Part shown: positions 1 through 64,000 of the stretch, one piece after another
Position numbering within the stretch: the first letter of the stretch is position 1
How the letters are laid out: each line of letters opens with the position of its first letter
The notes under the pieces: generated by a model
Told to the model about the DNA's origin: nothing
What the model saw: only the letters and a program-made list of their open reading frames with translations
Database searches by the model: none
From: Alphaproteobacteria bacterium
GTDB taxonomy: Bacteria > Pseudomonadota > Alphaproteobacteria > SHNJ01
Length of the DNA stretch: 64,000 nucleotides
Assembly (NCBI GenBank): GCA_004295055.1
Contig: SHNJ01000031.1
Span: 72,802 to 136,801, forward strand
Direction of reading: 5' to 3'
Position numbers and translations under genes: made by a program

Positions 1-1285
1 GCCGATGAAACTGGCCGCCGTGCAGGCGATTGCCGAACTCGCCCATGTGGAATCGTCCGATGTGGCCTCGCGCGCTTATGGCGATGCGGCGATGAGTTTT
101 GGCCGGGACTATATTATTCCAAAACCGTTCGATCCGCGCTTGATTTTGAAAATCGCGCCGGCGGTTGCCAAGGCCGCCATGGATTCCGGCGTGGCGACGC
201 GTCCGATCAAAGATTTCGAAGCCTATCATCAGGATCTAAGCCAATTCGTCTTCCGTTCCGGCCTGGTGATGAAACCGGTATTCGAAGCCGCGAAAGAAAA
301 TCCGCAGCGTATCGTTTATGCGGAAGGCGAGGATGAACGCGTGTTGCGCGCCATTCAAGTGGTGGTGGACGAAGGTTTGGCAAAACCAATCATCATTGGC
401 CGTCCGGACGTTATTAAGAAGCGTATTGAAAAATCCCGCTTGCGTATCAAAGCCGGCAAGGATTTTGAAATGGTCAATCCGGATTCTGATCCGCGCTTTG
501 CAGAATATTGGGGCCTGTATCACCGTTTGATGGAACGCCGCGGCATTTCTCCGGATCAAGCCAAGACCGTCGTTCGCACGCGGAACACTATTATTGCGGC
601 ATTGATGATCAAGCGTGGCGAGGCCGATGCTTTGATTTGCGGCACGTCTGGCAAATATCAGGTTCATTTGAACGATATTATGGACATTATCGGTTTGAAT
701 TATGATGTGCATGTGCCGTCCGCCCTGAATGTTTTGATTTTGACGCGCGGCATTTACTTTATGTGCGATACCTATGTTACCGATAACCCTACCGCGCATG
801 AAATTGCGGAAATGACCATTCAAGCGGCCGAAGCGGTCAGGCGTTTTGGCATTGAACCGAAAGTCGCCTTGCTGTCGCATTCCAATTTTGGCAGTTCCGA
901 GGCGCCATCGGCTCGCAAAATGCGCGAGGCATTGTCTTTGATTCACATGCGTGCGCCGTCCCTGGAAATCGAAGGCGAAATGCACGCCGATGCGGCGGTA
1001 AACGAAGAAATCCGCAACAGGATTTTCCCAAATTCCCGTTTAATGGGATCGGCGAATTTATTCGTCATGCCGACGCTGGATGCAGCCAATATTTCTTATA
1101 ATATACTGAAGGCGTTGGGTGACGGTTTGTCGATCGGCCCAATTTTGCTTGGCGTCGGTCAGCCGGCGCATGTGCTGACGCCGTCGGTTACTGTGCGCGG
1201 GATTGTCAATATGACAGCTATCGCAGCGGTCGAAGCCCACGGACAAGAAGGCACCAAGCAAAAAATTGTTCAATTAAAAAGCTAA
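1..1285 (+). CDS. maeB: NADP-dependent malic enzyme, C-terminal part (PTA-like domain); 5' truncated by window edge
   Basis: 426-aa ORF reads into the left edge. Sequence pattern is that of the malic-enzyme NAD-binding end followed by a phosphate-acetyltransferase-like domain (AYHQDL…GEDERVLRA…GTSGKYQVHL…). Confidence 0.75.
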   Translation, partial: PMKLAAVQAIAELAHVESSDVASRAYGDAAMSFGRDYIIPKPFDPRLILKIAPAVAKAAMDSGVATRPIKDFEAYHQDLSQFVFRSGLVMKPVFEAAKENPQRIVYAEGEDERVLRAIQVVVDEGLAKPIIIGRPDVIKKRIEKSRLRIKAGKDFEMVNPDSDPRFAEYWGLYHRLMERRGISPDQAKTVVRTRNTIIAALMIKRGEADALICGTSGKYQVHLNDIMDIIGLNYDVHVPSALNVLILTRGIYFMCDTYVTDNPTAHEIAEMTIQAAEAVRRFGIEPKVALLSHSNFGSSEAPSARKMREALSLIHMRAPSLEIEGEMHADAAVNEEIRNRIFPNSRLMGSANLFVMPTLDAANISYNILKALGDGLSIGPILLGVGQPAHVLTPSVTVRGIVNMTAIAAVEAHGQEGTKQKIVQLKS

Positions 1286-1309
1286 AGCCAACGGACTAAT
1301 GGCTTTATA

Positions 1310-2281
1310 TTACGGCGTTGGTTTCTTCCGCCGTCCTTCTTGCCATTCAAACAGCACTAAGAACACCGCGGCAATAGCCAATGGCCCCAGCAGATAAATT
1401 ATGCGGAACAACAGCAACGTGCCGAAAATAGTCGGCGCCGAATAATAATTGCCCAGCATCGTCAATACCACCCATTCAAAAACGCCAAGTCCGCCGGGAA
1501 CGTGCGACAGAATGCCGATAGTGGTGCCGATTACATAAATGAAAAAGAAATGCTGATATCCGATGATTTTCGAATCTGGCAACAGGACATATAAAATTGC
1601 CGATGCAACCGCGACATCGGTGACGGTTATTATTAATTGAAATATCGACAATGGCGCCGACGGCATCTTAAATTCAAAACCTTTGAATTGAATCGGATGC
1701 TTGCGATGTCCAACCCAAAATATATACCCCGTTACTATTGCCAGCGTTAGTCCGCCCAATATTTCACTCAGCAACGTTGGCATGAATTCGAACGGTTCCA
1801 AATAATAAGGGAAAAACGCCATCACGAATCCGAAAATGGCGGTTACGCCAATAGAATAGGTTAGAATGCAGAATGCGACGATTTTGGCAACATCGATAGG
1901 GCCAATGCCGCTGTGCCCATAAAGCCGCAATCGTACCGATCCGCCAGTGATCGGAGAAACGCCTAGATTCTGGCTAAAGGCAAATCCCATGAACGAAGCC
2001 ATGAAAATGCGTGGCCAAGGAACCTTTTTACGAACATAGAATAGGGCAGAAGCATCATAACCCGCTAAAACCACATAAGAGATCACGGTAAGCCCTATGG
2101 CCCACCAAACATGGGTGTGTGGGATTGCGGCGATGGCATCCAAAAAGTCCTGCCAGGAGTGCTTTTTAAGGGTTTTATGCAATAGCCAGCCCGCAGCCGA
2201 AAACAAGGCTATGGCCATTAAAGGCCAAAGCATTGAAATGACTTGTTTTGAAGGTTTTAAACGGGCAACCCAGGACATCAT
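1310..2281 (-). CDS. Polytopic membrane protein of the UPF0104 / lysyl-phosphatidylglycerol-synthase TM (flippase-like) family
   Basis: 323 aa with about 8 hydrophobic helices, a Gly-rich C-terminal helix pair and a KK-rich C-terminus, typical of the MprF N-terminal flippase-like domain. No fused synthase domain is present. Confidence 0.55.
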   Translation of the reverse strand: MMSWVARLKPSKQVISMLWPLMAIALFSAAGWLLHKTLKKHSWQDFLDAIAAIPHTHVWWAIGLTVISYVVLAGYDASALFYVRKKVPWPRIFMASFMGFAFSQNLGVSPITGGSVRLRLYGHSGIGPIDVAKIVAFCILTYSIGVTAIFGFVMAFFPYYLEPFEFMPTLLSEILGGLTLAIVTGYIFWVGHRKHPIQFKGFEFKMPSAPLSIFQLIITVTDVAVASAILYVLLPDSKIIGYQHFFFIYVIGTTIGILSHVPGGLGVFEWVVLTMLGNYYSAPTIFGTLLLFRIIYLLGPLAIAAVFLVLFEWQEGRRKKPTP

Positions 2282-2383
2282 AAAAACGGCAGTTTTTGTT
2301 AATATATTGTTAACGGTATTAGGAGCATTCTATAATCAGGGCAATAACTTAAATTATAATTATTCCCCTACCAGAGATAGTAT

Positions 2384-3556
2384 ATGGCACAAATTTATTC
2401 TACCCTAAACTTCAATCTTGGCGAAACTATCGACATGTTGCGGCAAACTGTGGCCGATTTCGCTGCCGATAAAATTGCACCGATTGCCGCCGAAACCGAT
2501 CACAGCAATGTTTTTCCCCGTCATCTATGGCCCGAATTTGGCGCGATGGGATTGCTTGGCATCACTGTGCCTGAACAATATGGCGGCGCTGGCATGGGAT
2601 ATCTGGCGCATGTGATTGCGATGGAAGAAATAAGCCGCGCTTCGGCGTCCATTGGTTTGTCTTATGGCGCGCATTCGAATTTATGCGTCAATCAAATCAA
2701 TTTAAACGGCAACGATGCGCAAAAGAAAAAATATTTGCCGAAATTAATTTCCGGCGAACATGTCGGCGCGCTCGCCATGTCCGAAGCCGGCAGCGGATCG
2801 GATGTTGTATCCATGCGCACGCGCGCGGATAAACGCGGCGACCGTTATGTTTTGAACGGCACCAAAATGTGGATCACCAACGGGCCGGATGCTGAAACAT
2901 TGGTTGTGTATGCTAAAACCGATCCCGATGCGGGATCAAAAGGAATTACCGCATTCCTGATTGAAAAAGGCATGAAAGGTTTTAGAACGGCGCAGAAACT
3001 GGATAAGCTTGGCATGCGCGGATCGAATACTTGCGAGCTGATTTTTGAAGATTGCGAAGTGCCGGCTGAAAATATTTTAGGCAAGCCGGGCGATGGCGTG
3101 CGCGTATTGATGAGCGGTCTGGATTATGAACGCGTGGTTCTGGCTGGCGGTCCGCTAGGCATTATGCGCGCTTGCATGGATGCGGTGATGCCTTACGTTA
3201 CCGAACGCCAGCAATTCGGCAAAAAAATCGGCGAGTTTCAATTGATGCAAGGCAAAATCGCCGACATGTATACCACCATGAATGCTTGCTGTTCTTATGT
3301 CTATACGGTTGCTTCCGCTTGCGATCGCAAGGAAACCACCCGCAAAGACGCGGCCGGTGTTATACTGTATGCAGCGGAAAAAGCGACCTGGATGGCGGGC
3401 GAGGCGATTCAATCGCTGGGCGGCAATGGATATATCAATGAATATCCCGTTGGCCGTTTGTGGCGGGATGCGAAGTTGTATGAAATCGGGGCGGGAACAT
3501 CGGAAATTCGCCGCATGCTTATTGGACGGGAGATGTTTCAAGAAGCGGCGGCCTAG
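2384..3556 (+). CDS. ivd: Isovaleryl-CoA dehydrogenase (acyl-CoA dehydrogenase family)
   Basis: 390 aa with ACAD motifs ([33 protein letters not shown]; C-terminal [12 protein letters not shown]). Leucine-catabolism gene context. Confidence 0.85.
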
Positions 3557-3564
3557 GAGGGTAT

Positions 3565-4119
3565 ATGAAAAAAGTAATATTGTGTTTAGCAATAGGAATA
3601 ATGACGGCATCCACCGCAAATGCGGAAAATGCGCGTCCGGTATGGAATACCGATTATTCCAATAATCAACCGCAAAGTTCGGATAAAGTGTACGTTGCCC
3701 CCGCGCCGATGGCGCCGGCGCCAACGCCTTATACGGTTCAGCATATTCCGCCAAACCAAGTTCGCAATTTTGCTCCGCGAGTTCAAGGCAGCGCCGATGC
3801 GGCCTGGGCAAGGCAATGGGGACCGATTCAGGAAATGACCGGCATCAATAGCGGTCAGGCCAAGCAATTCATTACTGGCGTCAAACAAGGATATGTCGAA
3901 GGCACCGCCAAAACCCTTAGCAGCGCGCAAGACTGGGCCTTGATCCTCGGTCAAAGCGGCCTGGTTGGAACGGTTACCGATTCTACGACTGACTGGTTTC
4001 ATTATGTTACATCGGATTTGCCAGGCGCTATTTATAAATATGATAATGGGGTAAACAACAATCTGATGGGCGGTTTATCCGGATTCGGCAATTATCCTGG
4101 CATGAAGATAGGGGAATAG
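3565..4119 (+). CDS. Secreted hypothetical protein with signal peptide
   Basis: Strong RBS (AGGAGGG) 7 nt upstream. N-terminal MKKVILCLAIGIMTASTANA signal peptide with A-x-A site. No recognisable domain. Confidence 0.6.
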   Translation: MKKVILCLAIGIMTASTANAENARPVWNTDYSNNQPQSSDKVYVAPAPMAPAPTPYTVQHIPPNQVRNFAPRVQGSADAAWARQWGPIQEMTGINSGQAKQFITGVKQGYVEGTAKTLSSAQDWALILGQSGLVGTVTDSTTDWFHYVTSDLPGAIYKYDNGVNNNLMGGLSGFGNYPGMKIGE

Positions 4120-4170
4120 CGTACACTTACCCTCGAGCTGTTTCGACCTATATTATATCTCGAGGTTTCC

Positions 4171-5352
4171 ATGTCAAAAAATATCTATATCGCCGGTGCG
4201 GCGCGTACCCCGATGGGTGGATTTCAAGGTGAATTATCATCGCTGACGGCACCGCAACTGGGCAGTTATGCTATCAAGGCGGCATTGGAACGTTCGGGCA
4301 TAAAATCAGATTCCATCAATGAAGTTCTTATGGGTTGCGTCTTGCCGGCAGGTTTAGGCCAGGCCCCCGCACGGCAAGCATCCATAGGTGCTGGGATTCC
4401 AATCGGTGTTGGATGCACGACAGTGAACAAAGTCTGTGGTTCGGGATTGAAATCGGTGATGCTGGGTTATGATTCGATTTTGGCGGGACATAACGAAGCG
4501 GTGATCGCAGGCGGCATGGAAAGCATGAGTAACGCGCCATATTTGTTGGAAAAAGCGCGCGGTGGATATCGCCTTGGCCATGGAAAAATTGCCGACAGCA
4601 TGTTTTTGGATGGGCTTGAAGATGCCTATGACCGCGGCCGTTTGATGGGCACATTCGCCGAGGATACGGCGCAGCATTATCAATTTACCCGCGCTCAACA
4701 GGATGAATTCGCGCTGCGATCATTAGACCGCGCGCGCAAAGCAGGTATGGACGGCAGTTTTTCCCGTGAGATTGTTTCGATTGTCATGGACAATAAGAAA
4801 GAAAAAATAACCATCAGTTCAGACGAACAGCCACGTAACGCTAAACCGGAAAAAATTCCGACATTGAAACCGGCTTTCCGCGATGGCGGCACGGTAACGG
4901 CGGCCAATTCCAGTTCCATTTCCGATGGGGCTGCCGCGGTAATTGTTTGCAGCGAAGCGCAAATGCAAAAGTCCGGAGCAAAGCCATTGGCGCGGATTGT
5001 CGCCCATGCGACGCATGCGCAAGAACCAGCCTGGTTTACAACCGCGCCGGTATTTGCCATTAAAAAAGTCGCCGAAAAAGCCGGGTGGAATTTAAAAGAC
5101 GTGGATTTGTTTGAAATTAACGAGGCGTTTGCCGTCGTTACCATGGCCGCGCAACATGAATTGAATTTACCTAATGAAAAGGTCAATATTCGTGGCGGCG
5201 CTTGCGCAATGGGCCATCCGATCGGCGCTTCCGGCGCGCGCGTGTTGGTGACACTAATTCATGCGTTGCAAGATATGAAATTGAAACGTGGTATTGCCAG
5301 CCTGTGCATTGGCGGCGGTGAAGCCGTCGCGATGGCCATAGAAACTATTTAG
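4171..5352 (+). CDS. atoB: Acetyl-CoA C-acetyltransferase (thiolase II)
   Basis: 393 aa with thiolase motifs (VNKVCGSGLKSV active-site Cys; C-terminal NIRGGACAMGHPIGASGARVL…CIGGGEAVAMAIE). Confidence 0.85.
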   Translation: MSKNIYIAGAARTPMGGFQGELSSLTAPQLGSYAIKAALERSGIKSDSINEVLMGCVLPAGLGQAPARQASIGAGIPIGVGCTTVNKVCGSGLKSVMLGYDSILAGHNEAVIAGGMESMSNAPYLLEKARGGYRLGHGKIADSMFLDGLEDAYDRGRLMGTFAEDTAQHYQFTRAQQDEFALRSLDRARKAGMDGSFSREIVSIVMDNKKEKITISSDEQPRNAKPEKIPTLKPAFRDGGTVTAANSSSISDGAAAVIVCSEAQMQKSGAKPLARIVAHATHAQEPAWFTTAPVFAIKKVAEKAGWNLKDVDLFEINEAFAVVTMAAQHELNLPNEKVNIRGGACAMGHPIGASGARVLVTLIHALQDMKLKRGIASLCIGGGEAVAMAIETI

Positions 5353-7148
5353 TCTGCCGGGTGTCCTATTTCAGACGCATTTTCAGTGCAATCTGTCTGT
5401 GGTCCGTTTTTCTGCGCAGTTTCGCATACAATTGTACCATCTGCTGGTGCTGATACTACGTCTTGTCCAGCCGGCAATCCAACAGGAGTGTATGTAGTTG
5501 GTCCTGGATCAACAGAAACTATAGTTTTTGCCGCTGGATCCCAATTGTAAGCCCAATTGGCATGATAATTGGCTAGACCGTGCACGCCAGTGTGTAATAA
5601 TTCAGGATATGTCTGGCTGCAATCTGCAGAATTATTAAGCAAAGTTACAGCCGCATCCGTTTTGCAGTTGGCTGAACTGCGTTCCGGATAAGTGTAAGTA
5701 CGGTCCCGCGCTTGCTGCGAGTTCGATGATAAATAGCAGTAAAATTGATTGGTATTTGGGGAATAGCCTACCACTTGGTGGGCTAACGGTCCGTCACCGT
5801 TGGCCAGAGAGCATGACTCTTCCCATCTGCCATAGGTAGTATCGTTCGCATTCACGCCTTCACAGACGAAAGTGTTGCTGGTCGCGGTTGTTGCGTCCCA
5901 AACAATCTTTTTACCTTCAGGGCATGGCGTTGGGCCGTTTGATGGATTTGGCGGTCTGGAATTTAACAATGTCCACCCACCGGCGCAAATTAGACTGCCA
6001 TCCCGCAATATGATCACGCCTTTACTGCGCGTACCGGGAAAATATGGATGATTATCATAATAACGTTGTGGGCATTCAAAATTGGCTAAACGAGTCATAA
6101 TATCATTCGGTAAAGCCGGATTTGGCCAGGTGCCGTCGGCCGCTACCGGAGAGACCGCATCGTAATATTCATCTACCGCGTACATCGATACGATTTGCCG
6201 GTTTACGTTGTCATAGGTCTCTGTGTTGACTTTTGCTTCGCGAATTTCGATGTCGGCACAGCTCATCCCGTTATTGATAGTTCCATCATTATTGGTGCCG
6301 CGCGAATTCAGGGCGGTTCCAACGGTACAATTTTGAGTTTCATTGCTGCCTGGCGCGGCGGCCAATCCCAGAACATTTCTTTCGCAACGGAACCGGGCTG
6401 GCAAAGTTTCCGCGGTATTGCCATCGCCGTCCTCATCGTTGACATCCACAGCTTGAGGTTTGAATATCATTTCTTCGCCGGCAGGACAGGCGCTTTCGCT
6501 AAGCGTGGTATTTTCCGTTTGCGAACTGCGGATCCATTTCAATGCCTGTGCCGGCGTTACATTGATGTATTTGCTGTTATCGCTTGTTACGCCAGCAGCG
6601 GCAGCGCTGCAAGTCATCATATGATCAGGATATTTGTTTAGAATAAGGGTAAATAATATCGGCGGATTGGCGGGTGCTGGAATATACCCATTTGTGCTGC
6701 TATAGCCGGCTTCTACCGGATAATATGGACAATAACGCATATATCTACGCAAGCTATCTGGCCGCAGTGGGGCCATTTGACGCAAGTTTCTCGGCAATTT
6801 ACCGCCATAAGCATAGGTAGGATTATTGCCTTCCAAAAGAGGAGTGGTAATAGTCGCATCGGAAGTAGTATCGCTGTTATCAGGAAATACGGCTGCAATT
6901 GGATGCACTCTCCCGGTGCTGCGGATATTGTCGCTGGAGGCCCGCGCAATGCTAGAAGCCAATACATTCAACAATGTGTCGTCGGTTATTTTCTCAGCAG
7001 ATTGGCGATTATCTTTTAATGCATTAATGTTCGGCGTAAAGATAGCAGCATTGGCCAGCATGATTAGAACGATAAAAAGCAATAAATGCGATACCATCCC
7101 GCGCTGGCGATTTTGAATGTTATGATATGGTTTCATTCTAAATCTCAT
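5349..7148 (-). CDS. Large cysteine-rich secreted or membrane-anchored protein with prepilin-like leader (no Glu+5)
   Basis: 599 aa. N-terminus is a basic leader ending in QRG|M followed by about 20 hydrophobic residues. About 25 Cys and many N-x-T/S. Third gene of a tightly packed three-gene minus-strand array. Confidence 0.55.
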   Translation of the reverse strand: MRFRMKPYHNIQNRQRGMVSHLLLFIVLIMLANAAIFTPNINALKDNRQSAEKITDDTLLNVLASSIARASSDNIRSTGRVHPIAAVFPDNSDTTSDATITTPLLEGNNPTYAYGGKLPRNLRQMAPLRPDSLRRYMRYCPYYPVEAGYSSTNGYIPAPANPPILFTLILNKYPDHMMTCSAAAAGVTSDNSKYINVTPAQALKWIRSSQTENTTLSESACPAGEEMIFKPQAVDVNDEDGDGNTAETLPARFRCERNVLGLAAAPGSNETQNCTVGTALNSRGTNNDGTINNGMSCADIEIREAKVNTETYDNVNRQIVSMYAVDEYYDAVSPVAADGTWPNPALPNDIMTRLANFECPQRYYDNHPYFPGTRSKGVIILRDGSLICAGGWTLLNSRPPNPSNGPTPCPEGKKIVWDATTATSNTFVCEGVNANDTTYGRWEESCSLANGDGPLAHQVVGYSPNTNQFYCYLSSNSQQARDRTYTYPERSSANCKTDAAVTLLNNSADCSQTYPELLHTGVHGLANYHANWAYNWDPAAKTIVSVDPGPTTYTPVGLPAGQDVVSAPADGTIVCETAQKNGPQTDCTENASEIGHPAD

Positions 7149-7152
7149 TCAT

Positions 7153-8694
7153 TTAATCCACTGCTGTGCATGTAAACCGCGGATTCGGATTTGCATCTTT
7201 TATGAAAGTTAACGAACCTCTTTTGCCGTTAATCGGCGGACATGTATTCGCCGGCATGGCAAAACGAAGCGCTTCAAATATATTGATGCATTGTACCAAT
7301 CTGCGATCGTCCACCCGGGCTTGCATGACATTGTTCACGGGGCATCCGTCACTTGTGCTGTAATGCACGGCGGCATCTTCTGCAAACCCGCCGGCCAGCA
7401 CTGGGTCGTTTAAAATGTAACAGCCAAATCCGCCCATGCTGGAAACAAAGCCGACGTCGAATCCCGCTTTGCATACTCTTAATCCGCCAGCTTGCGCATC
7501 TTCCGGACAGAATGTGCGGCCACTGGCGTAGTATGGCGTAATTCCACCGTTGCAAGCTGTGCGCGCTCCGGGGCCGCCATTTCTTGCCAGGTTGGTATTA
7601 TTGAATGGATAACAAGAAGTATAGCGCGATAGCGCCACTGCGAGCCAATTTCCAGCAGAGCAGGTGCTTAGAACCACATTTTCCGGTATGCCGTTGCATA
7701 TCCTTTGTGTTCCCGTCCAGCGGAATGTTTCGATATGATTGGTGCAAGGAGCGGCAGCGGCCATATCGCCGTCAATTAAAGAGGCAATAGCGCCATTTTC
7801 GTCGAAAATCAATCCAAAGTCGGAACGGGCGCGTGGCGCCACGGTAGAAACGCAGGCCAGTTCTTGATACTCATGTTCTGCATCGCCCTCATGCACCAAT
7901 CGCAATGTCAAGGCGGTGCCTTGTGGGCAAGTAGGTATATTTTCCGCGGCGCTGTCGGATTTCAGGAAAAATGCTGGAATAGTGCTTTCCACGCATTCCC
8001 AATTTTTCTGATCGATATTCCATTGTAAATTTGTAAGTTTACGATCTCTGCCCGTTCCTGTAATTCCGCATGTTGGAATGTTCCCGGCGTTTTCGATAAG
8101 ATTTTTGTAAGCATCCCTGTTAACGTCTCTAACGGTTTTAAAAATACCGATATCGTCGCCTCGGGTAATGCCTTGCATAACATCGTTCTTATTGGTGTCT
8201 ATTTGTCCGTCCGCACCGGGAAGAATCATGGCAAAAGACATTTCGTCCGGATTTGGAATGCCGCCTGCGCCAGACAAGTAATAACCGGCCGGAGCATTAT
8301 CCGTGCTTCGCGGCATATGGATGAAAGCGAAATAAGCAACTTCGCCGAATTTGGTGTTGGCGGAGAATCCAGTCGGCAGTTTGCCACCCCACTCTGGATT
8401 TGGCACATCTCCGTCCTGCATCGATCTGCCGCCGGCAGTCGCCGACATCGCCGGCGCCACTTTCATGACGCCTTGTTGATCCAGATTTGATTCCGCAATA
8501 ATACTGGCCAGTTGTTGTAACTTGTTCCGGGCTTGCACGTTTCTTTGCTGATCGATTAGCTTGTCAAAAATGCCGACATAGCTTCCCGCTAATGTAATGG
8601 CGGCCGCGCTGGCCAGCATGCCGAACAGGACCGGCGCGGCTAAGAAGCCTCTCTGGCTGTTTTTTCTGCGAAATATGGTAAACAGTTTCATCAT
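7153..8694 (-). CDS. Large cysteine-rich secreted or membrane-anchored protein with prepilin-like leader; paralog-like of its two neighbours
   Basis: 513 aa. Leader MMKLFTIFRRKNSQRG|FLAAPVLFGMLASAAAITLAG. Cys/Gly/Asn-rich. 4-nt gap to the downstream gene. Confidence 0.55.
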   Translation of the reverse strand: MMKLFTIFRRKNSQRGFLAAPVLFGMLASAAAITLAGSYVGIFDKLIDQQRNVQARNKLQQLASIIAESNLDQQGVMKVAPAMSATAGGRSMQDGDVPNPEWGGKLPTGFSANTKFGEVAYFAFIHMPRSTDNAPAGYYLSGAGGIPNPDEMSFAMILPGADGQIDTNKNDVMQGITRGDDIGIFKTVRDVNRDAYKNLIENAGNIPTCGITGTGRDRKLTNLQWNIDQKNWECVESTIPAFFLKSDSAAENIPTCPQGTALTLRLVHEGDAEHEYQELACVSTVAPRARSDFGLIFDENGAIASLIDGDMAAAAPCTNHIETFRWTGTQRICNGIPENVVLSTCSAGNWLAVALSRYTSCYPFNNTNLARNGGPGARTACNGGITPYYASGRTFCPEDAQAGGLRVCKAGFDVGFVSSMGGFGCYILNDPVLAGGFAEDAAVHYSTSDGCPVNNVMQARVDDRRLVQCINIFEALRFAMPANTCPPINGKRGSLTFIKDANPNPRFTCTAVD

Positions 8695-8705
8695 GTTCTT
8701 TTCAT

Positions 8706-10238
8706 TTACCTATATATACATTTAAATTTCTTGTTGGTTTCATCCCAACTGACCATTTGGTGTCCGTTGCAAGAACTGCTGGGCGTAACTCTTGTCAATA
8801 ATTCAAACCTATCCAGGCATACATAATTGGTGCCGTCGTGCATGATAAAATCACCCGCTCTGCAAGATGTACGGGTATCGCTATATGGAATGATCCAATT
8901 GCGCGGTTCTTGAGTGTTATTGCTTTCCAAACATTGCGTATTGTTAGTAACCGTCTGGAATTCCAATATTTGATTTGGCTGGCAGGTTTGCTTGACCTCG
9001 AAACTTAAGTTCCCGGCAAAACAGAATAATTTTCCGCGATCGAATACGATGTATGGCCGTCCGGAACAATTGCTGCCGCTTAATAAGCTGCTTGGCATGC
9101 CGAGGCAACGCAAGGTGCCATCGCGGCTTTGGTACAAGGCTTTGAATTGTCCGCCGGATGCTTGGAAATCGCAGCTGCTTGCCAACAGCGGAATGGATAA
9201 GCTTACGCTTGGCGGACCAATTTCATCGCCATACGAAGAAAGACGATCACACCGGAAACTGTAATTGTCGTTGGCCACGCTCGATAACGCGCCAATGGCG
9301 TACCCGCGATAACAGATGCCGGCGGCCAAACGGCCCATATTGATATTCTCCGGCACTTGATTGGCCAATTGATCGACAACCCGGCAACCTAAAGTGCCAT
9401 CGGCATTCAAAGCCAGGCGTTGTGAATCCAAACAGCGGCGTAAACCATGCGAAGAATAATCCTGATTCACAAAATTCATGTAATTGTCGCGGCAGTTCCA
9501 GCTATGCTCTCCGGTGGCATTGCCATCGCCATCCTGCACATTGGTGTATTCCAAAGTTTGCAAGGCCGTACAGGTCGGAACGCCGTTATGCAACAAAGCG
9601 CGGCGATTGGCATTGGCGTGTTCCAACACTTCGCCGTATTTGATAAGTCTAATTTGGTCGTCGCTGCCGTTCACGGGGGTTTCATTCAAAGCATAATTGC
9701 AGGTATACTCAGGCGTACCGTTTTGTCCGTAACTGATAATTGCAAATACAGATTGTTTCATAAGCAGCGTTGTATTAGCTTGAACCTCGCGCCGTCCATT
9801 AGCAACATATGGTGGTACTATATCTTGAAGATTGATAGAACAAATTCGGAAGTCTCTACCGTAAGCATCCTTTCCGATGGTATCTCGCAAATCTACTTCT
9901 TGATTGTTAATAGTTGTCAATAGAGGTTCTATAAAACCCATAGCAGATTGTTCCCACTGCTGCGTATCACCTTCTGGATTAGGTTGAGTTTTGGTGTAAT
10001 ACATGCGCGGCAATTCAAGATAACGATCCCCATCAATATTGCTAATCTTGTTAGCAAGAATATATTCCGCTAATCGGTCTATGTTCTTTTTGGTATTTAA
10101 ATCGCTTTGTGTGGTGCCTACTTTCTGCGCAAGGCCAGCGGTCAGCGTGATCAGCGTGCCCAGCATCGCGACCGACGCGACAAGAGTGGCGATATATGCC
10201 CCGCCAATAAAGCCAGATTGTGATTTAAAAATTTGCAC
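8706..10238 (-). CDS. Large cysteine-rich secreted or membrane-anchored protein with prepilin-like leader; first gene of the array
   Basis: 510 aa. Leader MQIFKSQSG|FIGGAYIATLVASVAMLGTLITL. AT-rich promoter-like region upstream (10239-10518). Confidence 0.55.
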   Translation of the reverse strand: MQIFKSQSGFIGGAYIATLVASVAMLGTLITLTAGLAQKVGTTQSDLNTKKNIDRLAEYILANKISNIDGDRYLELPRMYYTKTQPNPEGDTQQWEQSAMGFIEPLLTTINNQEVDLRDTIGKDAYGRDFRICSINLQDIVPPYVANGRREVQANTTLLMKQSVFAIISYGQNGTPEYTCNYALNETPVNGSDDQIRLIKYGEVLEHANANRRALLHNGVPTCTALQTLEYTNVQDGDGNATGEHSWNCRDNYMNFVNQDYSSHGLRRCLDSQRLALNADGTLGCRVVDQLANQVPENINMGRLAAGICYRGYAIGALSSVANDNYSFRCDRLSSYGDEIGPPSVSLSIPLLASSCDFQASGGQFKALYQSRDGTLRCLGMPSSLLSGSNCSGRPYIVFDRGKLFCFAGNLSFEVKQTCQPNQILEFQTVTNNTQCLESNNTQEPRNWIIPYSDTRTSCRAGDFIMHDGTNYVCLDRFELLTRVTPSSSCNGHQMVSWDETNKKFKCIYR

Positions 10239-10518
10239 CGTTTACAACCCTCGCTCATCCCAAAAAATTAAAGTGGGTTGAACAAAACCTTTTTCCCCAT
10301 CCTCTTATTGTTACTCAGTATGGTTAAGCGGCAGTAAACATCGGATAAAAATATTAGTAATTAAATTACAATATATTGATTTAATGTTATTATTTATTGT
10401 AATTGTAGTACTAAGGTATGAAAAAGCATATCTTGTCTGTTTTTTGGCCAAAAGCGGACTTGTGTTTAAAAGCCGTTTTGGCTAAACATATATCTATAGA
10501 ATTCTAAGGGAGAGAGAA

Positions 10519-11139
10519 ATGGCGCAAGCAAATTTTGGATTAACCGCTGTTGCAGCTATGGGCGCGGTAACGGCTTTTGGTATTGTGCCAGCCAACGCGG
10601 ATATTTGGCTGCATCAGGGTACCAATAACACTAGTTTTGCCACATCGGAAATGATGACAGGAAATGTTACTGGTGTTCAAGTAAATATATCGGGGGACAA
10701 TTTGTGGGCATTTACGGCTCGTGCAACAAGTCAGTATATTACTGTTACCTCTGGTTTTTCAAACCAACCAGGTATGTTTGCAGGGTTTGACATGTTTAGT
10801 AATCCATTACCAGTAGGTTCTGGTTATAATGACGTGGATCAAACAGGCATAAATATGACTATGAATATTGGTGCTCAGAATGTTGGTCAACTAATTACCC
10901 TAGTTTTTGCTAATTATGGTATGGTTCCACTCAGCAATGGATCGGATTTGTATGACGTTGGAAGCTCTGGACAAATTAATCCATTGTTTATGGGTGCATG
11001 GAATGGCACAGGGGGTCAGAATCAATTTGGCGTCGAAACTCGCGTATACGAAATTACTGGCATTACCGGTGTTCCAGCTCCGGGTGTGTTGACCTTGGCT
11101 ATGGCTGGCGGTTTATTGGCCGCGCGTCGCCGCCGCTAA
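10519..11139 (+). CDS. Secreted protein with PEP-CTERM-like C-terminal sorting tail
   Basis: RBS GGGAGAGAGAAATG. Signal peptide …GIVPANA|D. C-terminus GVPAPGVLTLAMAGGLLAARRRR is a P-x-P, hydrophobic helix, Arg-cluster arrangement. Paralog of 11365-11985. Confidence 0.65.
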   Translation: MAQANFGLTAVAAMGAVTAFGIVPANADIWLHQGTNNTSFATSEMMTGNVTGVQVNISGDNLWAFTARATSQYITVTSGFSNQPGMFAGFDMFSNPLPVGSGYNDVDQTGINMTMNIGAQNVGQLITLVFANYGMVPLSNGSDLYDVGSSGQINPLFMGAWNGTGGQNQFGVETRVYEITGITGVPAPGVLTLAMAGGLLAARRRR

Positions 11140-11164
11140 TCGATAAAGATCAAATTTTGATTCA

Positions 11165-11195
11165 AAAGGCCTGGGTGAAACCCAGGCCTTTTTAT
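11165..11195 (+). terminator. Rho-independent terminator
   Basis: GGCCTGGG-TGAAA-CCCAGGCC hairpin followed by TTTTTAT. Confidence 0.7.
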
Positions 11196-11364
11196 ATGTG
11201 CGCACGAATAATTAATACTATCGTATGATTATAATATAATTATACTAATATGAAATAAAATTAGCAATATAATTGCAAGGATGGCTAAGAATCATTTTGC
11301 CAACCAAATGGTAAGTGGATTATAAATGCTTACTTCAAAAACTACTTTTTTCGTGGAGAGAAAA

Positions 11365-11985
11365 ATGGTCCGAGCAAATTTTGGAATGATTGCCGCCTTT
11401 ACCGCGGCCACCGCTTTCGGCACACAAGCGAATGCAGATATTTGGGAACAACATGGCAGCGACAACACCGCTTTTGCGACATCGGAAAGAATGACCGGCC
11501 GCGAAATTGACGGAATTGAGTACAGTGTTACTGGCGATAATTTATTTGCCTTTACTGGCGTTGCAAATAGTCGATTTATTACCATTATTTCCCCTGCATC
11601 TAACCAGCCTGGTATTGTGTATGTCCTGGACAAAGATGGAAAACCATTTCCAGTAGGTTCAGGTTATAATGACATTACACAAGAGGGCGTCGATATGATT
11701 ATCGATATTGGCGATGCCAATGTCGGTAAAGAAATCACTTTCGTATTTGGTAATTACGGCACGTTGGCGCAAAATGGCGAAACTCCGCTTTTTAATGATT
11801 ACGAATGCGGCCAAATCGATCCAGATGTGGTTGCGACATGGACTCTGACTGGTGGTCAAAATCAATTTGGTTCCGAAACTCGTGTTTGTTTCTTCGGCGA
11901 GGGAGAAGTTCGCGGTGTGCCAAAAGTAAGCACCACGACGGCGACGGCAGCAGCAAGAGCCAGAGCCACGCGCTGTTGCGACTAA
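11365..11985 (+). CDS. Secreted paralog of 10519-11139 with degenerate (Thr/Ala-rich) C-terminal tail
   Basis: Start moved to MVRANFG… (RBS GGAGAGAAAAATG, matching its paralog). Shared blocks are ANFG…TAFG…ANADIW, PVGSGYND and TGGQNQFG.ETRV. C-terminus is VPKVSTTTATAAARARATRCCD. Confidence 0.6.
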   Translation: MVRANFGMIAAFTAATAFGTQANADIWEQHGSDNTAFATSERMTGREIDGIEYSVTGDNLFAFTGVANSRFITIISPASNQPGIVYVLDKDGKPFPVGSGYNDITQEGVDMIIDIGDANVGKEITFVFGNYGTLAQNGETPLFNDYECGQIDPDVVATWTLTGGQNQFGSETRVCFFGEGEVRGVPKVSTTTATAAARARATRCCD

Positions 11986-12000
11986 CAATTAGATAGAATA

Positions 12001-12034
12001 AAAAAAGCCCGGTTTAATCCGGGCTTTTTTATTG
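12001..12034. terminator. Bidirectional rho-independent terminator
   Basis: AAAAAAA-GCCCGG-TTTAAT-CCGGGC-TTTTTTATT. It lies between two convergent genes (11365-11985 on + and 12048-12428 on -). Confidence 0.75.
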
Positions 12035-12047
12035 GGAGTATTTAACC

Positions 12048-12428
12048 TTAGCTTTCATAATTATCATTCGCGAACATGGCGGCGACGCCCGCACCGAAAT
12101 GATTTTCGATGCGGTAATATTGAATTTCCCGGTCGTTAAAATAATTTTGTTTTTTTAGCAAATTTTGCAGCAACGATTGCTTGCGGCGGTATTCGCGGTA
12201 CGCCTTGGCGATCAGGCGCGGGATCGCCTCGGAAATATCGACGATGTTTTTCGCGCCGAATCCCGCAACCGGCATTTCCGCTTGCCACATTCTGTAATGC
12301 CGCAAAGTTTGCAACATCCAATACCGCAGCAATTGAATCTCAGCGCGCATGGCGCAAATCAGCATTTTTGTCTGGCGCGGATTGGCGGGTACAAAATAAA
12401 AACCCGGCCCGGCGAATTCTTGGTTCAT
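12048..12428 (-). CDS. Small protein of unknown function; paralog A of 14172-14540
   Basis: 126 aa with RBS AGGGAGAGC. The C-terminal 43 aa and about 150 nt are near-identical to 14172-14540 (…[47 protein letters not shown]). Transcribed divergently from an XRE regulator. Confidence 0.6.
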   Translation of the reverse strand: MNQEFAGPGFYFVPANPRQTKMLICAMRAEIQLLRYWMLQTLRHYRMWQAEMPVAGFGAKNIVDISEAIPRLIAKAYREYRRKQSLLQNLLKKQNYFNDREIQYYRIENHFGAGVAAMFANDNYES

Positions 12429-12606
12429 AAAAAGCTCTCCCTAAATATTAATTTTTGTTGGTTACGAGGGGTAAAATAGGCCTAAATGGTTAATGAATGG
12501 TTAATTTATAGATAGAAATCATAAAAAATATTACTAATATTCATTTTTTTTATGATTTATCTTGATAATGGGATTCAGGCCTTCTAAAACAAAGCAGGGT
12601 AAGACT
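12429..12606. promoter_or_regulatory. Divergent AT-rich promoter region with GGTTAAT direct repeats (candidate operator)
   Basis: TGGTTAATGAATGGTTAAT at 12487-12505 lies between divergent genes. An analogous GGTTAAT…GTTAAT is in the paralogous region 14754-14772. Confidence 0.35.
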
Positions 12607-13251
12607 ATGACTTTGGATGCTTCTCAAATCCGCGCCGCACGCGCCTTGTTGGACTGGACAATCGAAGATTTGGCCAAAATTACCGGCTTGAGCAAGGATT
12701 CCATCAAAAATGTAGAGCGTGGGCATACTCAACCCCGTATAAATACCCGAATTGTTATAGAAGAAGCTTTTGAAAAAGCAGGCATCGAATTTTTGCCGGG
12801 TTCTGGCGTGCGCAAGAAAAATAATTTAATAACGACCTTAACCGGCGAATACGCCAATCGGCAATTGCTGGATGATGTGTATGCAACCCTTGTGGCTCGG
12901 GAAAATGCGTGTGTCTATATTACCGGCGTCAAGGAAACACAAAGCATCGATAGTGTGGATTATGAATATTTGGAAAAACATATTCAACGCTTATTGAAAG
13001 CGAATATTAAAGAAAAATTGATTGTTGAAGAAGGCGATTCCACTTTTATAGCGCCTTCATACAGCTATCGGTGGATAGCAGAACAATATTTTGAGAATGT
13101 ACCCATCCAAGTTTATGGCGATAAAATCGCCTTTGTGGATTGGGGGCCGCCGGAGCAAATCGTTATCATTCAAAACAAAGGATTTGCCATGGCTATGCAG
13201 AAACTGCTGGATTTCGCATGGCAAAACTGCGCCGTGCCTAAAGGCTTGTAA
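12607..13251 (+). CDS. XRE-family helix-turn-helix transcriptional regulator with uncharacterised C-terminal domain
   Basis: Start set to MTLDASQIRAARALLDWTIEDLAKITGLSKDSIKNVERG (HTH). Same length as, and colinear with, paralog 14937-15584 (conserved EEGD…YRW…VY.DK.A). Confidence 0.6.
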   Translation: MTLDASQIRAARALLDWTIEDLAKITGLSKDSIKNVERGHTQPRINTRIVIEEAFEKAGIEFLPGSGVRKKNNLITTLTGEYANRQLLDDVYATLVARENACVYITGVKETQSIDSVDYEYLEKHIQRLLKANIKEKLIVEEGDSTFIAPSYSYRWIAEQYFENVPIQVYGDKIAFVDWGPPEQIVIIQNKGFAMAMQKLLDFAWQNCAVPKGL

Positions 13252-13252
13252 A

Positions 13253-14119
13253 ATGATGCATATATCCGGAAAGCTAAAGCAAATCGTATCCTTAGGGCCA
13301 GAAAATTTCGACTTTCTGAAAGCGGCCAATAACAACGACAGTTATCAATTGTCGCCTACATATTATTTGTTTACCGGAAGAAAAGGTTTATGGGTGTTGG
13401 AACAGGATGGGCAAGCGGCTTTAATTGCTAAGCATCCTAACTTAGAAGACGAATTGTTGGTATTTTATCCTAATGGATATTGCCCAAATCTAGAGCATCA
13501 AGTTTTACATCATGTTCCGCGTAACAGCCGATTAAAAGCTGCAAGACTAGCCGTTTGCGCAAATTCTAATCTCAATGCAGTTATGGATGAGGAACTATTC
13601 TTAGATTGGCGTTACCCAGTCTGCATACTGGATACTGCGTATGTTGGAAAACTGCGCGGCAGGTTATTAGAGGATGTAAAGAACAATTATAATAGAGCCG
13701 CTAGAACGATTTGTAGAATTGAGGCTTACAATCCGGCTGCGCATAAAGATCGCATGAGAGAATTGATTCAACAATGGCATCGCCCGGAAGCGCATGATGG
13801 ATATGAAGGGCTATTAAATATTATGGAACGAATGCCGGGAAATTTCGGCTTAATCGCTCTAACAGAAGAATCTATCGCGGGGTTTATTCACTGGGAAATG
13901 CCATGGAAACCGGGGAGTCCGGCTAATTCTCTGGCCTTGATTGTTGACAAAAGCATTAAAGGATTAAGCGAATTTATGATGGTGGAAATGTGCCGCGCGT
14001 TGGTGCAGACCGGATGCCTTGCTGTCAATATAGGTGGGTCTGAAACCGAAAGCCTTCATTATTTTAAAAGCAAATTTAATCCAAAAATGGTGGATCTGCG
14101 TAATTATAATTATGCTTAA
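13253..14119 (+). CDS. Stand-alone DUF2156 / phosphatidylglycerol-lysyltransferase C-terminal-like (FemXAB/GNAT-fold) protein; putative aminoacyl-tRNA-dependent transferase
   Basis: Start re-set to the ATG 1 nt after the regulator stop (MMHISGKLKQ…); the track's 13091 start overlaps the regulator. C-terminal signature …GSETESLHYFKSKFNPKMVDL matches the FK.KF.P motif that ends MprF C-domains. Confidence 0.5.
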   Translation: MMHISGKLKQIVSLGPENFDFLKAANNNDSYQLSPTYYLFTGRKGLWVLEQDGQAALIAKHPNLEDELLVFYPNGYCPNLEHQVLHHVPRNSRLKAARLAVCANSNLNAVMDEELFLDWRYPVCILDTAYVGKLRGRLLEDVKNNYNRAARTICRIEAYNPAAHKDRMRELIQQWHRPEAHDGYEGLLNIMERMPGNFGLIALTEESIAGFIHWEMPWKPGSPANSLALIVDKSIKGLSEFMMVEMCRALVQTGCLAVNIGGSETESLHYFKSKFNPKMVDLRNYNYA

Positions 14120-14171
14120 AGATTAATACTTTTTAAGTAGTACAATGCGCGGCGAGGCAGCTAATATGGCG

Positions 14172-14540
14172 TTAGGCATAATTATCGTTCGCGAACATGG
14201 CGGCGACGCCCGCGCCGAAATGATTTTCGATGCGGTAATATTGAATTTCCCGGTCGTTAAAATAATTTTGTTTTTTTAGCAAATTCTGCAACAACGATTG
14301 CTTGCGGCGGTATTCGCGCAACGATTGGTTGATCAATCCCTGCACTTTGCTTTGCATATTGGCGATTTTTTTTGCCGGCAATGCGCCGTCATTGTTCATT
14401 TCCGCGCGCCAGGATTTATAATTCTGCAAAGTTTGCAGCATCCAATAACGTAGCAAGCGGATTTCCGCTTCCATCGCCTCGGCTAAATTTTGACTTTTGC
14501 CTTTGGTGTTGGCATTGGTTTTATTTTGTTGTGCTGGCAT
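14172..14540 (-). CDS. Small protein of unknown function; paralog B of 12048-12428
   Basis: 122 aa with RBS AAGGGAG. C-terminus identical to paralog A. Preceded on the same strand by a 47-aa ORF. Confidence 0.6.
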   Translation of the reverse strand: MPAQQNKTNANTKGKSQNLAEAMEAEIRLLRYWMLQTLQNYKSWRAEMNNDGALPAKKIANMQSKVQGLINQSLREYRRKQSLLQNLLKKQNYFNDREIQYYRIENHFGAGVAAMFANDNYA

Positions 14541-14560
14541 ATCTCGCTCCCTTAACTCCG

Positions 14561-14704
14561 TTAGGCCGCTTTTTGTACTTTGCGCATTTCTTCAACTACG
14601 TTCAGCGCAAAATAGGGGCCATATTTAATTTCCAAATACTCATAAATTTCTTCTTCGCTCATCATCGCGTAATTTGGTTTGGTATTTTGATTCGCGTAAT
14701 CCAT
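14561..14704 (-). CDS. Small ORF (47 aa) not in the supplied track: MDYANQNTKPNYAMMSEEEIYEYLEIKYGPYFALNVVEEMRKVQKAA
   Basis: Read by hand on the minus strand. ATG at 14704, stop TAA at 14561-14563. It ends 20 nt before the RBS and ATG of 14172-14540, an operon-like spacing. Acidic/aromatic, no signal peptide. Confidence 0.35.
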   Translation of the reverse strand: MDYANQNTKPNYAMMSEEEIYEYLEIKYGPYFALNVVEEMRKVQKAA

Positions 14705-14710
14705 CTCTAG

Positions 14711-14936
14711 TCCCTTAGTTCCCGTTGTTGGCAACGAGAGAATAGGATCATAAGGTTAATCAAAAGTTAATTCAATAGAAAAAATATCTAATAACGATAT
14801 ATTTTATGCCTTTTATAGATGGTATTATACACAAATTATTGATATATAATGATAATATTCCATCCAGAAAAATAAAAAATGACGATATTTTTTATATGTT
14901 CTTGCAATATGTTTTATATCTTGTTATGCAGAAAAC
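14711..14936. promoter_or_regulatory. Divergent AT-rich promoter region with GGTTAAT-N6-GTTAAT repeat (candidate operator)
   Basis: GGTTAATCAAAAGTTAATT at 14754-14772. Same position relative to the regulator gene as in cassette 1. Confidence 0.35.
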
Positions 14937-15584
14937 ATGATAGACGCCAAACAAATACGCGCCGCGCGCGCTTTGCTGAATTGGTCGCGGGAGGAGCTGG
15001 CCGAACAAACGGGGATTTCCGTCCCCGCGCTTGCTCGCGCCGAAACGGGCGAATCGCAATTGCGCACGACTAGCGCCGAGAAAATCAAATCATCGTTGGA
15101 GCAGGCGGGTGTAATTTTTACGGATGGCAGTGGTGTGAAGCTCAAAACGGATTTGGTACAAATTTATGAAGGTGAAAATTGCTATCTAAAATTGCTGGAA
15201 GATTTTGAAGACCTGAATGTTAAAGGAGAAAAAGAAATTCTGTTCAGTTCTGCTTCTGAAAAAAGATCAACGGATGAGGTTATTGAGAAAACGCGTCTTC
15301 TAAGAAAAAAAGGCATTAAGATGCGCTTTCTTTTGGAGGAAGGCGACACATACATAATGGGTGACCTTTCAGAATATAGATGGATGCATAAAAGTTTATT
15401 TTCCAAGGGTGACGTAAAGCTAGTGTATGCGGATAAAGTCGCTTATTTGGTTAGTTGGATGGAAACACCTCGTGTTGTAGTTGTTTCTGAGAAAAACATT
15501 GCTGAAGAAAATCGAAGAGCGTTTGAATTTATTTGGAATATATCGAAGAAACCGACGCACAGCGATGCGGACATTTCATATTGA
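14937..15584 (+). CDS. XRE-family HTH transcriptional regulator; paralog of 12607-13251
   Basis: MIDAKQIRAARALLNWSREELAEQTGISVPALARAETG HTH. C-terminal domain colinear with its paralog. Confidence 0.6.
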   Translation: MIDAKQIRAARALLNWSREELAEQTGISVPALARAETGESQLRTTSAEKIKSSLEQAGVIFTDGSGVKLKTDLVQIYEGENCYLKLLEDFEDLNVKGEKEILFSSASEKRSTDEVIEKTRLLRKKGIKMRFLLEEGDTYIMGDLSEYRWMHKSLFSKGDVKLVYADKVAYLVSWMETPRVVVVSEKNIAEENRRAFEFIWNISKKPTHSDADISY

Positions 15585-15592
15585 GGCGCAGA

Positions 15593-16309
15593 ATGTTCGA
15601 AATCAAAATTAAAACGTCAAAAAATCAAATCGCCTTATATAATCGCTGTGTATTGGGCGTAAGTCTAGATAGCAATAATCACAGAGGTGATCGTCTGGCG
15701 GCATTGGTAGAATGGGCTAATGATAATTTTAAAGATTGCATCGTCGATCTTACCGATACTTTGCATCGGTATAATCACATGGCGGATCTAAAATTGTCGG
15801 AAAACGATGCCAGATTGAAAGCCCATATTCAGGGCGATCAGTGGCTGCAAGAATCATATCACATATTATCCAATTTCAAGATTCCATATTGCATTCTGCG
15901 GTGGGATGCATGGAAATATAATCATAAGTTTATAAGGTATCTGCATATGTTTGAAAGCGCATTCGCGGTCGATAAAAATTTCCGTGAAGCTGTTATGTAT
16001 GATGTTAATTTATTTTTAGGCAGAAGAAAAGCTCTTGGCAGTCCAACCACGGAGCAATTATGCGTTACCTATTTATTGGAAGAACTTGCTGGTCAATCCT
16101 TATTGTATGAACAATTTCCAGCTGCTGAGATTTATCCGGGTAAACAACAAAAAAGCTTTGGATTAGTGCGTGCTGGGAAAGTGCCTAATGTGCCAACTGG
16201 TTTGCAGAATTCCTGTTTTGTAAGCCTGTATCTGCATGACAAGAGTGCGGGGTTATTTGGTTCCGCCAATGACGATGCAGATTTTGCTGATTTAAGAAAA
16301 ATGGGTTGA
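15593..16309 (+). CDS. Cyclodipeptide synthase (CDPS)-like tRNA-dependent enzyme
   Basis: Start set to the ATG 9 nt after the regulator stop (MFEIKIKT…, 238 aa). Motifs colinear with AlbC-type CDPS are: LGVSLDSNN (the G-x-S catalytic-Ser loop); LVEWANDNF…IVDLTDT (compare LLQWAGQRF…VVYVDT); TYLLEE (the Y…E pair); and SLYLHD (the late Tyr). Confidence 0.65.
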   Translation: MFEIKIKTSKNQIALYNRCVLGVSLDSNNHRGDRLAALVEWANDNFKDCIVDLTDTLHRYNHMADLKLSENDARLKAHIQGDQWLQESYHILSNFKIPYCILRWDAWKYNHKFIRYLHMFESAFAVDKNFREAVMYDVNLFLGRRKALGSPTTEQLCVTYLLEELAGQSLLYEQFPAAEIYPGKQQKSFGLVRAGKVPNVPTGLQNSCFVSLYLHDKSAGLFGSANDDADFADLRKMG

Positions 16310-16464
16310 TACTTCTGAAACCTTGATTTCAAAGCCTGAACACACTCCTATCCATATATTTCTCCACATATTGCCCCGCACTCTAAATCTCCTTGGAATC
16401 CGGCTTATTTTAAGGCATCTTAAGGGCCGCTTTCCTATATCCAGCCCTTATCCCGATTACCCGC

Positions 16465-18072
16465 ATGAAAACCTTATCCAGCCAGATCAATACAAAATCC
16501 GAAGATTTCAAAACCAACGCCGCGCATATGCAATCGCAGATTGACGATATGAACGAAAAACTGGCGCGGATTCAGCTGGGCGGATCCGAAGACGCGCGCA
16601 AAAAACATACTGCGCGCGGCAAATTACTCACGCGTGACCGGATCAATCATTTGCTCGATCCCGGCTCGGCATTTTTAGAATTCAGCGCCTTTGCCGGATA
16701 TAATATGTACGAAGATGATGTGCCCGCCGCCAGTATCATTACCGGCATTGGCCGCGTCAATGGCCAGGAATCGGTCGTCATCGCCAACGATCCGACGGTT
16801 AAGGGCGGAACCTATTACCCGATGACGGTGAAAAAACATTTGCGGGCGCAAGACATCGCCGCGCAAAACAACTTGCCTTGCATTTATCTGGTCGATTCGG
16901 GCGGCGCGTTTTTGCCGATGCAGGATGACGTGTTTCCAGACCGCGATCATTTCGGCCGTATTTTTTATAACCAGGCGCGCATGTCTTCCCGACGTATTCC
17001 GCAAATAGCGGTGGTGATGGGTTCTTGCACCGCAGGCGGCGCCTATGTTCCCGCCATGTCGGACGAAGTGGTGATTGTTAAAAACCAAGGGACTATTTTC
17101 CTGGGCGGCCCGCCACTGGTCAAGGCCGCGACGGGCGAGGTTGTTACGGCGGAGGATCTGGGCGGCGCGGACGTGCATTGCCGCACGTCGGGCGTTGCCG
17201 ATCATATGGCGGATCATGATCGTCATGCGCTGGAAATCACCCGCAATATTGTTGGCAATCTAAACCGTTCGCCGCAAACCAAATTAAATCGTATCTCGCC
17301 GGAATTGCCGAAATACGATCCGGCGGAATTGGTTGGCATTATTCCCAAAGACACGCGCAAGCCGTTCGATATCCGCGAAATCATTGCGCGTATCGTCGAT
17401 GGCAGCCGGTTCGATGAATTCAAGGCGCTGTATGGCACGACCATCGTTTGCGGATTTTCCTATATCATGGGTATGCCGGTCGGTATTATCGCCAACAACG
17501 GCATTCTGTTTTCCGAAGCCGCGTTAAAGGCGACGCATTTTATTGAATTATGCAGTCAGCGCGGAATTCCATTGGTGTTCCTGCAAAATATCACCGGATT
17601 CATGGTTGGCCGCAAATATGAAAATGACGGCATCGCCAAAGATGGCGCGAAAATGGTGACCGCAGTGTCTTGCGCCAATGTGCCGAAATTTACCGTGCTG
17701 ATTGGCGGATCGTTCGGCGCTGGCAATTATGGAATGTGCGGGCGGGCCTTTAACCCGAATTTATTATGGATGTGGCCGAATTCGCGGATTTCCGTTATGG
17801 GCGGCGAACAAGCGGCGAATGTGTTATGGCAGATCCGCGCGGACAGGGCAGAGGCCGAAGGCAAAAAACCAACCGCCGCCGAAGCCGAGCAATTCAAATC
17901 GCCAATCCGCCAGCAATATGAAAATCAAGGCCATCCTTATTATGCTTCCGCGCGTTTGTGGGACGACGGTATTTTATCGCCAACCGACACGCGCATGGCG
18001 TTGTCGATGGGAATTTCAGCCTCGCTGAACGCTCAGTGGGACGATACACGATTCGGCGTATTTAGAATGTAG
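16465..18072 (+). CDS. mccB: Methylcrotonyl-CoA carboxylase carboxyltransferase (beta) subunit
   Basis: 535 aa acyl-CoA carboxyltransferase fold (two crotonase-like halves). Adjacent to liuC, mccA and hmgL. Confidence 0.8.
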
Positions 18073-18081
18073 GAGATTGCG

Positions 18082-18876
18082 ATGACCAATTCCGTTTTAA
18101 TTTCCAAAGATTCCCCCGGCATTGCCACCATTACGATGAACAAGCCGGATGTGCACAATGCATTTGATGAAAGTTTAATTGCCGATCTTACAAAGGCGGT
18201 AAAACAATTGAATGCCGATTCGGATGTGCGGGTCGTCATTCTGGCCGCGAATGGCAAAAGTTTTTCGGCCGGCGCGGATTTGGGCTGGATGCAAAAGATG
18301 TCCGGTTATTCGGAAGAAGAAAATCTGCGCGATGCACGGTTGCTGGCCGAATTAATGTCGTCGTTGGACCAAATGACCAAACCCACGATTGCGCGCGTTC
18401 AGGGATCGGCGTTTGGCGGCGGCGTTGGGCTGATCGCTTGCTGCGATATTGCGGTATCGGTTTATGATGCCAAATTTGCATTGTCCGAGGCGCGTTTAGG
18501 CCTTATTCCGGCGGTGATTTCGCCTTATGTGGTATCGGCCATCGGTGCGCGCAATGCGCGGCGTTATTTCTTAACCGGTGAACGATTTGATGCAGAACGC
18601 GCATTGGATATGGGGCTTGCGCATCAATTATGTTATGCGGATGAACTCGATAGCGCGGTCGAAGAAATTGTCGATGCGTTATTGGAATGCGGACCCGGCG
18701 CGCAAACGGCATGCAAATATTTAATCCGCCAGGTGCAGTCGGGCAAAAACAATTCTGAATTGATCGAATGGACGGCGCAGCAAATCGCCAAAATCCGCGC
18801 CAGCCACGAAGGCAAGGAAGGCATTTCCGCATTCTTGGAAAAACGCGCGCCAAAATGGTTGAAAAAACGGGCGTAG
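18082..18876 (+). CDS. liuC: Methylglutaconyl-CoA hydratase (enoyl-CoA hydratase/crotonase family)
   Basis: 264 aa crotonase fold (…SFSAGADLGWM…GSAFGGGVGLIACCDIAV…). Position between mccB and mccA. Confidence 0.75.
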   Translation: MTNSVLISKDSPGIATITMNKPDVHNAFDESLIADLTKAVKQLNADSDVRVVILAANGKSFSAGADLGWMQKMSGYSEEENLRDARLLAELMSSLDQMTKPTIARVQGSAFGGGVGLIACCDIAVSVYDAKFALSEARLGLIPAVISPYVVSAIGARNARRYFLTGERFDAERALDMGLAHQLCYADELDSAVEEIVDALLECGPGAQTACKYLIRQVQSGKNNSELIEWTAQQIAKIRASHEGKEGISAFLEKRAPKWLKKRA

Positions 18877-18886
18877 TATTTAAATC

Positions 18887-21046
18887 CTATTTACTAGGCC
18901 TAGAAGACTGCATGCGTTTTACCCGGGCCATATGTTCTGCCCTGGTGCCGCGTATAAGGCTATCGATAGTGCTGGTATAACGGGCCGTAAACTTTTGGGG
19001 ATCGGGAGTGTAGTATAAGCCATTTCTATTGGCTAACGCCGCGATTTTGCCTAGATCGCAGGTTTCCGCGAAAGGCTCTTCCAAAAAAGCTTGTATTGAT
19101 GCGATAGACCTCATTTCCAAAGACATTTGCAGCAATTTCGCAAGTACTGCTAAAGAAGCCAGGCTATGTTCCGAATAGGCAGTAAGTTGGGGCCGTCTCA
19201 TCTGCTGGGGTATTAGAATTTGTTCCATGCAATCGTATAAATCCATCACCGCATCCTTGTTAGGTGCAGGCGCGAATATTTGCTGTAAAACATGTCTCGG
19301 AATTGCATAGCCTTTCGGTACAACCCAATTTTCCAGCGACCAGGAAGAAATAGAAGCATTGGCGCGGTCAATTTCTTCCCGGTTGTGGGCTTGACCTGTA
19401 ATCTGCGCGTGTGCCAGGGAAACTGTGCGATAAGTTCTTCTGTAAATAGGTTTCAGCGCTGTCTGGATGCAAACGTCAACACTGTACTTTAGTACAAGAT
19501 ACAAAAACTTCATTTGTCTATCGCTAACGCAGACTCCGTATCCGGACGCTTTGGCCGCTGCACATAAATCATTGAATTGTATCGGTGCGGAAAAGGGCCT
19601 TGCGGCGTGTGCCGCGAAACTGTCAGGTCCATGGGGATCGAATGTCATAAGACGATACGCCATCGCCCAATCTTCTATACTGAAGGATAAAGGAAACTGA
19701 GTATGTTTATGGCTATATATATTTGCAAACCCATGCGGGAAAAAGGCGAGCGCAATGGCGTGGGCTGCCGTCACGATAGCGTTGTCTTTACCCTTGATAA
19801 GGTTTTCTAAATAGGATGATCGGATAAAAAAACCCGGCGGAATTGCTAAACCCGGTACCAAAGTTTGCGCCAATGGAATGTATTGCGTTGGAAATGGCTT
19901 GCGCAAGTCGGCAAAAGGATCGGTGGCTGGATCTTCGGCCAGATGGATATCGATATCGTATAACAGCACCCGTTCTTTCGGCAGAACATCTTTGATGAGC
20001 GGCATTTTTGGCGCATCCAAGGGGGGTGTGGCGGCTTGGATGATTGCGGTGGGCAGGGCCGGTTGCGCTATATCCGCGCGCTGCGCCTGGTGTTGATACA
20101 AACCGTGCGCTTCCAAGATTGCGCGCATGTTTTTGCGCAGCAAATGTTTTACTTTTCCGAATGCTTCACCCACATCGCTGTCGGCCGTTATTCCGGTGAT
20201 TTGACGCAAAGCTTTGGCGCGGATGTCGATAATGGTTGTATCCCGGCGATAAGGTTGAGCAAAGTTTTTTTGATCCGGGCGGATTCCAAATTCCAATATC
20301 TTGTCCAGGATAGCCAATTCTGTCGGGCTGAAAACTGGTCTCGCACCCAAGCGCAATATACCGGCCAATTCTTGCATCAATTGATTGATACTATTCCAAT
20401 ATCCACTATGGTTTTCGTATTCCATGGGCGGCAACAATAATAACCCGGTTAATGCCAGGGCATAGCCGGTTTCCGCTTGTTGGCGCGCCTCGGGTGTAGA
20501 AAGATCGGCTAAATCGTACCCGCGCAATCGCAACCCGATGGGAATAGTGGGGCAGGATTTATCATGTGTCGTAAGTTCATTCAGAACAGGCAAATGAATA
20601 TGGCGGTCGACAGCAGTGGCTGGTTCAGGTTCTTCGGCATCGGTCAGATTCACGAATCCGAGGCCGGATAGAAAATCCGTCCGTGTTTTTCCGATTTCCA
20701 GAAGATCCCTGTATTTCTTCAGATCAAATTTTTCAGCAGTGTCGGCGGTGATATAACCGGTAACGGCTAAGGCGATTGCGAAATTTTTCAACGCGCCAGG
20801 ATCTACAATGGTAATACGTCCGCCTTTGGGGTGGTATTTCGTCAGAACAATTCCATTGGTATCATAAACCTTAAAATTATGGCCATCGCGCACATGCTGG
20901 AAACCCAATCCAACGCATAGTTTTTCAAATTGCGCCTGGTCGATTTCCGTTACGCTGCTGCGGGAGAAAATAGCCGTTAACAGGCCGCGTTGGCCGTCGC
21001 CCAAACCGGCAATAACGGCATGATCGATTGGTGTTATTCTTGTCAT
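18887..21046 (-). CDS. Large hypothetical protein (719 aa) with HicA/YcfA-like N-terminal region; inserted inside the liu cluster
   Basis: No global family recognised. Residues about 40-95 (LGFQHVRDGHNFKVYDTNGIVLTKYHPKGGRITIVDPGALKNFAIAL) follow the HicA pattern GF..vR..GsHh.f…g..vtvP.H.gk.l..gtl..Il. Confidence 0.45.
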   Translation of the reverse strand: MTRITPIDHAVIAGLGDGQRGLLTAIFSRSSVTEIDQAQFEKLCVGLGFQHVRDGHNFKVYDTNGIVLTKYHPKGGRITIVDPGALKNFAIALAVTGYITADTAEKFDLKKYRDLLEIGKTRTDFLSGLGFVNLTDAEEPEPATAVDRHIHLPVLNELTTHDKSCPTIPIGLRLRGYDLADLSTPEARQQAETGYALALTGLLLLPPMEYENHSGYWNSINQLMQELAGILRLGARPVFSPTELAILDKILEFGIRPDQKNFAQPYRRDTTIIDIRAKALRQITGITADSDVGEAFGKVKHLLRKNMRAILEAHGLYQHQAQRADIAQPALPTAIIQAATPPLDAPKMPLIKDVLPKERVLLYDIDIHLAEDPATDPFADLRKPFPTQYIPLAQTLVPGLAIPPGFFIRSSYLENLIKGKDNAIVTAAHAIALAFFPHGFANIYSHKHTQFPLSFSIEDWAMAYRLMTFDPHGPDSFAAHAARPFSAPIQFNDLCAAAKASGYGVCVSDRQMKFLYLVLKYSVDVCIQTALKPIYRRTYRTVSLAHAQITGQAHNREEIDRANASISSWSLENWVVPKGYAIPRHVLQQIFAPAPNKDAVMDLYDCMEQILIPQQMRRPQLTAYSEHSLASLAVLAKLLQMSLEMRSIASIQAFLEEPFAETCDLGKIAALANRNGLYYTPDPQKFTARYTSTIDSLIRGTRAEHMARVKRMQSSRPSK

Positions 21047-21183
21047 CTATACCCTACTGTTTCCTTATAGAATACTATCGGTCGATTGGTCAAGCCTGAA
21101 TATAATTCCCTTTTTTCACCGGTTTTTTGTGGGAGTTGGAAAGGGATGGCGGTATGATTCCACTTTCAATTTGGTGAATTATC

Positions 21184-23139
21184 GTGTTCAAAAAAATTCT
21201 AATCGCCAATCGTGGCGAAATTGCTTGCCGTATTATTCGCACCGCGCGCCAGATGGGCGTGAAAACCGTTGCGGTATATTCCGATGCCGATGCCAATGCC
21301 CAACATGTGCAAATGGCGGATGAGTCGGTACGCCTCGGCGGTACGACGGCTGCGGAAAGTTATTTGATCAAAGACAAAATTATCGCCGCTGCCAAGCAAA
21401 CGGGGGCGGAGGCGATTCACCCTGGCTATGGGTTCCTATCTGAAAATGCCGATTTTGCCGATTTATGTGTGAAATCGGGTCTTGTATTTATCGGGCCGCC
21501 AGCATCCGCGATTCGCGCGATGGGATCGAAATCCGCGGCGAAAGCCCTGATGCAAAAGGCGAAGGTTCCGGTGGTTCCCGGATATCATGGCGAAGATCAA
21601 GATATCAAAACATTTAAAAAAGAAGCCGCCAAAATCGGCTATCCGGTTTTATTAAAAGCGACGGCAGGCGGCGGCGGCAAAGGCATGCGGATTGTGGAAT
21701 CGGAAGCCGATTTGGAGTCCGCGGTCGCAGGCGCGCAACGCGAGGCGCAATCGTCGTTCGGCGATCCGAAATTGCTCGTTGAAAAATATCTGGTTCGTCC
21801 GCGCCATATCGAAATTCAAGTTTTCGCCGATAATTTTGGCAATACCGTATATTTGTTCGAACGTGATTGTTCGATTCAACGCCGCCACCAAAAAGTAGTC
21901 GAAGAAGCGCCGGCGCCGCATATGCCGGAAAAAACCCGTACTTCTATGGGCAAGGCGGCGGTCGATGCTGCGTGCGCGGTGAATTATTCGGGCGCTGGCA
22001 CGGTGGAATTCATTATGGGCGAGGATGGCAATTTCTATTTCATGGAAATGAACACGCGTCTGCAGGTCGAACATCCGGTGACGGAAATGATCACGGGCAA
22101 AGATCTGGTCGAATGGCAATTGCGCGTGGCATCGGGCGAAAAATTGGGATTCGATCAAAAAGATCTATCGATCAATGGCCACGCGATCGAAGTGCGCCTA
22201 TATGCCGAAGATGCAGACAAAGATTTTCTGCCTGCGACTGGTACGTTGCGCCATTTGGAATTTCCGTCTGCATCACGTCATGTTCGTTGTGATACGGGTG
22301 TGGTAACGGGCGATACGATCACGCCATTTTACGATCCGATGATCGCAAAATTGATCACTTGGGGGGAAACACGCGGCCAAGCCATCGCGCAAATGCAGCA
22401 TTTGCTGCGTGATGTGAAAATCGCTGGGCTTGTGACCAATCTTGGTTTTTTGCGCACGATCATGGCGCATTCTGCCTTTGGCAAAGGCGAGGTCAGCACT
22501 GATTTCATCGCCAAGCACCGCGCCAATTTATTTTATAAGCCAACTGGCGAATTGGCTGATGTTACTATGGCGCTGGCGTGTTTATACCGTATGCGGGAAT
22601 TTTCTTGCGGCACAATACCGATGGGATGGCGTTTATCGGGCGGCGGCGAAAGTTATTTCTATTTTGAGGCAGGCGAGGCGCCAACCACGGTTAAATGTGA
22701 ATTTTCCGGTGACATCTGTCGTTTTCATATTGACGGCCGCGTGTTTGAAATTGCCCATACGGAATTTTGTGACGATGGCGTTTGTTTTACCCTGAATGGC
22801 CATAAAACCGAGGCGGTTGTCGTTACACAAAATGACGATTATTGGATTATGTATAATGGCGATACCGGCCACTGCAAATTCCACCGTTTTGCCGAAGCGG
22901 CCGATCATCGCGGCCATGCCGGCGGTTTGCAATCGCCGATGCCGGGCAAGGTGGTGCAGGTTTTGGTTTCCGCCAATCAAAATGTCGAACGCGGCCAGCC
23001 TTTGCTGATTTTAGAAGCCATGAAAATGGAGCATACGATCAAGGCGCCATCCGGCGGCAAGGTTAAGGAAATTTTCTATAAAGTCGGCGAGCAAGTATCG
23101 GAAGGCGTCGAATTGCTTGCAATCGAAGCGGCAAGCTAA
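21184..23139 (+). CDS. mccA: Methylcrotonyl-CoA carboxylase biotin-carboxylase/BCCP (alpha) subunit
   Basis: 651 aa with ATP-grasp biotin carboxylase (MFKKILIANRGEIACR…) and C-terminal biotinyl domain (EAMKMEH). Confidence 0.85.
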   Translation: MFKKILIANRGEIACRIIRTARQMGVKTVAVYSDADANAQHVQMADESVRLGGTTAAESYLIKDKIIAAAKQTGAEAIHPGYGFLSENADFADLCVKSGLVFIGPPASAIRAMGSKSAAKALMQKAKVPVVPGYHGEDQDIKTFKKEAAKIGYPVLLKATAGGGGKGMRIVESEADLESAVAGAQREAQSSFGDPKLLVEKYLVRPRHIEIQVFADNFGNTVYLFERDCSIQRRHQKVVEEAPAPHMPEKTRTSMGKAAVDAACAVNYSGAGTVEFIMGEDGNFYFMEMNTRLQVEHPVTEMITGKDLVEWQLRVASGEKLGFDQKDLSINGHAIEVRLYAEDADKDFLPATGTLRHLEFPSASRHVRCDTGVVTGDTITPFYDPMIAKLITWGETRGQAIAQMQHLLRDVKIAGLVTNLGFLRTIMAHSAFGKGEVSTDFIAKHRANLFYKPTGELADVTMALACLYRMREFSCGTIPMGWRLSGGGESYFYFEAGEAPTTVKCEFSGDICRFHIDGRVFEIAHTEFCDDGVCFTLNGHKTEAVVVTQNDDYWIMYNGDTGHCKFHRFAEAADHRGHAGGLQSPMPGKVVQVLVSANQNVERGQPLLILEAMKMEHTIKAPSGGKVKEIFYKVGEQVSEGVELLAIEAAS

Positions 23140-24014
23140 TGGCGTTTCCACGATCCATTCAAATTGTCGATGTCACCGCGCGCGACGGATTGCAGAACGA
23201 GGATAAAATCGTTGCAGCCGCCGATAAAATCAGCCTGATTCATCATTTGAATGATTGCGGTTTTTCGCATATTGAAGTGGGATCGTTCGTTGGTCCGGCA
23301 TTAAAGCAAATGGCCGATTCCGACGTAGTTTTTGCGGGGATTGATAAAAAACCTGGCGTGCGGTATTCGGTTTTGGTGCCGAATATGAAGGGCATGGGAC
23401 GCGCGGTATCGGCTGGGGTAAAAACGATTGCGGTGTTCCTTGCTGCATCGGAAACTTTCTCGCAGAAAAATATTAATTGCAGCATTGCCGAAAGCTTGGA
23501 ACGGCTGAACCCAGTTATGGAAGCAGCCAAGGCCAATAAGATCGATGTGCGCGGCTATGTGTCCTGCGTCATGGGCTGCCCGTTCGAAGGCGATATCGCC
23601 CCAGCGAAAGTCGCCGAGGTTTCAGACGCGCTGTATCAAATGGGCGTATATGAAATTTCATTGGGCGATACGATCGGGGTGGGGACGCCGGACAAAACTA
23701 AGGCGTTGTTGGATACTATTACGCCCAAGATTCCAGGATCGAAACTGGCGATGCATTGCCATGATACTTATGGCCATGCGATCGATAATATCGAAATTGC
23801 TCTGCGCGATTATGGAATCCGGGTGGTGGACAGCGCGATTGCCGGGATTGGCGGTTGTCCTTATGCCAAATCGGCGGCTGGAACGCGTGCGCCGGGGAAT
23901 GTGGCCACCGAAAAAGTGCTGCAATTTGCCTCCCGCAATGGGATTCAGACGGATGTTAATCCTGTCGCCGTTGCCAAAGCCGCTGCCCACATTCAGATGA
24001 TGCTAAAAAAATAA
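23139..24014 (+). CDS. hmgL: Hydroxymethylglutaryl-CoA lyase
   Basis: 291 aa. DVTARDGLQNE TIM-barrel start and HCHDTYG metal site. ATG overlaps the mccA stop. Confidence 0.8.
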   Translation: MAFPRSIQIVDVTARDGLQNEDKIVAAADKISLIHHLNDCGFSHIEVGSFVGPALKQMADSDVVFAGIDKKPGVRYSVLVPNMKGMGRAVSAGVKTIAVFLAASETFSQKNINCSIAESLERLNPVMEAAKANKIDVRGYVSCVMGCPFEGDIAPAKVAEVSDALYQMGVYEISLGDTIGVGTPDKTKALLDTITPKIPGSKLAMHCHDTYGHAIDNIEIALRDYGIRVVDSAIAGIGGCPYAKSAAGTRAPGNVATEKVLQFASRNGIQTDVNPVAVAKAAAHIQMMLKK

Positions 24015-24288
24015 TTCCGTCTGCCCAAAATATGCTATAATCAAAGGGTATGAAAAATAGGCCTCAGCAGAAAATAAGTCGAGCAATAACAGGTACGTAA
24101 TATTAAATTCATGCCTATTTTGACTTTTTTGCAAAAAAGTCGTTGACAGTTGTTTCCAAAAGTAAGATATTAATAAATAGGTAAGAAAGATCAGAGGTGT
24201 TGTTAACTTTTGTAATTTTATTACCTTTAAGAACTAATAGCGAAATAAACGCATAAGGAATTGGGTCAGAGAGAAGGAGTGGGTTGAA

Positions 24289-24639
24289 ATGAGTGTAGTA
24301 TTCAAATTCGATCGCGCAGCAGTTGCCGCAGCTTTGGCGGTGATGGGTTATGCCGGCACACCGGGCCATGAAACAAGCTTCAACCGCACCGCTTCTATTA
24401 TTTTAGGCAATGGCATTGGCCAGTCGGGCTTGCAACAAGCTGCTGTCACCATTCAGCATGAAAAAGCGGACCGCGAACAAGCGGTAGCCGGATATATGGC
24501 AAAACACAGCCACCGCCGGGTTGTAGCCGAAGCTGTACAAGCAGGCAATGAATCTGCACGCCGTGTTGGCGCTAAAGTAAGCGACAAAACTCGCGATGCT
24601 GCTCTTGCCGCTGCTGCTGCTCGCAGAGAGCATGCTTAA
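24289..24639 (+). CDS. Small Ala-rich hypothetical protein
   Basis: 116 aa. Strong RBS GAGAAGGAG, 190-bp AT-rich upstream region and its own terminator. No domain recognised. Confidence 0.45.
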   Translation: MSVVFKFDRAAVAAALAVMGYAGTPGHETSFNRTASIILGNGIGQSGLQQAAVTIQHEKADREQAVAGYMAKHSHRRVVAEAVQAGNESARRVGAKVSDKTRDAALAAAAARREHA

Positions 24640-24650
24640 TTAAAAGTTTA

Positions 24651-24690
24651 AAAAAACAAAAAGGCCGCTGTTACAGCGGCCTTTTTTATT
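24651..24690. terminator. Bidirectional rho-independent terminator
   Basis: AAAAAAACAAAAA-GGCCGCTG-TTAC-AGCGGCC-TTTTTTATT between convergent genes. Confidence 0.8.
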
Positions 24691-24701
24691 GGCTGAATAT
24701 T

Positions 24702-25820
24702 TTAAGCCCGGCGGGGGTGGGTGATAGAAGCCACTGGCGTTACCGCAGTATCTTCGTAATATTTGCCGAATCGGTTGGCTAGAAATACCGGCAAGCCGAT
24801 ATCTTCTTGTTTTACGAAACCGGTTTTAGCCAACTTACCGTCGCGATGCAGGTCGACCATGGTGCATAAAGCGGCCGATGTGGTCAATTCAATCGCGCTC
24901 CAAGTCCGGCCATATAACTCGCGGCTGTAAATCTTACGCAGGAAATTTTCCTGTACCAGACGGCCGGCGCGCATGCCGGTTACGGTCACAAACACTAACA
25001 CCACGTCTTGAGTGGTGGATGGAATGCTGGCTTCGAAAATATCTTTTAATAAATCGCGCCGTTCTATTAATCGCAAATCATGCAGCAAGGTTTGGATAAT
25101 ATCGCGGTGGCCGGGATAACGGATGGTTTTATACGCCACATTGCGCGCCTGTCCGGACAAGGAATCGCCCAAAGATCCGATGCCGCCCGATGTGTTGAAT
25201 GCCTCGTATTCGCTTCCATCCAGGGTAAAGTGCTCGATAGAATCGAGGGCCTGCAATTCCACCATTTCGCCTTCGACGATGGCTTCGCAAGGATTGCAAT
25301 ATTCGTTGATCAATCCATCGGTGCTCCAGGTTAAATTGTATTTCAATGCATTGGTTGGAAATTGCGGCAGCGCGCCGACGCGCATGGTGACATCCAAAAT
25401 TTGGTCGAATTTTCCGGCAACGGTATTGGCGGCAATCGAAATAAAGCCCGGCGCCAATCCGCATTGCGGCACCAGGGCGCATTTGGTTTTTTTGGCTAGT
25501 TCCTTGATCGCGCGGGTGGTTTCCACGTCTTCGGTGACATCGAAATAATGCACCCCCAGTTTATGGGCAATGGTGGCAATGGCGGTGTTCAAATAAAACG
25601 GACAAGTGCTAATCACATATTCTTGCCCGGTTAGAATTTTTTCAACTTCATTGGTATTGGCCAGGTCGGCGCGAATGGCGGTTACTGATTTTGCCGCCGG
25701 ATTTTGTAAGGCGTGATCGTTGTTATCGGCGACGGTGACTTTGTAATCGCCGGATTCCGCCAATAATTGCGCGGCTGACCAACCGATTTTGCCAGCGCCT
25801 AAAATTGCAATTTTCTTCAT
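24702..25820 (-). CDS. Saccharopine dehydrogenase family NAD(P)-binding oxidoreductase (possibly carboxynorspermidine/homospermidine-type)
   Basis: MKKIAILGAGKIGWSAAQLL Rossmann start; 372 aa. Family-level call only. Confidence 0.6.
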   Translation of the reverse strand: MKKIAILGAGKIGWSAAQLLAESGDYKVTVADNNDHALQNPAAKSVTAIRADLANTNEVEKILTGQEYVISTCPFYLNTAIATIAHKLGVHYFDVTEDVETTRAIKELAKKTKCALVPQCGLAPGFISIAANTVAGKFDQILDVTMRVGALPQFPTNALKYNLTWSTDGLINEYCNPCEAIVEGEMVELQALDSIEHFTLDGSEYEAFNTSGGIGSLGDSLSGQARNVAYKTIRYPGHRDIIQTLLHDLRLIERRDLLKDIFEASIPSTTQDVVLVFVTVTGMRAGRLVQENFLRKIYSRELYGRTWSAIELTTSAALCTMVDLHRDGKLAKTGFVKQEDIGLPVFLANRFGKYYEDTAVTPVASITHPRRA

Positions 25821-25860
25821 ATTATTTCTCCTAACTACTTCGGCTTATAACCCAGCCGCA

Positions 25861-27333
25861 TTATTGAGTCCAAGTGCCCCAAGTCTTTTTTGTCAAATCA
25901 TACGCCAGAATACGATGATTGTTGGAATCCACCACGAATAAACGGTCGGCGCCATCCCACACAATCCCTTCGGGATCTAGCAGTGGTTTCGGCGCTTCGT
26001 CGGTACAGGTAAAATCTTCGGCAAAATTTTCAACGGTTTGTTTGGCAATATCCAATTTGCGTAAACTGGCGTTAAAACTGTCCGCCGCGATTAAATAATC
26101 CTGGCAAATCGTAATGCCCATAGGGTGCTGGAATCGCGCGGTTTTAAAGGAGCCATTGCGCCGTCCCGATTCCGCCATGCCACGCCCAACGACGGTGCGC
26201 ACATTAAACTGATCGGCTAGATCCAAATACCGGACCGCTGAATTATCGCTGTCGGCAAAGTAAAGCCGGTTATGCTCGGCGGAAAAAGCGAGTCCCGATG
26301 GTTGCGCCAGTTTCGCCGCGCGGCCAGCGCCATCCAGAATATCTTTGGCGCCGCCCCCGGCGAGCGGTTTTAAAACCAAAGTTTTTGTGTCGATCACGCC
26401 GATTTGATGCGTTCCGGAATTGGCGAAGTATAACTGGTCGCCATGCAATTCCATATCAAAGACCGAAGCCAAGCCGACTTCCTTGCCGGGCGCTTCTTTG
26501 GTTAAAGTCAAACCGCGGCGGTTGGTGCCGGCAATCGTGGTAACCGTTTGCGCCTTTAAATCGATTCTGCGGATTAAATGCGTTCCCAGATCGCTGACAT
26601 AAATAACATCTTCGCCGCAGGCAATGCCGTGCGGGTTATCAAAAGCGCAGCGGTTATATTCGCCGTCTAAATTGGCCGGTGCGCCGCGTCCTATGCGTTG
26701 TACTTGCTGTCCTTGATCGTTAAAAATGACAATTTGATGATGTCCCGTATCTGCAACCACCCAATAAAAATTGCCTTTGTACTTCAGGCGTTTCATTTTG
26801 CCTGGGAATAACAGTACACCGCCTTGTTTTTCCGGTTTGGTCAGCTCGGTTCCCGCCGGACGCAACTTGCCTTGGGCCTTGTATTTGCGAACGGCGTTTC
26901 CGACGGCTTCCAATAATTTATCGCCGTCAGGCTCGCCAGCTTGCCGGGCGAAAATCTGTCCATCTGGGGAAACCAGAATCAGCGTAGGCCAGACCTTAAC
27001 GCCATACGCATCCCATAATTTAAATTCCGGATCATGCACCACAGGGTGTTCAATGTGATACCGGGCGATGGCTTTGGATACGTTGATAGGATCGCGTTCG
27101 TAAGGGAAGTTGGGTGAATGGATGCCAAGGATCACTACATCATCTTGAAACGCTTTTTCAATGCGGCGCATACTGGGCAGAATATGCAAACAGTTAATGC
27201 AGGAAAATGTCCAAAAGTCGAGAATCACCAGCCGCCCAAACACCTCGGAGATGCTCAGCGGTTTTGGTACGTTAAACCAAGTCAGGCCCGGTTGGTTAAA
27301 ATCGGGCAGGGAAGTGGCGGTTGTGGTGGACAA
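25861..27333 (-). CDS. Thioredoxin-like (redoxin, CxxC) domain fused to NHL-repeat beta-propeller protein
   Basis: N-terminal …FWTFSCINCLHILP… (CINC redox motif). C-terminal repeated …D…G.IYV.D….H.I… NHL-like blades. Confidence 0.65.
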   Translation of the reverse strand: MSTTTATSLPDFNQPGLTWFNVPKPLSISEVFGRLVILDFWTFSCINCLHILPSMRRIEKAFQDDVVILGIHSPNFPYERDPINVSKAIARYHIEHPVVHDPEFKLWDAYGVKVWPTLILVSPDGQIFARQAGEPDGDKLLEAVGNAVRKYKAQGKLRPAGTELTKPEKQGGVLLFPGKMKRLKYKGNFYWVVADTGHHQIVIFNDQGQQVQRIGRGAPANLDGEYNRCAFDNPHGIACGEDVIYVSDLGTHLIRRIDLKAQTVTTIAGTNRRGLTLTKEAPGKEVGLASVFDMELHGDQLYFANSGTHQIGVIDTKTLVLKPLAGGGAKDILDGAGRAAKLAQPSGLAFSAEHNRLYFADSDNSAVRYLDLADQFNVRTVVGRGMAESGRRNGSFKTARFQHPMGITICQDYLIAADSFNASLRKLDIAKQTVENFAEDFTCTDEAPKPLLDPEGIVWDGADRLFVVDSNNHRILAYDLTKKTWGTWTQ

Positions 27334-27464
27334 TAATTAAACCCTAGAAAAAATGACCATATTTTCTTAGCCTATTTTGGCGGATTTTGCTATAGGGGAG
27401 AGGAAATTATCCATATTTTCTAACATTTTACGGCAATACCGTAACCCTGTTTGGAACCCAAAAA

Positions 27465-28421
27465 ATGAAACAAACCATTTTGGCCCTGACGCCAGAAAAA
27501 ACCAAAGGACTATTGTATTTATTGGGAGCGTGTCTGATTTGGGCCGGCTGGTGGGTATTTAATCGTTACGGCGTCACCAATGGCGTTGATCCATTCGATA
27601 TTGTTGCAATCCGGTTGACGGTGGCGGGTTTGATTTTGCTGCCAATTTTGGTGCGTCGCGGTCTTGGTACGGTTTGGTGGAAGGCGATTCTTATCGCTTG
27701 TTTGGGCGGATTGATTAATTCGCTGGCCTCTATCTATGGCGTGAAATTTGCGCCAGCAAGCCATGGTGCAACCTTGATGCCGGGCATGGTGCCGATTTTC
27801 ACCGCATTGCTCGCTTGGTTGATATTGAATGAAACTATCACTGTGGTGCGGTGGTTAGGGATTGGCTTGGTGATTGGTGGTGCCTTTTTAATCGGTTTTC
27901 CGAATTTAACGCCGGGCAACGACAATCAATGGATCGGGCATTTATTATTTATCGGGGCCTCTTTGTCGTGGTCTTTTTATACGGTATGCGTGCGGTGGTG
28001 GCGTATTGATGCCTGGCATGGCGTAGCCTTAATTGCCGTTGTATCGATGATTTTATATTTGCCAATTTACAGTTTTACTTTTGGCGGCAGAATTTTTGAT
28101 TATCCGGTGTCTACCATTTTGTTCCAAGGATTATATCAAGGCATTCTGACATCGATTTGCGCGATTTTATTTTTCAATTCCGCAATTGCAATTTTTGGCG
28201 CTTCGGGTGCTGGCGCGGCAGGCGCGTTAATTCCAGTGTTAACGGTGATTATGGCCGCTATTTTCCTGGGCGAGATTCCAAGTTGGATCGAAGTTTTGGG
28301 AATCTTTGTGGTCATCGGCGGTATCCCATTTGCCATGGGATTAATTGGCAGCCGCGATGGCAAAGTCCACGACGATATCGAAGATAAAAGCCGCGGGACC
28401 AAGCTTGATACGAAGGCTTAA
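27465..28421 (+). CDS. EamA/DMT-superfamily transporter
   Basis: 318 aa with 10 predicted TM helices and two EamA-like halves. Confidence 0.7.
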   Translation: MKQTILALTPEKTKGLLYLLGACLIWAGWWVFNRYGVTNGVDPFDIVAIRLTVAGLILLPILVRRGLGTVWWKAILIACLGGLINSLASIYGVKFAPASHGATLMPGMVPIFTALLAWLILNETITVVRWLGIGLVIGGAFLIGFPNLTPGNDNQWIGHLLFIGASLSWSFYTVCVRWWRIDAWHGVALIAVVSMILYLPIYSFTFGGRIFDYPVSTILFQGLYQGILTSICAILFFNSAIAIFGASGAGAAGALIPVLTVIMAAIFLGEIPSWIEVLGIFVVIGGIPFAMGLIGSRDGKVHDDIEDKSRGTKLDTKA

Positions 28422-28508
28422 AAACTCATACATAATCATTGGTTTAGTTAACTTGACGGTATAGCATTATACCATTAAGATACGATCCTATCTTTATAGG
28501 ATCCATTA

Positions 28509-30836
28509 ATGATTGATTGGAAAACCCTGCGTGACCACGCCAATCCGCCGTACCAAACGGCAGGATTTTCTTGGGCGCCTTATTTCCTTTTTTTGTCGAC
28601 GTATATCGAAATTGGCCGGTGGGATTTGATCGATGTGATGCTTGTATCGACTGAACAGCCGGATGTTTTATTGGCGCTTACTAAAAATGATGGACCTTTA
28701 CGCGATAAAATAGCCGAGATTGTAAAAAAGGCGCCAGAACAAACGGTTCTGAAATTGTACGCGGCTTTTGGCCAGCATTTACAAAAACCAATTAATGGTA
28801 ATAGCGTCCGCAGTTCGATAATGTGGGCAGCATTATCCCGCAAGGATTTCAGTCAAGGTTTCTGGCAACAATTATTTCAAGGCGCTTCTAATGATGATAA
28901 ATATTTTTTCTTTCTACGCGCAATAGATGGAAAATGTACTAATGGTATTGAAGCTTTAAAGGCGGAAATTGCCCCTAAAATTACCGCGCAGATTCCTAAA
29001 CTGGTTGAGTATCCGGATCCTTCTTTGGAATATGATCCATTTAAATCATTGGTTAAATTATTTGCGTCGACAGATGCCTATGAATACGAATTATATCAAT
29101 ATACTGCTGGTCCACATCAACAAATTCTTCATCCAAAAATAGCGGAAGCCGCAGTTCAGCAGGCACGTAAGAAAATAGCTGAAAGATTCACGTTGGCCGA
29201 TTCTATTCTTGATATTATGGCAGCGCAAGTGTTGCGTTGTGGTTTTTCTATTCCTGCTGATATCCAATCTACAATTGATACGGTGACCGATTCTAATTCT
29301 TGGACTTTCTTTCATTTTGTCAATCGTCTGGCAATATTGGAAACAGGTCAAGAAATTCCATCGCGGCCTCGATCCGAAGGAGATTTTCGTAGAAGTTTAG
29401 AACCCACGAATGTTTCGGAAGCTTGGGCTGTTATTGCACAAGATGCCAGGGATGCGTATTGGTTTACCAGAAATGCAGATGTAGAAAAAGCATTAGAGTT
29501 ATTAGAGGCTGGAATTGAAAGACCTTTAAAACATTATCAGATCCACTTGATAAGAATCGCCGCCTTGCGTTTTTGTGCAGATGGGAAATTGGTAATTGCA
29601 GCAAGATTTCGAGACTTGCTTCCAGATCCAGACATTTTAGGGAAAGAGGTAAATGGCAAAATTAATACTGTTGCCGGTTTAAAAAGACATCAATTAATTC
29701 AGCTTGATGGTTTAGCGGCTTGGCAACAGGTTTTGAACCGGGAACCGCCATGTAAAGAATTAGCACGGTATCCTGTTTTTGGTTTTAAACCAGCCTTGTT
29801 TACGCAAATTTTACCAACTATCCAATTTGCCTATAATCAGGAATATCCATACAACCGTGATGAAAGAGCATATGAGCCTATGATATGGGCCTATAAACTT
29901 TGCTGTTTGTTTGGAAATGAACAGCAAGTTGCAGATTATATGCGCCAGCATGGTAAGGCGGATGCCAATCAGCCAGTTCACGATCTCTGCCAATTTGAAT
30001 TACCTAAACGCGGATTATGGACACCAAAATCCTGGGGTGATTTAGCGGTAAAATATGGACCGGGCTTGACCAAATATCTGGGTATTGCTCCTGGCGTGGA
30101 AAAACATTTGGGACGGCCACCAAGAACATTGGAAGAAATAAAAGATGCTCTTCCTTATGCGGCTTATGCTCGAGGAAAAGAAAATCTTGAATTGGCACGC
30201 GTTTGTGCCGAAGCCGGTTTGTCGGAAGATGCTTTTAATAAATGTTTAGAATTAAGATTCAAGACAAGTGACAAGCTGCCAGATGTAAGAATTGATGGCG
30301 CAGAAATTGGATTTAGAGATTACATATTTTATAAACTGCCTTGTAATGATTACCGTGGCTTGGTTCTAGGTCAACTTAGCAATAACTGCCAATCCGTAGG
30401 AGGGCATGGCGAGCGTGCGGCTGTTCATGGGGCAACCTCGGAATATGGTGGATTTTATGTGGTGGTCAAGAAAACGCCGCAAGGCGAAAAAATTGTCGCG
30501 CAATCTTGGGCGTGGCTAGCTAAAAATGGTGAGCTAGTGTTTGATTCTATGGAACCAGTAAATGAAACTTATCATCCGGTTTGCAAAGTATTATACAAAG
30601 AAGCCGCCAAACGAATGAAAGAAAAGCACGGCGTGCCTGAAGTGCGGTTAGGTACTGGTGGAAAGACACCAAAGATGGGGATGAAAGCAGCAGCAATTAG
30701 TTTAGAACCACTGGATACAAAAGCCTATGATGCACAAAAACAATATGTGTTAGAAGCGCGGGATTCAACAGGCGGTAGTGCAACGCCACCACCGGCAGTA
30801 AAACGCTATCACGACGCGCATATGCGTTATATGTAA
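28509..30836 (+). CDS. Large hypothetical protein (775 aa), no recognisable domain
   Basis: Long uninterrupted ORF with ordinary codon usage. No signal peptide and no known motif seen. Confidence 0.5.
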   Translation: MIDWKTLRDHANPPYQTAGFSWAPYFLFLSTYIEIGRWDLIDVMLVSTEQPDVLLALTKNDGPLRDKIAEIVKKAPEQTVLKLYAAFGQHLQKPINGNSVRSSIMWAALSRKDFSQGFWQQLFQGASNDDKYFFFLRAIDGKCTNGIEALKAEIAPKITAQIPKLVEYPDPSLEYDPFKSLVKLFASTDAYEYELYQYTAGPHQQILHPKIAEAAVQQARKKIAERFTLADSILDIMAAQVLRCGFSIPADIQSTIDTVTDSNSWTFFHFVNRLAILETGQEIPSRPRSEGDFRRSLEPTNVSEAWAVIAQDARDAYWFTRNADVEKALELLEAGIERPLKHYQIHLIRIAALRFCADGKLVIAARFRDLLPDPDILGKEVNGKINTVAGLKRHQLIQLDGLAAWQQVLNREPPCKELARYPVFGFKPALFTQILPTIQFAYNQEYPYNRDERAYEPMIWAYKLCCLFGNEQQVADYMRQHGKADANQPVHDLCQFELPKRGLWTPKSWGDLAVKYGPGLTKYLGIAPGVEKHLGRPPRTLEEIKDALPYAAYARGKENLELARVCAEAGLSEDAFNKCLELRFKTSDKLPDVRIDGAEIGFRDYIFYKLPCNDYRGLVLGQLSNNCQSVGGHGERAAVHGATSEYGGFYVVVKKTPQGEKIVAQSWAWLAKNGELVFDSMEPVNETYHPVCKVLYKEAAKRMKEKHGVPEVRLGTGGKTPKMGMKAAAISLEPLDTKAYDAQKQYVLEARDSTGGSATPPPAVKRYHDAHMRYM

Positions 30837-30847
30837 CGCATCACCTA

Positions 30848-32689
30848 TTACCCAGCTGCTTTTTCGGCTTCTTTTTTCGCGTCTTTGGCAGCACGGGCGC
30901 GGTCGTTCATATCCAGCAATTTTTTACGCAGGCGCAGCGATTTTGGAGTTACTTCGACCAACTCATCGTCTTGAATATACGCAATCGCGTCTTCCAAACT
31001 CATGATGCGGGGCGGGGTTAAACGAATCGCTTCGTCGGCTGCCTTGGTGCGGATATTGGTCAATTGTTTTGCCTTGTTTGGCACGACATCCAGATCATTG
31101 TCGCGGCTATGTTCGCCAATGATCATACCTTTGTAAATTTTATCGCCAGGATTGATCAAAATCTCGCCGCGTTCTTCCAAATTCCACAATGCGTAGGCAA
31201 CGGCTTCGCCGTCTTCACGGGAAATCATCACGCCGTTGATGCGGCCGCCGATTTGGCCTTTGTACGGGCCATAACCTTTGAAAGACCGGTTCATAATGCC
31301 GGTGCCACGAGTGTCGGTTAAAAATTCGCCGTGATATCCGATCATGCCGCGCGCGGGGCCATGGAACGTGATGCGTACTTTGTTGCCGCCGGATGGGCGC
31401 ATATCGGTCATTTCCGATTTACGGTACGCCATTTTTTCGACCACCACGCCGGAATATTCCTGATCGACGTCAACCATGATTTCTTCATATGGTTCCAGCG
31501 TTTCGCCGGTCGCTTCGTCTTTTTGCAGCAATACTTTCGGGCGGGAAATCGACAGTTCAAATCCTTCGCGGCGCATGGTTTCGATCAACACGCCCAATTG
31601 CAATTCGCCGCGGCCCGACACTTCGACCGCATCGCCGCCTTCGGCATCGCGCACGCGAATGGCAACGTTGCCTTCGGCCTCACGGAACAGACGATCGCGG
31701 ATCATGCGCGAAGTCACTTTGCTTCCTTCGCGGCCGGCCAGCGGCGAGTTATTGACCGAAAATGTCATCGCCAATGTTGGCGGATCGACCGGGGTAGCCT
31801 TAATCGGTTCGGCCACCGAAGGTGCGGCGACAGTGTCAGACACGGTGGTTTTTGGCAGGCCTGCGATCATAATAATATCGCCGGCGCTGGCTTCGTCTAC
31901 CGATATGCGTTCAATGCCGCGGAAAGTTTGGATTTTGGTAATCCGGCCTTGCTCCACCGCTTCGCCGTTCAATTTCATCGATTTCAGCGTATCGTTGACC
32001 TTTACTTTGCCGCTGTAAATACGGCCGGTCAGAATACGGCCCAGGAAATTATCCGCTTCGATCATCGAAATTAGCATCGAAAACGGCGCATTTTCATCGA
32101 CGCTGGGGGCAGGCACATGTTTTAAGATTAAATCGAACAGGGCGGTTAAATCGCGCTGCGTGTCGTTTAAATTGGCAACGGCCCAGCCATCGCGTCCAAC
32201 CGCGTATAATAATGGGAAATCCAATTGCTCGTCGGTGGCATCGAGGGCCGCGAATAAATCGAACACTTCGTGATGCACTTCGTCGATACGGGCATCGGAA
32301 CGATCGATTTTATTAATCAAAACAATGGGTTTCAAGCCTAACTTCAACGCTTTGCTGACCACGAATTTGGTTTGTGGCATCGCGCCTTCGGCAGCATCCA
32401 CCAATACGACAACGCCATCGACCATGGATAAAATCCGTTCGACCTCGCCACCGAAATCGCTGTGGCCTGGGGTGTCGACGATATTGATGCGCGTGTCTTT
32501 CCATATGATCGAGGTCACTTTGGACATGATGGTAATGCCGCGTTCTTTTTCCAGATCGTTGGAATCCATCACGCGCTCGGCAACGTTTTGGTTTTCACGG
32601 AACGTTCCCGATTGGCGCAACATTTGATCGACCAGGGTGGTTTTGCCGTGGTCAACGTGGGCGATAATGGCAATATTTCTTAAATTCAT
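30848..32689 (-). CDS. typA: Translational GTPase TypA/BipA
   Basis: 613 aa. [13 protein letters not shown]1, DTPGH G3, EF-G-like domains. Confidence 0.9.
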
Positions 32690-32927
32690 GTCCGTATACA
32701 GTCCGTTTTACAAATTAAAATGTCATTCTCAGCGGAACGGCGTACCTAAAGCTCTGAATAGCAAAAGATATTCGCTCGGCTCAGAATGACATATGGATAA
32801 AGCTTATAATGGCATTTATAGCCGTTTCAGCGCCAAAAGCCAAGGAAATAATCGTGCGCCGATCTTTTTTGATTTTGCCAAGCGTATCGGCCAATATTGG
32901 CTTAATAAATATAAAAAGGGGTGTTGG

Positions 32928-33737
32928 ATGCGTTATCGTTCCCGTTTGCCGCGTCAATTGGTCGGTTGGTCCTGCGTCGCTATTAGCGCTGTAATAGTGA
33001 ATGTTTTAATTCATCCTTCCGCGCAATCCAGCCAGCCAATGACAGGGATAGCGCCGGATTTTAATCTAAAACCTTATATGGATGGGCTTGATTTTTACAA
33101 ACCCTCCCAAAATAATTTAGCTATCTTTGCGCCGTTGGGTGTGATCGATCCTAAAACACTGGGCGGATTTATCGCCATCGAAGTCGATTATCAGAAAATG
33201 GAACCGGTGCAGGCTGGAGAGGGCTTGGCCATGGTGGACCAGCTTTTCCGGTATCGCAAAAGTTTTTTGGTACATCCATCGGTCTTGGCGGCCATGCAGC
33301 AAGATCCCAATATTAAAGACGATGCCGCGCGCGATGAATATCTGATGACGCATGGCGGAATGCTGCATTCTTTTAATGGCCGTCCGTCCCAAGTAAAAGC
33401 CGATGCGGAAAATAATATTATAGAGCGGTGCTGGACCGCCCGCGGTCTCTTTGCGCGGGAAAAAAATATGCCGGTTATTGAAACATCGCAAGGTTTAGAA
33501 TGGAGAAATGAGGGCGGACAATTTCACCGCATGGGCATGTCCGCGATTATCGCCGCGAATTATTTGGCTTGGTATGAAAACGGTCGATTGCATCGCGGTG
33601 ACGGGCCGGCGGTGGTGCGCTCAGACAAAATCGAATATTGGTGGCGCGGTGAGAAATGCACCCCGCAGCAATTCGAACAATTGCAATTACAAGAGGCGAA
33701 GCGCAAGTTGGAGCGCAGGACTAGAGACCGGACGTAA
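32928..33737 (+). CDS. Membrane-anchored hypothetical protein
   Basis: Start moved to MRYRSRLPRQLVGWSCVAISAVIV… (RBS AAGGGGTG). Contains WYENGRLHRGDGPAVVRSDKIEYWWRGEK, a MORN-like motif. Confidence 0.45.
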   Translation: MRYRSRLPRQLVGWSCVAISAVIVNVLIHPSAQSSQPMTGIAPDFNLKPYMDGLDFYKPSQNNLAIFAPLGVIDPKTLGGFIAIEVDYQKMEPVQAGEGLAMVDQLFRYRKSFLVHPSVLAAMQQDPNIKDDAARDEYLMTHGGMLHSFNGRPSQVKADAENNIIERCWTARGLFAREKNMPVIETSQGLEWRNEGGQFHRMGMSAIIAANYLAWYENGRLHRGDGPAVVRSDKIEYWWRGEKCTPQQFEQLQLQEAKRKLERRTRDRT

Positions 33738-33825
33738 TTGTTTGACGGGATGGGCAAGATTGCAATTGACAGAATGAGAATATATTTTATACCTAAAGGA
33801 TAACATTTAAGCTAAGGAGACTCGC

Positions 33826-34914
33826 ATGAGACAATCGATCGGTTGGAGTTTAGGTTTGAGCGGATTGCTGGCCGCCGCCACTTTTATGCCGGGCGTAGGA
33901 TGCGAGCAAAGGCACGACTCAGTCCCCAAGCACACCTTCATGGAGAAACAAATTAGGGATTGGGATTATACCATCACCTATACTCTGGCGATCTATGACG
34001 ACGGGCAGATCGAGTGCGCCCAGCAATATCAATATTTCCGGTCCGAAGACCAATGGTGCGACTCCAATCACAAGGTTAGCCCGCGCATATTCGGCAATCT
34101 GTTCCCCGAGGCGCAAGAAGATGCCCGCACTCTGATCAGAATGGAATTGGGTTATCTCTCCCCCGCCCTGACTAAGATCGATGAGGTTTTCACCCCATAT
34201 CCTGGCCCGGCCTCAATGTGTTTGACCCGCGAATATTTTACCGCCGACGGAACGGTCGCCACCGAGGATTATAGTTTCGAAATCCAGCGTCGCGGATATG
34301 CCGGAGAATATGTTGACGCGCAAGCCTTTCAATACGGCGCGGATGGAACGGCCTATCCGATTGGCTTGCGTTTGTTCGCATACCGGTTTCCGGATCAATA
34401 TGACGCCTGCGCCCAGTTTATCCAAACCCATGTTGACCCCGGCGAGGCATACGCGCCATGCTTCGACTTGAAGCATTACGCCTTTGGATCCCCTAAGATC
34501 CGGGAATATACGCCCAGCTTTTTTACGGCTGGGGATTATGAATTCGTCCCATCTCCGAGCATAGAATACCCTCCGAATCAAATGGGCGAATATAGCAATA
34601 CGTTTAAGGCGCAGGGGGAAGATTGGTACAACCGGTATTCCTATGATGCCGTACTTTGCGCGGATGGAATCTTGCGGACCTACCAGCGTAATTCAGATGC
34701 TCCTCTTTCCCAACGCTATACGGAAATTCCCCTCGGCCAATTTGCCCAGGCTTGTCCCGATGCCTATGATATTTGCCGGTCGTCGGTGATGCTCGGTCAA
34801 GGCCTGTCCCCGCAATTGGTTCGATTGGATCAGGCCTTTGGCCAAAACCATCCGAAAGATGTCGCCAGCGTGCAGGCCTTGCAACGGCACCGCACGCCGC
34901 AAGCTGCGCGGTAA
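33826..34914 (+). CDS. Secreted cysteine-containing hypothetical protein
   Basis: RBS AAGGAGA. Signal peptide MRQSIGWSLGLSGLLAAATFMPGVG. About 9 Cys, Tyr/Pro/Asp-rich. Confidence 0.55.
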   Translation: MRQSIGWSLGLSGLLAAATFMPGVGCEQRHDSVPKHTFMEKQIRDWDYTITYTLAIYDDGQIECAQQYQYFRSEDQWCDSNHKVSPRIFGNLFPEAQEDARTLIRMELGYLSPALTKIDEVFTPYPGPASMCLTREYFTADGTVATEDYSFEIQRRGYAGEYVDAQAFQYGADGTAYPIGLRLFAYRFPDQYDACAQFIQTHVDPGEAYAPCFDLKHYAFGSPKIREYTPSFFTAGDYEFVPSPSIEYPPNQMGEYSNTFKAQGEDWYNRYSYDAVLCADGILRTYQRNSDAPLSQRYTEIPLGQFAQACPDAYDICRSSVMLGQGLSPQLVRLDQAFGQNHPKDVASVQALQRHRTPQAAR

Positions 34915-34936
34915 TCCATTAAAAATAAATCATAGT

Positions 34937-34965
34937 AAAAAAAAGCGCCCGTTATGGGCGCCTTA
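34937..34965 (-). terminator. Rho-independent terminator (reads best on minus strand, after the decarboxylase gene)
   Basis: Minus strand reads GGCGCCC-ATAAC-GGGCGC-TTTTTTTT. Confidence 0.7.
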
Positions 34966-34982
34966 ATTGTTTGTGGCGTTGT

Positions 34983-36320
34983 TTAAGACATCTCCGTCTC
35001 ATACGCTTCGCGTTCCCATGCGATCAGATTCAATGTGGTTACATTGTCTTTGTCCATGGTACGGCGGTCGGTGCGGGGTTGCCAGTCTTTCATTTGCATT
35101 TGCGGCTGATCCCAAACCTCGACGGTCATGTGTTCATCGAAACCGTTGAATTTGGAACGCATGGTGGTGCAATACGCGCCCAATTGGCCAAGTTCAATCC
35201 AATCGCCTTCGGTGGTATCTTCTGGCAATAAATATGGTCCGCGCATGGAATCGACGGTATCGCAGGTCGGGCCATACAGTTTAAAGCCTTTATATGGGGC
35301 TTTATGTTCGCTGCCATTGCCGCGAATCAATTTCGCTGGATAGCGCATGTTCAAAATACCGGCATCGAACAGGCTGCCATAGACGCCGTCATTGATATAA
35401 AGATTATCGCCTTTGCGTAATTCAACGTTCACGACTACCGATCCGGCTTCGGCAACCAATGCACGGCCAGGTTCGCAGCGCACTTTGGTGTGGGCTGGCA
35501 ATTTAATGTCTTCGGCCAGTCCAGCCTTGATCGCATCCATGAAACGCGACATTGGCGGCGGGGTCATGCCCGGATATACGGCTGGGAATCCGCCGCCTAA
35601 ATTCAATACATCGATTTCAACGCCGGATTTGGAGATGACTTGCGCGGCCAATTTAATGGCGCGGCGATACGCATCCGGGTGCAAACATTGCGAACCGACA
35701 TGGAAACAAATGCCGACTTGGCGGGCGATTTTGTCTGCGGCTTGCAATAATTCGACGGTCAAATCCGGGTGTGCGCCAAATTTGCCCGACAAATCGTGTG
35801 CGGCAACGCCTTTTGGCAGGGCGAGGCGGATATGCAGGTTCAAATCGGTTGCGGAACCGGTTTCTTCGATAATCTTTTGCAATTCGTCCTTGGAGTCCAA
35901 GGCAAAGTCGCGCACGCCATAATCAAAATAGGCCTTGCGGATGGCATCGCGGCTTTTCACCGGGTGCATGAAATAGGCTGTGCCGCCTGGCGCGAATTTC
36001 GAAATCATCTTAATTTCGGACAGGGAGGTCACATCGAAATGGCGAATGCCTGCCGCGGATAAATGGTGCAATACCGCAGGTTCCGGGTTGCATTTCACGG
36101 CATATAATACATCGCCAGGAAAGTTCGCCAAAAACCATTCGGCGACTTGTTGCAATACTTGCGGACGAATGCAATGGACCGGCACACGCGGTTTCAATTC
36201 GCGGATCAGCGCATCTACGCTGGCGAAATTCATCATTTCAGGAACAGGATGCACCTTCACTTCGGCTTTATGGCCGATCTGGTAAGGCAGGTGATTCCAG
36301 TATTTAAATTCGCTTCTCAT
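34983..36320 (-). CDS. Ornithine/lysine decarboxylase, eukaryotic-type ODC fold (Orn/DAP/Arg decarboxylase family 2)
   Basis: 445 aa. YAVKCN PLP-lysine motif and GGGFP glycine-rich loop. Confidence 0.75.
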   Translation of the reverse strand: MRSEFKYWNHLPYQIGHKAEVKVHPVPEMMNFASVDALIRELKPRVPVHCIRPQVLQQVAEWFLANFPGDVLYAVKCNPEPAVLHHLSAAGIRHFDVTSLSEIKMISKFAPGGTAYFMHPVKSRDAIRKAYFDYGVRDFALDSKDELQKIIEETGSATDLNLHIRLALPKGVAAHDLSGKFGAHPDLTVELLQAADKIARQVGICFHVGSQCLHPDAYRRAIKLAAQVISKSGVEIDVLNLGGGFPAVYPGMTPPPMSRFMDAIKAGLAEDIKLPAHTKVRCEPGRALVAEAGSVVVNVELRKGDNLYINDGVYGSLFDAGILNMRYPAKLIRGNGSEHKAPYKGFKLYGPTCDTVDSMRGPYLLPEDTTEGDWIELGQLGAYCTTMRSKFNGFDEHMTVEVWDQPQMQMKDWQPRTDRRTMDKDNVTTLNLIAWEREAYETEMS

Positions 36321-37078
36321 CTCTATCTAATAAATCCCAACAAAAACAACGATCTTTTTCAAAAATTTGGCAGCACTTTTCCCGGGGCATATCCGGCGCC
36401 AAAAGAAAGGCAGCAAGATATGCCGTACCGGCCCCTTAGCGTCGATCACATGCCGACGCGTCTACGGGCCGAGCGATTCACGGTATCAATGTTGGAGTTG
36501 AAGATAGAAAGACTGGCCAGCGCCAATACGCAGCATCATCCGTTGCAGCCTGCTGCGGATTTTTAAAAATTTTTCAGGAATAGATTTTTTGAATCTACGC
36601 CCTTGTAAATGTAACAGTCCTTTTTCCATGATCCGTTCCTTTTGCCATACGTAAGGAATTACCAATAAAAGGACGTCTACGTCGTTACATAACCAGCTTT
36701 ATCCCCCTTTGCATCGGGTGCTCTATGATAAGCCAGCGGGCAGAGGCACGTGCGTTCGCGTCTTAAGAACATTATTTATAACATTTTTCAAAATATGCAA
36801 TAACTTTTTTTGGCCAAGCCAAGTTTTTTTTCGCTGGTGATAAATTTACCGGAACTACTTTGGCGTGAGGCAGATTTTTTGGTGGCTGTTTTGGGCAGAA
36901 TTGCGGCGCGCCTGTCGGAAATTTTTGGATTGATTTGCCGTTTTTAAAAATACGAGTCAAAATTATATCATCGAAAAACCAGCATAAATAAAGGATTTTA
37001 TGCACATCTATTGGACGATGCGCCGGTCGATGGTACAAAGGCCGCACTTCGTTCACTTTTGTTCTGGTAGTTCCTGCC

Positions 37079-37597
37079 ATGTCCGAATTTACTCTCTCCC
37101 CACGCCTAAAAATCGTCCGCGACGACATCACCAAAATAAAGGTCGATGCCATCGTCAATGCCGCGAACTCTCGTTTGGCGGGTGGCGGCGGGGTTGATGG
37201 CGCGATTCACCGGGCGGCAGGGCCAGAACTCCTCGAAGCTTGCCGGAAAATTGGAGGCTGCCCGACCGGACAGGCGGTCATAACGCCCGGTTTCCAGCTT
37301 CCCGCCCGGTTTGTGATTCATACGGTGGGCCCTGTCTGGCAGGGTGGCGGCAAAAACGAGGCGGCACTTTTAGCCGACTGCTATCGCAATTCGTTAATTT
37401 TGGCGGAGGGCGAAAAACTCGAAACTATTGCTTTTTCTGCCATAAGCACGGGCGTTTACGGCTATCCAATAAAGGAAGCTTGCTGCATTGCCAAAGCTAC
37501 TTTGGAACAGTTTTTGCAAAGTCAACAATGGCCAAAAATGGTTTATTTGACGGCATTTAACGACGAAGTTTGGGCGAATCTAACGAATTTTACATAA
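37079..37597 (+). CDS. Macro-domain protein (O-acetyl-ADP-ribose deacetylase-like)
   Basis: 172 aa. [23 protein letters not shown] and …[10 protein letters not shown]… macro motifs. Confidence 0.8.
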
Positions 37598-37611
37598 AAG
37601 GATACGATAAG

Positions 37612-38286
37612 ATGGCGGGTAACTTATTGACTTTTTATAGGTTTTTAGATAAAATATCCCTTATGGATACTTTAAGGCGTGGGGCTCTTTTTATTGTGAT
37701 TTTCACCGGCTCAGTATTGGCTGGCGGGGTAAGTTTTGCCGAGCCTTTGATTCAAGATTACCAATATCATTATTCCACTACCGATGACGGCAAGGCCAAA
37801 GTTTCGGAACGTCAAATTACCTGGCGGAACCAGGGTCTGGTCGAAGAATTTTCCGGTAAACAAGTGGATTACTTGGTTCATAACTGGCGCAATGCCGATC
37901 GCAGCGCCGATTTATATGTTCGTTCGGGTTATGGTGAATTTGAGACCAATAAGGGCCTGTTCAATCCCTATGGCGAGGCGATGATCAGCGGGATCGAGTA
38001 TAATTACCAGGATCCAAGAATTTACACCTCTGCCAAATTTGAAAGCTATTATGGCCAGGATTACATTAAAAAATTCCGTCAGGAATTGCGCTTGGGTTTA
38101 AAGAACCTGGATTTAGGCGATGATGGCATTTCATCGATGTTCATGTTGGTCGCCAGCCGCATCAGCGATGTTGAAGATGGCTTTAAACTGACCCCCGCCT
38201 TGCAATTATTCGGCGACGATTTCAATACCGAGATTGATTTTGACCTGGATGGCGAAATCAAGTTCAACTTTACCTATAAGTGGTAA
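37612..38286 (+). CDS. Putative small outer-membrane beta-barrel protein (MipA/OmpV-like)
   Basis: Start moved to MAGNLL…; hydrophobic signal segment. Alternating amphipathic strands and a C-terminal …KFNFTYKW aromatic terminus typical of OMPs. Confidence 0.4.
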   Translation: MAGNLLTFYRFLDKISLMDTLRRGALFIVIFTGSVLAGGVSFAEPLIQDYQYHYSTTDDGKAKVSERQITWRNQGLVEEFSGKQVDYLVHNWRNADRSADLYVRSGYGEFETNKGLFNPYGEAMISGIEYNYQDPRIYTSAKFESYYGQDYIKKFRQELRLGLKNLDLGDDGISSMFMLVASRISDVEDGFKLTPALQLFGDDFNTEIDFDLDGEIKFNFTYKW

Positions 38287-38347
38287 GTAAGTACCTAGTT
38301 CCAAGCTCCTGTTTCCTAGTAAAAACTAGGTACTAGGAACTAGGCCT

Positions 38348-39700
38348 CTAGGAACTTTTATCCAACCAAGCCAGCGATTCCAGATGGTATGTTTGCGGGA
38401 ACATATCGATTAACCGCACGCCGCCCAATTTATAGCCAAACCGTTCCAGCCAATCGATATCGCGCTTTTGGGTCGTTGGGTTGCAGCTGACATAAACGAT
38501 CCGATCAGGGGCCAGGGCACCGATCTCATCCACTGTTTTTTGGGCGAGGCCAGCGCGCGGCGGATCAATAATGGCCACGGACGGGCTTTTATTGCTGCGT
38601 AACTGTGATCCCCAGCCTTTTTGATACAAATCCATCGCCTGGCTTTGGTAATTGGTCAGGCCATTACGCGCAGCATTGTCCCGGGCAATGGCGGCGGCGC
38701 GAGTGTCGGATTCGGCGGCGATAATAGAAATATCCTTGGATAAATGCGGGGCCAAAGCCACGCCAAACAGGCCAACGCCGCTGAATAAATCGTATAGGAC
38801 TTTGGGGGCGATAGGAGTTACTAATTTTGCAATTTCGGTAATCAAGGATGGTAGAATCGAAACATTCACTTGAAAGAAATTTTCGGCATGAAACCGTAAT
38901 TTTGATGTGCCGATGACTTCTTCTAAATAATCCAATCCCAAAACCGGGGAAGGTTGCCCATGGCGTTTTTTGGCGGCAATGCCGACAACGGTCGGGCAGG
39001 TTTGTTTAATCTTTTCGGCCAATAAACGTACCTTGTCGCTTTGCGGGTCTTCGACTTCCAGCATAATCAACGTGCTGCCATCATGAAATGCCTGGCGCAT
39101 GGTCAAATGTTGCCAGTCGCCGCGCTCGCCCGTGGTATCATTGCTGAAATTTTCACGAATCAGGCGTTTGATAGTCTGGCCGGTTTGCCATAAATCGGGA
39201 TTGATTAAATGGCATTCCTGCAAATCGATAATATGCCGGAACCGGCCGCGTGGATGCAGACCATAGGTAATTTCGCCGCCAGGCGGACGGGTAAAGCCAT
39301 ATTCCATTTTGTTGCGGTAATTGAACTGGCGCGGCGATACGATGGTTTCGCCAATTTCCGCTTTGTGATGAAAGGTTTCGGCCAGAATATTCAATTTAAT
39401 TTTTAACTGATAATCCTGGGTCAAATGCTGGTACGTGCAACCGCCACACAGACCGGCATGCTGGCATTTTTTTGAGGTTCTAGCATTGGCGTTGGCGGTA
39501 ACTACGTTATTCAATTCGGCGTACCGCACGCCTTTGGCTTTTTTATAAATGCGCGCTTCGACCGTTTCATCGGCGGCTACGTTGCTGACGAAAACGGCTT
39601 TGCCCTGATGATGGGTCAACCCCCAGCCGCCGAAGACCATTTTTTCGATACGGCATTCGAACGATTCGGGCGGTGTTTTTGGCGCTTTGCTATCTTTCAT
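38348..39700 (-). CDS. rlmD: 23S rRNA (uracil-C5)-methyltransferase RlmD/RumA family
   Basis: 450 aa. TRAM-like N-terminus, 4-Cys cluster (CQHAGLCGGCTYQH), SAM-MTase C-terminal with DLFSGVGLFG. Confidence 0.8.
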   Translation of the reverse strand: MKDSKAPKTPPESFECRIEKMVFGGWGLTHHQGKAVFVSNVAADETVEARIYKKAKGVRYAELNNVVTANANARTSKKCQHAGLCGGCTYQHLTQDYQLKIKLNILAETFHHKAEIGETIVSPRQFNYRNKMEYGFTRPPGGEITYGLHPRGRFRHIIDLQECHLINPDLWQTGQTIKRLIRENFSNDTTGERGDWQHLTMRQAFHDGSTLIMLEVEDPQSDKVRLLAEKIKQTCPTVVGIAAKKRHGQPSPVLGLDYLEEVIGTSKLRFHAENFFQVNVSILPSLITEIAKLVTPIAPKVLYDLFSGVGLFGVALAPHLSKDISIIAAESDTRAAAIARDNAARNGLTNYQSQAMDLYQKGWGSQLRSNKSPSVAIIDPPRAGLAQKTVDEIGALAPDRIVYVSCNPTTQKRDIDWLERFGYKLGGVRLIDMFPQTYHLESLAWLDKSS

Positions 39701-39888
39701 TTCATTCCTTTATCGGTCAGGCTTGATGTAAAGGATGAGCCGCCCCTTGTCAAATAATCCGAGATTGAAATTCCCCTCCCTTGGGGAGGGGCAGCGAAGC
39801 CATTTATGGCAAGCGGGGAGGGTAAGGCGTATAAGAACCTAACCCTCTCCGCAAGTGCTGCGCATTTGCACCTCCCCCAAAGAGGGAG

Positions 39889-39930
39889 GAAAATAAAAAA
39901 AGCCCCTCTCCGCAGGGGACGGAGAAGGGT
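39889..39930 (-). terminator. Rho-independent terminator downstream of hsp20, within a hairpin-rich spacer
   Basis: Minus strand reads CCCTTCTCCG-TCCCCTG-CGGAGAGGGG-CTTTTTTTATTTT. Confidence 0.6.
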
Positions 39931-39975
39931 TAAGGGAGAGAGCAAAAAGCATAACTCCCAATAGGGAATAGACGT

Positions 39976-40419
39976 TTAAGACTTTGTTTCGATTCTAATC
40001 TTGCGCGGTTCCGGCTTGATCTGCGCCAGTTTGGGAACTGTGATCTGCAATACGCCGTTTTTGAAATCGGCGGCGACTTTTTCCGCTTCAATGTGCTCTG
40101 GCAACTGCACGCTGCGTTCAAAGCTGCCATAAAAACTTTCGATGCGATGAAAGTTCTTGTCTTTGCTTTCTTTCTCCGCCTGCTTGGTACCTTTCACTGT
40201 CAAAAGCCCTTCGTGCAGGCTGACATCGATATCTTTTTCTTCGACGCCAGGCAATTCCACACTGACCTGATAATCCTTGGCGGTTTCCGCGATATTGATG
40301 CGCGGATTCCATCCGCTAGACTCGGTGCGCATCGGCGTAAAGAAATCTTCAAACATCCGATTTACCAGCGGCGACCAGGCATCTGTTTGCGACAAAGGGG
40401 TTAACATACGCAGTTTCAT
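39976..40419 (-). CDS. Small heat-shock protein, Hsp20/alpha-crystallin family
   Basis: 147 aa alpha-crystallin domain (…DYQVSVELPGVEEKDIDVSLHEGLLTVKG…FERSVQLP…). Confidence 0.85.
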   Translation of the reverse strand: MKLRMLTPLSQTDAWSPLVNRMFEDFFTPMRTESSGWNPRINIAETAKDYQVSVELPGVEEKDIDVSLHEGLLTVKGTKQAEKESKDKNFHRIESFYGSFERSVQLPEHIEAEKVAADFKNGVLQITVPKLAQIKPEPRKIRIETKS

Positions 40420-40577
40420 GATTTTTCTCCTCTTTCCATAATTAAATTCTTACGGCCTTTTTCGGCCTCACTGAAGAAATAAGAATTGGAAAAAGAGGTT
40501 ACAAGATAGCAAAAAATATATTTGCCTCCCTCTTGAAAAGCCGTAATTGGTGATTAACAAAAAAATTCTAGACAACG

Positions 40578-40606
40578 AAAAAGGCGGGCAATTGCTTGCC
40601 CGCCTT
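40578..40606 (-). terminator. Rho-independent terminator after aqpZ
   Basis: Minus strand reads GGCGGGCA-AGCAAT-TGCCCGCC-TTTTT. Confidence 0.7.
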
Positions 40607-40628
40607 TCGAATCTAGATCGTACTGCGA

Positions 40629-41333
40629 TTAGGCAGCGCGACGCGATTGCTGATTGGTGTTGCTGTTGTAGCCGCTGTTGCTCGAGGAGATCGAATCAGC
40701 AGTGAACAGAACGTTCGATACCAAACCAGCTACGATGGCGCCAACGAATGGGCCGATGATGTAGGTGGCAAGGTTCGAGAAATCGCCGCTCATGATTGCT
40801 GGAGCAATCGAGCGAGCTGGGTTCAGCGAAGCGCCGGTCAAGGAACCGATCAACAAGCCGCCCAATACCAGGGTGGCGCCGATCGCCAGGCCGTTGGCCG
40901 AGCGAGAGGTCGATTGGTGCGAAGTTACGCCCAAAACCGTCAATGCCAAGAAGAAGGTGGCAACGGCTTCTGCGGTGATCGCGGTAGCGGAAGCTACGGT
41001 TGGGGTGCTTACAGCGGCGGCAGCCGATGTGGAGAACAAGGTTTGGCAGATTACGATCGCCAAGAAAGCGCCAACCAATTGAGCAACCCAATAGGTTACC
41101 ATTTCAGTTGGGTTCAAGCGGCGCGATACGGTTGCGGCCAAGGTTACGGCTGGATTGAAGTGACCGCCGGAGATGCCGCCCAGGGCATATACCATGGTCA
41201 TCAAAGCCAGACCGCCAGCGATTGCTGGGATCAAGCCGGTGCTGCCGGCCAAAATGCTTCCGCAAATCAGCGCAACCAGCGTGAAAGTGCCGATAACTTC
41301 GGCGATAAAGATTTTGCTCGTGCTGTTATTCAT
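40629..41333 (-). CDS. aqpZ: Aquaporin Z (MIP family channel)
   Basis: 234 aa with six TM helices and two NPA boxes (GHFNPAVT, SLNPARS). Confidence 0.85.
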   Translation of the reverse strand: MNNSTSKIFIAEVIGTFTLVALICGSILAGSTGLIPAIAGGLALMTMVYALGGISGGHFNPAVTLAATVSRRLNPTEMVTYWVAQLVGAFLAIVICQTLFSTSAAAAVSTPTVASATAITAEAVATFFLALTVLGVTSHQSTSRSANGLAIGATLVLGGLLIGSLTGASLNPARSIAPAIMSGDFSNLATYIIGPFVGAIVAGLVSNVLFTADSISSSNSGYNSNTNQQSRRAA

Positions 41334-41762
41334 GTTTTAGCTCCTTACTTTTCTTGGGTTAGGGTTAAAAGCGCTCAGTCGATAACAGCAATGTTTTAAC
41401 CGAGCAGCCGTAACGAATCTGTGGCGACTGCCACCAATCCGCCAATAATGCGTAGCCCGGCACATGCCCGGATTTCCGGAGTAGCGCCTTGCCAGCAGAA
41501 TTCTTAGTGTTGCAAATGGACGTAATACAAATCCTCATATAACGCTATCTTGCCTTACCCTGTATCCTTGTGCTTTACCTTTAAAAGTAAGCTTTTATAT
41601 GGATTCTAAGGCCGAGAATAGGCATACCGTTTTCCTTGTCAACTATAAATAGCCACAATTTGTAAGCGGATTTTGGAGATTGTGGCATTTGTATGAGATG
41701 GTATTATCGCTACGATTTTATAAAAAACATCGCATTTTAAATAAGTTAAAGGATATTTCAGC

Positions 41763-42188
41763 ATGAAGGACTTTACCGCACCGCCGTGGATCCATTCGCA
41801 GTTGCGAAAAGACTGTTTGTGGGTAAAAGAACTACCTTGCTGCGAAGTATTACTTATGAATAACGCACATTGGCCTTGGCTGATTTTGGTTCCGCGTGAA
41901 CCTAACCTGATAGAAATTCAGGATATGGAATCGGAAATGCGCCACGCGGTGTTCGATGAAGTCAATTGGGCAGGCATCGTTTTACAAAAATTATTCAAGC
42001 CGAAAAAAATCAACACGGCGGCGCTGGGCAATATCGTATCGCAATTGCATATTCACGTGATCGCCCGTTTCGAATCGGATCCTGCCTGGCCAAAGCCGGT
42101 TTGGGGTTCGCCGGACAAAATGGAATATGATAATCCGCAAGAAGTCATAGCCAAATTGCAACAGGGATTTGAATCGATATTGGCGTAA
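41763..42188 (+). CDS. HIT-family hydrolase
   Basis: 141 aa with histidine triad HIHVIAR. Confidence 0.7.
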   Translation: MKDFTAPPWIHSQLRKDCLWVKELPCCEVLLMNNAHWPWLILVPREPNLIEIQDMESEMRHAVFDEVNWAGIVLQKLFKPKKINTAALGNIVSQLHIHVIARFESDPAWPKPVWGSPDKMEYDNPQEVIAKLQQGFESILA

Positions 42189-42431
42189 ATATTGATTCTA
42201 ATTCAGCTATTTGAATCTATATTCTTAACCATTTGTTAAATGTCCAAGACTAAATAGACATTAAATTTCAGCTGCTTTTTGCAGTGCAAATCATCAATTT
42301 GTCACATTAATAATTTATTATCATAAGTAAGATGTAATGAGTAATACCGCACCCTATATATAGGTTACGCTTATATAGAAGAGCGCAAAAATAAGAAACG
42401 CAGGATAGACGAAGAAAGGTAATGTAGTAGA

Positions 42432-43934
42432 ATGATTGATATGAGTAAGGTGAAGATAGGATTAGGCCCTATCTCGGTTTTTTGCGGGGCTTCAGAGTAC
42501 CCGTTCAGCGATAAAAATCCCCACCGTCAAGGCAACTTAAAACACCAGATTGAAATTGAAAAATTCGGCCAGATTCTGGCCATGGCCGGTATTCCGTTGA
42601 TCTGGGGCGCTGGGCAAACCGGATTGATGGGCGCGGTATCGCGTTCGGTCATTCAGCACGGCGGCATTGCCGTCGGTGTTTCCACGCAACATTTGGTCAA
42701 TGGCAAAGAAGGCGCGCAGCCAGGCATTACCACATTATTGATCGCCGATTCGATGCAATCGCGCAAAATGGCGTTCGCGCGCCTGTCGCGGGCTTTTGTG
42801 ATTTTTCCAGGCGGTATCGGCACATTTGACGAAGTTACCGAATATTTGCTGGAACGCGAAAATGGCGAACACAGCAAGCCATTGGTGATCGTCAATATCG
42901 ATGGGTTTTACAAACCCTTGCTGGATTATTTCGATCATCTGGTCGAACGCAAATACATGACGGCGGATGCGCGCGACATGTTGATCGTGGTCGACAAGGC
43001 CGAGGAAATTTTGCCGGCGATCATGTCGGAATTTGAAAATCCGAAAAAACACGATTTGAAAAAACGCAAATTGTACAAATCCAGCGAAACTTTGCTGGGC
43101 CAGCACAATCAGATTATTGTGCGCCGCCATTTGGGCAAATTGCCGATTGGCCGTCACAACTATCCAAAAGGCAGCTTGGGCGCCGGTTCCGTAGCCTTGG
43201 TTTGCGGCGGTATCGACGATGCGTTGCACGATCCGCGCAACAACCCCCATAAAAAAGCGATTGCGGAACTTGTGAAATTATTGGCGGCGGAAAAATTGCC
43301 GCGCCTGATTCATTCCGGCCAGATCGGCGGATTGAAAGGCTTGGTCGGACAGCTCGCCCGCGCGCACGGAATATACGATCTTGGCATAACCACCCGCTTT
43401 TTAGAAGAAAACGGCCAGGCCGATACCGAAGCGCATAGTTTGCTGATCGCCGATAACGAACAATCGGCCGAATTTGCGATTAAAAATTTGGTCGATGCTG
43501 TGATCATCGGTCCGGGAGCAATCGACAGTTTGGAAAAATTGTCCGATTACCTGACCGAAGTCGATATCAAAGAATCGAATCAAAAACTGGTCATCTTTAA
43601 CGTCGACGGACATTATGACGGATTGGTGGAATATTTCCGCTATCTGATCAGCCGCGGATATTTCGCGCCAGCCGCGCTGGATAAATTGGTGATTGTGAAA
43701 ACAGCCGCCGAAGTGATCGATGCTTTGAAACGGCCCATCGCGCAAACCGACCCAAGCCTGATGACCAAAGCCGATTTGGTGGCCGTACAGGGTATCAAAT
43801 TGCTGCAAACCGAACATAACCCGACGAAGGCCCATGACACCGGCACGCCATATCCGCGTTATGTCTTAACATCAGAAAATATCAATAAGCTTATGATATC
43901 ATTGGGTTTAGTCGCGCCAGAGGCGAATCCGTAA
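42432..43934 (+). CDS. Tandem LOG-family (TIGR00730-like) fusion protein: N-terminal canonical LOG domain plus C-terminal degenerate LOG-like domain
   Basis: Domain 1 has GAGQTGLMGAVS… and PGGIGTFDEVTE. Domain 2 (about residues 240-430) repeats the pattern with weakened motifs (VCGGIDD…, GPGAIDSLEKL). Confidence 0.6.
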   Translation: MIDMSKVKIGLGPISVFCGASEYPFSDKNPHRQGNLKHQIEIEKFGQILAMAGIPLIWGAGQTGLMGAVSRSVIQHGGIAVGVSTQHLVNGKEGAQPGITTLLIADSMQSRKMAFARLSRAFVIFPGGIGTFDEVTEYLLERENGEHSKPLVIVNIDGFYKPLLDYFDHLVERKYMTADARDMLIVVDKAEEILPAIMSEFENPKKHDLKKRKLYKSSETLLGQHNQIIVRRHLGKLPIGRHNYPKGSLGAGSVALVCGGIDDALHDPRNNPHKKAIAELVKLLAAEKLPRLIHSGQIGGLKGLVGQLARAHGIYDLGITTRFLEENGQADTEAHSLLIADNEQSAEFAIKNLVDAVIIGPGAIDSLEKLSDYLTEVDIKESNQKLVIFNVDGHYDGLVEYFRYLISRGYFAPAALDKLVIVKTAAEVIDALKRPIAQTDPSLMTKADLVAVQGIKLLQTEHNPTKAHDTGTPYPRYVLTSENINKLMISLGLVAPEANP

Positions 43935-44014
43935 GTCCCATAAATTTCATATAAATTTAGGTTGCGTTTTTTTATTGCTCATGATAATCCCTTAGGGAAA
44001 TATAAGGGACGAAG

Positions 44015-45544
44015 ATGGGCAGAAAGACCGATACCGCGCGTTTAGCCGCAACTATTCCATGGGCCGTTTATGGCTCCGCCAGTTATGGGCCGAGTGTTGT
44101 AGAAGCTTACTTTGATCATGCAAGATGCCAGCAAGATACTAGGGATTTTTCGCGAGTATCCTATGAATTAGGCTGCCGCAATCATGTTACTGGCGGCGGC
44201 GGATTTTTCGACAGTATGATGCATTTGGCATGCGAATCGTTTCAAACGCTGGGCGGTAAAATGTGGGTTATTACCACTCCTTATATCATTAATTTTGAAG
44301 GCGTTTATCCAGGTCCGGAAATGGTTTACGTCGCCGAAGAAGGCGGCTTTCCAATTCGCAAGGCCGGATTTTCTTTGGCGTTAGCACATCATTGCAATCG
44401 CGCTGGGCCTGGAACACTGGACGAATTGACACAAATTATCGAAGCGATGGTTTATGGCGAAATGCATCCACGGACTGTTTTGTCTTTGGTCAATCGGCAT
44501 GGCTTTTATAACTCAACGATGAGGCACCTAAGTGAATCCGAAGCTTTGGGATATCTGCCAGAAGGTTTTTGTAATCGTATCATTCAAGGTGGTAATGGTG
44601 AAAATGCCGCGGTTGCTGTGCACGAACGCTTGATGCGAACACCAAGAAAAATATTGCGTGATATGTGCCGATATTATCCGGATTATGTGGGCGCATCGGC
44701 AGGACATATTGTGCACTTGGAAAATGGTAACCGAGAAAACAGATCCTGGGTTAACAATTTAAAACAGTCGCTAGAAACACCCACAGTAGCATTGGTTACA
44801 GGCCGTCCTATTGATAAAAAAGATCCGGCTAAACGTAAAAGACGCCACGAATTGATAGAAAAAATGAATATTCGCGGATTGTTAGAGCAATTAAAAGCAA
44901 ATGCTCCAGGGGTTCGAGTCCTTTATGTTAATGAGAACACTAAATTGACAAGGGATATTGTATATCATTGCCGGGCTTTAGGAATTAGAACTCTGGGATT
45001 GCAAGGTGAAGGAAATGGTAATAGAGCTAGATTAATCCATGATTCCGGCAGCACAAAAATGGTAGCAAATGCGCACGTATTAGATCATGCGCTTTTGGAA
45101 ATGGCGGATATCGTTGTTCCGTTGGATCATAGTATGCGTGCTCTCAGTGTTTGGTGGCAGGCGATGGTCTATGCCAATATTAAAGATCCCACTTTCAATA
45201 AAAAAGAAGTTTGGCTTTATGATCCACGCGCTTCCGGCGTTCATAGGCATACCAGAAAACAGTCTGAGACTATGATTCGCATGGGTACCATGAATCAGAA
45301 AACCTGGGATGTGGTTGCGACATTAGGTACTCCCGAAGAGGCAGGCGCTGAAATTGCTAGATTTTGCATAGGGGAGGGGCGGCGATATAACGTAGCGCAT
45401 TTTCCCCCACCCCCGCAGGAGAAAATTAGGCACTTAGCAATACCGGATGCTTCAAAAATTCGTACAATAACCCCTGAAACATTAGGGGAGTTATCCCGGT
45501 TCCTGCGCCGCCCTGTGGTGCAAGCCTTGGGTAGAGGAAGATAG
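44015..45544 (+). CDS. Hypothetical protein (509 aa)
   Basis: Long ORF with no confidently recognised domain. Confidence 0.45.
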   Translation: MGRKTDTARLAATIPWAVYGSASYGPSVVEAYFDHARCQQDTRDFSRVSYELGCRNHVTGGGGFFDSMMHLACESFQTLGGKMWVITTPYIINFEGVYPGPEMVYVAEEGGFPIRKAGFSLALAHHCNRAGPGTLDELTQIIEAMVYGEMHPRTVLSLVNRHGFYNSTMRHLSESEALGYLPEGFCNRIIQGGNGENAAVAVHERLMRTPRKILRDMCRYYPDYVGASAGHIVHLENGNRENRSWVNNLKQSLETPTVALVTGRPIDKKDPAKRKRRHELIEKMNIRGLLEQLKANAPGVRVLYVNENTKLTRDIVYHCRALGIRTLGLQGEGNGNRARLIHDSGSTKMVANAHVLDHALLEMADIVVPLDHSMRALSVWWQAMVYANIKDPTFNKKEVWLYDPRASGVHRHTRKQSETMIRMGTMNQKTWDVVATLGTPEEAGAEIARFCIGEGRRYNVAHFPPPPQEKIRHLAIPDASKIRTITPETLGELSRFLRRPVVQALGRGR

Positions 45545-45609
45545 CGTTACACTGGACAATTACCGGTTTTTATGAAATAACTAAAAGCTTGTAATCACAA
45601 GGTTATTTC

Positions 45610-46920
45610 ATGCGTCTATCTCAATATTTTCTGCCCACCTTAAAAGAAACCCCGTCCGAGGCACAGATTGTCAGCCATCGTTATATGCTGCGCGCCGGGA
45701 TGATCAAACAAGCCAGCGCCGGAATTTATTCCTGGCTGCCGCTGGGTTTCCGTGTTTTGAAAAAAATCGAACAAATCGTGCGCGAGGAACAAGACGCTGC
45801 CGGCGCGATTGAAATGTTGATGCCGACGATTCAATCCGCCGATTTGTGGAAACAATCCGGCCGGTATGAAGCCTATGGTGCGGAAATGTTGCGCATCACC
45901 GACCGGCATGATCGCGAAATGCTGTACGGTCCAACCAACGAAGAACAATTGACCGAAATTTTCCGCGATCTGGTTAAAACATACAAAAACGCCGGAAAAA
46001 TTCTGTATCACATCCAATGGAAATTCCGCGACGAAGTTCGTCCGCGTTTCGGTTTAATGCGCGGCCGCGAATTTTTGATGAAGGATTCTTATTCGTTCGA
46101 TCTGGATTACGCATCCGCGCGCCATTCGTACAATAAAATGTTTATCTCGTACCTGCGCACCTTCGCGCGGTTGGGCATGAAGGCGATTCCGATGCGCGCG
46201 GCAACCGGCCCAATTGGCGGCGATTTAAGCCACGAATTCATTATTCTTGCCGAAACCGGCGAATCCGAAGTTTTCCTCGATAAGAAACTGCTGGATAAAG
46301 ATCCATTGACCAGCGGTGTCAATTACGATGCGGATTTAAGCGCCCAGGTGGAAAGCTGGACATCGCTGTATGCCGCGACGGATGAAAAACATGATCCGGG
46401 CAATTGTCCCGTAACGCCGGCCGATTTGATCAAATCGCGCGGCATCGAAGTCGGCCATATATTTTATTTCGGCACCAAATATTCCCTGCCCATGAAGGCT
46501 ATCGTCGATGGCCCGAACGGCAAACCCGTGGTTCTGGAAATGGGATCGTATGGTATTGGCGTATCGCGCCTGGTGGCGGCGATTATCGAAGCCAGCCACG
46601 ACAAAGACGGGATTATCTGGCCGGAATCGGTCGCTCCGTTCAAAGTCGGCTTGTTGAATTTGAAACAGGGCGATGCGGCGTGCGATGCGATGGCGAATAA
46701 ATTGGCCGCTTTGTTTGAATCGGCCAATATCGAATATTTATACGATGACCGCGATGAACGCGCCGGATCGAAATTGGCGGATATGGATCTGATCGGACTG
46801 CCATGGCAAGTCATTGTCGGCCCGCGCAGCGTGGGATCGGGCATGGTGGAATTGAAAAACCGCCGCACCGGCCAGCGCCAGGAAATCTTGCCGGAACAAG
46901 CCTTGGCGAAATTGGTTTAA
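45610..46920 (+). CDS. proS: Prolyl-tRNA synthetase (short, editing-domain-less type)
   Basis: 436 aa class II aaRS core plus anticodon-binding domain. Characteristic N-terminus [32 protein letters not shown]. Confidence 0.9.
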
Positions 46921-46985
46921 AAATTAACCAATTATTTTTGGGGATGCTCTTGCGGATGGTAAAATGCCTTCCCATATAATGCCCT

Positions 46986-47702
46986 ATGACCCAATTATTA
47001 TACCTTGAAGATTCTTATATTTTTTCTGGAGCCGGCACGGTGACCGAGACCGGCGAAGATGAGCGCGGTACGTATGTGACTCTGGATCAAACCGTCTTAT
47101 ACCCCCAAGGAGGTGGCCAGCCCGCCGACCAAGGCGAATTGATTTGGGATGGTAATATCGCGGCCGTTAAATTTGTGGGATTTGTAGACGGACATGTGCG
47201 GCATTACTTCGATAGAAATCAATTGCCGCCAACAGGAACCAAGGTTGAAATTCGGGTGAATGAGTTGCTACGCCGCCGCAATTGCCGCGGACACACGGCG
47301 GGGCATTTGGTCGCACATGTAGCCGAATCCTTATTTCCGCGAATCATCGCCACCAAAGGCTATCATTTTGCCGATGACCCGCATGTGGAATGCGCCAATG
47401 TAGAACCGCCATCTGATGAAAATGCGATTGCCAGGATTAACGAGCAGCTCGCCAAATGCATCAACGACAATATGCCGGTAACATCAATGATCTTATCGTT
47501 CGATGAATTGCGGCAAATGTGTCCGCATGTGCCTGCCAATCTGCCCAAAGATAAACCGCTGCGCGCGGTGCAAATCGGCGATTTCCCACCGGTTCCGTGC
47601 GGCGGCACGCATGTAAAATCCCTATCGGAATTGGGTCCCGTAACAGTTGCCAAAATTAAAGGCAAAAAAGGCAATACCAAAATCAGCTATTCTTTTGAAT
47701 AA
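46986..47702 (+). CDS. AlaX-like aminoacyl-tRNA editing protein (Ala/Thr-tRNA synthetase second additional domain)
   Basis: 238 aa with Zn-binding HxxxH (TAGHLVAH) and CxxxH (CGGTHV) motifs. Confidence 0.75.
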   Translation: MTQLLYLEDSYIFSGAGTVTETGEDERGTYVTLDQTVLYPQGGGQPADQGELIWDGNIAAVKFVGFVDGHVRHYFDRNQLPPTGTKVEIRVNELLRRRNCRGHTAGHLVAHVAESLFPRIIATKGYHFADDPHVECANVEPPSDENAIARINEQLAKCINDNMPVTSMILSFDELRQMCPHVPANLPKDKPLRAVQIGDFPPVPCGGTHVKSLSELGPVTVAKIKGKKGNTKISYSFE

Positions 47703-47754
47703 GGGATGGCTTAATATTCTTTACAGCCTGGTATCTTGGCTTTAGACTCTTGCT

Positions 47755-49008
47755 ATGTTCCCAGCCTTTGAACGCCTTATCGCATTTCGTTATTTACGGC
47801 CCAGCCGGTCGGACCGGTTTGTGTCGGTCATCACCGGGTTTTCTTTTCTTGGCATCATGCTGGGCGTTGCGACGTTAATCGTCGTGATGGCGGTGATGAA
47901 TGGATTCCGCCAGGAATTATATTCCAAAATTCTCGGCCTCAATCCCCATATTTCTATCTATCATCAAACCGATCAGGGCACCGCGCCGCTGCAAGATTAT
48001 GAAAAGTTGCTGAAACAAATTCAGACCATGGATCATGTCGATTCCGCCTATCCAGTCGTGGAAGGCCAGGCGATGTTATCGTTCCGCGGCAAAAGCCAGG
48101 GAATTATGGTGCGCGGCGATGATCCGGCCGATTTTCTAACCCGCCCGATTTTCAGCCATTCGACCCAAGGCAATATCGCGGATTTAGAGGCCGAAGGCAC
48201 GATCATGATCGGCCAAAAACTGGCGCGGCGACTGGGTATTAAAATAGACGACAAAATCAGCTTGCTGTCTCCAAAGGGGCAAGTGACCGTATTCGGCACC
48301 ATGCCAAAACTGCAAAGCTTTACGGTAGTGGCGATATTCAATATCGGCATGTATGAATTCGATAATGGGTTAGTGTATCTGTCGCTGAAAAACGCGCAGG
48401 ATTTTTTCGGTTATGGCATCGGCGTCAGCGCGATTGAAATTACCACCAACGATCCGTTCAATTTAAATCCTGTTAAGACGGCAATATTCCCGATTCTGCC
48501 GGATGATGCGCAAATGACCGATTGGCAACGCGCCCATGCCTCGTTCTTCAACGCGATCGAAGTCGAACGCAATGTCATGTTTTTGATTTTAACTTTAATT
48601 ATCGTCGTTGCCGCGTTTAACATTATTTCCGGCCTGGTGATGCTGGTAAAGGACAAAGGATCGTCGATTGCGGTGCTGCGCACCATGGGCGCCAGCCGCA
48701 TGTCGATTATGCGGATTTTCTTTTTATCCGGCGTCAGTATCGGTGTTGTCGGCACGATTTGCGGCCTGATTCTGGGTATTGCCTTTGCCGATAATATCGA
48801 ATCGATCCGCCAGTTTTTCGAAAGCCTGTCGGGCACTAACCTGTTTAACGAAGAAATTTATTTCTTATCGAAATTGCCGGCCGAAATCGATTGGTCCGAA
48901 GTGATATCGGTAACCGCAATGTCGCTAGGATTGTCGATTCTTGCCACGCTTTATCCATCCTGGCGCGCGGCGCGATTGGACCCGGTCGAGGCGTTGCGAT
49001 ATGAATAA
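47755..49008 (+). CDS. lolE: Lipoprotein-releasing system permease LolC/LolE
   Basis: 417 aa. FtsX-like N-terminal TM, large periplasmic loop, three C-terminal TM helices. Followed by lolD. Confidence 0.8.
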   Translation: MFPAFERLIAFRYLRPSRSDRFVSVITGFSFLGIMLGVATLIVVMAVMNGFRQELYSKILGLNPHISIYHQTDQGTAPLQDYEKLLKQIQTMDHVDSAYPVVEGQAMLSFRGKSQGIMVRGDDPADFLTRPIFSHSTQGNIADLEAEGTIMIGQKLARRLGIKIDDKISLLSPKGQVTVFGTMPKLQSFTVVAIFNIGMYEFDNGLVYLSLKNAQDFFGYGIGVSAIEITTNDPFNLNPVKTAIFPILPDDAQMTDWQRAHASFFNAIEVERNVMFLILTLIIVVAAFNIISGLVMLVKDKGSSIAVLRTMGASRMSIMRIFFLSGVSIGVVGTICGLILGIAFADNIESIRQFFESLSGTNLFNEEIYFLSKLPAEIDWSEVISVTAMSLGLSILATLYPSWRAARLDPVEALRYE

Positions 49009-49112
49009 TGGGTATTGGGTACTGGGTATTGGGTTCAGGGAAAAATTTTTCTTTCCCCCGGTGCTCGTTGGCGAAATCCCAAACCCCAAACCCCAAACCC
49101 CAAAACCCTTTT
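49009..49112. repeat. G-rich/C-rich palindromic intergenic element (family copy 1)
   Basis: GGGTATTGGGTACTGGGTATTGGGTT … AATCCCAAACCCCAAACCCCAAACCCCAAAACCC. Other copies at 58024-58127 and 61337-61411. Confidence 0.7.
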
Positions 49113-49113
49113 T

Positions 49114-49821
49114 ATGCTGAAACTCATCGACATTCATCATTCCTACCGCCAAGGCGATCAAAGCCTTGAAATTCTGCGTGGCGCCAGTTTGCATGTGAAA
49201 CGCGGGGAAATGGTTGCGCTGGTGGCGCCAAGTGGCACGGGTAAATCGACCTTGCTGCATATCGCCGGATTGTTGGAATCCCCGACCAGTGGCGAGATTA
49301 TGATCGATAATGCTTCTTGCGCGAATTTATCGGACCGCAAGCGGTCGGCGATGCGCGCCGAGAAAATCGGGTTCGTTTATCAATTCCATCATTTGCTGCC
49401 GGAATTCAGCGCGATTGAAAATATTATGCTGCCGCAAATGATTGCGGGAATATCTTCGCCTATGGCTAAACAACGTGCCGCTATTTTATTGGACCGGGTG
49501 GGGCTTGGCGCGCGCGCCGCGCACCGGCCGATGCAATTGTCGGGCGGCGAGCAACAGCGCGTTGCTATTTTGCGTGCGCTGGCCAATGATCCAAAAATTC
49601 TGCTGGCGGACGAACCGACTGGCAATTTGGATATCGCCACCGGCGATCTGGTGTTCGATATGATGCGTGGCTTTGTGCAGAACGGCAATATGGCGGCGTT
49701 GATCGTCACGCATAATCTGGATCTGGCCAAGAAAATGGACCGGATTTACACGATTCGCCAAGGCCGCGTAGAACTTATGGAAGCTCCATCATTAAAAGTT
49801 TACTCGCAAGCGCCAGCATAG
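49114..49821 (+). CDS. lolD: Lipoprotein-releasing system ATP-binding protein LolD
   Basis: Start moved to MLKLIDIHH (the track's 49015 TTG start lies inside the palindromic repeat). Walker A GTGKST, signature LSGGEQQR, Walker B LLADEPTGNLD. Confidence 0.85.
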   Translation: MLKLIDIHHSYRQGDQSLEILRGASLHVKRGEMVALVAPSGTGKSTLLHIAGLLESPTSGEIMIDNASCANLSDRKRSAMRAEKIGFVYQFHHLLPEFSAIENIMLPQMIAGISSPMAKQRAAILLDRVGLGARAAHRPMQLSGGEQQRVAILRALANDPKILLADEPTGNLDIATGDLVFDMMRGFVQNGNMAALIVTHNLDLAKKMDRIYTIRQGRVELMEAPSLKVYSQAPA

Positions 49822-50398
49822 TCAGGCCAATCAGCATATCCAAAATCTGCCACGCACGGCGGCTGACAAACAGTTTGGACATGATTTTTCCAGCATAACC
49901 CAGGCATAAGAACCATAGATTGCTGCCCGCGATACTGCCCAATACAAAAATGTAACGTTCCGGCAAGGGATATTGCGCGGCAACGCCGCCAATAATAACG
50001 AATAGATCCAGCAAGGCTTGCGGATTTAAGAACGTAAATCCAGCGGCGGCCAAGAAAATCGGCCAGCGTTTTTCATTTTCCGCTGGCGCGCTTAAATCGA
50101 CGCGAATTTCACCCGGCCGCCAGGCTTTGTAAAAACAACGTAGGCTATAGGTATATAAAAATACTATTCCCGCCCATAAAATCGCGGTTTTTAGCCATTC
50201 ATGGCTGGCGAAAATATATCCGGCGCCAAGCCCACCAATGGCTAGCACCACACTGTCGCACAATCCTGTGACCATACTGGTAAAACCGACATGCCGCTTG
50301 GTAATCCCATGTTTTAAAACAAACAGATTTTGTGGTCCGATCGCGACAATAAGCGTTAAAAGCAGGGTGAAACCCTGCGTAAAGGCGTTGAAATACAT
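49775..50398 (-). CDS. LysE/RhtB-family amino-acid exporter
   Basis: 207 aa, six TM helices, N-terminal …FTLLLTLIVAIGPQNLFV… LysE signature. Confidence 0.7.
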   Translation of the reverse strand: MYFNAFTQGFTLLLTLIVAIGPQNLFVLKHGITKRHVGFTSMVTGLCDSVVLAIGGLGAGYIFASHEWLKTAILWAGIVFLYTYSLRCFYKAWRPGEIRVDLSAPAENEKRWPIFLAAAGFTFLNPQALLDLFVIIGGVAAQYPLPERYIFVLGSIAGSNLWFLCLGYAGKIMSKLFVSRRAWQILDMLIGLTMLALASKLLMMELP

Positions 50399-50625
50399 GA
50401 AAATACCTCTTCAGTGGAAATTGGAAAAATAAGAAAATTAACTTCCAATCCGTTATCGTCGTCGGACGATCTTTTCCAAATATGAAGAGATGATTTGATT
50501 CATTAGAGTGAGTATAAAACTTTATCCCCACTTTTCAATAAAATTCTTGGCAATATTGATATAACAAGGCGATTTTGCGATAAGTTTATTTTTCTTTTTT
50601 TGCCAAAAAACGCTAATTTAAACTT

Positions 50626-53600
50626 ATGGCAGAGGCAGATAATAAAGGGTTTATCCATCTTCGCAATCACACCGCGTATTCGTTATCCGAAGGCGCGTTG
50701 AAGATCGATTATTTGGCGGAACTTTGCAAAAAACAAAATATGCCGGCGGTGGCGATTGCCGATACCAATAATCTGTTCGGCGCGATCGAATTTGCCGATG
50801 CCGCGGTCAAGGCCGGCGTACAGCCGATTTTTGGCAGCCAGTTTTCCCTGGCGCGGGAGGAAAAAGGCGGCAAGCAATTTGGCCTCGTCGAATACGATCA
50901 AATCGTGCTGATCGCGCAAAATGAAGCCGGTTATATGAATTTATTGGCGTTGCAAGCGCTGGCATACGAACAAGTAGCCGCTGGCAAAGCGGCGCATATC
51001 ACCATCGATCAAATTTTAAGCCATAATGCCGGATTGATTTGCCTTTCCGGCGGGGCGAAGGGCGCGCCGGCGCGCCATATCCGCGCCAATCAACCGGACA
51101 AAGCGATTGAGTTCTGCAGGACGATTTTAAATGCCTTCGGCAACCGGTTTTATATTGAAATTCAGCGGCATAATTTAGCGGAAGAAAATTCCTGCGAAAC
51201 CGCGCTGATCAATTTGGCCTATCAGTTGAATATTCCATTGGTTGCGACCAATGAATGTTATTTCGCAACCCCTGACATGTACGAAGCGCATGATGCATTG
51301 TTATGTATCGCCGAAGGCAAAGTGGTCGGCGATCCGGACCGGCGCAAAGTAACACCGGATCATTATTTTAAATCGGCCGCTGAAATGCGCGCTATGTTTG
51401 CCGACTTGCCGGAAGCCTGCGATAACACCATCCATATCGCCAAACGTTGTAGCTTTATTTTAAAAGGCCGCAATCCGTTATTGCCGCATTTCGAAGGCGA
51501 AAATGACGAGGAAGAGTCGGACATTTTACGCCGCAAAGCGCGCGAAGGCCTTACCGTGCGGATGCAATCCGCCAATATTGCCGGCGATGCCCTGAAACCA
51601 TATCAAGACCGGCTGGAATTCGAGCTGGATGTTATTGTTAAAATGGGTTTCGCGGGATATTTTCTGATCGTTGCCGATTTTATTCAATGGTCCAAGGCGA
51701 ATGGAATTCCGGTAGGTCCTGGCAGGGGTTCCGGCGCCGGATCGGTGGTAGCCTGGGCGTTAACGATTACGGATTTAGATCCCTTGCGCTGGGGCTTGCT
51801 GTTCGAGCGATTTCTGAATCCGGAACGGGTATCGATGCCCGACTTCGATATCGATTTTTGCCAAGACCGCCGCGACGAAGTGATCCGGTATGTGCAAACA
51901 CGTTATGGCAACGACAAAGTCGCGCAAATCATCACCTTTGGTAAATTGCAGGCCCGTGCGGTGGTACGCGACGTTGGCCGCGTGCTGGCGATGGCCTATG
52001 GCCATGTCGATAAAATCTGTAAAATGATTCCGAATAATCCCGCCGCGCCAGTGACCTTGCAACAGGCGGTGGATGGCGAACCGTTGATCCAGCAAATGAT
52101 CAAGGATGACGAGGCTGTTTCCCGTCTGATCAAAATCGCGCTGAAATTAGAGGGTCTATATCGTCACGCATCCACCCATGCGGCGGGCGTTGTGATCGGC
52201 GACCGGCCATTGCAACAATTGGTACCGATGTACCGCGATCCGCGGTCCGACATTCCGGTGACGCAATTTTCGATGAAATACGTCGAAAAGGCGGGTCTGG
52301 TAAAATTCGACTTTTTGGGTTTGAAAACCCTGACTGTCATTCAAAGCACTGTCGCATTGTTAAAACAACAAGGCATCGATATCAATATCGACACGATCCC
52401 GTTGGATGACCGCAAAACTTACGATATGTTGGGGCAGGGCGAGGCGACCGGCGTGTTCCAGCTGGAAAGTTCCGGCATGCGCGAGGTTTTGAAAAAACTG
52501 AAACCCGACCGGTTCGAGGATATCACCGCTATCGTGGCGCTGTATCGTCCGGGTCCGATGGACAATATTCCGAAATTCATCGCCTGTAAGCAAGGCATCG
52601 AAAAGCCGGATTACCTGCATCCAAAACTGGAAACGATTTTGCGTGAAACCTATGGCGTTATCGTTTACCAGGAACAGGTTATGCAAATCGCGCAAATTCT
52701 ATCCGGCTATACGCTGGGCAATGCCGATTTGCTGCGCCGCGCGATGGGCAAAAAAATCCAGGCGGAGATGGATGCGCAGCGCGAAAGTTTCGTGGCCGGC
52801 GCGGTCAACACCAACGGATTGAAGCCCGACTACGCCAATCATATTTTTGATCTCGTGGATAAATTCGCCGGGTATGGTTTTAACAAATCGCACGCCGCCG
52901 CCTATGCGTTAATTTCTTATCAGACAGCCTATTTAAAGGCGAATTTCCCGGCGCAATTCATGGCCGCGCAAATGACGCTGGAAATGGGAGATACCGACAA
53001 ATTGTCGGAATTCCGCGAAGAATTAAAACGCCTTAAAATTGAATTGCTGTCGCCGGATATCAATAAATCCATGCCTAAATTCGCGGTGGAAAATGGCGCG
53101 GTGCGATATGCACTGGCGGCGTTAAAAGGCGTTGGGTTAGAGGCGATGAAGGCGTTGTGCGCCGAACGGGCGGATAAGGGCGAGTATAAAAATCTCGACG
53201 ATTTCATCCGCAGGATGGATTCGCGCATTTTGAACAAACGCCAATTGGAATCTTTGATCAATGCAGGCGCGTTTGATTCTTTGCATGCAAACCGCGCGGA
53301 ATTATCCCTGAATTTAGAGGCGATATTGCGCCAGGCCCAGGCCAATCGCGCCGAACAAGAAAGCAACCAAAATAATTTATTTGCCGGGGGCGGCGGGGCC
53401 GAAGACAAATTCAAACTGCAAAAATCGCCGAACTGGAACATGCTGGAACGGTTGCAAAAAGAATTTTCAGCGATTGGATATTATTTAACCGCGCATCCGC
53501 TGGATTCTTATACCGCGCTGCTGCGCCGCTTGCATGTGACCTCGGCATTGGAAATTCCAACTAAAGTTATGGAAAAACGCACTGGCAAATTGACGCTGGC

Positions 53601-54084
53601 TGGCGTGATGCTGTCGAAAAAAGAACGCAGGTCGGCCAAGGGCAATAAATACGCGTTTGTTGAATTCACCGACGCGTCGGGATCGTTTGAATTGACATTT
53701 TTCAGCGAGATCCTATCGTCGTCGCGCGAATTGCTTGAATCCGGCAAGCCATTGTTGCTGACGGCGGATTATCAGATGGATGGCGAAACATCGCGCATGA
53801 CCGCGCAATCGGTGCGGGATTTGGCGTCGGTCGCGGCGGAACATAAAGGCAATATGAATATTATAGTCAGTATGCCCGAAGCCATCGAGCCGTTGGCGCA
53901 GAATTTAAATTCTTACAAACAATCTTTGAATGGCAAGGGCGGTCGTTCTGGCAAGCAATTGAAACTATTTTTGCATTTGCCATTGCATGAAATCGAAATC
54001 GATTTGCCGGGATACCCAATTCCCGTCGGTCCGGCGGCGGCCGATATTTCGGCCATCGCCGGTGTGCGGGTGGAAGAGGTCTAA
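50626..54084 (+). CDS. dnaE: DNA polymerase III alpha subunit
   Basis: 1152 aa. PHP domain N-terminus (GFIHLRNHTAYSLSEGA), polymerase core (…PDFDIDF…), OB-fold C-terminus. Confidence 0.95.
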   Translation: MAEADNKGFIHLRNHTAYSLSEGALKIDYLAELCKKQNMPAVAIADTNNLFGAIEFADAAVKAGVQPIFGSQFSLAREEKGGKQFGLVEYDQIVLIAQNEAGYMNLLALQALAYEQVAAGKAAHITIDQILSHNAGLICLSGGAKGAPARHIRANQPDKAIEFCRTILNAFGNRFYIEIQRHNLAEENSCETALINLAYQLNIPLVATNECYFATPDMYEAHDALLCIAEGKVVGDPDRRKVTPDHYFKSAAEMRAMFADLPEACDNTIHIAKRCSFILKGRNPLLPHFEGENDEEESDILRRKAREGLTVRMQSANIAGDALKPYQDRLEFELDVIVKMGFAGYFLIVADFIQWSKANGIPVGPGRGSGAGSVVAWALTITDLDPLRWGLLFERFLNPERVSMPDFDIDFCQDRRDEVIRYVQTRYGNDKVAQIITFGKLQARAVVRDVGRVLAMAYGHVDKICKMIPNNPAAPVTLQQAVDGEPLIQQMIKDDEAVSRLIKIALKLEGLYRHASTHAAGVVIGDRPLQQLVPMYRDPRSDIPVTQFSMKYVEKAGLVKFDFLGLKTLTVIQSTVALLKQQGIDINIDTIPLDDRKTYDMLGQGEATGVFQLESSGMREVLKKLKPDRFEDITAIVALYRPGPMDNIPKFIACKQGIEKPDYLHPKLETILRETYGVIVYQEQVMQIAQILSGYTLGNADLLRRAMGKKIQAEMDAQRESFVAGAVNTNGLKPDYANHIFDLVDKFAGYGFNKSHAAAYALISYQTAYLKANFPAQFMAAQMTLEMGDTDKLSEFREELKRLKIELLSPDINKSMPKFAVENGAVRYALAALKGVGLEAMKALCAERADKGEYKNLDDFIRRMDSRILNKRQLESLINAGAFDSLHANRAELSLNLEAILRQAQANRAEQESNQNNLFAGGGGAEDKFKLQKSPNWNMLERLQKEFSAIGYYLTAHPLDSYTALLRRLHVTSALEIPTKVMEKRTGKLTLAGVMLSKKERRSAKGNKYAFVEFTDASGSFELTFFSEILSSSRELLESGKPLLLTADYQMDGETSRMTAQSVRDLASVAAEHKGNMNIIVSMPEAIEPLAQNLNSYKQSLNGKGGRSGKQLKLFLHLPLHEIEIDLPGYPIPVGPAAADISAIAGVRVEEV

Positions 54085-54085
54085 T

Positions 54086-54126
54086 AAAAAACCGGAGAAG
54101 GTTAAATTCTCCGGCTTTTATTTGTG
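54086..54126 (+). terminator. Rho-independent terminator after dnaE
   Basis: CCGGAGAA-GGTTAA-ATTCTCCGG-CTTTTATTTG. Confidence 0.75.
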
Positions 54127-54139
54127 TTATTGAAAAATA

Positions 54140-54556
54140 CTACCGTGTGCCACGTACACTATCAAATCCTTGCTTAAAAGCCATAAGATCTACTTGACGA
54201 AGGCACTGTGTGACTTGGAATATTCTGCCAGTATTATCAATATGGCCGATGCCAACATTAGAGGCATATCCATCTGGATTTCTTCCGCATACTTTTCCAA
54301 AAGCATAGCTGGCGCTTTCTTCTGCTGTGCCGCCTTTGTTTTTCTTGGTTCTTCCATGAATAGAATTAAAAGTTACCCGATCCACTTTGACCCATTGTAC
54401 TGAATCCCCGCTCATGCCCCGTGATTCTACGATGGCATACTTAATTGGCCTTATGGGTTTTGTGGATGCTACTGGATCAGTGTCTCTTCTGCCCCAATTG
54501 TGAGAACCCCAACCATTTTGCCGTGCCATATAAACCTCCTGAAAAGTTGATAACAA
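54140..54556 (-). CDS. Hypothetical protein (138 aa)
   Basis: ORF with RBS-like GGAGG upstream. No domain recognised. Confidence 0.4.
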   Translation of the reverse strand: MLSTFQEVYMARQNGWGSHNWGRRDTDPVASTKPIRPIKYAIVESRGMSGDSVQWVKVDRVTFNSIHGRTKKNKGGTAEESASYAFGKVCGRNPDGYASNVGIGHIDNTGRIFQVTQCLRQVDLMAFKQGFDSVRGTR

Positions 54557-54731
54557 ATAAATTTATAGATTCGATCCGCTACAAATTTTCACCATAGTGT
54601 ATCTTCTATAAAAATGATTTTTAGTAATATAGAAAATAATTCTGAGATGCAAGAGCACAAATAAGAAAAAATATGGATAGGAGATGTAATAAAATTACGA
54701 GGAAATAATAGGGTAGGCGGCGGAGGTCTAG

Positions 54732-55781
54732 TTATTTATTATTCAGCCGGTCGCGCAAGCGGCGCATGGCCAATAACCCATGGGGATGAACTTGTCCTTG
54801 GGTTGCAACGATTCCTTTGTGCGCAATGCAAGTTTCGGGAAAAGAATCACACAAGCTGCCTGGCCCGAAAGATTTTACGCCATTTAACCATCGCTGCAAT
54901 CCCGTTGCGATTTGGCTGGTGACAAAACCAGGACGCTCAACACTGATATTCTTTAAAGCATCGCACGTTAAAGCCGCGCCGCGGGCTGTATTTTGTATTG
55001 GAATGGCGGTTGAGGTTAAATTAATCGCATGCGCATATCGCAATTTTGGCGCGCAATTCCCGGCAATTATTTCCGCTGCTGTTCGGCCAGTAGAATCGTT
55101 GAGCAACACTATCGCGTCATAAACTTCGCCGGACCCATCGGTCAATTGTTGTTTAAGAAGTTCTTTCAGTTCACGAGGATTGACCGTGTTTTTCTTTTCC
55201 TCTCGAATTATTTCAACATTAAATCCTAATTCGGTTAACTGGAACATGGCTTGATAATGACTGGGGTCATTGCCGATATAAAGCATACGGCAATCATGCG
55301 GATTTTTTTTGGATTGCTTGATTCTATCAGAAATGATTTTAATGATTGCGGTCGCTCTTGCTCTTTCCTCGATGGTATAGGGGTGAAAGGCGCGTGTCGT
55401 ATCATTCCGTGGCAATTGTCTTTGACAGAAAAAAGTTACCCCCGCCGGTGCTTGCCGGTAATAATCCGGGGTTTTGGCCGGAAAGATTTGAATAACAGTC
55501 GCTCCATCGGGCAATAGACTTAATTCAGCAACGGGAATTTCCTGGGTGCTAATCACGATATCGCTAAAACCTAACAATGCGCGGCGCGGCGTTAATATTG
55601 CACCGCTTGCTGTATAATCCCGGTCGGCAATATCTATTCCCGAACCAAGGCCAGGTTCAACCAACACAGTACCTGTAAGACTGCCAAGTTGCCCTGTCCC
55701 TTTTTCAACATTATAGGGCAATGCCGGAATTGACATTGGCGGCACATTGGCAGTACTGAGTGCAAGACCCAGGACAGTCAT
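54732..55781 (-). CDS. AlaDH/PNT-family N-terminal-domain protein (dehydrogenase-like, possibly degenerate NAD site)
   Basis: …GTVLVEPGLGSGIDIADRDYTASGAIL… resembles the PntA/AlaDH substrate-domain signature. Lies downstream of a second AlaDH/PNT gene on the same strand. Confidence 0.45.
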   Translation of the reverse strand: MTVLGLALSTANVPPMSIPALPYNVEKGTGQLGSLTGTVLVEPGLGSGIDIADRDYTASGAILTPRRALLGFSDIVISTQEIPVAELSLLPDGATVIQIFPAKTPDYYRQAPAGVTFFCQRQLPRNDTTRAFHPYTIEERARATAIIKIISDRIKQSKKNPHDCRMLYIGNDPSHYQAMFQLTELGFNVEIIREEKKNTVNPRELKELLKQQLTDGSGEVYDAIVLLNDSTGRTAAEIIAGNCAPKLRYAHAINLTSTAIPIQNTARGAALTCDALKNISVERPGFVTSQIATGLQRWLNGVKSFGPGSLCDSFPETCIAHKGIVATQGQVHPHGLLAMRRLRDRLNNK

Positions 55782-55785
55782 ATCT

Positions 55786-56994
55786 CTATGCCCGCGCGCG
55801 TTCGCGTAATTCGTGCAATGTCAGCAACGCGGCAGTATTAAATTGGTTTGCCGGGACGCGTCCGGTGCAAACCGGATTAATCAAACCGCCTGCGGTTACG
55901 CAAGTTTTCAATATAGCTTCAGTGCGTTCTTTTGCTGGTTTCCATGCCAGTAATGCGCGTAAGAATTTGGATGCGCAGGCAGCATACAAGGGGCTGGCAA
56001 CCTCTGGAACAGCCTTCGGATAACCTTTTTTACTACGGAACAAGATACCATTTCCGATGGTGGAATCTTCGCCATATTCTCCGCCTTCAAAATTCCCAAC
56101 ACCAGAACTTTTGGTTAAATCATATACCAAGGTTCCCGGGATTATCTCGGTTTGCATATCTTCGGTAATTAACAAGGGCGTTGTTTGCGGATCAACACGG
56201 CGCGCAGCGCAAACAATTACATCTTGGACTTGGGTTGCTAAGAATTCGGCAATGCGGTTGCGTTGTAAATTCAAGGCATCGGCGGCTGATATAGTTTTAC
56301 CGCGTTCATCTTGCAGTAATTCGAATGTAATGCCCAATGTTTCAAGTTCGGCTTTGTGGGTGGTGGATGTGCTTAATGCATTAACGTTGGCCCCAAGACT
56401 TTTTGCATGTTTGACGGCGGCCAATCCGGCATTGCCCAAGCCAATCACCAAAACATTTTTGCCTTTTAAATCACCAAAATGTCCAGCGGCCTCCGCGATT
56501 ACGACTTCACCAGTTACGCGGCTCATTGCGGCAGTGGCATGCATCGCCTGTGTTTGCAAAGTTTGCGGCATTAATTCAAAACTGAAACCAGTAACGCCAA
56601 ATTTGGCATAAGCGCCTAAATGGGCAGTGTTTACTACCTGAGGATCTAAGAATCCGACTACCGCCGCCTTTTCTGGATAAAGCTTAACATGTTCTTTTTC
56701 CATGCGCGGGTCGGGGCGTTTTACTTGTAAAACAATATCGGTGCCACCCAATAATCTTCCCAGCTTACTAACAATCCTTGCTCCCGCACGTCTGAAATCT
56801 CCGTTTGTGAAACCGGCTCTGCTCCCCGCGCCATCTTGTACGCGAATTTCTTTGAACAATCCCGTCAAACCGCGAACATGTTTCGGAGTTAAAGCAACGC
56901 GGGTTTCGTCTTCTTGGGTTTCTTTGGGGATGGATAGAATTAGTTTGGACATAAAACCTCCTGTATTTCTTTTAAGAATACGGAAAATAGTCAT
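55786..56994 (-). CDS. Alanine dehydrogenase / pyridine-nucleotide transhydrogenase-alpha family protein
   Basis: 402 aa. ETRVALTP N-domain, NAD-binding VLVIGLGNAGLAAV. No C-terminal TM segment, so probably not a classical PntA. Confidence 0.55.
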   Translation of the reverse strand: MTIFRILKRNTGGFMSKLILSIPKETQEDETRVALTPKHVRGLTGLFKEIRVQDGAGSRAGFTNGDFRRAGARIVSKLGRLLGGTDIVLQVKRPDPRMEKEHVKLYPEKAAVVGFLDPQVVNTAHLGAYAKFGVTGFSFELMPQTLQTQAMHATAAMSRVTGEVVIAEAAGHFGDLKGKNVLVIGLGNAGLAAVKHAKSLGANVNALSTSTTHKAELETLGITFELLQDERGKTISAADALNLQRNRIAEFLATQVQDVIVCAARRVDPQTTPLLITEDMQTEIIPGTLVYDLTKSSGVGNFEGGEYGEDSTIGNGILFRSKKGYPKAVPEVASPLYAACASKFLRALLAWKPAKERTEAILKTCVTAGGLINPVCTGRVPANQFNTAALLTLHELRERARA

Positions 56995-57252
56995 GTTTTA
57001 GGGGGTTGGCAAGCGGAATTTGAGTAATAAAAAGACTTGCTTTCGTGGGCTAATTTTATTATAAACACCTCACTAAATTCACACGCAAGGATGGCGTGCC
57101 GGTCTGTGACTGGCTTCGCTTCCGGTGATTGGGATTGGCCCAGTTACTTGCCCTTGCGGAGGTTTAACCGGAAGAAACAGTAAGTTGCCCTTAATTCCCA
57201 TTCGGAATGAAATGCCGCTTTCTGTTTTTGACAAACAGAAGAGAGTAAATCT

Positions 57253-58023
57253 ATGGCTTATAATGATTTCACCATGCGCCAGTTGTTAGAAGCTGGCGTT
57301 CACTTTGGTCACCACACCCGCCGTTGGAATCCGAAAATGAAAGAATATATTTTCGGCGAACGCAACAACGTGCACGTTATCAACTTGGAAAAAACCGTGC
57401 CGATGTTGCACGCGGCGTTGAAAGCCGTGCGTGACACCGTTGCCGGCGGCGGCCGCGTATTGTTCGTTGGCACCAAACGCACCGCGCAAGAACCGGTTGC
57501 CGAAGTTGCCAAACGTTGCGGCCAGTTTTATGTCAATCACCGCTGGTTAGGCGGCATGTTGACCAACTGGAAAACCGTATCGCAATCGATCAAATATTTA
57601 AAAGAACTTGAAGAAAAATTGGCAAAACCCGAAGCGGCCGGTTTGACCAAGCGCGAAATTTTGGGTTTGCAACGCGAATATGAAAAACTGGAAAAAGCCT
57701 TGGGCGGTATTAAAACCATGGGCGGTTTGCCGGACATCTTGTTCGTGATCGACACCAACAAAGAAGAAATCGCGATTGCCGAAGCGCGCCGTTTGAATAT
57801 TCCAGTGGTTGCGATCGTTGATACCAATTGCAATCCAGATGGCATCAATTTCATGGTTCCTGGCAACGACGACGCGATGCGCGCGATCAATTTGTATTGC
57901 GAATTGTTCGGCCAAGCGGTGCTTGATGGTCTTGCCGCCGAAGTCGATCGTGGCAACAAAGGCCGCGATGTGAAGCCGGATGCGGATGCCGCAAACGATC
58001 AACCGGTTGCCGTCAGCGCCTAA
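57253..58023 (+). CDS. rpsB: 30S ribosomal protein S2
   Basis: 256 aa; [22 protein letters not shown] hallmark. Confidence 0.95.
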
Positions 58024-58127
58024 AAGTGAAAACAAGGGTTTTGGGTATTGGGTATTGGGTTTAGGGGATTTTGCCCCGAGTCCGTTATCCCAAACCCCAG
58101 AACCCAAACCCCAAACCCCTTAGAGGA
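58024..58127. repeat. G-rich/C-rich palindromic intergenic element (family copy 2)
   Basis: GGTTTTGGGTATTGGGTATTGGGTTTAGGGG … CCCAAACCCCAGAACCCAAACCCCAAACCCC between rpsB and tsf. Confidence 0.7.
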
Positions 58128-58131
58128 CAGA

Positions 58132-59061
58132 ATGACAGAAATTACAGCAAAAATGGTCAGCGAGTTGCGCGAAAAGACCGGCGCGCCAATGGGCGAATGC
58201 AAAAAAGCCTTGGTTGAAACCAAAGGCAATATCGATGAAGCCATCGATTGGTTGCGCAAAAAAGGCATCGCGACCGCACAGAAAAAATCCGGCCGCGCTG
58301 CGGCTGATGGTTTGGTTGGCGTTGCCACATCCGGCAATACCGGCGCGTTGGTCGAAGTCAACGCGGAAACCGATTTCGTTGCGCGTAACGAGCAGTTCCA
58401 AAACATGGTACGCAATATTACCGCTGTCGCGATTGCCAAAAAAGGCGTTTTGGCCGATATCAACGCGGCAAGCTGCCCAGGCACTTCGCGCACCGTTGCG
58501 GATGAAATTACCCATCAAATCGCAACCATCGGCGAAAATATGAATTTCCGCCGCGCGGCCGCTTTGTCTGCGACGGATGGCATCGTTTGCAGCTATATGC
58601 ACGGCGCGATTGCCCCGCAATTGGGCAAAATCGGCGTGTTGGTTGCGCTGGAATCCAAAGGCGACAAAGCGAAATTGGAATCGGTCGGCAAACAAATCGC
58701 GATGCACATCGCGGCCGCAAATCCATTGGCCTTATCGTCGGATAAATTGGATCCGGCATTAGTTGCCCGCGAAAAAGCGGTGTTCAGCGAACAAGCCGCA
58801 GCATCCGGCAAGCCAGCCGATATTATCGGCAAAATGGTCGAAGGCCGTTTGCGTAAATATTACGAAGAAGTTTGCTTGCTGGAGCAGATTTTCGTCATCG
58901 ACAACGAAACCAAAATCAGCCAGGTTTTGGCGAACGCCGCCAAAGACGTTGGCTCGCCGGTTTCGATCAGCGGCTATCTGCGCTTTGCCTTGGGCGAGGG
59001 CGTAGAAAAAGAAGTCAAAGACTTTGCCGCCGAAGTCGCCGCGATGGCAAAAACGGCGTAG
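58132..59061 (+). CDS. tsf: Elongation factor Ts
   Basis: Start moved to MTEITAKMVSELREKTGAPMGECKKAL (RBS AGAGGA). The track's 58048 start lies inside the palindromic repeat. Confidence 0.9.
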   Translation: MTEITAKMVSELREKTGAPMGECKKALVETKGNIDEAIDWLRKKGIATAQKKSGRAAADGLVGVATSGNTGALVEVNAETDFVARNEQFQNMVRNITAVAIAKKGVLADINAASCPGTSRTVADEITHQIATIGENMNFRRAAALSATDGIVCSYMHGAIAPQLGKIGVLVALESKGDKAKLESVGKQIAMHIAAANPLALSSDKLDPALVAREKAVFSEQAAASGKPADIIGKMVEGRLRKYYEEVCLLEQIFVIDNETKISQVLANAAKDVGSPVSISGYLRFALGEGVEKEVKDFAAEVAAMAKTA

Positions 59062-59188
59062 CTGTTTGATGGTTTATGGCCCGTCCTCCGAAGCCTTGGC
59101 GTAGGAGGATGGCAAAAACGGCGTAGCTGTTTGATGGTTTATGGCCCGTCCTCCGAAGCCTTGGCGCAGGAGGATGGCAAAAACCGCC
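59043..59188 (+). repeat. Tandem direct repeat, 65-bp unit x about 2.3, beginning inside the tsf 3' end
   Basis: GATGGCAAAAACGGCGTAGCTGTTTGATGGTTTATGGCCCGTCCTCCGAAGCCTTGGCG(T/C)AGGAG repeated at 59043, 59108 and partially at 59173. Each unit holds a TCCTCCG…GGAGGA hairpin. Confidence 0.8.
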
Positions 59189-59206
59189 TAAGCGTTTTGA
59201 GTATTG

Positions 59207-59236
59207 AAAAACCCCGCTTCGGCGGGGTTTTTTATT
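59207..59236 (+). terminator. Rho-independent terminator after tsf and the repeat
   Basis: CCCCGC-TTCG-GCGGGG-TTTTTTATT. Confidence 0.8.
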
Positions 59237-59240
59237 GGTA

Positions 59241-59861
59241 TTATCTGGAAAATAATTTCCGCAGATGCGCGTGCAACGGTCTGAGTTGGCGTCCCGCAAA
59301 ATGTTGTTCAACCATTTTTGGATTCCTGGCAAGCCAGGCAAGCCTGTGTTGGTGCGCTGTTTCCATATTTGCAAATATGGTGGGATGGTTGACTAATGCC
59401 TTGGCCAGAACAAGCTTTCTGCTTTTCAAAATCATAAGGGGGTTTGGCGCCGCGATAGGACGGATGCCCAATAATGCTTCTATGATTTGATTTTCATGTC
59501 CATCGCCGTAAATACCGGCCATAAAGAGAGCAACCATCGCCGTGCTGCGCGCCATCCCATGTTGACAATGTACAATTAAGTCTTGATGAGGATGTGCGCG
59601 TAAAAAACTTAAACCTTGTGCAACCATAGCAACTGTTGGCGAGAGAGGTTTAAGCGGTTGGGTTATATCGAAATACACCTGAACATTCTGCGCATAAACC
59701 CGGCCGGTAAGATCGGGGGCTTTACCTTTGCCTTCTTGCGCCTCTGGATGTTCGATCGATAAAACAGCAGGTGGCGAAGAACATGCAGCGATTCTGTCTG
59801 GAAGTTCGTCGACGCCGCAAACGGTGATTCGTTGGTTTGTTGGTAATGTTATAAAGCTCAC
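59241..59861 (-). CDS. Dual-specificity / tyrosine-protein phosphatase-like protein
   Basis: 206 aa with CX5R P-loop HCQHGMARS. Confidence 0.65.
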   Translation of the reverse strand: MSFITLPTNQRITVCGVDELPDRIAACSSPPAVLSIEHPEAQEGKGKAPDLTGRVYAQNVQVYFDITQPLKPLSPTVAMVAQGLSFLRAHPHQDLIVHCQHGMARSTAMVALFMAGIYGDGHENQIIEALLGIRPIAAPNPLMILKSRKLVLAKALVNHPTIFANMETAHQHRLAWLARNPKMVEQHFAGRQLRPLHAHLRKLFSR

Positions 59862-60025
59862 TAATTCACCCTCAAGTATTGTATTTAATTAGGAAACTTT
59901 CTAATGGCGTATCGTGATAAGATCAAGATTGTAATTTATCCCTGTGTTCATGCATTTCAGGTTTTGGCCTTTATTTTGCCGGAAAAATCCTGTAAAAACA
60001 AATGCCTATAAATGGGGAAGTAACT

Positions 60026-60769
60026 ATGCCGGATGTTGCCGTGAAACTAAAAACCAAAATTCAATATAAACGCGTATTGCTGAAATTATCGGGCGAAGCT
60101 TTGATGGGTGGCGGAGATTATGGCTTGGACCCAGCGGTGGTACAGCGTATCGCGGCGGAAATTACCGAAATTCACAAAATGGGCGCGCAAATATGCATGG
60201 TGGTGGGTGGCGGCAATATTTTCCGCGGCATTTCCGGCGCCAGCGCGGGGATGGAACGCGCCTCGGCCGATTATATGGGCATGCTGGCGACGGTGATCAA
60301 CGCCCTTGCTTTGCAAGACGCCTTGGAAAAAATGGGAACGACCACGCGCGTGCAATCGGCGATTGCCATGCCGTCCGTTTGCGAACCTTATATTCGCCTG
60401 CGCGCCGAACGTCATTTGGAAAAAGGCCGCGTGGTAATTTTCGCGGCCGGCACCGGCAATCCGTTTTTCACAACCGATACCGCCGCTGCGTTACGCGCAT
60501 CGGAAATGAATTGCAATGTGTTGTTGAAAGCGACCAAGGTTGACGGCGTTTATTCCGCTGATCCGAAAAAAGATTCCAAGGCAACGCGATTCGACAAATT
60601 GACGTATCTGGAAGTGCTCAGCAAAGATTTAAAAGTGATGGATGCGGCGGCGATTTCTTTGTCCCGCGAAAACAAAATTCCTATTATTGTCTTTAACCTC
60701 GAAACGCATGGCGCCATGGGCGAAGTGTTGCAAGGCAAAGGCAAATTCACATTGATCGAAGAAAGATAA
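60026..60769 (+). CDS. pyrH: UMP kinase
   Basis: Start set to MPDVAVKL… (RBS GGGGAAG 6 nt upstream). [12 protein letters not shown] and [11 protein letters not shown] motifs. Confidence 0.9.
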
Positions 60770-60781
60770 GCGAGGTTCACC

Positions 60782-61336
60782 ATGAATGCAGTCGTCGATG
60801 ATATGAAAAAACGCATGGATAGTGCGATCGAAACTTACCGCAAGGAATTGGGCGGTTTGCGCACTGGCCGCGCCAGTCCGCAATTGCTGGATCCGGTGGT
60901 GGTCGATGCTTATGGCAGCCGCATGCCAATATCGCAGGTGGGCAACGTGAATACGCCGGAACCGCGCTTGATCACCGTACAAGTTTGGGATCAAGGTCTG
61001 GTGGGCGCGGTTGAAAAAGCGATCACCGAAGCGAATTTAGGTTTGAATCCATCCAGCGAAGGCAACACGATCCGTTTGCGCTTGCCGGATTTAACCCAAG
61101 AACGCCGTCAGGAATTGACCAAGCTTGGCGGTAAATACGCGGAATCCGCGCGTATTGCCGTGCGTAACGTCCGCCGCGATGGCATGGAATCGGCGAAGAA
61201 ACAAGAAAAAGACAAAAAGATCAGCCAAGATGATTTGGCGCGTTTGGAAAAAGAAATTCAGAAACTGACCGATGATCACGTCAAAAAAATTGACGAGATG
61301 CTGGCCAGCAAAGAAAAAGAAATTATGCAAGTGTGA
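60782..61336 (+). CDS. frr: Ribosome recycling factor
   Basis: 184 aa; …[12 protein letters not shown]…IRLRLP… RRF signature. Confidence 0.9.
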
Positions 61337-61411
61337 AATTAGGGGGTTGGGGTTTGGGTATAGGGCTATGCAACTCCTCAAACCCGGTACCCAATACCCA
61401 GAACCCATTAA
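61337..61411. repeat. G-rich/C-rich palindromic intergenic element (family copy 3)
   Basis: GGGGGTTGGGGTTTGGGTATAGGGC … CCCGGTACCCAATACCCAGAACCC between frr and uppS. Confidence 0.65.
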
Positions 61412-61413
61412 AA

Positions 61414-62172
61414 ATGACTCAACCACTAAAACATATCGCCATTATTATGGACGGCAATGGCCGCTGGGCCAAGGCGCGCGGTTTGCCGAGAACCGCAGGC
61501 CATGTGCGCGGGGCAGAGGCGGTTCGCCACACAGTCGAGGCCGCGATCAAGCATAATATTCCATATTTGACCATGTTTGGTTTTTCGTCCGAAAACTGGT
61601 CGCGCCCGGCCGAAGAAGTCGGTGAATTGATGGGTTTATTGAAACGCTATTTACAGGCCGAAACCGCGCACCTGCATCAACAGGGCGTGCGTTTACGTTT
61701 CATCGGCGATCGCCGTAAATTTTCGCAAGATATTATTCAAATGATGGAACAGGCTGAAGGTCTGACGGCAGCGAACAATAAATTGAATTTAACCATCGCT
61801 TTGAATTATGGCGGACGCCAGGAAATTCTGCGTGCTATTTCGCGGATTTTATTTCAGTCGTTTCAGGCCATGGCGCTGGATAAAATGACCGATCATCCCC
61901 GCGGAGGCACGGCCAATCCGGTGGTGCCTTGGGATTTGGATGATGAATCATTCGCGCAATATCTCGATACTGCAGAATTGCCGGATCCAGATTTGATTAT
62001 TCGCACCTCCGGCGAAAAACGTCTTAGTAATTTCTTGTTGTGGCAATCGGCCTATGCCGAATTTGAATTTTTAGACGTATTGTGGCCGGATTTCGCCGAA
62101 GAGCATTTGGTTGCCGCGATTGAAAATTTCCATGGACGCGACCGTAGATTCGGGCAGGTGCGGCATGGGTAA
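61414..62172 (+). CDS. uppS: Undecaprenyl-diphosphate synthase (cis-prenyltransferase)
   Basis: Start moved to MTQPLKHIAIIMDGNGRWA (the DGNGRWA hallmark); …FSSENWSRP… The track's 61333 start lies in the repeat. Confidence 0.9.
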   Translation: MTQPLKHIAIIMDGNGRWAKARGLPRTAGHVRGAEAVRHTVEAAIKHNIPYLTMFGFSSENWSRPAEEVGELMGLLKRYLQAETAHLHQQGVRLRFIGDRRKFSQDIIQMMEQAEGLTAANNKLNLTIALNYGGRQEILRAISRILFQSFQAMALDKMTDHPRGGTANPVVPWDLDDESFAQYLDTAELPDPDLIIRTSGEKRLSNFLLWQSAYAEFEFLDVLWPDFAEEHLVAAIENFHGRDRRFGQVRHG

Positions 62173-62857
62173 ATTGTTCGATAAAAACTTTTTTACCCGC
62201 CTTTTATCCGCGATTATCTTATTTCCCATCGTTCTTTATATTTTATATTTAGGCGGTTTGGCGCTGTATGTTTTGTTGGCTTTTGCCGCTTTCATTATGG
62301 CCTATGAATGGTATTCGATTATCTCGCCGCGCACGGCGGCATTGGGCCGGTTATGGTGGTGCGCGCTGGGCATTGTTTGGGTGATCGCGCCGATTGTGGC
62401 GTTATACATATTGCGCGAATTCGGTTTCGATGTGATTTTGTATCCGCTATTGCTGGTGGTGGTAACCGATACCATGGCTTATGTCGGTGGGCGAACCATT
62501 GGCGGACCAAAATTGGCGCCATCGATCAGCCCTGGAAAAACCTGGTCGGGATTTGTGGTCGGTATTATCAGCGCCGCGGTATTTTCCATCGCCATGCAGC
62601 ATTTTGGGTATTTGGATTTTCTACCCAACGAACTGACCGCGCTGATCGGATTTTTTGGCGGCGCGCTGGCGTTACTGTCGCAAGTAAGCGATTTATTGGA
62701 ATCGAAATTCAAACGAATTTTCGGCGTAAAAGATTCTGGAAAAATTATTCCAGGCCATGGCGGATTGTTGGATCGCACCGACAGTTTGGTTTTAACTTTA
62801 CCGGCCTATTTAGGGGCTTTGGTGGTATCGCTGCATGATATTCCCATCCTCTTTTAA
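62165..62857 (+). CDS. cdsA: Phosphatidate cytidylyltransferase
   Basis: Start set to MGKLFDK… (ATGGGTAA overlap with the uppS stop). Multi-TM; C-terminal …PGHGGLLDRTDS… CTP-transferase motif. Confidence 0.8.
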   Translation: MGKLFDKNFFTRLLSAIILFPIVLYILYLGGLALYVLLAFAAFIMAYEWYSIISPRTAALGRLWWCALGIVWVIAPIVALYILREFGFDVILYPLLLVVVTDTMAYVGGRTIGGPKLAPSISPGKTWSGFVVGIISAAVFSIAMQHFGYLDFLPNELTALIGFFGGALALLSQVSDLLESKFKRIFGVKDSGKIIPGHGGLLDRTDSLVLTLPAYLGALVVSLHDIPILF

Positions 62858-64000
62858 AACAATCACGATCCTTGGATCGACTGGATCTGTGGGGCAGCAA
62901 ACCGTCGACGTACTGCTGGCCAATCCAGGACGCTTTCAGATCGAAGCGTTGGTTGCTGGCAATAATATCGAATTGTTGATCGCACAGGCCAAACAGTTAC
63001 ATCCCAAATTGGTTGTCAGCGCTTATGCGGCGAATAAAGCCAAATTAGAACAAGAACTAAAGCCGTTAGGAATTCTCGTGGAAGCAGGGCCGGATGCCGT
63101 ATTGGCGGCCGCTTCGCGCGCTGTTGATGTTTGTGTTGCGGGTATTGTTGGATTTGCGGGGCTTGCGCCGACTTTTGCCGCGCTAAAGGCTGCAAAACGT
63201 CTTGCATTCGTCAGCAAGGAATGTCTGGTGTGCGCTGGCGATTTGTTTTTGAACGAAGCAGCCAAGAATAATTGCGAGATAATTCCAACTGATTCCGAAC
63301 ACAGCGCCATTTTCCAATTGATCGAGGACAATAATCGCGCTGCTATCGATAAGATTACGTTGACCGCTTCGGGCGGACCATTTTTAGGGTTCACATCCGA
63401 ACAATTGCGCGCGATCAAACCGGCACAAGCCATTGCCCATCCCGTTTGGCGCATGGGCAAGAAAATATCGGTCGATTCCGCTACTTTGTTTAACAAAGGT
63501 CTCGAAGTTATAGAGGCGCATTATTTATTCGCCCTGCCATCTGAGAAAATTGATGTAGTCATACATCCCGAAGGCGTCATACACTCGTTGGTTTCCTATC
63601 AAGATGGTTCAACCTTGGCGCAGATGGGTCCGCCCGATATGCGCATTCCAATTTCTTATGCGCTGTTTTATCCCAACCGCATGGAATTTCCGCATGCCAA
63701 GTTGGATTTGGCTAAATTATCGCGGTTGAATTTCTTGCCGCCAGACCATGGACGTTTTCCGTCTTTGAACCTATGCCGTGCGGCTTTGGCACAGAAAGGC
63801 ATGGCGCCGTTGACCTTAAATGCGGCCAATGAAGTCGCGGTCGATCGGTTTTTATCCCAAGATATTGATTTTATTAATATTTTCTCTTTGGTGGCAGATA
63901 TGCTAGAATTGGCCACTGCCAAACCGCAATGGTCGCAAAACCCAACCGATCTACATCATATGATAGAGTTCGATGCTTGGGTTCGCGAACAATCGAAATC
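62835..64000 (+). CDS. dxr: 1-deoxy-D-xylulose-5-phosphate reductoisomerase, 3' truncated by window edge (absent from the ORF track because it has no stop)
   Basis: ATG at 62835 overlaps the cdsA end. MIFPSSFKTITILGSTGSVGQQTVDVL… NADPH-binding start and …PTDSEHSAIFQ… motif. Open to the window end. Confidence 0.8.
   Translation, partial: MIFPSSFKTITILGSTGSVGQQTVDVLLANPGRFQIEALVAGNNIELLIAQAKQLHPKLVVSAYAANKAKLEQELKPLGILVEAGPDAVLAAASRAVDVCVAGIVGFAGLAPTFAALKAAKRLAFVSKECLVCAGDLFLNEAAKNNCEIIPTDSEHSAIFQLIEDNNRAAIDKITLTASGGPFLGFTSEQLRAIKPAQAIAHPVWRMGKKISVDSATLFNKGLEVIEAHYLFALPSEKIDVVIHPEGVIHSLVSYQDGSTLAQMGPPDMRIPISYALFYPNRMEFPHAKLDLAKLSRLNFLPPDHGRFPSLNLCRAALAQKGMAPLTLNAANEVAVDRFLSQDIDFINIFSLVADMLELATAKPQWSQNPTDLHHMIEFDAWVREQSK

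Follow-up and report, generated by a model that had tools for sequence, protein, structure and literature searches.

Three adjacent genes in uncultured Alphaproteobacteria encode cysteine-rich, probably pilin-like proteins without Glu5

We analyzed a 64-kb window (the whole stretch of alphaproteobacterial DNA considered here) in which three genes stand in a row on the minus strand; all coordinates below refer to this window, and every feature given for the three genes and their proteins lies on that strand. Gene A (8706-10238; EYC62_07995), the first in the trio, has a GTG start and codes for 510 residues; it is present in the ORF list, and its product is identical to the NCBI protein of the metagenome-assembled genome (MAG). 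Gene B (7153-8694; EYC62_07990; 513 residues) follows 11 nt past A, and gene C (5349-7148; EYC62_07985; 599 residues) follows 4 nt past B. For gene C, NCBI places the start at Met5, which gives a protein of 595 residues. The three frames lie exactly where the initial annotation had put them, and the 11- and 4-nt spacers bear out the operon-like arrangement that it proposed. The stop codon of gene C overlaps the stop of a convergent thiolase gene. At the other end, an AT-rich intergenic region of 280 nt (10239-10518) separates gene A from a conserved divergent neighbor that encodes a PEP-CTERM-like surface protein. This region is presumed to hold the promoter. It contains a single sigma-70-like match, at 10424-10396 on the minus strand; promoter-like sites were not more numerous there than in shuffles, and the counts from the scan for promoters and terminators were likewise not above those of shuffles.

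Each of the three proteins begins with a short basic leader, which contains K or R and ends in a Gly that is invariant in all family members. In A, the leader is MQIFKSQSG (9 residues; 10212-10238), and its boundary reads SQSG-F, LQRG-F, or TNAG-F in all six A orthologues. The leader of B is MMKLFTIFRRKNSQRG (16 residues; 8647-8694), with Gly16 and Phe17 unchanged across 10 members of the family at mutual identities of 30 to 69%. The leader of C is MRFRMKPYHNIQNRQRG (17 residues; 7098-7148), and the five C orthologues all carry [QE]-[RS]-G followed by M or V. Past the leader Gly, an uncharged stretch of 27 to 29 residues opens with F or M. The first charged residue is found at mature position 28 to 30 and the first acidic residue at 28 to 37, while position +5 is occupied by A, P, or L, and Glu5 is missing in all three proteins. 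Within the window, a start of the form leader-G-[F/M]-hydrophobic is unique to A, B, and C; the other regular-expression matches are internal membrane helices.

Class III signals are defined by a hydrophilic leader with Gly or Ala as its last residue and about 21 hydrophobic residues that open a helix of approximately 50 residues (PMC8179133). A, B, and C have the short hydrophilic leader ending in Gly, and in the model of B the hydrophobic stretch is predicted to start a helix of about 50 residues. The initial annotation had described these N termini as a basic leader, a Gly, F or M, and a hydrophobic segment without Glu at +5, and this description is correct. The class III-like layout that it read from them is borne out by the invariant Gly, the F, M, or V that comes next, and the uncharged stretch. 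Our comparison of the sequences thus supports a class III (prepilin-type) layout without Glu5. The uncharged stretch is about twice as long as a typical Sec h-region. Small-residue motifs do occur past the hydrophobic stretch (GLA-Q in A, TLA-G in B, and ANA-A in C). However, in our own reading of the alignments, orthologues preserve the G-F pair but not the candidate SPase I sites, which are marked by small residues at -3 and -1. The alignments support the view that a Sec signal peptide would not require nearly as much conservation as the G-F/M site shows.

The first approximately 200 residues of A, B, and C form one common module by hhalign comparison. In A, it covers residues 10 to about 205 (9624-10211), with 29 uncharged residues, an amphipathic helix, and a globular part that contains Cys133-Cys180. 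The module of B spans residues 17 to about 205 (8080-8646) and is supported by an AlphaFold2 model together with profile and hhalign matches. In C, it comprises residues 18 to about 205 (6534-7097) and carries the pair Cys140-Cys180. An AlphaFold2 model of B residues 1 to 240 (pLDDT 76.4, pTM 0.65) shows a predicted helix at residues 19 to 68, with pLDDT values of 60 to 88 along it, and strands at 120 to 125, 152 to 158, and 182 to 187. The mutual paralogy suggested by the initial annotation stands for these first 200 residues between A and B (hhalign 87%) and between B and C (92% in full, 82% minus the hydrophobic segment). It does not stand for A and C directly, whose similarity was not significant and which are linked only via B and via a third family encoded in filament operons.

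Searches of known families and structures gave no match to this module. None of the pilin HMMs (N_methyl, T2SSK, TadE, and Tad) was matched by A, B, or C even at E<1; the N-terminal cleavage/methylation model (IPR012902, PF07963, and TIGR02532) was among those not matched at this threshold, and Pfam and NCBIfam as a whole yielded no family for any of the three. With Foldseek, the model of the N-terminal module found nothing in the PDB below E=3 and no significant match to solved pilins. Profile searches of PDB sequences with the B family and with the N-terminal module returned chance matches only (E>0.2). Modular pilins are defined as having one or more extra modules behind a pilin module (PMC8179133). 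The extra modules of the trio, seven or eight Cys hairpins, are clear. Its putative pilin module is a matter of remote homology and structure prediction, and models of the IPR012902 type do not recognize it.

The strongest new evidence comes from a family of proteins encoded inside type IV filament operons, to which the N-terminal modules of A, B, and C are homologous at the sequence level. Among 1.84 billion representative proteins, the B profile reached one such protein, P0021, at an E value of 1e-6. With the 28 hydrophobic residues removed, hhalign matched A to the filament-operon family at 96.6% (E 5.5e-10) and B at 97.5%; C matched at 89 to 90.5%, and at 89% after this removal. Since the values stay at 89 to 97.5% without the hydrophobic segment, the match is independent of it. 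These matches lend support to the idea of the initial annotation that the proteins are minor-pilin-like.

P0021 and a 767-residue protein with an SQRG-F leader are the products of the distal genes of an operon on a metagenomic contig (L011). This operon also has genes for a secretin (PF00263), an ATPase of the T2SSE type (1.7e-67), and a platform protein (T2SSF). A similar operon, with the pilin-like genes RFER_RS22280-22295, is carried by the plasmid NC_007901.1 of Rhodoferax ferrireducens T118 and ends in a gene for a 1,049-residue homologue. The leader-G-F-hydrophobic start is found in two of these three homologues. In the Rhodoferax protein of 1,049 residues, an ordinary Sec-type signal replaces the hydrophobic pilin N terminus, which indicates that the globular module can occur outside a pilin context. 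The machinery adjoining the homologues is of the GspE/PilB, GspF, and MshL type, not of the CpaF/TadBC type. Like the trio, the pilin-like products of both operons have a globular module of about 150 residues with the motifs GG-x-[LI]-P, F-[GR]-[YI]-C, FA[LI]I-x-G-x-[DN]G-x(3)-T-x-C, and GDD, a terminal Cys-bracketed hairpin, and, in most cases, a [QK]-x-G-F leader without Glu5. Unlike the trio, they are encoded directly behind secretin, ATPase, and platform genes and have other C-terminal parts, which in Rhodoferax are tail-fiber-like repeats. These relatives are uncharacterized and annotated only as hypothetical proteins, and the pilin-like proteins of Rhodoferax gave no matches in profile searches of PDB sequences. 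Both operons, on the L011 contig and on the Rhodoferax plasmid, lie on mobile elements and encode divergent type IV filaments.

The C-terminal two thirds of A, B, and C are built wholly of Cys-bracketed loops. The initial annotation had noted a short loop of this kind at the C-terminal end, which is indeed present in all three proteins, and the same loops fill the remainder of this region. A contains 18 cysteines and B and C 16 each (2.7 to 3.5%). The array of A (Cys223-Cys507; 8718-9572) has eight Cys-bracketed hairpin modules, with consecutive Cys pairs 15 to 26 residues apart. That of B (Cys209-Cys509; 7168-8070) also has eight, as judged from the family alignment and AlphaFold2, and that of C (Cys221-Cys587; 5388-6488) has seven loops by Cys spacing. 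In B, 13 of the 16 cysteines are invariant in the family, and AlphaFold2 predicted a strand-turn-strand between seven of eight consecutive Cys pairs, the exception being Cys317-Cys333. Residues 310 to 430 have pLDDT values of about 72 to 89 in the full-length model, which as a whole is of low confidence (pLDDT 58) and found no match at E<0.001 in the PDB and BFVD with Foldseek, all TM-scores being <0.15. Odd- and even-numbered cysteines lie in differing sequence contexts (Fisher P 1.3e-5), and the number of cysteines is even in all 15 orthologues examined. The even numbers, the predicted hairpins, and the context difference together fit an exported, oxidizing location. The richness in N-x-S/T sequons claimed earlier does not go beyond composition (observed versus expected, 10 versus 5.5 in A [P=0.03], 1 versus 3.8 in B, and 7 versus 7.5 in C).

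The trio is very rare. About four orthologues per gene were found among 5.8 billion proteins, and 11 relatives of B among 1.84 billion representative proteins. A scan of a genome collection gave matches in two MAGs only, both labeled uncultured Alphaproteobacteria, and tblastn of B against 72,556 plasmids gave no match. The family occurs only in uncultured Alphaproteobacteria and always inside a leucine-catabolism cluster. A functional tie to the surrounding leucine-catabolism genes was considered and rejected, as the trio is merely inserted among them throughout the clade. A orthologues share 48 to 63% identity. Between genomes, the identity of the trio is 27 to 69%, versus 69 to 95% for the flanking enzymes; such fast divergence is expected of exposed proteins.

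The earlier statement that no pilus assembly genes are nearby holds for the window, for the adjoining 10 kb on the right, and for all of the approximately eight syntenic loci that we inspected. No secretin, ATPase, platform, or prepilin peptidase genes were found in them, and neither the window nor the syntenic loci contain CpaF/T2SSE, TadB/C, or secretin genes. Housekeeping genes were all that emerged from the window when its DNA was searched by tblastn with the three L011 machinery proteins (secretin, ATPase, and platform) and about 30 of its ORFs were compared with Pfam. Of the 270-kb MAG contig, the analysis covered 64 kb and a further 10 kb, a stretch with no peptidase gene. Linkage to machinery is seen for the distant homologues (P0021, the 767-residue L011 protein, and Rhodoferax RFER_RS22280) and is absent around the trio.

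Several known pilin-like proteins resemble A, B, and C in part. Minor-pilin tip complexes are capped by a subunit without Glu5 (PMC10191384). The capping minor pilins GspK and PilK (PilX) of the T2SS (GspI-J-K trimer) and type IVa systems have, like the trio, a leader ending in Gly, then M, F, or V, and a hydrophobic helix without Glu5; they are larger than ordinary pilins and are one of three co-encoded tip-complex subunits (PMC10191384, PMC8179133, PMC13533445). A, B, and C are likewise co-encoded, and their tip role would be comparable. However, the trio has no T2SSK (PF03934) match and no linked machinery, and its extra mass is a C-terminal hairpin array, whereas that of GspK is an inserted alpha-domain. 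GspK is also well below the 510 to 599 residues of A, B, and C. In known tip complexes, the capping subunit alone is without Glu5 and is partnered by Glu5-bearing I and J, whereas all three members of the trio are without it. The comparison with GspK/PilX made in the initial annotation is reduced to an analogy, as neither T2SSK, N_methyl, nor any other pilin HMM is matched.

Large pilin-like tip proteins are also known, namely, CpaL/TadG of about 600 residues (PMC13533445; 10.1101/2025.02.12.637803), CofB, and PilB/PilC (PMC8179133). CpaL/TadG, from the Tad pili of Alphaproteobacteria, shares with the trio its size, an N-terminal pilin-like module followed by a large non-pilin region, and the class of the host. 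It has a vWA-like domain and a G/A-X4-E/F site, neither of which is present in A, B, or C, and unlike CpaL, the trio is a cysteine-rich, paralogous threesome. In CofB/TcpB, at the tip of type IVb pili, and PilB/PilC of Streptococcus sanguinis, beta-rich or adhesive modules come after a pilin module, a layout like that proposed for the trio; these proteins are located at the tip, where CofB is trimeric, and function in adhesion or initiation (PMC6048534, PMC8179133, PMC5207764). Their extra modules (beta-repeat or beta-sandwich, vWA, and lectin) are unlike the Cys-stapled hairpins of the trio. They possess a canonical class III signal with Glu5, match IPR012902, and are encoded in the pilus operon.

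The best explanation of these results is a trio of paralogous pilin-like proteins, A, B, and C, that are modular in build and transcribed together. Each has a basic leader ending in Gly and 27 to 29 uncharged residues, which open a predicted helix of about 50 residues; a globular part of about 150 residues and a stalk of seven or eight putatively disulfide-stapled beta-hairpins follow. We favor, with moderate confidence, the reading that a filament machine encoded at another place uses this trio of Glu5-less minor-pilin-like proteins as its tip or adhesin complex. According to our model, the proteins would insert into the inner membrane by their hydrophobic N termini, with the bulk of each in the periplasm, where the Cys pairs would be oxidized. 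A prepilin peptidase would cut past the invariant Gly. The three pilin-like modules may pack via their N-terminal helices into a heterotrimeric complex, which would sit at the tip of, or prime, a type IV filament; the genes for the machine and the major pilin of this filament would be located at other sites of the genome. Exposure and ligand binding would fall to the hairpin stalks, which evolve fast and possibly serve adhesion.

The main alternative, which we regard as possible and clearly less probable, is that A, B, and C belong to the envelope or the surface as cysteine-rich proteins, anchored in the membrane or secreted via Sec, and to no filament. The N terminus would then serve either as an SPase I signal or, if it is not cleaved, as a signal anchor, and the shared module would reflect the common ancestry of a periplasmic domain and not pilin function. 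This would suit the lack of assembly genes near the trio in any genome seen, the missing Glu5, the absence of pilin HMM and Foldseek matches, the Sec-type signal of the Rhodoferax homologue, and the PEP-CTERM-like divergent neighbor, and the motifs GLA-Q, TLA-G, and ANA-A could serve as SPase I sites. However, it is these motifs that are not conserved, whereas the G-F/M at the leader boundary is invariant at about 30% identity. The length of the uncharged stretch, its predicted continuation as one helix of 50 residues, and the same start in two of three filament-operon homologues also argue against it. If this alternative were true, the trio would represent lineage-specific envelope proteins of an uncultured clade, of modest interest.

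It seems quite improbable to us that A, B, and C are instead proteins of the TadG/CpaL type at the tip of a Tad (type IVc) pilus, which is the usual filament of Alphaproteobacteria, and are encoded apart from the tad/cpa locus. The host is an alphaproteobacterium and the proteins are comparable in size to CpaL, which has an N-terminal pilin-like module and a large extra region, but no PF13400 (Tad), PF07811 (TadE), or vWA match was detected at E<1, and the G/A-X4-E/F motif of CpaA substrates is missing. Moreover, the machinery of the homologues is of another type, and the search with B was empty for the plasmid set, which we take to include plasmids with tad loci. Finally, the absence of family annotation and the very few database relatives could suggest that the frames are spurious or decaying and functionless. 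Intact syntenic orthologues occur in at least eight assemblies with identities down to about 27% and invariant Cys, Gly, and motif positions, and no long competing ORFs lie on the opposite strand. Because of this conservation, such a reading is effectively refuted.

A broader proposal, which is tentative and which we consider rather unlikely, is that the trio and the L011 and Rhodoferax operons belong to a type IV filament branch that has yet to be described and whose pilin-like subunits, including the likely major pilins (leader-[QK]xG-F, with L, A, or P at +5), would all be without Glu5. A, B, and C would then be a chromosomal, machinery-unlinked heterotrimeric tip complex, and their stalks a new fold of tandem disulfide-stapled beta-hairpins. 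The absolute conservation of Glu5 that has been stated for bacterial type IV pili (PMC10710030) would be contradicted by such a branch, if real. The unannotated filament operons on mobile elements, with pilins all without Glu5, would offer a test of how far assembly depends on the Glu5 salt bridge. If our favored reading of the trio as a tip complex is true, the known modular pilin-like tip proteins would be widened by an N-terminal module that is invisible to current pilin models, Glu5 would have been lost in all partners of a tip complex, and the stalk of disulfide-stapled hairpins would be one unseen in solved structures. Such proteins would escape entirely from current annotation pipelines and from any motif tool that requires Glu5.

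The interval 5349-10238 contains only three minus-strand ORFs, here called A (8706-10238; 510 aa, GTG start), B (7153-8694; 513 aa), and C (5349-7148; 599 aa). Their products are identical to the hypothetical proteins EYC62_07995, EYC62_07990, and EYC62_07985, respectively, of a MAG labelled "Alphaproteobacteria bacterium." Since the spacers are just 11 nt (A-B) and 4 nt (B-C), the three genes are likely cotranscribed. A promoter and terminator scan around them gave nothing better than shuffled sequences. At 5349-5352, the stop codon of C and that of the thiolase gene converging on it (4171-5352) overlap by 4 nt, so no terminator separates the two transcripts. The N termini quoted in the initial annotation were correct for all three proteins, as was the reported lack of Glu5: an uncharged run of 27 to 29 residues follows the leader Gly, and acidic residues first occur at mature positions 28 to 37. 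Within the 64-kb window, this kind of N terminus is unique to the three ORFs. Cys residues number 18 in A and 16 in both B and C, and their number is even in 15 of 15 orthologues checked. The sequon richness did not hold up, as N-x-S/T was not enriched beyond composition. This detail excepted, the initial observation was confirmed.

Searches of Pfam and NCBIfam with the three proteins yielded no match at E<1. Among 5.8 billion proteins, word-seeded searches returned 3 to 4 per gene, the query's own entry included, and a full scan with HMMER, using a B profile against 1.84 billion representatives, returned 11. The complete A-B-C trio is present in loci L001-L004 and L008-L010; in L014, at a contig end, A is accompanied by a truncated B, and L015 has B and C only. 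In all loci showing flanks (L001, L003, L004, L008-L010, and L014), the trio is enclosed by a leucine-catabolism cluster (isovaleryl-CoA dehydrogenase, thiolase, and methylcrotonyl-CoA carboxylase), usually with one or two divergent genes for small secreted proteins upstream. The trio evolves much faster than its neighbors, being 64 to 69% identical between genomes whose thiolase and dehydrogenase are 94 to 95% identical, and 27 to 35% identical where these enzymes share 69 to 88%. In B, the Gly-Phe pair does not vary among 10 proteins with identities as low as 30%. Across orthologues, the junction is conserved as G↓F in A and as G↓M or G↓V in C (the arrow marks the proposed prepilin-peptidase site), and 13 of the 16 Cys are invariant in the B family. 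The conservation evidence is clean, and a concrete, testable lead exists, with function and processing putative and the organism uncultured.

Other genes in the window deserve mention. Between isovaleryl-CoA dehydrogenase and thiolase, 3565-4119 (+) encodes a 184-aa protein that carries a signal peptide and matches no family. A similar-sized gene occupies its place in every syntenic locus covering it (L001, L003, L004, and L008-L010), with 44 to 84% identity in the four loci compared and two copies in L001. Upstream of the trio, 10519-11139 (+) and 11326-11985 (+) encode two paralogous small secreted proteins. The former ends in a PEP-CTERM-like sorting tail (VPAPGVLTLAMAGGLLAARRRR) and weakly matches (E 0.018) the C terminus of XDP1, an exosortase-dependent protein; the tail of the latter is degenerate. 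Similar-sized small genes lie divergently upstream of the trio in L002, L003, L004, and L008, and the product of the one that was read, in L008, resembles them in both signal peptide and C-terminal tail. A functional link between these small secreted proteins and the trio is possible. A low-GC stretch (0.40 to 0.42 versus ~0.49), at about kb 10 to kb 16 of the window, includes a 258-aa ORF (15533-16309, +) that scores 62 bits, versus a cutoff of 45, against TIGR04539 (tRNA-dependent cyclodipeptide synthase). It belongs to the second copy (14172-14540 [-], 14937-15584 [+], 15533-16309 [+]) of a cassette whose first copy spans 12048-12428 (-), 12562-13251 (+), and 13091-14119 (+). In both, a 122- to 126-aa gene with a C terminus common to the two copies diverges from a regulator, which is of the XRE/HTH_3 type by a Pfam test on the first copy. 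The regulator is followed in one copy by an LPG_synthase_C-like enzyme gene and in the other by the cyclodipeptide synthase gene; in relatives, a Methyltransf_33 gene takes this place. Large ORFs of 719, 775, and 509 aa among housekeeping genes (18887-21046 [-], 28509-30836 [+], and 44015-45544 [+]) matched nothing in Pfam and lack an obvious signal peptide.

A, B, and C each consist of a common module (residues 1 to ~205) and a C-terminal run of Cys loops. The module comprises the leader ending in Gly, a hydrophobic stretch, an amphipathic continuation, and several motifs. These motifs are GG-x-L-P, a strand ending F-x-[YI]-C, a strand FA[LI]I-x-G-x-[DN]G-x(3)-T-x-C, and GDD; the Cys pair has been lost in B. 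Mutual paralogy, raised in the initial annotation, was supported for the modules by hhalign in A-B (87% probability) and B-C (92%), while A-C compared directly was not significant. An AlphaFold2 model of B residues 1 to 240 (16-sequence alignment; pLDDT 76.4, pTM 0.65) has a single helix at 19-68, mature 3-52, followed by beta strands. The C-terminal part has 7 to 8 loops; two consecutive Cys, 12 to 34 residues apart, close each one. In a full-length model of B (pLDDT about 72 to 89 over residues 310 to 430), a strand-turn-strand lies inside 7 of 8 Cys pairs, no strand pair being predicted between Cys317 and Cys333. A hydrophobic residue occupies position -2 at 17/23 closing Cys versus 2/23 opening Cys (Fisher P 1.3e-5), and x-x-G directly follows about half of the opening Cys.

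The leaders appear class III-like. Orthologues all retain the Gly-F/M junction, whereas motifs past the hydrophobic stretch that SPase I might use vary or vanish among them (for instance, TLA↓G in B, with the arrow here at the possible SPase I site, is YTA↓W in P0016-P0018). The uncharged run of 27 to 29 residues is predicted to extend as one long helix, which also suggests such a signal. Moreover, the leader ends match the tetrapeptide QRG↓F or QSG↓F that precedes the "TLIE" core of GspG, PulG, and XcpT-type pseudopilins. A motif tool demanding Glu5 would reject all three proteins.

The weakest full-library match of the B profile was P0021 (219 aa; E 1e-6 over B residues 13 to 198), with the N terminus RNRQGG↓FAQTIAIVAIG. 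Its gene, on the metagenomic contig L011, is a distal member of a same-strand, overlapping row encoding a secretin (PF00263; best NCBIfam model MshL), a 629-aa T2SSE ATPase (E 1.7e-67; GspE and PilB models best, far below cutoffs), a T2SSF platform protein, several small membrane proteins, and pilin-like proteins. Two genes further on is a 767-aa protein starting ...SQRG↓FAAATVL, with 18 further Cys. A tblastn search of plasmids with this protein found one relative, on a conjugative 257-kb plasmid of Rhodoferax ferrireducens T118. The operon there resembles that of L011: besides two secretins and a platform protein, it encodes an ATPase bearing an MshE-like c-di-GMP motif and three small proteins that start ...KQAG↓FMNAL, ...HQKG↓FINAL, and ...KQKG↓FMLAY. 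Its last gene, which precedes one for a "tail fiber assembly protein," encodes a 1049-aa hypothetical protein carrying the trio's module. This protein has an ordinary Sec-type signal (MSLKKTALALCVASAAALVGSPTLA) at its N terminus, and a start farther upstream would not fit; the globular module is therefore usable without a pilin-type helix. PilY1-type tip adhesins, a parallel case, are not themselves pilins. Tail-fiber-like repeats also occur in the 1049-aa protein.

In profile-profile comparisons with the family formed by P0021 and the 767- and 1049-aa proteins, the A, B, and C modules matched at 96.6%, 97.8%, and 90.5% probability. Removal of the first 28 hydrophobic residues left 96.6%, 97.5%, and 89% (E 5.5e-10, 6e-12, and 2e-6), so the match is independent of membrane-helix composition. 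It is the main new evidence for placing the trio in type IV filament biology. The two operons (L011 1967-13469; Rhodoferax plasmid NC_007901.1, L018, 647-15054) lie on mobile elements and are of a divergent type IV filament kind; their MshL-like secretin, GspE/PilB-like ATPase, and GspF-like platform all score far below curated cutoffs. Nearly all their pilin-like genes start leader-[QK]xG↓F-hydrophobic, without Glu5. Pfam and NCBIfam recognized none of them, with one weak subthreshold pointer to PilS (PF08805, E 0.06).

Several results count against a plain pilin reading. Pilin, pseudopilin, T2SSK, TadE, and Tad models of Pfam and NCBIfam did not match A, B, or C, and a Foldseek search of the PDB with the N-terminal model gave nothing below E=3. 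As first annotated, no pilus assembly genes are nearby: secretin, ATPase, platform, and peptidase are absent from the window, the 10 kb beyond its right end, and every syntenic locus. Minor-pilin operons are often unlinked from their machinery, so this weakens the pilin reading without refuting it. The Sec-type signal of the Rhodoferax homologue weighs the same way, as does the absence of Glu5 from all three proteins, since in described tip complexes the capping subunit alone lacks it (PMC10191384). These points leave a real, if minor, chance that A, B, and C are filament-independent envelope or surface proteins using a signal anchor or Sec signal, against which the class III-like junction speaks. 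That the trio are specifically Tad-type TadG/CpaL proteins is very unlikely, as no Tad, TadE, or vWA match was found and the machinery adjoining the homologues is of the wrong kind. Given the conservation of the trio, spurious ORFs can practically be dismissed.

On balance, we lean toward prepilin-like proteins forming a heterotrimer that starts or caps the filament of a machine encoded elsewhere. A, B, and C would be made from one transcript and inserted into the inner membrane with the leader on the cytoplasmic side. A prepilin peptidase would remove the leader after Gly, and Cys pairs would be oxidized in the periplasm. The N-terminal helices and pilin-like modules would then associate as A-B-C, putatively at the filament tip, with hairpin stalks pointing outward as a possible adhesive surface. 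Precedents are the GspI-J-K/PilI-J-K licensing trimer (PMC13533445; PMC8179133), CpaL/TadG of alphaproteobacterial Tad pili, with ~600 residues (PMC13533445; 10.1101/2025.02.12.637803), the trimeric tip pilin CofB (PMC6048534), and the modular pilins PilB and PilC (PMC8179133). Tip-located modular minor pilins are nearest to the trio in layout. Formally, however, the trio falls outside the type IV pilin family, lacking its Glu5 and HMM signature, and outside GspK and TadG, whose defining domains it does not have. The relatives closest to it in sequence carry no annotation.

A broader, rather doubtful proposal is that the trio and the L011 and Rhodoferax operons represent a type IV filament branch in which every subunit lacks Glu5. 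If true, such a branch would conflict with the stated absolute conservation of Glu5 in bacterial type IV pili (PMC10710030).

Follow-up and report, generated by a model that had tools for sequence, protein, structure and literature searches.

An interruption of the leucine-catabolism cluster, probably old and vertically inherited, carries a variable array of regulator-enzyme cassettes in a little-sampled alphaproteobacterial lineage

What separates the two parts of a leucine-catabolism (liu) cluster in an alphaproteobacterial genome, and is the intervening DNA a recently gained island or a settled part of that genome? The window analysed here is a stretch of 64,000 nt from Alphaproteobacteria bacterium GCA_004295055.1 (contig SHNJ01000031.1, 72,802-136,801 of the forward strand). 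Its left flank comprises three plus-strand genes: ivd, for an isovaleryl-CoA dehydrogenase-type acyl-CoA dehydrogenase (2384-3556; Pfam Acyl-CoA_dh_N/M/C, also given as N/M/1); orf184, for a conserved protein with an apparent signal peptide and no Pfam match (3565-4119); and a thiolase gene for an acetyl-CoA acetyltransferase (4171-5352; Pfam Thiolase_N/C). The right flank, also on the plus strand, consists of mccB, for the methylcrotonyl-CoA carboxylase carboxyltransferase subunit (16465-18072; Pfam Carboxyl_trans, 521 bits), liuC, for a methylglutaconyl-CoA hydratase-type enoyl-CoA hydratase (18082-18876; Pfam ECH_1), mccA (21184-23139; Pfam biotin carboxylase and biotinyl domains) and hmgL (23139-24014; Pfam HMGL-like). 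These Pfam assignments bear out the split cluster described in the initial annotation, with about 11 kb lying between ivd-orf184-thiolase (2384-5352) and mccB-liuC-[i719]-mccA-hmgL (16465-24014). The tight left junction that it reported is likewise real: the thiolase stop codon (TAG, 5350-5352) overlaps the stop of the convergent first block gene, i599 (5349-7148, minus strand), and the two ORF ranges share 4 nt. The block contains three large minus-strand ORFs, two paralogous secreted proteins and two paralogous cassettes.

Because ivd-thiolase-mccB-liuC-mccA-hmgL are contiguous in Legionellales and other Gammaproteobacteria (L028, L030, L039, L067, L045), the arrangement in the window represents an interruption of a widespread cluster. 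Insertion in the window lineage is the parsimonious reading of the direction of change, the contiguous clusters compared all coming from another class. The interruption is shared by the nearest relatives (few in number, and all MAG or metagenome contigs): four of them, with MccB proteins 96, 91, about 80 and 79% identical to that of the window, have the same order of thiolase, three Cys-rich ORFans, PEP-CTERM-like protein(s), cassette(s) and mccB. One of these, L092 (MccB 79%), has the complete architecture from ivd-orf182-thiolase through mccA-hmgL: its ivd is syntenic, its minus-strand proteins of 785, 576 and 634 aa are homologous to i599, i513 and i510, and these are followed by a PEP-CTERM-like gene, a small protein/HTH/methyltransferase cassette and then mccB-liuC-...-mccA-hmgL. 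L083, L009 (MccB 96%) and L082 plus L001 (MccB 91%; two contigs of one MAG, whose adjacency is assumed) keep the window order as far as their contigs extend, those of L009 and L001 breaking inside or beside the array. In the left flank, ivd is 94% identical in L082, and orf184 has orthologues at the same position in L082 (58%) and L092 (40%). A cassette is also found upstream of mccB in L086, L085 and L091. Shared gene order among relatives, which the initial annotation had named in advance as evidence against its proposed island, is thus what the comparison reveals.

The genuinely accessory genes are two others, both absent from the closest relatives. The ORFan i719 (18887-21046, minus strand; no Pfam, NCBIfam or PADLOC match) occupies an inserted stretch (18877-21183) between liuC and mccA; it is missing from L009 and L001, whose liuC and mccA genes are separated by 2 nt, and L092 holds a different gene (23S_rRNA_IVP) at this junction. 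The single-gene interruption noticed earlier is therefore a presence/absence polymorphism. The other accessory gene is o775 (28423-30861).

The left half of the block is made up of i599 (16 Cys; GC3 0.44), i513 (7153-8694, minus strand; 16 Cys; GC3 0.51) and i510 (8706-10238, minus strand; 18 Cys), Cys-rich ORFans with no Pfam or NCBIfam match (i599 also lacks a PADLOC match). All three have the same N-terminal type, a 'QRG-M + hydrophobic' segment in i599 that is prepilin-like but without Glu5, with 'QRG-F' in i513 and 'QSG-F' in i510. Homologues of i513 number just 3 among 5.8 billion proteins. Orthologues in place are found in L082, L083 and L092, at 49, 65 and 22% identity for i599 (adjoining thiolase), 54, 67 and 30% for i513 (syntenic), and 48, 62 and 25% (the last over 553 aa) for i510. 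Beyond them lies pep206 (10519-11139, plus strand; GC3 0.35), which encodes a secreted protein with a signal peptide (…ANA|D) and a PEP-CTERM-like tail (VPAPG…hydrophobic…RRRR) that the NCBIfam PEP-CTERM model does not match; orthologues occur in L083, L001, L009 and L092. Its paralogue pep219/206b (11365-11985, plus strand; 47% identity) ends in …RCCD in place of that tail. A frameshift in pep219 was considered and rejected, the …RCCD tail being kept in the L083 orthologue. A strong, bidirectional terminator-like hairpin (12001-12030; 12 bp stem with A-run and T-run flanks) lies between pep219 and the first cassette gene, s126.

Base composition divides the block in two. The left half (5349-10238) is core-like (GC 0.480; GC3 0.44-0.51), whereas GC falls to 0.413 in the right half (10239-16464; window 0.479), where the GC3 of the regulator, enzyme and PEP-CTERM-like genes lies at 0.35-0.43, compared with a window median of 0.52. 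In the cassettes, GC3 is 0.55-0.60 for the small-protein genes and 0.37-0.43 for the regulator and enzyme genes. The AT-rich spacers singled out in the initial annotation are indeed so: the divergent spacer between i510 and pep206 (10239-10518), from which the lower GC sets in, has a GC of 0.318, and that at 14711-14936 has 0.252, against the same window value. The compositional oddity is limited to the right half, and instead of pointing to a foreign origin it could come from regulatory and secreted genes whose evolution is relaxed or AT-biased.

Should the whole block (5349-16330) then be regarded as an accessory genomic island that arrived by horizontal transfer and entered the thiolase-mccB interval only recently? 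Such an origin would suit the contiguity of ivd-thl-mccB in other Proteobacteria, the lower GC and GC3 of the right half, and the fact that most block genes are ORFans with very few homologues; set against it are the order common to all available relatives, down to 79% MccB identity, and the core-like composition of the left half. Signs of mobility also failed to appear: no tRNA or tmRNA and no Rfam match was found, no ORF of the block has an integrase or transposase domain, no IS lies between ivd-orf184-thiolase and mccB-hmgL, no direct or inverted repeats mark the block boundaries, and plasmid records gave no match for s126, regulator B or i719, nor phage records for s126. We therefore judge a recent island to be very unlikely. 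What survives of the term 'accessory island' is that the block interrupts a cluster contiguous elsewhere; it is neither variably present nor recent, and its composition, although non-uniform, is core-like in the left half.

The cassettes in the right half are more than the regulatory units that the initial annotation placed beside its surface and secreted proteins, for each contains an enzyme gene. A gene for a rare helical protein of about 120 aa diverges from an operon that encodes an XRE regulator and then an enzyme. The window cassettes have a cyclodipeptide synthase or a DUF2156 aminoacyl-transferase-like protein in this place, and relatives also an EgtD-like methyltransferase (Methyltransf_33, E=1e-37 to 1e-50). 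In cassette A the small protein is s126 (12048-12428, minus strand; GC3 0.60), of a rare family (14 homologues among 5.8e9 proteins; 9 representative clusters among 1.84e9); alignments show its RYW, EYRRKQ and NHFG motifs to be invariant. The AF2 model of s126 predicts a helical hairpin (pLDDT 75) with no PDB match, a small protein without a recognisable fold relative. Regulator A (12607-13251, plus strand; Pfam HTH_3; 'DUF2156 type') combines an XRE HTH with a C-terminal sensor-like domain; its ORF could also start further upstream, at a TTG (12562). The DUF2156/LPG_synthase_C-like gene begins 1 nt past it (13253-14119, plus strand; Pfam PF09924, 40 bits against a cut-off of 27.5; GC3 0.41), and its product, of an aminoacyl-tRNA-dependent transferase fold family, is 46% identical to the L085 enzyme and has no PDB sequence match.

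Cassette B is built in the same way. Its small-protein gene s122 (14172-14540, minus strand) is a paralogue of s126, and the last 159 nt of the two are 93% identical, a repeat that joins both window cassettes. Upstream of s122 on the same strand is a conserved micro-ORF of 47 aa (14561-14704; …EEIYEYLEIKYGPYFALNVVEEMRK…), kept at the protein level in L009 and L001 with in-frame length variation. Regulator B (14937-15584, plus strand; Pfam HTH_3; 'CDPS type') has the same two-domain layout and is followed after 8 nt by the gene for a tRNA-dependent cyclodipeptide synthase (CDPS; 15593-16309, plus strand; NCBIfam TIGR04539, 62 bits against a cut-off of 45; Pfam CDPS; GC3 0.37), which matches the solved CDPS structure 5ocd (E=3.5e-17) with the Ser, Y..E and YP motifs aligned. 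An operator-like direct repeat, GTTAAT-N5-GTTAAT, is exact in the divergent spacers of cassette A (12489-12505) and cassette B (14755-14771, overlapping a promoter-like minus-strand site), and with 0-1 mismatch it is present in all cassette spacers of L009, L001 and L084, compared with 1 match in 1.5 Mb of unrelated loci.

The regulators are mosaics. The AF2 model of regulator B (pLDDT 93) predicts a TrmB-like ligand-binding fold for the C-terminal domain, which Foldseek matches to TrmBL2 (5bpd, E=3e-7) and the TrmB sugar-binding domain (2f5t, E=7e-5), with a likeness to the PLD fold too. Between regulator B and the L009 and L001 regulators the HTH is about 90% identical and the C-terminus about 20% (89 and 19% for L009c4); between the L085 and L086 regulators the values are 87 and 14%. 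Conversely, the C-terminal domain of regulator A is 58% identical to that of the L085 regulator, likewise encoded ahead of a DUF2156-like gene, as against 15-31% for regulators paired with other enzymes. In orthologous cassettes, DNA similarity ends at the regulator domain junction (window 15173 and 12812). In a set of 13 regulators, pairs that share an enzyme type average 45% identity over the C-terminal domain and pairs with different enzymes 22% (permutation p=1e-4), whereas the HTH means, 55 and 50%, do not differ significantly; within enzyme classes, sensor identity follows enzyme identity (r=0.76). The C-terminal domain thus co-varies with enzyme type, and the HTH domain follows the locus. 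Full-length homologues of the regulator number at least 627; of the 34 in a metagenome sample, about 14 have a DUF2156-like, CDPS, Methyltransf_33 or GNAT gene within 150 nt downstream, and about half have no adjacent enzyme gene, so that the pairing is frequent, not obligatory. Most regulator loci lack the small protein, whose association with the module may therefore be lineage-specific.

Only cassette number and enzyme content vary between the relatives: L092 has one cassette, the window two and L009 at least three, while L001 has one plus extra enzyme genes. In L001 a duplicate of about 150 nt, comprising the mccB promoter and first 25 codons, brackets an extra methyltransferase gene, and this duplicate and the 159-nt repeat of the window look like recombination scars.

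The analysis shows conserved synteny, variable cassettes, mosaic regulator domains, co-variation of sensor with enzyme, a predicted fold and conserved motifs. The explanation that we favour, with moderate confidence, is that the block interrupted the liu cluster long ago and has been inherited vertically, with a plastic array of paired sensor/enzyme cassettes in which matched synthase/sensor modules are swapped by recombination. The stable left part of the block consists of three fast-evolving, Cys-rich, N-terminally anchored ORFans and one or two secreted PEP-CTERM-like proteins, and its plastic right part of a tandem array of three-gene cassettes directly upstream of mccB. The cassette enzymes probably act on amino acids or aminoacyl-tRNAs, those of EgtD-like type in relatives being putative N-methyltransferases, and each would make a small amino-acid-derived molecule. 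This molecule or its precursor would be bound by the matched C-terminal domain of the regulator; through the GTTAAT repeats, the regulator would then govern expression of the divergent small-protein gene and probably also of its own operon. The HTH domain travels with the spacer and small-protein gene, and the C-terminal domain with the enzyme; sensor and enzyme units would be exchanged, duplicated and lost by recombination between two anchors, the conserved small-gene/spacer/HTH segment and, at the other end, the mccB 5' region. What we infer in this scheme is ligand binding, the targets and direction of regulation, the products of the enzymes and the part played by the small protein.

Sensor-enzyme co-variation is equally expected if the regulator senses the substrate of the enzyme and not its product. 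The cassettes could then be substrate-inducible metabolic or detoxification operons, in which the regulator senses a nutrient or a toxic amine, amino acid or peptide and induces a modifying enzyme, with no self-made signal and the small protein merely a neighbouring regulated gene. The TrmB-like fold fits this equally well (TrmB itself senses sugars whose transport and metabolism it controls), and regulator homologues also precede GNAT acetyltransferases, a typical modifying or detoxifying class. Cyclodipeptide synthases, however, use aminoacyl-tRNAs, which are always present and leave no external substrate to sense, and arrayed paralogous cassettes, each with its own small protein and operator, look more like parallel signalling channels than catabolism; we consider inducible operons possible but rather unlikely.

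Two further readings assign the small protein or the regulator to known kinds of system. In a RiPP-like system the small protein would be a precursor or scaffold peptide, its C-terminus after NHFGAG being modified by the adjacent tRNA-dependent transferase or methyltransferase, with the HTH protein as pathway regulator. In its favour, close paralogues share a highly conserved C-terminal tail preceded by Gly-Ala-Gly, DUF2156/Fem-like enzymes and CDPS both use aminoacyl-tRNA, and L001 has a DUF2156-like gene downstream of the small gene and in the same orientation; but in distant members the tail past NH[FY]G is not conserved, the invariant RYW and EYRRKQ sit in long helices, and one small-protein type is paired with three unrelated enzyme classes. 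The small gene also lies on the opposite strand, with a GC3 unlike that of the enzyme gene, and no protease, transporter or other RiPP machinery is nearby, which makes a precursor peptide highly improbable. To selfish or defensive modules (toxin-antitoxin or anti-phage, with an XRE antitoxin or controller) we give the least credence. The XRE HTH does resemble controller proteins and HipB/MqsA-type antitoxins, ParE/HTH toxin-antitoxin pairs adjoin cassettes in L085 and L086, and defence islands typically form variable arrays at a fixed hotspot; yet PADLOC matches the generic HTH domain only, with none for the small protein or enzymes, the enzymes belong to biosynthetic and not toxin families, and the second domain of the regulator is of a ligand-binding type, unlike the short antitoxin format.

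On the explanation that we favour, an old interruption with a plastic cassette array, the block would be typical of a little-sampled alphaproteobacterial lineage instead of a recently gained mobile island, and its cassettes may represent an undescribed kind of chemical signalling module.

The leucine-catabolism (liu) genes of the window are ivd (2384-3556), a thiolase gene (4171-5352), mccB (16465-18072), liuC (18082-18876), mccA (21184-23139) and hmgL (23139-24014). Pfam searches and synteny against 80 loci show that ivd, mccB, liuC, mccA and hmgL are all present and co-oriented, so that every catalytic gene named in the initial annotation is recovered, as is the split of the pathway into ivd and thiolase on one side and mccB-liuC-mccA-hmgL, 11 kb away, on the other. 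The intervening 11 kb consist of three ORFans, two secreted paralogues and two paralogous three-gene cassettes, and the end of the thiolase gene does overlap the first gene of this block, in that its stop overlaps that of i599, the first ORFan. The window as a whole is housekeeping chromosome (malic enzyme/PTA, DnaE, ribosomal protein S2, EF-Ts, BipA, ProRS and LolCD). In Pseudomonas the liu cluster is liuRABCDE; the window has the same catalytic genes in the same order and orientation, but its cluster is cut twice, by the conserved 11-kb block and, between liuC and mccA, by a lineage-variable gene. The order ivd-thiolase-mccB-liuC-mccA-hmgL is unbroken in Legionellales and other Gammaproteobacteria (L028, L030, L039, L067 and L045), and the layout in the window is therefore an interruption of a widespread order.

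The position of the block is shared by the relatives of this bacterium. A scan of species-representative genomes with MccB found two near relatives, L009 (96 % identical) and L001 (91 %), with all remaining matches at or below 74 %; i513, the second ORFan, has just three homologues among 5.8 billion proteins, and their contigs share the gene order of the window. Locus L082, from the same metagenome-assembled genome (MAG) as L001, reads malic enzyme-MprF_TM-ivd-orf181-thiolase, followed by convergent genes of 574, 520 and 517 aa, and L083 reads thiolase end-i580-i524-i513-PEP-PEP. The decisive case is L092, a metagenome contig of 134.7 kb (MccB 79 % identical) that matches the architecture of the window gene for gene: ivd-orf182-thiolase and minus-strand genes of 785, 576 and 634 aa (22-30 % identical to i599/i513/i510) on the left; in the middle a PEP-CTERM-like gene (239 aa), then small protein (-), HTH (+) and Methyltransf_33 (+), then mccB; and on the right mccB-liuC-[IVP gene]-mccA-hmgL-…-saccharopine dehydrogenase-AhpC/NHL. 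A cassette also lies upstream of mccB in L086, L085 and L091, and no empty thiolase-mccB junction was found among relatives within the lineage. The initial annotation had proposed an accessory island, to be given up if relatives proved to have the same gene order; since L092, L082/L001, L083 and L009 all keep that order, the proposal fails by its own measure, and the block is very likely a composite insert in the liu cluster that is fixed in the lineage.

The composition of the block is uneven. Its left half (5349-10238) has a GC content of 0.480, against 0.479 for the window, and GC3 values of 0.44-0.51, while the right half (10239-16464) has a GC content of 0.413; GC3 is low (0.35-0.43, against a median of 0.52) in the PEP-CTERM-like, regulator and enzyme genes only, and both small-protein genes are core-like (0.55-0.60). 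A foreign origin fits these values only in part, the right half being the atypical one. The AT-rich spacers that had been pointed out are real (GC 0.25-0.32). The reported lack of an integrase, tRNA or IS is likewise borne out, as scans of the whole window found no tRNA, tmRNA or Rfam family, and domain searches found no integrase or transposase domain or IS in the block. No boundary repeats occur over 4800-21400, where the only repeats are internal to paralogues. No plasmid matches were found for s126 (the small-protein gene of the first cassette), regulator B or i719 (the ORFan between liuC and mccA), and no phage matches for s126, so that these genes, as tested, give no evidence of origin from a mobile element. 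Classical genomic islands are tRNA- or integrase-associated, have flanking direct repeats and vary among strains. The block resembles them in interrupting a functional operon, in its many ORFans and genes for surface or secreted proteins, and in having a part with lower GC; it differs in having no integrase, tRNA or repeats and in occupying the same place in all relatives, among which only the cassettes, i719 and the ORFan o775 vary.

The clearest truly accessory DNA in the window is o775 and i719. The second, single-gene interruption proposed for the cluster is confirmed by i719 (18877-21183), which is missing from L009 and L001, where the liuC-mccA gap is 2 nt. In L092 the same junction carries a gene of the 23S_rRNA_IVP family (14211-14582). 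The region of o775 (28423-30861; ORF 28509-30836, plus strand, 775 aa) lies between the EamA transporter and BipA genes, which are 12 nt apart in L009, where o775 is missing; with the lowest GC3 in the window (0.32) and no Pfam match, it looks like an effector-type ORFan. The other DNA that varies between close relatives is the cassette interiors. ParE-toxin/HTH-antitoxin pairs lie between the cassette enzyme and mccB in L085 (456-1081) and L086 (2909-3546), another sign of an insertion hotspot upstream of mccB. Elsewhere in the window, two adjoining Lysine_decarbox (LOG-like) genes (42432-45544) encode proteins of 500 and 509 aa, the second being a weak match with a GC3 of 0.39.

The left half of the block encodes i599, i513 and i510, large Cys-rich minus-strand ORFs for which no family matches were found. 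Their mutual similarity is weak and N-terminal only (E=0.015), so they share an architecture and not a demonstrable paralogy. A type IV pilin or pseudopilin identity was considered and rejected: the proteins have G-F/M with a hydrophobic stretch, but at +5 they carry P, L or A in place of Glu, and there are no pilin family matches. The two PEP-CTERM-like proteins that follow, pep206 and pep219, are 47 % identical. A PEP-CTERM sorting signal consists of a C-terminal Pro-Glu-Pro-like motif, a hydrophobic helix and an end rich in Arg. The C-terminus of pep206 is VPAPGVLTLAMAGGLLAARRRR, with TPAPG…RRRR and PTPS…RARRAR in relatives, and the NCBIfam PEP-CTERM model gives no match to it at E<=0.01. 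By comparison, pep219 (11365-11985) and its counterpart in L083 (62-688) end in a different conserved tail, …AARA.A..RCCD; the retention of this tail in L083 rules out a frameshift as its cause and suggests, from the sequence, a distinct C-terminal sorting or lipidation signal and not a decayed one.

Each cassette has a small-protein gene divergent from an operon of a regulator and an enzyme. Cassette A comprises s126 (12048-12428, minus strand), a spacer element GTTAATgaatgGTTAAT (12489-12505), regulator A (12607-13251, plus) and, starting 1 nt after it, a DUF2156/LPG_synthase_C-like gene (13253-14119, plus). Cassette B comprises s122 (14172-14540, minus), upstream of which lies a 47-aa micro-ORF (14561-14704, minus), a spacer element GTTAATcaaaaGTTAAT (14755-14771), regulator B (14937-15584, plus) and, starting 8 nt after it, a cyclodipeptide synthase (CDPS) gene (15593-16309, plus). 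The micro-ORF (…MSEEEIYEYLEIKYGPYFALNVVEEMRK…) is unannotated, shows protein-level conservation with in-frame length changes in L009 and L001, and belongs to B-type cassettes only.

The gene at 15593-16309 is a predicted cyclodipeptide synthase: it scores above curated cut-offs (TIGR04539, 62.2 bits versus 45, NCBIfam; PF16715, 36 versus 27, Pfam) and matches the solved structure 5ocd (E=3.5e-17), and in phmmer alignments its GVS, YLLEE and IYP motifs fall on their counterparts in 5ocd and 5mlq; in the family, these motifs contain the catalytic Ser, a Tyr…Glu pair and the Tyr-Pro (XYP-type) element. The DUF2156-like protein also exceeds its Pfam cut-off (PF09924, 40 bits versus 27.5, profile positions 14-248 of 298), with no sequence match in the PDB. 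It is free-standing, and a TM-only MprF-like gene (LPG_synthase_TM; 1310-2281, minus strand) lies 11 kb away, adjoining ivd, so that the two look like separated halves of an MprF-type aminoacyl-lipid synthase. This TM gene is kept in relatives whose cassettes have no DUF2156-like gene, which argues against an obligatory MprF-type pair, and a functional pairing of the two is doubtful. The enzymes vary widely among related loci. L009 has at least three cassettes, whose enzymes are a CDPS and two different EgtD-like Methyltransf_33 proteins, and the DNA separating them includes a PEP-CTERM-like gene and a fragment of a small gene. The single cassette of L001 carries two methyltransferase genes, and a DUF2156-like gene stands alone besides; the single cassette of L092 carries a Methyltransf_33. 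A divergent CDPS is found in L084, in another chromosomal context, a DUF2156-like enzyme in L085 and a Methyltransf_33 in L086.

Both regulators have an XRE HTH (PF01381, 34 bits versus 23; controller protein 4yba, E=1.4e-11) and belong to a family with at least 627 full-length homologues, several of them named as alphaproteobacterial. A model built from a deep alignment (AF2, pLDDT 93) places an α/β domain after the HTH, and Foldseek matches this C-terminal domain to 5bpd (TrmBL2, E=2.8e-7), 2f5t (the TrmB sugar-binding domain, E=7e-5) and Nuc 1byr (E=4e-6), so that it is predicted to be structurally TrmB-like, with a PLD fold. At the sequence level there is no Pfam match beyond the HTH, and the PDB profile search covers the HTH part only.

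Comparison of regulators across loci reveals that their two domains follow different partners. Regulator B shares 89-90 % identity in the HTH with the methyltransferase-paired regulators of L009 and L001, and 19-21 % in the C-terminal domain, and the corresponding values for the regulators of L085 (DUF2156-like) and L086 (methyltransferase) are 87 % and 14 %. Conversely, the C-terminal domains are 58 % identical between regulator A and that of L085, both paired with DUF2156-like enzymes, and 63 % identical between the regulator of L084 and L009c1, a regulator of L009, both paired with a CDPS. Over 13 regulators, mean C-terminal identity is 45 % for same-enzyme and 22 % for different-enzyme pairs (permutation p=1e-4), whereas HTH identity is 55 % and 50 %, respectively, a difference that is not significant; within enzyme classes, the identity of the sensors rises with that of the enzymes (r=0.76, over pairs that are not independent). 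The regulators are thus mosaics, in which the HTH goes with the locus (spacer and small gene) and the C-terminal domain with the enzyme. Adjacency and a matched specificity domain, the marks of a synthase-receptor pair, are both found here, with gene gaps of 1 and 8 nt and a C-terminal domain that co-varies with the enzyme. Other loci carry similar pairs: L087 has two, with Methyltransf_23 and DUF2156-like enzymes, and in L089 a regulator with 50 % identity to regulator B precedes a broken CDPS. In a sample of 34 metagenomic regulator loci with room downstream, with neighbours called by a start-window method, about 14 have, no more than 150 nt beyond the regulator stop, an enzyme gene that runs in the same direction (DUF2156-like, CDPS, Methyltransf_33, GNAT and two of unknown family) and the rest have none; the small protein occurs in only two of the sampled loci.

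The small-protein family, in turn, is extremely rare. It has 14 homologues in 5.8e9 proteins, and an exhaustive profile search yielded nine representative clusters in 1.84e9, and hence no distant annotated relative. Its invariant residues RYW, EYRRKQ and NH[FY]G sit in two long helices of a modelled helical hairpin (pLDDT 75), for which Foldseek found no structural neighbour in the PDB at E<1; DksA-like and ESCRT-like resemblances were examined and are not significant.

The spacers that separate the small-protein genes from the regulator operons share an operator-like element. Exact GTTAAT-N5-GTTAAT occurs twice in the 64-kb window, once per cassette spacer. With at most one mismatch, all cassette spacers of L009, L001 and L084 contain it, and unrelated loci totalling 1.5 Mb gave a single match. 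In the clade of L085, L086 and L092 both the HTH and the conserved spacer motif are different, and the L092 cassette spacer (9850-9900) contains a (GTTAGTC)n tandem repeat. A one-mismatch copy, GTTAATatattGTTAAC (GTTAAT-N5-GTTAAC), lies at 2298-2314, in the divergent spacer between the MprF_TM-like gene and ivd, and is kept at the orthologous site in a relative MAG (L082, 9091-9107). No MerR-type LiuR gene was seen in the window, and the only regulators encoded in the cluster are the cassette XRE proteins; because LiuR is missing, the ivd-upstream repeat could tie the liu genes to the cassette regulators, or it could be a chance occurrence, as 0.57 such matches are expected per window.

Several traces of recombination surround the cassettes. 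Orthologous cassettes of the window and L009 lose their DNA similarity at the regulator domain junction (window 15173 and 12812). In L001 a near-identical direct repeat of ~150 nt (4258-4405 and 5571-5715), made up of the mccB promoter and first ~25 codons, brackets an extra EgtD-like methyltransferase gene and is a recombination scar of cassette gain at the mccB boundary. At their 3' ends s126 and s122 share a 159-nt stretch with 93 % identity (12056-12214 versus 14177-14335), and this repeat and that of L001 point to recombination as the way in which cassettes are gained and homogenised. The same genome, assembled independently (L081, Logan SRR8466248), is identical to window 1-12123 and breaks within the 159-nt repeat, implying that cassette arrays of this type will be systematically broken or collapsed in short-read MAGs. 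In L082 a tandem duplication of a 3' fragment of ivd plus orf181 (6162-7837) lies between ivd and thiolase, which suggests that this interval is also recombination-prone.

The best-supported reading, which we consider reasonably probable as a whole, combines a lineage-fixed insert, an array of sensor/enzyme modules and a putative ligand-controlled regulator. The mccB-proximal part of the insert is likely a recombination-driven array of sensor and enzyme modules on a constant chassis of HTH, operator and small protein. As to mechanism, the predicted C-terminal domain would bind the product, or possibly the substrate, of its partner enzyme, and the regulator would act through the GTTAAT repeats on the divergent small-protein gene, a scheme to which we give a little under an even chance. 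The co-variation of sensor and enzyme would fit equally well with operons for modification that are induced by the substrate of the enzyme, and such operons are possible though on balance unlikely, as substrate sensing makes little sense for a tRNA-dependent CDPS.

The remaining alternatives are far less probable. A recently arrived mobile island is contradicted by synteny and is improbable; marginally more so is a RiPP-like system with the small protein as precursor, given that its tail is not kept in distant members and that one small protein is common to three unrelated enzymes. Least probable are toxin-antitoxin or defence modules, for which PADLOC models match the generic HTH domain only.

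Building on the array of sensor and enzyme modules, we propose, tentatively and as a bolder extension that is itself rather unlikely, that the cassettes are undescribed, modular and orthogonal cell-cell signalling channels of Alphaproteobacteria, each with a synthase, a cognate XRE/TrmB-fold receptor and a small helical effector dedicated to it. The signal would be derived from amino acids (a cyclodipeptide, an aminoacylated compound or an amino-acid betaine), new channels would arise when a unit of sensor domain and synthase moves onto the constant HTH/operator/effector chassis, and the fixed position in the liu cluster, with the matching ivd-upstream site, would tie the channels to the control of branched-chain amino-acid catabolism.

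In quorum sensing of the LuxI/LuxR type, a signal synthase adjoins its cognate ligand-binding transcription factor. The cassettes are similar in that a putative enzyme of small-molecule synthesis adjoins a transcription factor of two domains, of which the one that does not bind DNA co-varies with the enzyme, and in that one genome can have several paralogous pairs; they differ in having an XRE HTH with a TrmB/PLD fold for LuxR and a CDPS, DUF2156-like or EgtD-like protein for LuxI. TrmB proteins are archaeal and bacterial sugar-sensing transcription factors with a winged-helix DNA-binding domain; the predicted C-terminal domain resembles the effector-binding domain (PLD-like fold) of TrmB/TrmBL2, but the DNA-binding domain is an XRE HTH and not a winged helix, and the ligands are presumably amino-acid derivatives, not sugars. 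Unlike known CDPS clusters, the window has a CDPS without an adjacent tailoring enzyme (P450, cyclodipeptide oxidase or methyltransferase), translationally close-coupled to a dedicated XRE regulator, with unrelated enzymes at that position in sister cassettes. In the TF-smORF modules of temperate phages, a transcription factor, sometimes an XRE protein together with a quorum-sensing receptor, activates a divergent small-protein gene (Silpe et al. 2023, PMC10432266). The cassettes likewise have a regulator operon and a counter-oriented small-protein gene that share a spacer, yet they are chromosomal, lie between housekeeping genes without phage context, and have a conserved small protein of 120 aa and a regulator operon that carries its own enzyme. 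Their protein families differ from all those of the LuxI/LuxR and phage TF-smORF systems. Searches of the literature turned up no account of pairs between an XRE regulator and a CDPS, DUF2156-like or EgtD-like gene, nor of EgtD/TrmB pairs, and in a survey of CDPSs signalling roles are speculation only (PMC5767969).

The cassette system is unusual, and rare in its small-protein component, while the island claim is ordinary and largely wrong on evolution. ORFans of lower GC that split an operon are not in themselves evidence of a mobile island: here gene order in a few metagenomic relatives overturned such an interpretation and showed the variable DNA to be i719, o775 and the cassette interiors. 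The cassette array amounts to a natural experiment on the exchange of modules, in which one HTH, operator and output protein are combined with different sensor/enzyme pairs, and its components are compact and self-contained enough for the idea to be tested directly. Should the sensor bind the product, the cassettes would provide ready-made orthogonal sensor/synthase pairs for synthetic biology and a new receptor family for cyclodipeptides and amino-acid betaines, and would give a function to the free-standing CDPS, DUF2156-like and EgtD-like genes of Alphaproteobacteria.

Follow-up and report, generated by a model that had tools for sequence, protein, structure and literature searches.

A tandem pair of exported paralogs

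Genes A and B lie in tandem on the forward strand of the window (the whole 64-kb stretch of DNA analysed here), at the coordinates and with the C-termini originally predicted. They encode tandem paralogs with 47% identity over 177 residues (BLASTP, E = 5e-54), and the alignment includes the two blocks named in the original prediction, PVGSGYND and TGGQNQFG.ETRV. The signal peptides proposed for both proteins are likewise borne out by inspection: each N-terminus reads as a Sec signal peptide, with a hydrophobic core followed by A-N-A before DIW. Between signal peptide and tail, inspection and a hydropathy scan find no membrane segment in A. Another 206-aa open reading frame (59241-59861), considered as a third paralog, is unrelated to A and B. 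The features of the locus are as follows.

5349 to 8694, reverse strand: two more large proteins rich in Cys, of 599 and 513 aa, in an operon-like run with big3
8706 to 10238, reverse strand: big3, the adjoining, divergently transcribed large gene (510 aa, 18 Cys, N-terminal KSQSGF and helix)
10239 to 10378, no strand assigned: non-coding block separating big3 from gene A, conserved at ~88% identity between species even though dS is saturated
10509 to 10521, forward strand: start codon of gene A with its ribosome-binding site, GGAGAGAGAAATG, seen directly in the sequence
10519 to 11139, forward strand: gene A (206 aa; GenBank TAH32670.1, EYC62_08000), whose exported product has a C-terminal tail of tripartite sorting type
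10519 to 10599, forward strand: signal peptide of A, MAQANFGLTAVAAMGAVTAFGIVPANA, then DIW; identified by inspection and conserved in all family members
10600 to 11067, forward strand: core domain of A, ~156 aa, Cys-free, predicted all-beta; a strain-variable cassette in a related species
11068 to 11085, forward strand: tail signature of A, G-V-P-A-P-G, at the PEP-CTERM position, Ala standing in for the expected Glu
11086 to 11124, forward strand: hydrophobic helix of the A tail, VLTLAMAGGLLAA, best 14-residue Kyte-Doolittle mean 1.90
11125 to 11136, forward strand: basic cluster RRRR of the A tail (CGT CGC CGC CGC), then the stop codon
11167 to 11195, forward strand: terminator of gene A, hairpin and T-run, AGGCCTGGGTGAAACCCAGGCCTTTTTAT, by inspection
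11365 to 11985, forward strand: gene B (206 aa; TAH32671.1, EYC62_08005), an exported paralog without a membrane-spanning tail
11365 to 11436, forward strand: signal peptide of B, MVRANFGMIAAFTAATAFGTQANA, then DIW; identified by inspection and aligned with that of A
11437 to 11913, forward strand: core domain of B, with the B-type-specific conserved Cys148 at 11806-11808
11914 to 11982, forward strand: tail of B, GVPKVSTTTATAAARARATRCCD, hydrophilic, with 20 codons after GVP as in A and a conserved terminal RCCD (11971-11982)
12004 to 12032, no strand assigned: hairpin terminator of gene B, with T/A runs on both sides

The two genes are separate transcription units, each with its own ribosome-binding site and terminator, preceded by intergenic regions of 280 nt (A) and 225 nt (B). 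The ribosome-binding site and start of gene A are duplicated before gene B at 11355-11367 (87% repeat D7), and we place the start of B at the ATG at 11365 in preference to a longer reading frame from 11326, since this ATG is preceded by GGAGAGAAAAATG, the same ribosome-binding site as in A, and agrees with the N-termini of orthologs. The terminator of A is assigned by inspection because a consensus terminator scan did not list that hairpin. Rfam gives sub-threshold matches alone around A and B, including an sRNA at the A terminator, all driven by the terminator hairpins, and no match to the non-coding block.

The tail of A has PEP-CTERM architecture and lacks the glutamate

The tail of A consists of G-VPAPG, a hydrophobic stretch at V190-A202 (13-14 residues, counted from G189/V190) and RRRR before the stop codon. 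No other reading frame in the 64 kb ends in a hydrophobic helix and basic cluster placed like a sorting signal, and every A-type relative conserves this end, so that by the comparison of these proteins the tail is no chance feature. All A-type tails have similar hydropathy (best 14-residue Kyte-Doolittle mean 1.9-2.1). The signature reads VPAPG in the window, VPTAG in strain L001, which thus lacks the second Pro, and VPTPG in two further tails; Glu occurs in 0/4. All four A-type proteins retain this form of tail without Glu, namely P0001, P0002, P0003 and the distant P0006, which has 24-26% core identity. The PEP-CTERM signature, in comparison, has a near-invariant Pro-Glu-Pro (Haft et al. 2006, PMC1569441).

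The original prediction described the tail of A as a PEP-CTERM architecture in which Ala substitutes for Glu, and this description stands: alignments with the PEP-CTERM models span motif positions and helix, end to end (profile positions 2-24 of 24 for PF07589). Strict membership does not follow, as the Glu is missing, the scores fall below the model cutoffs and no sigma-54 element is found. PF07589 gives the window tail 15.8 bits against a cutoff of 20.7 and TIGR02595 reports no match to the window protein; the isolated native tail of P0006 just reaches the TIGR02595 cutoff (16.1 bits, cutoff 16). Replacing Ala by Glu in silico raises the PF07589 score of the window tail from 15.8 to 22.4 bits, past the cutoff, and restoring Glu across the tails takes scores up to 22.4, 18.6, 25.1 and 27.3 bits. 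There are also weak matches to the exosortase-dependent XDP1 and to the C-terminal ends of numerous curated PEP-CTERM families. Part of the motif may have another origin: because GVP is also conserved in B-type and dockerin-type members, the "VP" may be the end of the core rather than a sorting motif.

As originally noted, the window holds no exosortase gene, and none is found in the flanks recovered past each end (~81 kb in total). All six polytopic reading frames of the window belong to other families (MprF-TM, EamA, aquaporin, LolC/E, LysE and CdsA), and its other regions encode housekeeping functions or uncharacterized non-membrane proteins. Genes for CPBP or rhomboid proteins are likewise absent from the sequence examined. 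The host is diderm: BamA (POTRA/Omp85), OmpH, LpxD, LpxA, LpxI and LpxB are encoded just past the right end of the window on the same contig, and LolC/E, within the window, also indicates an outer membrane. PEP-CTERM genomes encode several proteins with the same tail, with a median of 8, and 99/167 genes in Proteobacteria are preceded by a cis-element containing a sigma-54 -24(GG)/-12(GC) motif (PMC1569441). Here gene A is the sole protein with an A-type tail in 64 kb, and comparison of the window with L001 shows no conserved GG-N10-GC site (at least 8/11 consensus) before either A or B.

The tail of B is distinct and conserved

The tail of B is hydrophilic, with a best 14-residue Kyte-Doolittle mean of 0.17 versus 1.90 in A, and no family model matches it. 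It had been described as an eroded version of the tail of A, a reading that the comparison with orthologs does not bear out. At the DNA level, the two tails differ by a series of in-frame substitutions and no frameshift, with 20 codons after GVP in both, and the Arg codons CGC CGC CGC of A correspond to TGT TGC GAC in B. We read both other frames of the 3' end and, as had been claimed, neither encodes a hydrophobic helix. The +1 frame does give APRRRRQQQEPEP, but only downstream of a stop codon and as a side effect of the repeated ACG/GCG codons.

In another species, the B-type orthologs retain GVP.V.T...AARA.A..RCCD, with RCCD invariant and the tail length within one residue. Their tail is identical in strains L001 and L007 and shares 11/21 residues with that of the window, compared with 3.2 +/- 1.3 in composition-preserving shuffles, of which 0/20,000 reach 11. 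This conservation holds at saturated synonymous sites (dS 1.75-2.15 against the window, dN/dS 0.15-0.17). The open reading frame is intact in three genomes and overall dN/dS is 0.15-0.28; B is therefore a maintained gene with a distinct, conserved C-terminus. We rejected an overlapping nucleic-acid element in the tail, because L001 and L007 are strains of a single species whose flanks are generally identical, and their 63-nt DNA identity is part of those flanks. The B-type proteins form one clade with a conserved Cys pattern, including the B-specific core Cys, and by these sequences the A/B duplication is older than the species split.

One core domain with three alternative C-terminal modules

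Relatives were sought by word-indexed searches, an exhaustive profile search of 1.84 billion representatives, and searches of GTDB genomes and JGI metagenomes, which together yield a family of 8 full-length proteins. Two further proteins from the profile search, P0007 and P0008, are repeat proteins and were left out. On this sampling the family is very small and lineage-restricted. The core of A and B has no homology beyond it, and structure models are poor (pLDDT 47 and 58) and give no fold match.

One member, P0005, shares 47-52% core identity and ends in a GC-type dockerin tail, which aligns with positions 1-67 of 67 of model NF041540 (E = 6e-6, 26.6 bits, cutoff 29); the product of the neighbouring gene upstream likewise has a tail of this type. 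Together with the A-type and B-type tails, it follows that one core domain is found with three alternative C-terminal modules, and the GVP junction is common to all three types. NF041540 matches neither A nor B of the window. The ends of other GC-type dockerin proteins have no plasmid match, and we found no paper using the term.

Core domains are exchanged as divergent cassettes between strains

L001 and L007 are two strains of one species, with flanks 99-100% identical and intergenic regions 93-99% identical. Synonymous divergence between them is 0.008 in big1, 0.026 in big2 and 0.21 in big3, and reaches 2.75 in the core of A and 0.96 in the core of B. The signal peptide of A stays near the level of the flanks (dS 0.21 versus 2.75 in the core), and the divergence of big3 is concentrated in one patch of ~430 nt (residues ~47-191). 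A third genome, L003, combines the A allele of L001 with the B allele of L007. By these comparisons, strains that are otherwise near-identical carry highly divergent, exchanged cassettes at the A core, the B core and the big3 patch. Within cassettes dN/dS is ~0.3, so the pattern is one of ancient allele exchange, and positive selection is not demonstrated.

In L001, A and B also have a single 36-nt stretch without mismatch and ~90 nt in which identity is 80-82%, no more than a suggestion of gene conversion between the two genes.

The large gene big3 encodes a pilin-like protein. Residues ~47-191 form the third strain-variable cassette in the related species, so big3 is probably part of the same surface module as A and B. 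The genes for the 599- and 513-aa Cys-rich proteins are syntenic with the A/B pair wherever the context is visible in this lineage.

Interpretation

The explanation that we favor, and to which we give an even chance, is that A and B are an exported, variable surface pair, A with a PEP-CTERM-class sorting tail and B with another conserved tail, whose cores are exchanged. The tandem pair would be ancient, its products beta-rich proteins of the envelope or surface that leave the cytoplasm by Sec, and the core domain of the family would be combined with interchangeable C-terminal attachment modules. A would carry a functional tripartite PEP-CTERM-class signal (VP-[A/T]-[P/A]-G, a helix of 13-14 residues, RRRR). 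From this architecture we infer that, after cleavage of the signal peptide, the tail would anchor A in the inner membrane with RRRR in the cytoplasm, and that an exosortase-type enzyme encoded elsewhere would most likely cleave A near VPxPG and pass it to the cell surface. B would share the export signal and the core; its conserved tail, ending Arg-Cys-Cys-Asp and accompanied by a B-specific core Cys, is non-membrane, and B would therefore be released from the membrane, probably to be retained, speculatively, by disulfide bonding or partner binding. Cassette recombination would use the conserved signal-peptide, tail and intergenic segments. Exposed structures on which diversifying or balancing selection acts, for example through phage, predators or kin recognition, are expected to show such a pattern, and the variability and the tails are what suggest surface exposure. 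Counted against this explanation are the absence of Glu in 4/4 A-type tails and of the second Pro in L001, the scores below cutoffs, the lack of an upstream sigma-54 element, of an exosortase in ~81 kb and of a second such tail in 64 kb, the GVP common to all three tail types, the poor structure models and the cassette dN/dS of ~0.3.

The same observations fit a simpler role for the tail of A, a mere stop-transfer anchor whose resemblance to PEP-CTERM (helix and Arg cluster) is generic, which would make A a bitopic inner-membrane protein with a periplasmic domain and no sorting enzyme. The tail has similar, below-cutoff scores against the unrelated models PEP-CTERM, MYXO-CTERM, GVDTG, GC_trans_RRR and LPXTG; besides the missing Glu, the second Pro is not invariant and GVP is common to non-anchored members; and the sequence examined holds no exosortase, second substrate or sigma-54 element. 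Against it, proteins with as little as 24% core identity still have the Pro/Gly-rich signature immediately ahead of a helix of 13-14 residues and end in exactly RRRR, the PEP-CTERM alignment covers motif and helix with a score deficit explained by one residue, and cassette-type strain variability is unexpected for a periplasm-facing inner-membrane protein. On balance we regard a simple anchor as possible, though rather unlikely.

Further-reaching, and in our view quite unlikely, is a joint reading of the locus in which the Glu-less VP[A/T][P/A]G-helix-RRRR is a distinct signal with its own undescribed exosortase subfamily in an uncultured alphaproteobacterial lineage. In it, the conserved RCCD end of the B-type proteins would be a new and minimal means of attachment, such as a disulfide bridge tying them to the pilin-like, Cys-rich neighbours, and would be linked evolutionarily to the terminal Cys of the GC-type dockerin, and A, B and the big3 patch would form a polymorphic recognition module with cassettes exchanged between strains.

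Processing of A by a protease other than an exosortase (myxosortase/CPBP-type, rhombosortase or an undescribed enzyme) seems very unlikely. A-type tails score 15.8-17.5 bits with the MYXO-CTERM model TIGR03901 (cutoff 20), the P0006 tail scores 20.3 bits with PGAP-CTERM (cutoff 25), and the isolated window tail passes TIGR03382, GC_trans_RRR (16.8 bits, cutoff 15.85). That last match is limited to profile positions 5-27, the helix and Arg cluster; no Gly-Gly motif precedes the helix, and the sequence examined has no CPBP or rhomboid gene. Finally, the earlier view of B as a decaying copy whose PEP-CTERM tail was eroded by loss of function is largely refuted and keeps the slimmest of chances: the shared length, register and codon correspondence leave room for point substitutions having turned an A-like tail into that of B, and no family model matches the B tail, but the intact reading frame at dN/dS 0.15-0.28, the tail with invariant RCCD conserved across species at saturated dS, the B-specific core Cys, the gene's own ribosome-binding site and terminator, and a duplication predating the species split all speak for a maintained gene.

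C-terminal sorting signals are the main route to predicting the surface proteomes of uncultured diderm bacteria. The interest of the locus lies in a PEP-CTERM Glu that is consistently missing while the rest of the signal is conserved, in passenger domains swapped as cassettes between near-identical strains, and in one passenger domain with three C-terminal modules, a natural experiment on the exchange of attachment mode. If the tail of A is processed, the known recognition range of exosortases would widen or a new subfamily would be indicated; if it is not, caution is due in assigning proteins to PEP-CTERM on architecture alone. For so tiny a family, the practical importance is modest.

Comparison with known sorting systems

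Among described systems, PEP-CTERM/exosortase (EpsH, XrtA) shares with A a tail that ends at the stop codon and is built of a Pro signature, a helix of ~14 residues and an Arg cluster. The contextual traits given by Haft et al. 2006 (PMC1569441) are also seen here: a signal peptide, a passenger without known homologs, single-gene units with long intergenic regions in front of them, and a proteobacterial, diderm host. The differences are the replacement of the Glu of P-E-P by Ala or Thr in every A-type member, the below-cutoff score of window A, the lack of an upstream sigma-54/PrsR-type element, and the lack of an exosortase or further substrates within the ~81 kb examined.

The GC-type dockerin (NF041540) is represented in the family by P0005, which matches it over its full length with two DVLDFLD.. 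repeats and ends G-C-D, even though its score of 26.6 bits is below the cutoff of 29. The window tail of B likewise ends C-D, its Cys being at position -2, and follows GVP at the same junction, whereas A and B have no dockerin repeats; the shared C-D terminus is a lead rather than evidence, because it comprises two residues only. For GlyGly-CTERM/rhombosortase, no GG precedes the A-type helix and the only match is MprA_tail, at 11 bits, to P0006.

MYXO-CTERM/myxosortase substrates differ from A in the invariant Cys of their signature, which is absent here (A-type proteins contain no Cys), in their host (Myxococcota versus Alphaproteobacteria) and in passenger domains without sequence similarity. 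They share with A a tripartite tail, and their polymorphic receptor TraA (PMC11980579, PMC3325183) offers a functional analogy in which a C-terminal sorting tag is combined with a strain-variable domain.

Organization of the A and B Gene Pair

Genes A and B encode neighboring proteins of 206 aa each (TAH32670.1, EYC62_08000, and TAH32671.1, EYC62_08005) on a 269.9-kb contig of a metagenome-assembled genome. Both ORFs lie and end exactly where the original prediction placed them, and its view of the two as paralogs is borne out (47% identity over 177 residues, E = 5e-54).

Features of the A/B pair
10519-11139, +, gene A
11167-11195, GC-rich hairpin and T-run after A
11365-11985, +, gene B
12004-12032, GC-rich hairpin and T-run after B

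An in-frame ATG lies upstream of B at 11326; the true B start is nevertheless at 11365, because this codon is preceded by GGAGAGAAAAATG, a copy of the A ribosome-binding site, and agrees with ortholog N termini. By inspection, both N termini resemble Sec signal peptides, with A-N-A as the last residues ahead of DIW. Each gene has its own hairpin and T-run and is preceded by noncoding DNA (280 nt for A, 225 nt for B), so A and B are separate single-gene units.

From a conserved Gly-Val-Pro to the stop, which falls at the identical position, A and B each have exactly 20 codons, the A tail being APGVLTLAMAGGLLAARRRR and the B tail KVSTTTATAAARARATRCCD. In a codon alignment, Arg codons CGC-CGC-CGC of A stand opposite TGT-TGC-GAC of B, and Leu, Val, and Met codons of A stand opposite Thr, Ala, and Arg codons of B. 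No helix is encoded in the two other frames of the B 3' end, as had been predicted. Given the equal length, the shared stop position, and the lack of a helix in other frames, the tails differ by a series of in-frame substitutions, one of the two possibilities that the original prediction had raised, and not by a frameshift.

Conservation of the B Tail

The B tail had been taken for an eroded copy of the A tail, a view that comparison across species contradicts. The same locus is found in a related species (contigs L001, L002, and L009, plus a second strain, L007) in the order three large genes, A, B, with A proteins 62% and 54% identical to that of the window. The B proteins of this species end in GVPRVKTVNPAGAARALAAQRCCD, which matches the window B tail at 11 of 21 aligned positions, against 3.2 +/- 1.3 in composition-preserving shuffles (0 of 20,000 reach 11), and the terminal RCCD is invariant among the B tails compared. 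Because this form persists although synonymous sites are saturated (dS 1.75-2.15 between the window and the related species; dN/dS of B 0.15-0.17), the tail must be under constraint. B proteins of both species form one clade, so the A/B duplication predates the species split; they share the terminal Cys-Cys and a core Cys (Glu/Asp-Cys-Gly-Gln) that is missing in A. B is thus a conserved paralog whose different C terminus is now a distinct, maintained feature and not a product of decay. Since the two tails agree in length and register, that of B may well have arisen from an A-like ancestor.

A Third Tail and the Extent of the Family

In one relative (P0005), whose core is 47-52% identical to other family members, the short tail gives way to an acidic extension of 66 residues that contains two DVLDFLD.. 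repeats. The extension aligns with positions 1-67 of 67 of the GC-type dockerin model NF041540 (E = 6e-6; 26.6 bits, below the cutoff of 29) and terminates in G-C-D. A partial gene 5' of P0005 (L004 3-152, +) ends in the same type of GC-type dockerin tail (...LDAFGLGCD). P0005 adjoins a gene (L004 955-3012, -) whose 685-aa product, a VKOR-thioredoxin-DsbA fusion, is an enzyme that forms disulfides. One core domain thus occurs with three C-terminal modules, namely a signal for membrane sorting, a domain for docking, and the tail ending in RCCD; such interchangeability fits a role that depends on attachment to something outside the cytoplasm. The C-D terminus common to P0005 and the B tails is no more than a lead.

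Word-indexed searches of 5.8 billion clusters and an exhaustive profile scan covering 1.84 billion representatives contributed to a family of eight full-length proteins in all searches together, with one match each in GTDB species genomes (185,579) and JGI metagenomes, and no sequence match in Pfam, NCBIfam, or the PDB. AlphaFold2 models, of low confidence (pLDDT 47 and 58), have a beta-rich core and a disordered B tail, and Foldseek found no significant neighbor with them.

Strain-Level Cassette Variation

Contigs L001 and L007 belong to one species, and divergence between them is concentrated in discrete segments.

Comparison of L001 with L007
big1 and big2 (large genes): proteins 99% identical; dS 0.008 and 0.026
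Intergenic regions: 93-99% identity
big3 (large gene next to A) patch: ~430 nt, residues ~47-191, directly after the N-terminal helix; 53-84% identity
A core: identity down to 47-64%; dS 2.75; whole-gene protein identity 57%
B core: identity down to 72-83%; dS 0.96
Signal-peptide and tail codons of A and B: near flank values

The big3 patch (L001 9113-9546; about 9666-10100 in the window) interrupts a gene whose remaining sequence is 97-100% identical in the two strains; this hypervariable patch neighbors the variable A and B cores. Contig L003 combines the A allele of L001 (dS 0.007) with the B allele of L007 (dS 0), indicating that A and B alleles reassort. With a dN/dS of ~0.3, the cassettes represent old divergent alleles exchanged via conserved flanking segments and not a recent burst of mutation. 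A short tract of raised similarity between A and B of L001 may reflect gene conversion. Variants from the window's own population were absent among available assemblies. Cassette-type variation is typically seen where exposed structures undergo diversifying or balancing selection, and lends indirect support to the view that A, B, and part of big3 are exposed at the surface.

Neighboring Features

Other features in the window
1310-2281, -, MprF-like flippase/TM domain
5349-10238, -, three large ORFs (599, 513, and 510 aa), syntenic with the A/B pair
10239-10378, noncoding block directly 5' of the big3 start
12048-12428, -, 126-aa ORF, low-GC duplicated module
12562-13251, HTH_3 protein, after the 126-aa ORF
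13091-14119, +, LPG_synthase_C-like protein
14172-14540, -, 122-aa ORF, low-GC duplicated module
14937-15584, HTH_3 protein, after the 122-aa ORF
15533-16309, cyclodipeptide-synthase-like protein
18887-21046, -, 719-aa ORF without Pfam match
28509-30836, +, 775-aa ORF without Pfam match
32793-33737, +, 314-aa ORF without Pfam match
33826-34914, +, 362-aa ORF without Pfam match
44015-45544, +, 509-aa ORF without Pfam match

The three large ORFs have no match in Pfam or NCBIfam, and BLASTP detects no paralogy among them. In each, a basic stretch at the start leads into Q-[RS]-G-[MF] and then a helix of ~20 residues; this resembles a class III prepilin signal, except that Glu+5 is absent. Their Cys counts (16, 16, and 18) are kept in the related species. 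The noncoding block is ~88% identical between two species with saturated synonymous sites, more conserved than the flanking genes; it has no Rfam match and may act as a leader or as a regulatory sequence, either of the large-gene operon or of gene A.

The duplicated module (12048-16309) has a GC content of 0.40-0.42; its 126-aa and 122-aa ORFs are near-identical over the C-terminal ~45 residues and share a 159-nt repeat (93%), within which independent assemblies end (12123). The LPG_synthase_C and cyclodipeptide-synthase families use aminoacyl-tRNA as substrate. Bifunctional MprF is one protein, whereas here the MprF-like flippase/TM domain and an LPG_synthase_C-like domain are split over genes ~11 kb apart. 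The five remaining Pfam-less ORFs lie amid housekeeping genes, and none is polytopic.

Comparison of the A Tail with Known Sorting Signals

PEP-CTERM is defined by a Pro-Glu-Pro that is nearly invariant, a helix of 14 residues, ~5 clustered basic residues, C-terminal position, and co-occurrence with EpsH. Proteins with this domain typically have a signal peptide and lack homology elsewhere; their genes form single-gene operons that follow long intergenic regions and, in Proteobacteria, a sigma-54 element, and there are many of them per genome, in hosts with an outer membrane (Haft et al. 2006, PMC1569441). The host is diderm (LolCE within the window; BamA, OmpH, and LpxABDI just past its end). 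We found no conserved sigma-54 site for A or B and no second tail of the A kind within the window.

Whole A and B proteins have no Pfam match, and A has a single weak NCBIfam match, to the C terminus of exosortase-dependent protein XDP1 (E = 0.018). The isolated A tail aligns with positions 2-24 of 24 of PF07589 at 15.8 bits, below the cutoff of 20.7; its scores with MYXO-CTERM and further tripartite signals are similar. Changing Ala to Glu in silico raises the PF07589 score to 22.4 bits, above the cutoff, and introducing Glu into two relatives' tails gives 18.6 and 25.1 bits with TIGR02595 (cutoff 16). Without any change, the tail of P0006 (AVPTPGSVALLAMAGLVAARRRR), the most distant relative, barely reaches that cutoff (16.1 bits). 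Glu is missing in all four A-type proteins. The predicted PEP-CTERM-like architecture is conserved in the four; A itself falls outside strict PEP-CTERM membership. MYXO-CTERM-type signals need an invariant Cys, and A-type proteins are entirely devoid of Cys; their tails have no Gly-Gly signature.

Exosortase genes are absent from the window, as predicted, and from the flanks recovered past both ends. The main rival reading, that A is merely anchored in the inner membrane, strikes us as rather unlikely; the most likely picture, at about even confidence, is a small surface module that varies between strains and whose attachment tails are interchangeable. Judged by its sequence, the A tail matches PEP-CTERM in all respects but the Glu, and A would carry a conserved, Glu-less variant of a PEP-CTERM-class signal.
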